20,961 nucleotides of DNA, taken from Candidatus Heimdallarchaeota archaeon B3_Heim. Lineage in GTDB: Archaea > Asgardarchaeota > Heimdallarchaeia > Hodarchaeales > Hodarchaeaceae. The notes below the pieces were generated by a model, which searched no databases, had not been told where the DNA came from, and worked only from the letters and a program-made list of their open reading frames with translations. Below, piece after piece: positions 1 to 20,961 of the stretch (the stretch's first letter is position 1; each line of letters opens with the position of its first letter). Position numbers and translations under genes: made by a program. The DNA lies in assembly GCA_003144275.1 (NCBI GenBank), contig NJBF01000050.1, positions 1-20,961 of the forward strand, written 5' to 3'.

Positions 1-111
1 CGGTTTTATGTTCAACTTACTTTTAGCTTAGTATGCATTGCTCGGTGGTTTTGCCGTCACTTACGTGATGAAATTTTACCACTGCTGACTTTTCAAGGAG
101 GGGATGCGTGA
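1..111 (+). CDS. 3' end of a CDS truncated by the window edge; possibly the C-terminus of an IS4-superfamily DDE transposase
   Basis: Frame 1 is open from base 1 to TGA at 109-111: RFYVQLTFSLVCIARWFCRHLRDEILPLLTFQGGDA*. It loosely resembles the terminal helix of IS4/IS1380/ISH3-type transposases, but is too short to be diagnostic. Confidence 0.3.
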   Translation, partial: RFYVQLTFSLVCIARWFCRHLRDEILPLLTFQGGDA

Positions 112-403
112 AGACTGTCTCTTACAATCTTAAAAGGCCTCCCTCCCTTACTTCTTCAACCCCGAGGTGATGACAAAAAAAATTTACTTAATTCTTAGGT
201 CATATTCCCTTGTAACTACGTTAGACGAGTTACCCGTCAAAGGCAAGAGAAGAATGACCAAATGTGGCAGAAATTCATTAGTGTTTGGGGTATCGCAAGC
301 AGATTTAATTCAAGTAGTCCCAATGGAAAGCATACATTCTCTTGTTGCTAACCTGCCGGATAGCGGATGTGTGACTCATCCTGTCCAGAACTATTTTCTA
401 AAT

Positions 404-427
404 AGTTGTCTGACAAATTTAGTCATA
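404..427 (+). repeat. 24-bp repeat, copy 1 (AGTTGTCTGACAAATTTAGTCATA), inverted relative to 19434-19457
   Basis: 23/24 identical to the reverse complement of 19434-19457. Contains the dyad TTGTC-T-GACAA (406-416). Confidence 0.75.
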
Positions 428-500
428 CTCCTGAAATCATGTGATTATGAAATTCATTTTTCTCAACATAATGCTTTTTAATCGGGCCTTGGTTGGGAAA

Positions 501-528
501 ATGTTCAAATTAATATTAAAATGAACAT
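501..528. promoter_or_regulatory. 28-bp palindromic operator-like site overlapping the probable promoter of the superoxide reductase gene
   Basis: ATGTTCA-AA-TTAATATTAA-AA-TGAACAT, with 12 of 14 symmetric pairs matching. It ends 15 bp before the ATG at 544. Confidence 0.55.
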
Positions 529-543
529 AAGGAATGGAAAATA

Positions 544-930
544 ATGGATTTCAACAAACTCTTCCAGTCTGCTGATTGGAAAACAGAAAAACATTCGCCA
601 GTTATCCAGATTAAAGACAAAGAGGACAGGGATTTCGTTTTCATCAAAGTTATGGTTGGCAAAGAAATTGCCCATCCTAACCAAACAAATCACCATATCT
701 CTTGGATCTCTCTCTACTTCGTACCTGATGGAGAAAAATTCCCACTTCAAGTAGGAAAAGTTGAATTCACTGCACACGGTGAATCAGCAGCCGGTCCTGA
801 TACATCTACTGTATACACAGAACCCAAAGGATTATTTGCTTTGAAAACAGGAAAATCAGGAAACTTAGTTGCGTTTTCATATTGCAATATCCATGGTCTT
901 TGGCGATCTGAAGAAAAACTTTCCGTCTAA
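544..930 (+). CDS. sor: 1Fe superoxide reductase (neelaredoxin / class II SORL domain protein)
   Basis: Iron-ligand motifs are present in order: EKH, HP, HHI, and CNIHG near the C-terminus. 128 aa, with no N-terminal desulforedoxin domain. Confidence 0.9.
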   Translation: MDFNKLFQSADWKTEKHSPVIQIKDKEDRDFVFIKVMVGKEIAHPNQTNHHISWISLYFVPDGEKFPLQVGKVEFTAHGESAAGPDTSTVYTEPKGLFALKTGKSGNLVAFSYCNIHGLWRSEEKLSV

Positions 931-934
931 CCTC

Positions 935-961
935 AGGAGGGTATATTCCCTTCTCTTTTTT
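935..961 (+). terminator. Hairpin plus T-tract downstream of sor
   Basis: AGGAGGG-TATATT-CCCTTCT forms a 7-bp stem with one G.U pair, followed by C and T6 (956-961), starting 4 bp after the stop codon. Confidence 0.45.
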
Positions 962-1034
962 ATCCCATTTCCTACTTAATCACGCATTGATCAAACACAT
1001 TGCTATAAAACCAACAGAAAGAGGAAAATAATCA

Positions 1035-2228
1035 ATGAATTTTATCATTATTGGCAATGGGGTTGCAGGTATCACAGCAGCCCGATTATTGATTCAACAT
1101 GTACCTCCAGGGTCAAATGTACTACAATTTACTTCTGAACCATATGGCTACTATGCCCGTCCAAAATTACCTCAATTTCTTGGAGATAACAAACAAACCC
1201 CTGAAAGTATGATGATTTACGCCAAGGACTGGTACAGTAAATCAAATATCCAACTGCACACGAATGAGAAAATTCATACAATCAAGCGAAAGGAGAAAAA
1301 GGTAGTTTCAGACAAAGGTGAGTATGAGTATGACAAATTACTTCTTGCCCTTGGTGCAAGTTGTGCCTGTCCCCCTATCCCAGGACTTGAGTTAGAGCAC
1401 GCTTATACCCTCAGAACCTTAACTGATGCCATTGCTATCCGAGGTCAACTTGAAAAAAGTCACTCTGTTGCAATTATAGGCGGAGGATTACTCGGTATAG
1501 AAAATGCTATTGCATGTGCTAAACGTGGAATTAAAACTACTATTATTGAATTTTTTCCCCATTTATTACCCCGACAACTTGATCCTGAAGGGAGTGCAAT
1601 TTTTACTCAATTATTAACCAAATTCGGAGTAGAAACCATTACCAATGCTCAAGTTAAGGAAATATTAGGTACATCCAAGGTTGAGAGCGTTCAATTGAAA
1701 GATGGACGGATAATTAAAGCTGATCTGGTTATGACATGCACAGGAATTAAGCCTCGTGTTGAACTAGCCAGAAAAGCAAATTTAGATGTAAATCGGGGAG
1801 TAATCGTTAACGATTTTCTTGAAACATCTGATCCTTACATATTCGCAGCAGGGGACATTGCAGAACACAATGGACGAGTTTATGGAATTATTCCTCCAAC
1901 AACAGAACAAGGACGAGTAGTGGCTGAAAATATGGTCACATCGAGGTCTCGGGAATACCATGGATCTAAAATTTCTACAACATTGAAAGTCGCGGATCTG
2001 TTCGTATCATCTATCGGATATGATCCAAAACAGGAAGAATATCCTTCATTGAAATATGAAAACAAAGAATCAACCGAATATGTGAAATTTTTCCATGAGA
2101 ACGACAGACTAAAGGCCGTTATCCTACTAGGTACTAAAAAAGGTATCCCACACATAAGAAAGATGTTTGATGAACCATTATCTCATCATAGAGCGAAACT
2201 AGAAGAAATTTTCCCCGGAATAGCTTAA
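1035..2228 (+). CDS. NAD(P)/FAD-dependent pyridine nucleotide-disulfide oxidoreductase, NADH:rubredoxin oxidoreductase/NirB-N-like
   Basis: N-terminal FAD motif IIGNGVAG, NAD motif IIGGGLLGIE, second FAD motif TSDPYIFAAGD, and YARPKL. 397 aa, with GAGG upstream. Confidence 0.88.
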   Translation: MNFIIIGNGVAGITAARLLIQHVPPGSNVLQFTSEPYGYYARPKLPQFLGDNKQTPESMMIYAKDWYSKSNIQLHTNEKIHTIKRKEKKVVSDKGEYEYDKLLLALGASCACPPIPGLELEHAYTLRTLTDAIAIRGQLEKSHSVAIIGGGLLGIENAIACAKRGIKTTIIEFFPHLLPRQLDPEGSAIFTQLLTKFGVETITNAQVKEILGTSKVESVQLKDGRIIKADLVMTCTGIKPRVELARKANLDVNRGVIVNDFLETSDPYIFAAGDIAEHNGRVYGIIPPTTEQGRVVAENMVTSRSREYHGSKISTTLKVADLFVSSIGYDPKQEEYPSLKYENKESTEYVKFFHENDRLKAVILLGTKKGIPHIRKMFDEPLSHHRAKLEEIFPGIA

Positions 2229-2446
2229 GTTTCATGAAATTTAGTTCAAATATTTCCTTAAAAGAATGAGTAGTTCTAATTAGACGAATCACAATTTATT
2301 GTCAATTTTTAGCCAGTTTTATTCTATTTCCTTAATTTAATTGAAATTCAGAGACTAGATTATTTTGAAAATTCTCCCTCTACTGGATCTTTATGAACTC
2401 CCAAGTTTTTTCTTTTAGATGGTTACATAGAATTGAGGTAGAATTA

Positions 2447-2686
2447 ATGACAATTGAGACAACTCCTCTACATCTTGTTATGTCTTATCTAAATTATAGT
2501 GGTCCTATTTTAGAAGGTTTCCATCCAATCAAAAGTGTAGAAATAACACAAAATTGTGTCTCTGACGATTATCTTTTTTTCCATTTTATGAAGCAAGGTT
2601 TCCTCGTGAATTTTTCACCATTTTTCCGAGGATTTTTCTTTAGAGTTCGTTATTACAATTATGCAGATGGAAGATTTTGGCCATAG
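2447..2686 (+). CDS. Small hypothetical protein (79 aa); the frame continues past the TAG to a TAA at 2732-2734
   Basis: GAGGT lies about 7 nt before the ATG at 2447, and the ORF fills an otherwise empty gap. No recognisable motif. Confidence 0.4.
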   Translation: MTIETTPLHLVMSYLNYSGPILEGFHPIKSVEITQNCVSDDYLFFHFMKQGFLVNFSPFFRGFFFRVRYYNYADGRFWP

Positions 2687-2734
2687 GTTCATTATGATGG
2701 ATATGCAATATCGGTCGAGTCAGATCCTCTCTAA

Positions 2735-5700
2735 TCAGTAATATTCTCCTCGAGTTCTGTTTACCCACTTAGCAGTTTCAATCACGAGTACAGGAATAAC
2801 AGCTGCCATTAGACAGATCGACCAATCTGCTAGAGAAAGACCAATTATATCCACATATAATCCAAATCCTGCTACTAGTTCCTGAAGGACTGGTATATAC
2901 ATCAAAGCAAGATGAATTGGGAGAATCGAGAAAGCAAGCAAGTACGTGATCCAATATGAATCTTCTCGAATTGTTTTAATGAGGGATTCGTCTATTCGCC
3001 GAACAGACAAAATCATCAAGGGAATAGCCAAATATAAGATGGTATGCATCAATGTGCGTGCTTTGGCATGATTCCAGCTAAGGGGACGTAAATTGTTTGG
3101 TTTTACTCCTGGATCATCAAAAAATACTGGAATGTAGAATTGTTGATTGGTTGCATTTACTTGGATAAAACCAAAGAATGCAGAGAAATAAACGATATAA
3201 ATTATACTGGCGAGGCTAACTGCTACAGCAAGAAGAGTTACTGCGAGTTTTCCGTTGAAAATTCCTGCTGAATCGATAGGGTCTCGATTCATAATGCCTC
3301 GTGGGATCTGATCCAATATCAATGCGAGAGGTGGTAAAGTATGGGCAATTCCAAAGATATATGCTCGCTGGAGGTGATCCATTAATTCAAACCCTGGGAT
3401 GAATCCTGATATAAATGAAGATCCTATATAAACCGCAGCTTCACTCAAATTAATCGCTATAAAGAAGAATATTATTACACGTATTCGCTGAAAGAGAGCA
3501 CGTCCCTCTCGAATTCCTGTTACTATTGAATTAAATGAATCATCTGCAATCACAAGATCTGCGGCCTGTTTGGATACTTCTGTTCCTGATATGCCCATTG
3601 CAATTCCCGCATCAGCCATACTTAATGCTAACGCATCATTAACCCCATCGCCAGTCATTGCTACTACGCGATTCTGATTTTGATATCTCTGTATAATTGT
3701 TTGCTTATCCTGTGGGGCTACTCTTGCAAAAACACGAGTATCATGAAAATCAGGATCATTCAGAAGTGTAGCCATTTTTCCTTCATGGGTTTGATGTTTT
3801 TGAGGTTGTAAAAGGCCAATACTATCTGCGATAGAGGAGGCAGTAATTGGTGAATCACCAGTAATCATAATAGGTGTAATTCCAGCGGCTAAAGTTTCTT
3901 GAACAGATTCATCTACCAGATCACGGGGAGGATCCAATACTTTTACAAAACCGAGATAACAAAGATCAGATTCAACAAAGTCTCTCTCCTTGTCATTTTT
4001 AAGGGGAAGTTCCTCAAGATCTCTATAAGTTAAAGATAACACCCTGTAACCTTGAGCTGCAGCTGCTTCAACTTCAGCAAGAATATTCTTTCTATCAGCA
4101 TCCGTTAGTTTCTTTTTATCATTTTCATACCCTATCTGCGAACAACGAGGAAGTAATACCTCTGTCGCTCCTTTACAAAATATCCTGGGTTTTTTATCTA
4201 TTTTATACATTTTACTCATACGCTTGAGTGACGAGTCAAAAGGAAATTCACGTATCAACTTATACTTTTTCAATAACCCCGATTCAGATAGTTTACTCTT
4301 GTTAAAAAGTGTCATAAGAGCCGATTCTGTAGGAGATCCAGTACCTGTGTATACCACTTGATTTCCTACTGTTTCTTCAGTAATCTTGGAATCATTATTG
4401 AACATACCTGAAATAATCAGCATTCCGAGTGATGAATCAAGTTCAACACCGATAGGTTCTTGAATCTGACCTTCTTTCTCCGTCACTCGAGATTGATCTT
4501 CTCTCTTAATTTTAGAAATGTATCCTTCTGGAGAATAACCTAAACCGCTTACATAGTAATGCTGATCAGAAGAGGCATTCCAGATACCTTTCACGGTCAT
4601 CTGACCTGCAGTAATAGTACCCGTTTTATCAGAACAAAGTATGGATATACGACCCAAACTCTCAATCGAAGCGAGATTTCGTATAATTACACGATGTTTG
4701 GCCATTGCTAATACTCCTGTAAGCAAGATTATTGTAGTAAGAAGGGGAATATTGATTGGTACAACGGACATTGCTTTAATTATAATATTTGAAATATCAA
4801 ATATGATGGTACCGATTAACGCTTTCAAGTCACCAGGCGGAATAATCCCTTTCTCTAGCTTATCAAGGATTATAGTTGCTTGATAAATTAGTAAAAGACT
4901 AAAAACAATCATCATCCCTCCTGCAAGGTAGTTTCCAATCGCATTTACCTTTTGGCGAATAGGAATGTCACCTGTGTTTAATTCAGCCAGCTCTAAGCTT
5001 ATTTTACCAAACTCAGTACGTCCGCCTGTATTAACAACTAGAAGTCTACTCGACCCCATAGTTGCAAAAGTACCATTGTAGACCATATTCTTCCTTTCAC
5101 CAATCGGTGTATCATTTTCAAAGGCTTTATCACCATCTTCGACTTTTGTTGCTGGAACACTTTCTCCTGTCAATGAGGATTCGTTCACACGGAAAGAACT
5201 GGAATTAATTATTCGTGCATCTGCAGGTACTTTATCTCCTTGTGCGAGAATTATAATATCTCCTGGAACTACCATTTCTGTTGTGATTTCAACTTCTGTT
5301 CCATCACGTATCACTCGTGCAGCTGGAGCAGACATTTTCTGTAGTGCTTCAATTTGTTTTTGTGCACGTTGCTGTTGTACAATAGCGATTAGGAAATTAA
5401 CACCAACTATGATCACCCATTGTATTGCTGTAAACCAGATGCTCGTATCTTTCGAATCAATAAATAAAAAATAAACCAATGCCAGTATTAGAATGAATGT
5501 AGTCATTAAAAGGTATATCACAATCAATGTATTCATTAGAGGAGCTAAGTAAACTTTCCAGAAGCTTTGCTTTGGTTCTGGTATTTTGTTTTCCCCATAA
5601 ACCTCTAGACGTCTGCTTGCTTCACCTGAACTCAGTCCTGTTTTGATATCAGTCTTTAAATCCGTTATTAATTCTTTTAATTCGTGAGCGTGAACAATGA

Positions 5701-5737
5701 TTTCTGGTAGTTGTTCTGTAACATCCTCTGATTCCAT
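2735..5737 (-). CDS. P-type ATPase with a P2-like scaffold and non-canonical membrane transport site (substrate unknown)
   Basis: LTGES (A domain), CSDKTGT phosphorylation site, FPFDSSLKRMS, KGATE, MITGD, FARVAPQDK, MTGDGVNDA, and about 10 TM segments. Start is placed at Met27 of the ORF track (5737) because GAAGGT precedes it. Confidence 0.93.
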   Translation of the reverse strand: MESEDVTEQLPEIIVHAHELKELITDLKTDIKTGLSSGEASRRLEVYGENKIPEPKQSFWKVYLAPLMNTLIVIYLLMTTFILILALVYFLFIDSKDTSIWFTAIQWVIIVGVNFLIAIVQQQRAQKQIEALQKMSAPAARVIRDGTEVEITTEMVVPGDIIILAQGDKVPADARIINSSSFRVNESSLTGESVPATKVEDGDKAFENDTPIGERKNMVYNGTFATMGSSRLLVVNTGGRTEFGKISLELAELNTGDIPIRQKVNAIGNYLAGGMMIVFSLLLIYQATIILDKLEKGIIPPGDLKALIGTIIFDISNIIIKAMSVVPINIPLLTTIILLTGVLAMAKHRVIIRNLASIESLGRISILCSDKTGTITAGQMTVKGIWNASSDQHYYVSGLGYSPEGYISKIKREDQSRVTEKEGQIQEPIGVELDSSLGMLIISGMFNNDSKITEETVGNQVVYTGTGSPTESALMTLFNKSKLSESGLLKKYKLIREFPFDSSLKRMSKMYKIDKKPRIFCKGATEVLLPRCSQIGYENDKKKLTDADRKNILAEVEAAAAQGYRVLSLTYRDLEELPLKNDKERDFVESDLCYLGFVKVLDPPRDLVDESVQETLAAGITPIMITGDSPITASSIADSIGLLQPQKHQTHEGKMATLLNDPDFHDTRVFARVAPQDKQTIIQRYQNQNRVVAMTGDGVNDALALSMADAGIAMGISGTEVSKQAADLVIADDSFNSIVTGIREGRALFQRIRVIIFFFIAINLSEAAVYIGSSFISGFIPGFELMDHLQRAYIFGIAHTLPPLALILDQIPRGIMNRDPIDSAGIFNGKLAVTLLAVAVSLASIIYIVYFSAFFGFIQVNATNQQFYIPVFFDDPGVKPNNLRPLSWNHAKARTLMHTILYLAIPLMILSVRRIDESLIKTIREDSYWITYLLAFSILPIHLALMYIPVLQELVAGFGLYVDIIGLSLADWSICLMAAVIPVLVIETAKWVNRTRGEYY

Positions 5738-5869
5738 AAAATGACCTTCTTTTCGAGTAAAACTTCGATTATTCTGTACAATAGGGATTAGGAGATAATC
5801 AATTAGTAATTCCAATATATGATAAAGAAATATAAATAATTTGAGCTGAACTTACAGAAATCTTACATC

Positions 5870-6592
5870 CTATATGTGAATTATAAGTGGACTCAGAGAG
5901 AGGAGAAATATTGCAGCGAAATAGGTACTCATGACTTTGATTTCTCTATATGAAAAATCATGATGAAATTCCCTTATCGCAATAATTGAATCCGAAAAAA
6001 CAAATAAGAGTCCACCAACCACTAAGACCATTAGACCAATTACTAGTCTTCCTAAAGTTGTCCAAAGTAACACAGTCGATGATAACATACCTGAAATGAA
6101 TATACAATAGATCAATACAGGTATTCTAAATTTTCCTAGTCCTTTGACAGAAGATTCTAAATAGCGGAGAAAAAGAAAAATATACACCACCATTACAACG
6201 GCTACAAATCCAGTTAATAATAAGGAGTCAGAAGTTATACCAATTTCAATCGCTTGACCTGTGAAAGTTACTAGAAGTAATATTTGAGCAACTAAGAAGA
6301 TGGGTAGTCCTGGAATTAGACCCTTCTCCATACCTAAATCTCCTAGCATGCAAAAAAATAGCCCCAAACTTAAAATTAGTGATAAATAGATAGAATCGTG
6401 TCCATTGTATAAAGTAAACAAGGTAGCTAATCCTGCTGGAAAAACTTTTATTATGGTACTATATTGGGTCAAGTTGTTTAAGAAATCAGAGTTAAACTTA
6501 ATTTCATTTGATTTTAAGCTTTTCACAACAATATAGAGAAGAGAAAAGAACCAAAAACAGACAAAGTAAATAATTTCTATCATTTCATACAC
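5870..6592 (-). CDS. YhhN / TMEM86 lysoplasmalogenase-family membrane protein
   Basis: Multi-pass hydrophobic protein with family motifs IKVFP, LGDLGM, LIYCIFISGM, GGLLFVFSDSIIA and STYFAA. The start is GTG at 6592 or ATG at 6583. Confidence 0.78.
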   Translation of the reverse strand: MYEMIEIIYFVCFWFFSLLYIVVKSLKSNEIKFNSDFLNNLTQYSTIIKVFPAGLATLFTLYNGHDSIYLSLILSLGLFFCMLGDLGMEKGLIPGLPIFLVAQILLLVTFTGQAIEIGITSDSLLLTGFVAVVMVVYIFLFLRYLESSVKGLGKFRIPVLIYCIFISGMLSSTVLLWTTLGRLVIGLMVLVVGGLLFVFSDSIIAIREFHHDFSYREIKVMSTYFAAIFLLSLSPLIIHI

Positions 6593-6633
6593 ACTATCCG
6601 AGATAACTTTGGAACAGAATTCAGTTTAGTCTG

Positions 6634-6646
6634 CTTAAAAGCATTT
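6634..6646 (-). promoter_or_regulatory. Archaeal-type BRE/TATA-like element upstream of the YhhN gene
   Basis: Minus strand reads AAATGC-TTTTAAG, about 40-50 nt before the start codon. Confidence 0.4.
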
Positions 6647-6703
6647 GGCTTAAAATGACTAATCAAAAAGATTGAAGCCTTAAGTAATCGACTAAATCTC
6701 GCG

Positions 6704-9076
6704 TTATAACTGAATTCTTCCGTTCTTAAACAAACTATCAATCTTCTGATCTTCGAGGGTTCGTGGTTTGCTCTTTTTCACAGGTTTAGTAGATGAACCT
6801 CGTCTTTTGGGGGATCTCTTGAACCTATCCTTTGCTTTACTCAATTCTTTCTTCAAAGAAAGAGAAATTCTTTTTTTAACAAGGTCTATATCTTTCACTC
6901 GAGGTTTCACGATATCTCCAACTTTTAATCCTGCCTCTCTAGGATGACGGATAAAACTATCAGAAATTTCACTTATGTGAATAAGTCCATTTGTTTTTAC
7001 CCCAAGATCAACAAAACAGCCAAAATCAGTTACGTTGGTGACAGTTCCTTCAATGATACTACCTACCTCTAAATCTTCTATCGTTAGAACAGATGATTTC
7101 AGGATTGGCTTATCAAAATCATCTCTTGGATCACGATAGGGATTTTGTAAGATTTCAATGATATCAGTAATAGTGACCAAAAAATCTTCTTGATGTAATT
7201 GTTTAGCTGCAAAAGTTGGATTTAGCAATTTTAACTGTCTTTGCAACCGTACCCGACGATCCTTGGTAGATAAATCCTCTTTAGTAAATTTAGCTAATTT
7301 TATAATACTTTCTGCTAATTCATATGATTCAGGATGAATAGGAGAATTATCAAACGGATCAGGGGCGTCAGGTATCCTCAAAAATCCAACACTCTGCTCA
7401 AAAGTTCGAGGTCCGATTCCAGGAACACCTTTTAAATCTTCGCGATAGACAAAAGCTCCATTCTCCTTCCGGTAGTTAATTATATTCTTTGCTACTGACT
7501 TAGTAATTCCACTCACATATTTCAGTAATACTTCAGAAGCTGTATTAACATCAGCACCAACTAAGTTTACAGTATCAACCACTACATCCTTTAATGCCTT
7601 AGAAAGACCAAAAAGATCATGTTGATATTGTCCAACCCCAATGGAACGTGGATCAATTTTTACCAGCTCAGCTAGAGGATCCTGTAATCTTCTTGCAATA
7701 GAAACAGCGCCTCTTATACTAACATCTACATCTGGAAATTCTTCACGAGCTATGTCACTTGCACTGTATACTGAAGCTCCTGCTTCATTAACAATCACGT
7801 ATTTCAAATCAGTTGCTTTAGCTATATATTTACTAACGAATTCTTCTGTTTCACGGGAAGCTGTGCCATTTCCAATTGCTATAATTGAGATCTTGTGTTT
7901 CTCAATTATTCCTTTCAACACCTGAGCTGACTTCTCAAATTGCTCATGGGGTTTTGTTGGATAAACTGTGCCATTTGCTAATACGTTTCCCATCTCGTCA
8001 ATTGCAGCATATTTGCATCCAGTTCTAAATGCTGGATCAATTCCTAAAATGCGTGATTGGATGGGAGGACTGAGTAATAAGTGTTTAAGGTTCTCCCCAA
8101 ATACTTGTATTGAATGCTGTTGAGCCTTTTCAAATTGTATTCGTTTTAATTCCCTTTGTAAACTTGGGCCAAGTAAGCGTTTCCAACTATCACGTATAGC
8201 AACATCAAGTTGTTCACTTATCTCCGTATTGATGTTTATAGAGGAGGAAATGTCTTTTGTAATTTTTTCAATAATATTTTCATCAGGAAATGCTACCTTG
8301 AATGATAAAATACCTTCTCGATCTCCCCGTAGCATTGCAAGCAAACGATGAGGGGGAACACTTAATGCGGGTTCTTCAAACGCAAAGTATTGTTCATACT
8401 TTTTCCCTTGGATAACTTTTTGAGAATTTTCTTGTTCTTCCTCATCCATTTCGTATAATAATGACTTTTTTGTTGTAAAAAGAGCTTTGCTGAAGTAGCT
8501 ATGGCGTACTAAGTCTCGCACTCCTTTAGAAATTGATAAATCTTCAGCAATAATATGTCTAGCACCCTCTAAAGCTTCTTCAGGAGTTCCAACACCAAGT
8601 TCAGAGTCAACATACCCATCTGCAATTTCAAGTAACGATTTTCCCTCAGGATAGTCATCTTTACCAAATAAAATATTGGCCAAAGGTTCCAATCCTTTTT
8701 CACGGGCAACCATACCTTTAGTTTTCTTTTTTCGCTTGTATGGGAGATAAATTTCCTTTAACTCAGCTAAACTAGTGGCATTTGCAATACTAGAAGCTAA
8801 TTCTTCGGTCATTTGTCCTTGTGCTTCTATCACTTTGTGAATTCGTTTCCTTTCACGATGAAGCTGGGTTAATTCTTGATAGTTTTCTTCAATCGCTCTA
8901 ATCTGAGTTTCATCTAAGGATTGGGTTTTTTCTTTTCGGTAGCGAGCAATAAAAGGGACAGTATTCCCATCATTGAGTAACTCAAGAGTTGAAGAAACCT
9001 GTTTCTGCGTTAACTGTAGCGAAGAAGAAATCATTTGTAAAATTTCGACAGTAGAATCGTCCGTTGTGGTTGCCAT
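6704..9076 (-). CDS. tex: Tex (YhgF) family RNA-binding transcription accessory protein
   Basis: N-terminal GNTVPFIARYRKEKT, YLPYKRKKKTKG, YqgF-like GIDPAFRTGCK, AIGNGTASRETE, VNEAGASVYSAS, IGVGQYQHD, HhH repeats and a C-terminal S1 domain (GTVTNVTDFGCFVDLG...GLIHISE). Confidence 0.95.
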   Translation of the reverse strand: MATTTDDSTVEILQMISSSLQLTQKQVSSTLELLNDGNTVPFIARYRKEKTQSLDETQIRAIEENYQELTQLHRERKRIHKVIEAQGQMTEELASSIANATSLAELKEIYLPYKRKKKTKGMVAREKGLEPLANILFGKDDYPEGKSLLEIADGYVDSELGVGTPEEALEGARHIIAEDLSISKGVRDLVRHSYFSKALFTTKKSLLYEMDEEEQENSQKVIQGKKYEQYFAFEEPALSVPPHRLLAMLRGDREGILSFKVAFPDENIIEKITKDISSSININTEISEQLDVAIRDSWKRLLGPSLQRELKRIQFEKAQQHSIQVFGENLKHLLLSPPIQSRILGIDPAFRTGCKYAAIDEMGNVLANGTVYPTKPHEQFEKSAQVLKGIIEKHKISIIAIGNGTASRETEEFVSKYIAKATDLKYVIVNEAGASVYSASDIAREEFPDVDVSIRGAVSIARRLQDPLAELVKIDPRSIGVGQYQHDLFGLSKALKDVVVDTVNLVGADVNTASEVLLKYVSGITKSVAKNIINYRKENGAFVYREDLKGVPGIGPRTFEQSVGFLRIPDAPDPFDNSPIHPESYELAESIIKLAKFTKEDLSTKDRRVRLQRQLKLLNPTFAAKQLHQEDFLVTITDIIEILQNPYRDPRDDFDKPILKSSVLTIEDLEVGSIIEGTVTNVTDFGCFVDLGVKTNGLIHISEISDSFIRHPREAGLKVGDIVKPRVKDIDLVKKRISLSLKKELSKAKDRFKRSPKRRGSSTKPVKKSKPRTLEDQKIDSLFKNGRIQL

Positions 9077-9159
9077 GATAGATTACACAATTTAAAGCTA
9101 GATACGAATCAAGAGGGGGGAATAGGGATTGGTTTTAATAGAAATTGTATAGATAACCA

Positions 9160-9171
9160 GAAATCTTTATC
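9160..9171 (+). promoter_or_regulatory. BRE/TATA-like element for the mocA-xdh operon
   Basis: GAAATC-TTTATC ends about 26 nt before the ATG at 9197. This spacing fits a leaderless or short-leader archaeal transcript. Confidence 0.4.
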
Positions 9172-9196
9172 AATTTGTAAGTTCAGGATAGAATTG

Positions 9197-9832
9197 ATGA
9201 TAGCTGGAATAATTCTTGCTGCAGGTGAATCAAGGAGATTTCCTACGCAAAATAAGCTCTTATATGAGTTTGTTCCCGGAATGAGCATACTAGAATCTGT
9301 CTTACTTGCATTTCTTCAATCAGAAATTAACAAAATTGTGATTGTTACAGGACATGACTCACTCAATATTATTGAAAAGATCAACATACTCTCATCCAGA
9401 CATCAAACTCCTGTCAGCACAGTATTTAATGATAATTATCAATCAGGAGGAATGTCTTCTTCTATTATTACAGGATTAAAAGCCGTTATTAACGCTGATG
9501 CCGTATTGATTACACCTGCGGACATTCCTCTTATTCCTACATCAGTCATAAATGCAATGATATCTTTTTGTTTGCATGACTCTCATGATATTATAATTCC
9601 TACCTTTAATCAGCGAAAAGGACATCCTATCCTACTCAAATCAACTCTATTTCCTGAAATATTATTGATTTCCGAGAAACACAGAGGATTAAAAGAGATT
9701 ACTACTAAACACCGAAAAGAAATCGTTTATCTGCCCATGCAAGAGTCTGGAATACTGAACGACTTAGATACTATCAAAGATTTGAAAAAATTTTCTGAGA
9801 CACCGAACCCCATTGGGAAAAACTCTTTATAA
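9197..9832 (+). CDS. mocA: Molybdenum cofactor cytidylyltransferase (MocA/YgfJ-like nucleotidyltransferase)
   Basis: GIILAAGESRRF, NKLL, GMSSSI, ADIP, RKGHP, DLDT. It heads a xanthine-dehydrogenase-family operon, and prokaryotic enzymes of this family typically use MCD. An alternative TTG start is at 9194. Confidence 0.85.
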   Translation: MIAGIILAAGESRRFPTQNKLLYEFVPGMSILESVLLAFLQSEINKIVIVTGHDSLNIIEKINILSSRHQTPVSTVFNDNYQSGGMSSSIITGLKAVINADAVLITPADIPLIPTSVINAMISFCLHDSHDIIIPTFNQRKGHPILLKSTLFPEILLISEKHRGLKEITTKHRKEIVYLPMQESGILNDLDTIKDLKKFSETPNPIGKNSL

Positions 9833-9874
9833 TTTTTATTTATTCTTTCAGTTTAGTTCACGGTACGATCGAAT

Positions 9875-10117
9875 ATGAATTCTGCTATACTAGAGCTAGT
9901 TGGGTCAGTCCGTAATCCCTTTCCTAGCAAGAAACGCAAAAAAATTATCGAGTTCTCTGGGAAAACTTCAATTAAGACAATCTTACTAGAAAATGGATTC
10001 TTAGAAACTGAATTAGAATTTCTTATTCCAATCGCAAATGGAAAACGAACCTCTCATGATTATATACTCCAAGATAAAGATCATATCTGGATCTCACTCC
10101 CCATTGGCGGAGGTTAA
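9875..10117 (+). CDS. MoaD/ThiS-family ubiquitin-like sulfur carrier
   Basis: 80 aa beta-grasp-sized protein ending ANGKR...LQDKDHIWISLPIGGG, with a C-terminal di-glycine. Confidence 0.85.
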   Translation: MNSAILELVGSVRNPFPSKKRKKIIEFSGKTSIKTILLENGFLETELEFLIPIANGKRTSHDYILQDKDHIWISLPIGGG

Positions 10118-10123
10118 AGAATA

Positions 10124-10960
10124 ATGAAAAATGTAACAGAATATAAGTACCCCTCAAACGTCTCACAGGCTTTATCTCTATTTTCAGAGCAAAAACACAG
10201 CACTTATATCGCGGGTGGAACCCATCTTGCCTCAGGGAATAGAAATAATACGATTCGACTTATTGATATTACTCGGCTGGGATTGAATGAAATAAAAGAT
10301 GGGGATGAGAATATCGAAGTTGGTGCTACAACAACAATAACAGACATGTACAATTCACCTATTGTTAAGAAAGTGGGGAAGGGTGTATTAAAGAAAGCAT
10401 GTCGATTAATAGGCGATACCCCCTTGAGGAATGCAATAACACTTGGAGGGAATATTGCTCGTTTGTATACATGGGCTGGGCTACCTGTAATGTTACTCAC
10501 TTTAGATGCAGAGATTGAGATTATAAACCCGCTAGAAAAAACGTACTCAGTTGAAGCTGTTGAGCATATTACCAACGGTGGTATAAGGGATGGAGATATT
10601 ATCTTAAATGTTAAATTTCCACAAAAGAATTCCTGGTTTCATGCATATGAGAAATTTGCATTGACAACGGTAGATTATACATGGTTGACTATGGCTTTTG
10701 CTGCTGAAGTGAAAGAAGGGCAAATAACTGATGCCAGACTGGCAGTTTCCCGAATTACGAAAGTGACACGGATAACACCTGTAGAGAAAGCGCTTATAGG
10801 ACAACTAGTGTCACAATTAGATTTGGAAAAGCTTAAATCACTTTTAAAGTCCTCTGTTGATATTGTACAAGATTATCGAGTAAGTAAAGAATATCGAAGT
10901 CAACTCTTAGGCGTAATATTCAAACGAATGTTACAAAAATTGCAGGAGGAGACACAATGA
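10124..10960 (+). CDS. Molybdenum hydroxylase FAD-binding subunit (CoxM/XdhB/YgfM-like)
   Basis: IAGGTHL, IEVGATTT and LRNAITLGGNIA motifs. The stop overlaps the next start (ATGA). Confidence 0.9.
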   Translation: MKNVTEYKYPSNVSQALSLFSEQKHSTYIAGGTHLASGNRNNTIRLIDITRLGLNEIKDGDENIEVGATTTITDMYNSPIVKKVGKGVLKKACRLIGDTPLRNAITLGGNIARLYTWAGLPVMLLTLDAEIEIINPLEKTYSVEAVEHITNGGIRDGDIILNVKFPQKNSWFHAYEKFALTTVDYTWLTMAFAAEVKEGQITDARLAVSRITKVTRITPVEKALIGQLVSQLDLEKLKSLLKSSVDIVQDYRVSKEYRSQLLGVIFKRMLQKLQEETQ

Positions 10961-11430
10961 GCCAAATCTTACATGTTATTATCAACGGTACGAGTAAAGA
11001 GATACCTATAGAGCCTGATGAACTATTACTAGATGTTCTTAGACGTGAAGGGTATAAAGGAGTAAAGAGAGGATGTAAAGAGGGAACGTGTGGAACTTGT
11101 ACGATACTTCTGAATGATAAAGCAGTCAAGTCTTGTATACTGCTTGCTGCTCAAGCGAAAAATTGTTCAATTATTACGATTGAGGGCATTGGAACACGTG
11201 ATAATCCCCATCCAATTCAGCAAGCGTTTGTTGATGAAGGAGTAGTGCAGTGTGGGTTTTGCATTCCTGGAATGATTTTATCTGCGAAAAATTTACTTGA
11301 TAATAATCCTAACCCTACTAAAGATGAAGTGAAAATGGCTTTAGATGGAAATTTATGTCGTTGTACAGGCTATTCAGGCCAAATTAAAGCCGTATTAGCT
11401 GCTGCTCCTGTTATGCGAGGTGAAAAATAA
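10957..11430 (+). CDS. Molybdenum hydroxylase 2x[2Fe-2S] subunit (CoxS-like)
   Basis: GCKEGTCGTC...KSC and QCGFC...NLCRCTGY cysteine motifs. GGAGG ribosome-binding site upstream. Confidence 0.95.
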   Translation: MSQILHVIINGTSKEIPIEPDELLLDVLRREGYKGVKRGCKEGTCGTCTILLNDKAVKSCILLAAQAKNCSIITIEGIGTRDNPHPIQQAFVDEGVVQCGFCIPGMILSAKNLLDNNPNPTKDEVKMALDGNLCRCTGYSGQIKAVLAAAPVMRGEK

Positions 11431-13766
11431 TGACAGAGAAAATTTACGAAGGTCGAGTGGTTACCAAAAGTGTTCCCAAGAAAGATGCCCTGAGTCTTGC
11501 TATGGGTAAACCTATGTATACTGACGATAAGGACTTCCAAAATCTCGTTCATGTAAAAATGCTCTATAGTCCCCACGCTCATGCAATAATCCAAGATCTC
11601 GATACAAGCGAAGCAGAGAAGCTACCAGGAGTATTAGGAGTTCTGACATATAAAAATAGCTCCCAAGTGCTTCATACAAGTGCTGGACAAGGATTTCCCG
11701 AACCCAGTCCATATGACACAAGATTATTTAATAAGAAAGTCAAGTATGTCGGCGATCGAGTAGCTGCCGTTGCTGCAGAGACACTAAAAAATGCCGAAGC
11801 AGCTTTAAAGCTAATTCAGGTTAAATATGAAATTCTTGAACCCATTTTTGATCATGATCAGGCTCTGGGGAACGATATCGTCATTCACGATGAAGGGGAT
11901 TCAAAGTATATTATACCAGTTTTTTATGATCCCAAGAAGAATCATGCCTCTCATATCGACGCTGAAGTAGGTGATCTCGAAAAAGGGTTTACGGAAGCGG
12001 ACTTTATTATTGAGAAAACAGTCAGGAACCATTATGGACAGCATTGTCCGCTAGAACCCCATATTAGTATCGCGTATATCGATAATTATGATCGATTGGT
12101 AGTCCGAACTGCTACTCAAGTTCCATTTCATGCACGTAGGATTTTAGCTCAAATATTGGAAATTCCATTATCTCAGATACGAGTAATTAAACCTAGAATC
12201 GGAGGAGGATTTGGTACAAAACAAGAAATCTTAACAGAACCGATTGTTGCGTCTTTTGCTTGGTTATTAAAGCGGCCAGTGAAATTTGAATTTACACGTA
12301 AGGAGGAATTCATTTCAGCACGTACTCGTCATCCCATGACAACTTGGTTCAAAGCAGGGGTAAAGAAAGATGGAACAATTACTGCTATGGATATGAAAGT
12401 CACAAGTAACACTGGAGCATTTGGATCTCATGCTCTAACGGTACTAAGTAATACTGGTAGTAAAACCTTACCTCTCTATCATTGTCAGAATATACGATTT
12501 GTGGGGGATACTGTGTATACTAATCTTCCTGTTGGAGGAGCTTACAGAGGATATGGTGGTACACAAGCATCACTAGCGATGGAAATCGTCATGGATGATT
12601 TAGCTACTGAAATTGGGATGGATCCTGCTAATTTTCGATTGATGAATCATATAAAAGCTGGTGAATCATCTCCTATCTTTAAAGCACTAGGTGAAGGAAT
12701 AGAAGGTGTAGCGCAGACTGTTGATTCGGTTGGTTTGACAGAATGTATCAACCAAGGAGCAGAAGCAATCGATTGGTGGAACCGGGAAAAAATTAAAGAG
12801 AAAAACAGCACAGATACAGTTAAACGCGGTTTTGGACTCGTATGTATTATGCAAGGTTCTTCCATTCCTGATATTGATATGGCTGCAGGCTATTGCAAAA
12901 TGAATGAGGACGGCACATTTAATTTACTTGTTGGAGCAACTGATATTGGGACTGGATCAGATACAATTCTTGCTCAGATATTTGCTGAAGGATTAAGCTT
13001 AGATGCCTCGGATGTTATTGTTCTTAGTTCGGACACAGATACAACACCATTCGATAAAGGTGCATATGCCAGTTCAACAACTTATCTTACTGGCCAAGCA
13101 TGTGTTAATTTAGCTATCAAAGTCAAGGACCAATTATTTGATTATACTGCGATGGTCTTGAACGTCCCAAAAGATGAACTAAAAATTGAAGCGAAAGCTG
13201 TTATCCATCAGAAGTCAGGCAAACAGATGACATTTGCAGAAATTGGTACTAAGTCGTATTATTCAGACTACCAAACTCAGATAGGAGCAGTGGCTTCAGA
13301 GCTATCTAAAAAATCTCCTCCACCGTTCACTGCCCATTATGCAGAAATAGATGTAGACATCGAAACAGGTCGAGTGACAGTACTAAAATATGTCGCTGCG
13401 GTCGATTGTGGAACTCCTATCAATCCTAAATTAGTTGTAGGACAAGTTGAAGGGGCCTTAGTTAACGGCTTATGCTATGCTTTGTCAGAACAGTACATCT
13501 TCAATGATAAGGGGAAAATGATGAACCCATCATTCGGTAATTATAAAATCATGACGACTATTGATCTTCCAGAGATAGAAACAATTATAGTACCCACATT
13601 TGAACCCAGTGGTCCTTGGGGAGCTAAATCCATTGCCGAAGTGAATATTTCCGGCCCAATGCCAGTTTTAAGTAACGCTATCTTCGATGCAACAGGTGTT
13701 CGTATAACTGAGCCTCCCTATACACCAGATCGGGTATTAAAAGCCATCCAAAATCATAATAAATGA
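11430..13766 (+). CDS. Xanthine-dehydrogenase-family molybdopterin-binding subunit, XdhD (YgfN)-like
   Basis: ATQVP, IGGGFGTKQE, GAYRGYG, DIGTGSDT, FDKGAYASS, DCGTPINP and GAKSIAE (catalytic Glu kept). PEPSPYD, ALGEG and IMQGSSIPDID recall E. coli XdhD. TAATG coupling with the upstream gene, preceded by GAGGTGA. Confidence 0.93.
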   Translation: MTEKIYEGRVVTKSVPKKDALSLAMGKPMYTDDKDFQNLVHVKMLYSPHAHAIIQDLDTSEAEKLPGVLGVLTYKNSSQVLHTSAGQGFPEPSPYDTRLFNKKVKYVGDRVAAVAAETLKNAEAALKLIQVKYEILEPIFDHDQALGNDIVIHDEGDSKYIIPVFYDPKKNHASHIDAEVGDLEKGFTEADFIIEKTVRNHYGQHCPLEPHISIAYIDNYDRLVVRTATQVPFHARRILAQILEIPLSQIRVIKPRIGGGFGTKQEILTEPIVASFAWLLKRPVKFEFTRKEEFISARTRHPMTTWFKAGVKKDGTITAMDMKVTSNTGAFGSHALTVLSNTGSKTLPLYHCQNIRFVGDTVYTNLPVGGAYRGYGGTQASLAMEIVMDDLATEIGMDPANFRLMNHIKAGESSPIFKALGEGIEGVAQTVDSVGLTECINQGAEAIDWWNREKIKEKNSTDTVKRGFGLVCIMQGSSIPDIDMAAGYCKMNEDGTFNLLVGATDIGTGSDTILAQIFAEGLSLDASDVIVLSSDTDTTPFDKGAYASSTTYLTGQACVNLAIKVKDQLFDYTAMVLNVPKDELKIEAKAVIHQKSGKQMTFAEIGTKSYYSDYQTQIGAVASELSKKSPPPFTAHYAEIDVDIETGRVTVLKYVAAVDCGTPINPKLVVGQVEGALVNGLCYALSEQYIFNDKGKMMNPSFGNYKIMTTIDLPEIETIIVPTFEPSGPWGAKSIAEVNISGPMPVLSNAIFDATGVRITEPPYTPDRVLKAIQNHNK

Positions 13767-13876
13767 AGTATATTTAAGGACAAAGTGTTTTGGCCAATTT
13801 ACCTTAGCTAATGTCTAATTAAAGATATTATGGTTTTATTGCATAAGATAATTCTTTTATGTGATAGCTACATAGA

Positions 13877-15712
13877 GTGACTGAGATGTGGTTCGAGTTC
13901 TCAGTCTATGGATTAATGATGGCTGCAACATCCGTTCTAGCTATCTTTCTTTTCGCTTACCCCATCCTGTCCCGTCCAAAGACTAGATTAAGGACATATT
14001 TTTTACTCTTAGTACTTTCAGCGTTTTTCTGGTCTTTTGGGTACTTTCTGGAAATTTCCAGTGTTGAATTAGAATTAATGAAATTCTTTAATCTGGTCCA
14101 ATATATAGGCATTGTGACCTTACCAGTCTTTTTCTTTTTTCTCATCCTCTATTTTACTAGAGAGTATGGATTTATTGAACGACCATTGCTTCTTCTCTTA
14201 TTTTTCCCTTCCATTATTCACTATTTCTTAGTATTAACCGATGATTTCACGCATTTATTTTATGAGTCTATCACACTTAACACCGGCGAACCATTCATCC
14301 GGATGGAATTAGTCTATGGAGCTGCATTTTATAGTAATATGATTTATTCTTACCTTTTAGTTTTTGGAGCATTTTTTCTCCTTTTTCGTAAATTTCAAGA
14401 AACTCCGCCCAATGAAACGATTATTAGGACTCAAATTATCATTTTTACCTTCGGAGCTACCTTTCCAATTCTAGGAAATATAATCCGAGTAACAAAAATT
14501 ATACCCCCACTTGACTTCCTAGATTTAACACCAGTAGCTTTCATGATTGCATTTGTTCTTTTTACTTATGCTATATTCGAGGTAGGGTTTCTAGATCTTG
14601 TACCAATTGCCCGAAATCATGTATTCAGAGATATCCATGATATGTTGATAGTTTTGGATTCTCATTTAAATATCATTGATTATAATCGTTCAGCTCATCA
14701 AATTATCTTTGCTAATAGACCTGAGAGTGATATTCGGAATAAGAATTTCAAATCAATTATCTTTGAACAGACGAAACGTAATGTTCATATCTCAAACTCC
14801 AACCATTTATATCAGGGTTTATCGACTCTCATTGAAGGAAAAACTGGTTTATATACTCAGGATACCGAAATTTTATTTTCAGGGAAACAGGTTGGAAGAG
14901 ACTATTATAATATTACTGCAACTCCTCTTTATCAAGCAAATAGAATTGTTGGCGCTATCGTCTTCATACGAGACATCTCTGCTCAACGAGAAGCTGATGT
15001 AGTGATACAACAAAAGACTCAAATGCAAGAAGTAATTTTACAATTATTATCCCATGATTTGCGAAATCACTTGAACGTGTTGAAAGGATATTCGGAACTA
15101 GCTGTCTCTTCAGATTCGCTTGAGGATACTAAAGAAAGTCTTGAAGCTATTGAGGTAAAGAGCTCTGCGATATTGGATACCATTAATGAAGTCACTAATT
15201 ACTTGAAAATCGATAAATTACTAGCTGGGCAACGTCAGCAGCTGAATCTAAATCAAGTAGTTGTAGATGCAATTGAAGTAATGGGCCCTGAATGTGCTTT
15301 CAAAAAAGTAACTATTGACTTCGGTCCTAGTTCGCAGCCTGCATATGTATGGGGAGATGCTGTTGTCTTAAAGTCTGTAACCTTAAATTTACTCCAAAAT
15401 GCCATTAAATTTTCTCCTCCGAATGCCATAATAAATGTACAGATCAAGGATCTACAAGAATCAGCTCAATGGCAGGTCAGTATCGCTGACAACGGTCCAG
15501 GAATAAATAAGGGTCTACAAGAAGAAATTTTCAAACCCTTTGTGTCTTTCGGAACTGAAAAAGGGACAGGTTTGGGACTGACTATTGCAAAGACTGTAAT
15601 TGAGAGTTTGGCTGGGAAAATTTGGGTCAGGGATAATGACCCACAAGGAGCTATCTTTAATTTTGTTCTCCCTAAAATAGCCGAGGATTCAGAAGAATTA
15701 TTAGAAAATTGA
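13877..15712 (+). CDS. Sensor histidine kinase: N-terminal 7TM (HisKA_7TM-like), PAS-like, HisKA, HATPase_c
   Basis: About seven hydrophobic helices in the first ~240 aa. H-box LSHDLRN, N-box NLLQNAIKFS, G1 DNGPGI, F-box IFKPF and G2 GTGLGL. GTG start. Confidence 0.9.
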   Translation: MTEMWFEFSVYGLMMAATSVLAIFLFAYPILSRPKTRLRTYFLLLVLSAFFWSFGYFLEISSVELELMKFFNLVQYIGIVTLPVFFFFLILYFTREYGFIERPLLLLLFFPSIIHYFLVLTDDFTHLFYESITLNTGEPFIRMELVYGAAFYSNMIYSYLLVFGAFFLLFRKFQETPPNETIIRTQIIIFTFGATFPILGNIIRVTKIIPPLDFLDLTPVAFMIAFVLFTYAIFEVGFLDLVPIARNHVFRDIHDMLIVLDSHLNIIDYNRSAHQIIFANRPESDIRNKNFKSIIFEQTKRNVHISNSNHLYQGLSTLIEGKTGLYTQDTEILFSGKQVGRDYYNITATPLYQANRIVGAIVFIRDISAQREADVVIQQKTQMQEVILQLLSHDLRNHLNVLKGYSELAVSSDSLEDTKESLEAIEVKSSAILDTINEVTNYLKIDKLLAGQRQQLNLNQVVVDAIEVMGPECAFKKVTIDFGPSSQPAYVWGDAVVLKSVTLNLLQNAIKFSPPNAIINVQIKDLQESAQWQVSIADNGPGINKGLQEEIFKPFVSFGTEKGTGLGLTIAKTVIESLAGKIWVRDNDPQGAIFNFVLPKIAEDSEELLEN

Positions 15713-15717
15713 TCCAA

Positions 15718-17496
15718 TTATCGTTGTAAGATTGCTTTTCCTGTCTGTACGTTCCAGAGAGTTGTGTATAGTTTATTTGATTTAACCAGTTCCTCATGGG
15801 TCCCCTCTTCGATGATCTGCCCATGTTCAATAACATAAATTCGATCGGCATTTCGGACGGTACTGAGTCGATGTGCAATCAAGATAGTTGTTCTATCAAG
15901 AATAATCTTCTCTAATGATCTTTGAATAGCGGCTTCCGTCTCATTATCGACTGAGGAAGTTGCTTCATCAAGTACTAGAATAGGTGGATCCTTAAGTATA
16001 GCACGGGCAATAGAGATTCTTTGTCTTTGCCCTCCACTTAGTTTTTGACCTCTTTCACCAACAAGAGTATCATATCCATACGGAAGATTTGTAATAAACT
16101 CATGAACTTCGGCAATCTTTGCTGCTTCTACTATCCTTTCCATAGAAGCGTCCTGTCTTCCATAAATAATGTTTTCTCTTACAGTACCATCGATCAGATA
16201 TGTATCCTGTGAAACCAGACCTATTCCTTTTCGTAAATCCTGAAGCTTTAAATCTCTCAGATCATTATCATCAAGAGTGATTTTTCCATTGGTAGGATCA
16301 TATAATCGGAGCAATAGCTTGACTATTGTAGTTTTCCCTGATCCTGTACTTCCCACAAATGCTACAGTTTGGCCAGGATTAATATTCACACTTAAATCTG
16401 AAAAAACAACCTCACGGCCCTTGTATGAAAAGTTCACATTCTCGAAGCATAATTTCCCTTGAATACTGTCTAAAGGTAGATCAGTAGAACCAGATTGAAT
16501 TTTACTCTCTGTTTCGAAAAGACCCATGATTCTAGTAACAGAAGCCATGGCGCGTTGATATTGGTCAAAAGTTTCACCCATTCTAGTCAAAGGCCATAAA
16601 AGACGTTGAGTTAAGAAAATCATAGCACTATATGCGGCTACCTCCAGAGTACCATCAATAGTCTGAAAACCTCCGAAAATAAGCATAGCTGTAAATCCTA
16701 TGACGATAATCATCCGTATGAGTGGAGAAAACGCTGAACTAAACTTAATCGCATCTTCATTACTCATACGATATGCATTCGAGGATTTAGATATTCGATT
16801 GGCTTCAAAAGATTCGGTAGTGTAACTCTTAATTGTAGCAATCCCTGTTAAATTATTTGAGAGCATTCCGTTCAATATTCCAACTTTTTCTCGAACCTGC
16901 CTGTATTTGGGTTCAAGGCGAGCTTGGAAAAGAACAGCAAAGGTAAGAATAAACGGCATAGGCACTAGTGCCATCCACGCAATTCGAGGGGAGAGTAGGA
17001 AAAACGCGAAGGAAATTGCTATCGCAGTGACAGTTACCTGAATCAAATCATTGGCACTTATGTCCAAAAATCTTTCTAATTGGTTAATATCATCGTTCAA
17101 AATAGACATTAATCCACCAGTTTGACGATCCTCAAAATATTCCAATTCAAGATCTTGGAGATGTTTGTAGGCATCCATCCTCAGTTCATGTTCAACTGTT
17201 TGAGCTAAATTCCTCCAATAAATCTTGTAGATATACTCGAAAAGTGATTCAAAACCCCAAATAATGAATGTTAACAATCCAAGGACTATGAATTGAACCG
17301 AAGGCTCAGTTATACCAAAAAGAGCGAAGATAGAATTTTCTCTTCTTACCGCAATATCAACTGCTGCTGATATCAAAAAAGGCGGAGCTAAATCAAATAA
17401 TTTGTTAAGAATTGAAAAAATTGTAGCTAAAATTACCGTTGTACGATGTGGGCGCATATACTGGAGTAATTGGAAGAAGGGGCCGGTAGTATTCAT
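15718..17496 (-). CDS. ABCB/MsbA-like ABC exporter half-transporter (TMD-NBD fusion)
   Basis: Six-TM N-terminal domain, Walker A GSTGSGKT, Q-loop VSQD, signature LSGGQRQR, Walker B ILVLDEATSSVD and H-loop IAHRLST. Confidence 0.95.
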   Translation of the reverse strand: MNTTGPFFQLLQYMRPHRTTVILATIFSILNKLFDLAPPFLISAAVDIAVRRENSIFALFGITEPSVQFIVLGLLTFIIWGFESLFEYIYKIYWRNLAQTVEHELRMDAYKHLQDLELEYFEDRQTGGLMSILNDDINQLERFLDISANDLIQVTVTAIAISFAFFLLSPRIAWMALVPMPFILTFAVLFQARLEPKYRQVREKVGILNGMLSNNLTGIATIKSYTTESFEANRISKSSNAYRMSNEDAIKFSSAFSPLIRMIIVIGFTAMLIFGGFQTIDGTLEVAAYSAMIFLTQRLLWPLTRMGETFDQYQRAMASVTRIMGLFETESKIQSGSTDLPLDSIQGKLCFENVNFSYKGREVVFSDLSVNINPGQTVAFVGSTGSGKTTIVKLLLRLYDPTNGKITLDDNDLRDLKLQDLRKGIGLVSQDTYLIDGTVRENIIYGRQDASMERIVEAAKIAEVHEFITNLPYGYDTLVGERGQKLSGGQRQRISIARAILKDPPILVLDEATSSVDNETEAAIQRSLEKIILDRTTILIAHRLSTVRNADRIYVIEHGQIIEEGTHEELVKSNKLYTTLWNVQTGKAILQR

Positions 17497-17541
17497 GAGA
17501 AAAGCATAATTTGATTTTCTTTATCTAGTTTTTATTAATAA

Positions 17542-19035
17542 TTAAATGACCCCTAGAAAGAATGCAAGGAATGAAAGGTAAATTCCACCCATTATTAGTA
17601 AGATAACTGAGATAGGGATGAAACAAATAATGAAAAACTTGAAATTTAATGGCCGTCCTCTCTTAGCGAGTGAAGATACTGCCAAGATTCCCGCAGCTGA
17701 CCCAAAAGGTGTCCATCCACCTCCCAGCGCCCCAGAAAAGATTAGAATGAACCACAAGTAAAGTGGATGGGATTCAATATGAATTAAATTCATGTCCTTA
17801 ACAACAGGAAGAAGTGCTGCCGTGACAGGAATATTATCTAGAACACCACTAAAAATTGCAGTAATAAAAAGGATCAAAATTCCTGAGAGGAGTAAATCCT
17901 CTCCACTAATTGCTTTAAGCCATGTGGCAAGGTCAATTAAGATGTTTGTCTCCTCTAAAATTCCGACAAGAATGAAAAGTCCGCCAAAAAAGAGTAATGG
18001 TCCCCAATTCAGTCGTGATAGCAAAGTATTTTCATCGGTTCCTGTTAACACCATTGCTAATATTCCACCAATAATTGCTACGACTCCTATAGGTATTGTT
18101 AATAACTGAGCAAGGGCAAATCCGATGATCGTTACACCCATTGACAGAGCAGCTAAATAAAATTGCTTCTTACTCTCTATTACCCCCCATGGGTCTAATG
18201 ATAAAATTATTTCTGTGTCAATACCATTAGATTTTTCCCTAAGGGGAATTTTCTCTGGTGGAAAGAATTTACGTAAATAAATAATACAGATCGGAATCGA
18301 TATAATAACAAAAGGTAAAGAAACGAAAAGAAAATCAATAAAACCTATTCCCGCCGTTGTACCTACTAGGATTGCAGGCAACGAAGAAATTAATGTTGCC
18401 ATGCCAGCAAGGTCTGTGGCAAGGACAGCTGCAAGCAAAAAGGGGGTTGGATCATAATCAAGGGCTTGACAGGCCGTAAAAATCATAGAACTGATGAGAA
18501 TCATGGCAGTTACATTAGCCAGTACAGTAGACAATGTGAGAGTGAGTAAAAAAGTCATAACAAAAAGGGGAAAAACTTCCCCTTTCGAAACCTGCATCAT
18601 TCGTATTATTAACCAATCAAAGAGTCCTGTTTCTGCGGTTGCCTCTACCAAGATTGACATTCCAAAAACAACTGCAAGTACCTCCCATTCCATGTAATGG
18701 TCAACTACATGACTCCACTGGAAACTTTCCAGCAAAAACGCAGCCAAAAGAAGTGAAATGGAACAAGCAATCAGAATAATCGTAATCTGTAAATGATGGA
18801 ATCTAGCAACTAAAAGGAAAGTTATAATGAAAATAAGCGAGAATAATAATATATTTCCTATTCGAGAGTTGAAAGAGTAAAGGATCAAGAAAAAGGTGAA
18901 AAATCCCAATAGGATAATAATCAGAAAAATCTCAAATACTCGGTGACTTCTCAACCATTTACGATTTATCCTCTGCGTGAAAAATGATTGTTTTCTCTCT
19001 TCTTCTGAAAGGGTATCGCTTAAATTCTTAGTCAT
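17542..19035 (-). CDS. ArsB/NhaD/P-protein (IT superfamily) membrane permease
   Basis: About 12-13 TM. MEWEVL..FGMSIL..AETGLFDW, LNWGPLLFFGGLFILVGILEET, SGVLDNIP and GALGGGWTPFGS match the family repeat layout. Confidence 0.82.
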   Translation of the reverse strand: MTKNLSDTLSEEERKQSFFTQRINRKWLRSHRVFEIFLIIILLGFFTFFLILYSFNSRIGNILLFSLIFIITFLLVARFHHLQITIILIACSISLLLAAFLLESFQWSHVVDHYMEWEVLAVVFGMSILVEATAETGLFDWLIIRMMQVSKGEVFPLFVMTFLLTLTLSTVLANVTAMILISSMIFTACQALDYDPTPFLLAAVLATDLAGMATLISSLPAILVGTTAGIGFIDFLFVSLPFVIISIPICIIYLRKFFPPEKIPLREKSNGIDTEIILSLDPWGVIESKKQFYLAALSMGVTIIGFALAQLLTIPIGVVAIIGGILAMVLTGTDENTLLSRLNWGPLLFFGGLFILVGILEETNILIDLATWLKAISGEDLLLSGILILFITAIFSGVLDNIPVTAALLPVVKDMNLIHIESHPLYLWFILIFSGALGGGWTPFGSAAGILAVSSLAKRGRPLNFKFFIICFIPISVILLIMGGIYLSFLAFFLGVI

Positions 19036-19296
19036 TTTCCTAATCTACAGCCTGTATTCAAACGAAGAATCCTTCCAGTAGGTAAAGTATTTAACTTCCC
19101 TATTAACAGCAGATATAGTTTTTTTTCCATTTTTTCAATGAAGTCTTGCGTTGATATCTATTCTGTGTGTTCATAGCTATTTCTTCAAGTATTTTTTGGC
19201 AATTTGGACGACTTGGGATTGATGGCTCCTAAAAAAGGAATAATATCGTTCCTAGAAATTCATCCTTTATAGGATAACACTAGGATTGGTGAATGT

Positions 19297-19476
19297 ATGA
19301 AATATGAGGAAATCAAAATTGGCCAAAAAACTGAATATGTACTAACTATAACTGAGACAGACATTGAACTATTTGCTGAAGTATCTGGTTATTTAAACCC
19401 AGTTCACAAGGATGAAGAATATGCTAAAATAACTATGACTAGATTTGTCAGACAACTCTTGAAAGGCAACTATTAG
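19297..19476 (+). pseudogene. Truncated MaoC-family (R)-hydratase, N-terminal fragment
   Basis: GGTGA ribosome-binding site, then MKYEEIKIGQKTEYVLTITETDIELFAEVSGYLNPVHKDEEYAK, matching the MaoC N-terminus. The SGDxNPxH Asp is Tyr, and similarity ends at about 19434-19446 with a stop at 19474-19476. Confidence 0.8.
19434..19457 (-). repeat. 24-bp repeat, copy 2, inverted relative to 404-427
   Basis: Plus strand TATGACTAGATTTGTCAGACAACT; its reverse complement differs from 404-427 at one position. Confidence 0.75.
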
Positions 19477-19567
19477 TTGGTATTACACATAAACCTCCGT
19501 ATATCCTAATTCTGTTGAAAAAAAATCCTCTAAATAGACGCTTAAATAAATTTAATCTAGAATTTAC

Positions 19568-20032
19568 TTAATCAATTTCTTTTGTGGGTCTACTCAAATG
19601 AGTAGAATAAGTCATCTGATAATGAGTTTGATTCTCATCCTTCAAAGTAAATCCTAGCGATTTATACAGATTGAAGGCTCTTTTATTCACCTTTAAAACT
19701 TGTAATTCAATTGTTTTCTCCTCTTGCAATCCTTTATCAATAAGGTCGTGAATAAGTTCACTACCTATCCCCTTGTTTTGATATTCAGGTGTAATTTCAA
19801 TGATACTCAGAAAAAATTTCTTGGATTGCTCTTCTATAGACAAACAACCAATGTCTTCCCCATTTTCTTGAATGATTTGATATTTTTTTGGCTCAAAGTT
19901 CTTCCTATGATAATTACGCTGGACTTCTTCATCCCACCCCCAAATTAACTCAATGTATTCCCTTAATGTCTTCTTCTTTAGGTTGTAGAGATATTCAGAA
20001 TCATTAGGTGTTGCAGGACGGAAATTAATCAT
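19568..20032 (-). CDS. GNAT-family N-acetyltransferase
   Basis: Acetyl-CoA motif A ITPEYQNKGIGSEL and motif B LQVLKVNKRAFNLYKSLGF. ATG at 20032; the ORF track uses TTG at 20041. Confidence 0.9.
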   Translation of the reverse strand: MINFRPATPNDSEYLYNLKKKTLREYIELIWGWDEEVQRNYHRKNFEPKKYQIIQENGEDIGCLSIEEQSKKFFLSIIEITPEYQNKGIGSELIHDLIDKGLQEEKTIELQVLKVNKRAFNLYKSLGFTLKDENQTHYQMTYSTHLSRPTKEID

Positions 20033-20232
20033 AAAATACAACTCAAAAAGGGAGAAACATTACTTGTCTATTGAGTTTCAAGATGTTTTAAAGATTCTTA
20101 TTCCATTATGGAAGTTGGTTACTCCAGGAAGTAAATTCTCCGTGAACGTTATTCTGCGAGGAATAAATTGTTCCTATATCAAATTTTTTTCTGAATAATT
20201 CGTTGGTAAGGTTAAAAAAAGTATATACTACC

Positions 20233-20676
20233 TTATGGTACTATAGAAATCAATTCTTTGAAATGAGAGTCGAATGAGGCTAAGAAATCAATTGAATACA
20301 TTTGCATTAGAACTAATATTGAGCAATCAGTATAGCTAAAACCTGAATTGCAGTATTTATGGAATTTTTCTGTCGTTTCCTTTAAAATTGTTTGATCAAT
20401 GTACAGTTTAAAGAAGATGTCTTTTTTTTCCTTCTTCTTCCTTAAAAGCTCATCTATACCTTTAGCACATTCACAGGATTTCGTTCGGACACGTGAAAGG
20501 GTTAAAACTTCAGTAATTATATAATCTGATATGAAGATCTTTCCAAATTCCCCTTTTAATATTCTTACCATTAAAGGAAGAGCAGCAGCATGATGAGGAT
20601 CATCACTATTTACATAAGCAAAAATAAATCCTGAATCAAGAAAGCAATATTTTGAAGCAAAAGCAGGGCCTGAAAT
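20233..20676 (-). pseudogene. PIN-domain (VapC-like) ribonuclease; the frame is complete but has no canonical start before the first catalytic Asp
   Basis: The frame upstream of the ATG at 20571 reads ISGPAFASKYCFLDSGFIFAYVNSDDPHHAAALPL, bounded by an in-frame TGA at 20677-20679. All four PIN acidic residues are present (FLD, ITE, YTD, SFD). Confidence 0.7.
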
Positions 20677-20760
20677 TCAACAGATTAAAGATTATTTAAA
20701 AAAGAGTAGTTTTATTTAACGATTTTCTGATAATTTATTGACGAAATCTACAATTATTTT

Positions 20761-20850
20761 AATTGTTTTATTATTCATAAAAAATAGATTTAAATTAATT
20801 TGACAAATATATAAAAATCATTTTAAAAATATTTTATTATTAAAATAATT
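20761..20850. other. Extremely AT-rich non-coding tract
   Basis: Manual count gives 6 G/C in 90 nt (about 93% AT), within an ORF-free region that runs to the window end. Confidence 0.8.
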
Positions 20851-20961
20851 TTTTTCTTCGTAAGACAAGTTAACACTTTTGTAAGATAATTTAAGTATCG
20901 TTATTAAAAAACAGGTTACTGTCTGTTAATCATTTAATTTTTGTTTCAGCTTTGACATGAA

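Follow-up and report, generated by a model that had tools for sequence, protein, structure and literature searches.

The window, that is the whole 20,961-nucleotide stretch analysed here, carries on its minus strand a gene for a P-type ATPase and, directly upstream of it, a gene for a YhhN-family membrane protein. Their features are given below, with residues numbered as in the window protein and aligned positions as in SERCA.

5870..6592, minus strand: YhhN-family membrane protein gene (Pfam PF07947, 4e-25), separated from the ATPase gene by a 132-nt gap
~90 nt upstream of the ATPase ATG, minus strand: AT-rich TATA-like stretch (candidate, read from sequence)
5744..5749, minus strand: GAAGGT, Shine-Dalgarno-like box (candidate, read from sequence), 7-12 nt upstream of the ATG at 5737
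2735..5737, minus strand: P-type ATPase gene, 1000 aa by translation, member of the Asgard "M6-His" clade
5360..5377, minus strand: QQQRAQ at the cytoplasmic end of M2 (re-translation); QExxAE in canonical pumps
5159..5170, minus strand: TGES, dephosphorylation motif of the A domain, invariant in 118/118 homologues
4775..4777, minus strand: Lys321 in M4, six residues ahead of the M4 Pro
4745..4759, minus strand: PINIP in M4, with I328 at the E309 position and N329 at the G310 position
4616..4630, minus strand: DKTGT phosphorylation site, invariant in 121/121 homologues
4160-4174, minus strand: KGATE (re-translation)
3854-3862, minus strand: TGD (re-translation)
3635..3652, minus strand: GDGVND hinge motif, followed by Ala-Leu where canonical pumps have Ala-Pro
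3440..3451, minus strand: NLSE in M5, with N763/E766 matching N768/E771, retained site-I ligands
3332..3361, minus strand: YIFGIAHTLP in M6, with F795, A798 and H799 at the N796, T799 and D800 positions
3341-3343, minus strand: codon of H799 in M6 (re-translation)
3023..3025, minus strand: Ile905 in M8, at the E908 position (alignment)

The open reading frame of the ATPase spans 2735..5815 on the minus strand, with the stop codon at 2735-2737 and the ATG at 5737 as the likely start. The GAAGGT box and the TATA-like stretch may be signals of the ATPase gene. Every motif was re-translated at its coordinates, which bore out the intact catalytic motifs reported in the initial annotation, and the gene product is predicted to be a working P-type ATPase.

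Five Pfam domains were identified in the protein (Cation_ATPase_N, E1-E2_ATPase, Cation_ATPase, Hydrolase and Cation_ATPase_C). The presence of the P2-type N domain PF13246, together with the ten transmembrane helices of the AF2 model (pLDDT 84), gives it a P2-type architecture, and no metal-binding N- or C-terminal domain was found by translation and Pfam. Membership of the superfamily is clear from TIGR01494 (HAD-IC; 258.7 bits vs a cut-off of 62.3), whereas none of the NCBIfam equivalog cut-offs was reached. P2 models give 334-417 bits, the top-scoring NCBIfam model being that for P2D (TIGR01523, 417 bits vs a cut-off of 645); the Ca-pump equivalogs TIGR01116, TIGR01522 and TIGR01517 give 386/703, 406/798 and 366/507 bits (score/cut-off), and the P3A model TIGR01647 gives 304 bits vs 615.5, which is under the P2 models. 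The closest PDB sequence match is Listeria LMCA1 (HMMER, 1e-104). The fold resembles that of SPCA, SERCA, and the Na,K- and H,K-pumps: each of the best 50 Foldseek matches is a P2A or P2C structure, with SPCA1/SERCA as the best of them (TM 0.66-0.77).

Substitutions in the transport site were aligned in two ways, with HMMER against the solved Listeria Ca-ATPase and with MAFFT against 101 canonical PEGLP pumps. The HMMER alignment pairs PINIP with PEALS, NLSE with NLGA, and IFGIAHTLP with INLVNDSLP, and in both alignments E309 is replaced by I, G310 by N, N796 by F, T799 by A, D800 by H and E908 by I. The membrane features noted earlier (M4 PINIP, M5 NLSE, M6 His, M8 without a ligand, M2 QQQRAQ) were all reproduced. 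Instead of the ligands expected of P2A/P2B pumps (Glu of the M4 PEGL, Asn and Asp of M6), the protein has I328, F795 and H799. As judged from these alignments, hydrophobic residues in place of E309 and N796 abolish Ca site II, the cytoplasmic end of M2 has its acidic residues neutralised, and one site-I-like pocket is kept, consisting of N329 (M4), N763 and E766 (M5), H799 (M6) and, in most family members, E905 (M8).

Conservation was assessed in 121 homologues, with identities as low as 43%, and in ~40 representatives of 50%-identity clusters. I328 is found in 121/121 homologues, E766 and H799 each in 120/120, N763 in 117/120 and F795 in 116/120; divergent members of the clade have P[FVW]N[FL]P in M4. 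The conserved N329, which adjoins the M4 Ile and was absent from the initial annotation, is present in 104/121 homologues (S in 14, T in 2). At the level of family representatives, the M6 His reaches 100%, against Asp in 93% of P2A-like pumps; at the end of M2, Q122 is present in 87% (E in 94% of P2A-like pumps) and Q126 is Q in 53% (E in 82%). Among the positions that set the family apart from P2A-like pumps are some in M1, where the conserved Gln of canonical pumps is replaced by Pro, in M2, M4 and M6, and at several cytoplasmic sites, including L703 after GDGVND.

The "M6-His" clade, previously unnamed, is defined here by P-[IFVW]-N-[IFL]-P in M4, N..E in M5, His in M6 and placement in maximum-likelihood trees; the window protein has these motifs and falls within the clade. 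Support was 100 in one tree and 100/100 in a second, careful tree, and the coherent clade that the initial annotation had proposed as a check was recovered. The Ile of M4, the Asn/Glu of M5 and the His of M6 are invariant or almost invariant across the 121 homologues, hold in the cluster representatives too and are not private to this genome. The dN/dS ratio relative to an 86%-identical orthologue is 0.03-0.08, indicating strong purifying selection (values for 49-70% identical homologues are unusable, dS being saturated), and the reading frame is uninterrupted in six genomes belonging to the genus. Family-wide conservation, low dN/dS and a coherent clade thus agree with the earlier suggestion that the site was replaced under selection rather than by decay.

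The family occurs in at least 94 of the 151 Asgard genomes sampled, at ≥780 bits on a family HMM, for which family members score ≥740 bits and canonical pumps ≤706 bits. It is present in most sampled Asgard archaea, often in two to five copies, beside canonical Ca-type pumps. The window genome itself also has two canonical PEGLP/PEGLA pumps with an NLVTDGLP-type M6; thus, the M6-His pump would be an additional function, not a broken Ca pump. A profile search of genome contigs with the family alignment recovered PINIP in 1/80 loci, generic PEGLP pumps dominating; this search was keyed on DKTGT/MTGDGVND and therefore says nothing about the taxonomic breadth of the family. Database labels on homologues read merely "cation/Ca2+-transporting ATPase" and our literature search found no description of the clade, in keeping with the earlier view of an uncharacterised subfamily.

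In the trees, the M6-His clade groups with P2A-like and P3A pumps or lies next to them. In free trees P3A lies outside a group of P2A-like and M6-His pumps (SH-aLRT 98; 64/89 in the second tree), and in the careful tree the clade falls among P2A-like pumps. An AU test did not reject a grouping of M6-His with P3A (p 0.85), the constrained tree having beaten the quick free search. The sister group is thus likely to be either P2A-like or P3A. The clade is old and mostly Asgard-archaeal, and combines the P2 ten-helix, large-N-domain build with a different transport site.

Within this clade, the window protein belongs to a Hodarchaeales subclade with further changes. Of the cluster representatives, 95% have the M8 Glu, as do all aligned homologues ≤53% identical to the window protein, whereas I905 is found in the window protein and all aligned homologues ≥64% identical to it (L in two). 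Position 321 is Thr in 78/121 homologues and Lys only at ≥64% identity (nearly all ≥68%). The order of change was E905 to I first and T321 to K second. Both changes are derived and limited to this subclade. In this subclade protein the only buried ionisable residues are E766, H799, H898 and K321; no further acidic residue was found buried in the window protein, which leaves E766 as the sole buried carboxylate. The description of the site as "nearly charge-free" therefore fits the Hodarchaeales subclade and not the family, most members of which keep the M8 Glu. Likewise, the mid-helix Lys and the missing M8 Glu, correctly noted for this protein, do not extend to the family. Family-wide, two buried carboxylates (M5 Glu and M8 Glu) are retained, as expected for a cation site.

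Neighbouring genes were clustered for 47 loci. No partner gene was conserved across Asgard families in these loci, and none names the ion. The order Tex-YhhN-ATPase was seen in every I905-type locus with a nearby YhhN (the window, L144, L145 and L012), and YhhN was absent within 8 kb of all ~40 E905-type loci. One genome of the window genus has the pump and no YhhN. These two observations suggest that the linkage is synteny of one lineage, and YhhN was rejected as a family-wide functional partner, its adjacency being confined to the I905 subclade. An apparent "ZnuA" cluster of 10 loci also proved to be a chain through generic ABC ATPases, with true ZnuABC in the loci of one family.

Our preferred reading, tentative and just short of an even call, is that the window protein is a single-site small-cation pump with built-in counter-charges, most likely for H+. 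One small cation per cycle would be carried on the E766 carboxylate, and H799, joined by K321 in the window subclade, would act as built-in counter-charges, permitting dephosphorylation without a counter-ion. H+ would be the likeliest substrate, followed by Na+ or K+, because the counter-charge logic is the same as in P3A pumps, the gastric H,K-pump and P1B-4 pumps. Built-in counter-charges are provided by Asp684/Arg655 in P3A proton pumps and by Lys791 in the gastric H,K-pump. In P1B-4 (CoaT-type) pumps a conserved M6 His has been proposed as the internal counter-ion (PMC10654040); the analogy would be functional only; these pumps have 8 helices and SPC in M4 and are unrelated to the window protein within the superfamily.

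P3A pumps (plant AHA2, fungal Pma1, Asgard and methanogen homologues) share with the window protein a hydrophobic residue after the M4 Pro (PIAMP/IPVALP vs PINIP) and, if the positive partner is as we propose, one buried carboxylate paired with an intrinsic positive charge. In P3A, however, the carboxylate is on M6 (LND) and the Arg on M5, whereas here the carboxylate is on M5 and the His on M6; P3A pumps are also ~820 aa long and form a long separate branch. Genuine Asgard P3A pumps have IPVALP in M4, the M5 Arg and the M6 LND, the last two of which are absent from the window protein. ENA/P2D pumps move Na+/K+ with neither the M4 Glu nor the D800 equivalent, having IPASL in M4 and TSGLPD in M6 (PMC10779151); the earlier statement that P2 pumps need both residues was therefore too strong. 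They differ from the window protein in IPxSL (M4), ENIAQ (M5), the M6 Thr-Ser and an essential Asp in M7. A search of the 151 Asgard genomes, run without a positive control, found no P2D pump over the TIGR01523 cut-off. Several observations count against the preferred reading. True P3A H+-ATPases occur in 26 sampled genomes, 20 of which also carry the M6-His family, so there is no complementarity that would suggest the same job. His, Glu and Asn could also accommodate a transition metal. The lack of a conserved ion-naming partner at the 47 loci and a P3A score below P2 are further points against it.

His with Glu (one or two) and two Asn is a typical ligand set of divalent transition-metal sites. 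The most serious competitor, unlikely in our estimation, is accordingly a transition-metal pump (Zn2+, Mn2+, Fe2+, Ni2+ or Co2+), either an exporter or a high-affinity importer, with a single His/carboxylate/amide site formed by His799, Glu766, Asn329, Asn763 and, in most members, Glu905. The loss of the acidic Ca-type entry residues from the end of M2 agrees with it, as do a DtxR/MntR-type repressor gene (Fe_dep_repr_C) 2-6 kb off in three loci of the window subclade and ZnuABC genes 2.5-4 kb off in one Heimdall-type family. These neighbours, however, each occur in one taxonomic family only and are not operonic, the pump has no terminal metal-binding domain, and the genome already holds two CPC-type P1B metal pumps; in the subclade, the carboxylate loss and the Lys gain near the site disfavour a divalent cation. 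It is rather improbable that we are dealing with an unrecognised subfamily for a new substrate class, with the subclade moving a lysolipid, ether-lipid headgroup or organic cation, or the family importing a scarce transition metal. The subclade features cited for the lipid or organic-cation variant are the loss of the second carboxylate, the membrane Lys and the adjacent YhhN lipid hydrolase.

Transport of a lipid headgroup, lysolipid or other neutral or organic solute, perhaps with YhhN (lysoplasmalogenase family) in the subclade, would draw on the Ile after the M4 Pro, as in the PISL of P4 flippases (PISIP occurs in 14/121 homologues), the aromatic-rich M5/M6 (Y770, Y793, F795), and the Tex-YhhN-ATPase order in the very subclade that lost the M8 Glu. 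We find this quite improbable: the protein has TGES and GDGVND instead of DGET and GDGAND, a second Pro in M4 and an invariant buried M5 Glu, accompanied by the M8 Glu in most representatives; the P4 model TIGR01652 gives 88 bits vs a cut-off of 431, fold and trees are P2/P3-like, YhhN is missing from E905-type loci and from one congeneric genome, and the YhhN-ATPase spacer has its own TATA-like and Shine-Dalgarno-like candidate signals. The initial annotation was right that this is not a true P4, and on the same evidence its suggestion of a link to the origin of P4-like transport is not supported; how flippases arose is not touched by the finding. No positive sign of a lipid, anion or neutral solute as substrate was found. 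No P4 pump exceeded the cut-off in the 151 Asgard genomes, again without a positive control. Slightly less probable still is that Ca2+ or Mg2+ is pumped through the retained site-I ligands N763, E766 and the family-wide E905, as implied by the public annotation of homologues as "Ca2+-transporting ATPase", by reported Asgard orthologues of a putative Ca2+-ATPase (PMC7997004) and by a Na_Ca_ex gene that adjoins a tandem pump pair in one locus. The window protein does share the five Pfam domains, ten helices, catalytic motifs and M5 Asn/Glu of P2A-like Ca2+-ATPases (LMCA1, SERCA, SPCA1/PMR1), but it has Ile for the M4 Glu, Phe for the M6 Asn, His for the M6 Asp, Gln for the M2 Glu and Pro for the M1 Gln. 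Moreover, the residue that bridges both Ca sites, D800, is His in 100% of members, the gating Glu309 is hydrophobic, the clade separates at 100/100 with scores under every Ca-pump cut-off, only one buried carboxylate remains in the window protein, and the genome keeps two canonical Ca-type pumps. To our knowledge, Ca pumps with a single site use site II (LMCA1 alignment), not site I. Finally, that the protein is a relic, in decay or no longer transporting, such as an ATPase serving in sensing or regulation only, is very improbable; the long branch of the subclade (0.31), on which a further site ligand was lost (E905 to I), would fit this, but the low dN/dS, the invariant catalytic motifs and remaining site residues, and the open frame in six genomes do not. 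We infer that the window protein is neither a Ca2+ pump nor a flippase.

Few pumps are as well understood as P-type ATPases, whose M4, M5 and M6 sequences usually reveal the substrate. The M6-His clade departs from this code, and we know of no characterised subfamily with its invariant Glu(M5)/His(M6) pair. The annotation of the clade as a Ca2+ pump throughout would be a systematic mis-annotation. Naming the substrate would correct it, contribute a further example to what is known of ion selection and built-in counter-ions, and supply a missing part of the membrane energetics of eukaryotes' closest archaeal relatives. New here is that the M8 Glu is kept by most of the family and was lost, with Lys321 gained afterwards, in one subclade. 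This stepwise change brings to mind the gastric H,K-pump and the Na,K-pump of brine shrimp, and makes the Hodarchaeales subclade a natural experiment on pump stoichiometry.

The pump gene occupies an open reading frame without interruption (2735..5815, minus strand). Re-translation recovered every catalytic motif (TGES, DKTGT, KGATE, TGD and GDGVND) in its annotated place, together with the following features:

5737, minus strand: start ATG, with GAAGGT 7-12 nt upstream, giving a 1000-aa product
M2, minus strand: QQQRAQ
4745-4759, minus strand: PINIP of M4
M5, minus strand: NLSE
M6, minus strand: YIFGIAHTLP, containing His799
M8, minus strand: Ile905

In a HMMER alignment to the solved Listeria Ca2+-ATPase, PINIP corresponds to PEALS, NLSE to NLGA and IFGIAHTLP to INLVNDSLP, and a MAFFT alignment with 101 canonical (Ca-type) pumps yielded identical residue correspondences. 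The reading frame, length, motifs and site substitutions of the initial annotation were thus borne out.

The rebuilt site is widely conserved. The 120 best database matches are 43-87% identical to the window protein, and their named sources are Hodarchaeales and Heimdall-, Thor-, Odin- and Promethearchaeota; one match carries the label Bathyarchaeia. Adding the window protein gave 121 sequences, in which QQxRAQ of M2 is likewise kept.

Conservation of transport-site residues
I328 (M4): 121/121
N329 (M4): 104/121 (Ser in 14, Thr in 2)
N763 (M5): 117/120
E766 (M5): 120/120
F795 (M6): 116/120
H799 (M6): 120/120

Searched exhaustively with HMMER, a set of 1.84 billion cluster representatives yielded about 40 with the signature, the most divergent of which (35-38% identity) carry P[FVW]N[FL]P in M4; below about 430 bits the list changes suddenly to PEGLP / N..E / NLVTDGLP pumps. 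Comparison with L144, the locus of an 86%-identical orthologue, gave a dN/dS of 0.08 (NG86) or 0.03 (YN00). Decay private to this genome, which would have undercut the idea of a new pump type, is therefore contradicted both by this ratio and by the conservation of the site residues. One metagenomic representative from JGI, P0143, lies within the clade as sister to P0072/P0100 and has lost the signature (PVSIP in M4, Phe for the M6 His, Gln for the M8 Glu); here the transport site has been remodelled a second time, independently.

Positions that discriminate the family from P2A-like pumps include P66 in M1 (Gln in 92% of P2A-like pumps), Q122 in M2 (Glu in 94%), N329 in M4 (Gly in 93%) and H799 in M6 (Asp in 93%), together with a few cytoplasmic ones. 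Throughout the family, hydrophobic residues stand where SERCA has its site-II ligands E309 and N796. Of the site-I ligands, N768 is retained in 92% of family representatives, E771 in 100% and E908 in 95%; judged from these alignments, the family would thus seem to be a single-site pump based on site I, in which His takes the place of the bridging Asp. Among aligned homologues, every one with 64% or more identity to the window protein has Ile or Leu at the M8 Glu position; once identity reaches 68%, M4 Thr321 has in nearly every case also become Lys, a late addition. Since K321, E766, H799 and H898 are the only ionisable residues inside its helices and Ile905 is subclade-specific, the description of a nearly charge-free site with no M8 ligand fits the window protein and does not extend to the family.

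The protein has the full P2-type Pfam set (Cation_ATPase_N, E1-E2_ATPase, Cation_ATPase, Hydrolase and Cation_ATPase_C). Among NCBIfam models it passes the generic superfamily model alone and falls below every equivalog cut-off (score/cut-off in bits: IID 417/645, PMR1 406/798, SERCA 386/703, PMCA 366/507, IIC 334/946, IIIA 304/615, IIIB 295/611, P5 255/618, P4 88/431); the last of these values speaks against the suggested link to flippase origins. An AlphaFold model built with 68 homologues as input has ten membrane helices (pLDDT 84), and its top structural matches are SPCA1, SERCA and the Na,K- and H,K-ATPases (TM 0.64-0.77). In a 71-row maximum likelihood tree (LG+G4) the His-bearing sequences form one clade (SH-aLRT 100) adjoining P2A-like pumps (98); genuine Asgard P3A pumps fall outside this grouping, as does the P1B outgroup, and a long branch (0.31) leads to the window subclade, a derived tip. 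A careful 36-row tree (LG+C20) recovered the clade at 100/100 among P2A-like sequences and placed P3A outside both with support of only 64/89, and an AU test did not reject a split that unites the His clade with P3A (p 0.85). The M6-His clade is thus robust, and with the dN/dS values it agrees with the initial expectation of a coherent clade under purifying selection; its sister group may be either P2A-like or P3A. It is an uncharacterised branch of P2-like pumps and has no link to the origin of flippases. No description of it was found in the papers searched; an Asgard transporter census lists just "orthologs of a putative Ca2+ ATPase" (PMC7997004).

With a family HMM calibrated on members (at least 740 bits) and canonical pumps (at most 706 bits), matches of at least 780 bits occur in at least 94 of 151 sampled Asgard genomes, including six of seven in the window's genus. 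Two members, P0127 and P0118, carry the NCBI labels Korarchaeota and Bathyarchaeia; the clade may extend to TACK archaea, or these bins may be mislabelled. With one member labelled Korarchaeota, confinement to Asgard is likely rather than proven. Within the Asgard family f13, members frequently occur as head-to-tail tandem pairs, each copy scoring above 1000 bits on the family HMM; examples are L013 (2646-5603 and 6001-8973), where a Na_Ca_ex gene comes directly after the pair, and G040:C32, G147:C12, G135:C172 and others. Two genomes of another Asgard family, f26, in which up to five copies occur, each have a member with one in-frame TAA (G089:C34:2826-5669 and G094:C233:24751-27603), which may be pseudogenes or assembly errors. 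True P3A H+-ATPases (above 1000 bits on TIGR01647; IPVALP, M5 Arg, M6 LND) are present in 26 of the 151 genomes, two of them from the window's genus, and the family co-occurs in 20 of the 26; loci L018-L023 (G041, G058, G034, G109, G062 and G083) are examples of such P3A genes. No P3A pump was found in the window's own genome in this search, and no P4 or P2D pump exceeded its cut-off in the 151 genomes, both of the latter searches being run without a positive control.

The genes around the pump are:

544-930 and 1035-2228, plus strand: desulfoferrodoxin and rubredoxin-reductase-like flavoprotein, downstream of the pump
5870-6592, minus strand: YhhN-family gene, 132 nt upstream of the pump on the same strand
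6704-9076, minus strand: Tex

YhhN, a lysoplasmalogenase-family membrane protein, is encoded in 67 of 151 Asgard genomes. The Tex-YhhN-ATPase order recurs in L144, L145 and L012 (pumps 87%, 68% and 65% identical), all the close relatives examined with YhhN nearby; in L011 an ABC module lies between the YhhN and pump genes, and one genome of the window's genus has the pump and lacks YhhN. Outside the subclade, YhhN lies within 8 kb of the pump in none of about 40 loci, the nearest being 10-18 kb off. The YhhN link is a single lineage's synteny, and it coincides with loss of the M8 Glu. In L144 (8508-12296) this redox block runs on into genes for an M28 peptidase and for a DtxR/MntR-type repressor; the repressor gene is also close to the pump in L011 and L012. 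Clustering of neighbours across 47 loci revealed no partner common to Asgard families; the syntenies seen are all lineage-specific (panB/subtilase/MFS in one family; ZnuABC, 2.5-4 kb from the pump, in another); therefore gene context does not name the substrate.

The comparisons show that the catalytic engine is intact, that a single pocket is conserved and that the acidic residues of the cytoplasmic M2 end are neutralised. Built-in counter-charges have precedents in Asp684/Arg655 of P3A pumps and Lys791 of the gastric pump. Here, E766 (together with E905 in the majority of members) would carry one small cation, and H799, plus K321 in the subclade, would act as such counter-charges. P1B-4 pumps likewise have an M6 His, a proposed counter-ion there (PMC10654040) and by analogy perhaps here, and ENA pumps, which also lack the M4 Glu and the D800 equivalent, transport Na+/K+ (PMC10779151). 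We tentatively rank H+ or a monovalent cation first as substrate.

A transition metal, second in rank, seems unlikely; the nearby ZnuABC and DtxR/MntR-type genes are set beside the absence of a shared partner. A lipid or organic solute is improbable: YhhN adjacency is confined to one lineage, and the P4 score is low. Ca2+/Mg2+ comes just behind, with the retained site-I ligands on one side and, on the other, the hydrophobic site II and the His at the D800 position. Least credible of all is a relic, for which the subclade's lost M8 Glu and long branch must be read against conserved motifs and low dN/dS. Part of the probability is assigned to none of these readings.

The B3_Heim genome (3.95 Mb, 103 contigs) also encodes two canonical P2A-like pumps (PEGLP/NAGE/NLVTDGLP and PEGLA/NFDE/NLLTDGLP) and two CPC-type P1B pumps; the window gene therefore represents an additional function. 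The rest of the window contains:

9194-9832, plus strand: MobA-like nucleotidyltransferase
10124-13766, plus strand: three-subunit molybdopterin hydroxylase of xanthine/CO-dehydrogenase type (FAD, 2Fe-2S and MoCo subunits), after the MobA-like gene
13877-15712, plus strand: histidine kinase with an N-terminal 7TM domain (HisKA_7TM + PAS)
15718-17496, minus strand: fused ABC exporter (ABC_membrane + ABC_tran)
17542-19035, minus strand: CitMHS/ArsB-type anion permease, adjoining the exporter gene

Two paralogues of the 7TM histidine kinase adjoin YhhN and the pump in L012 (1109-5056).
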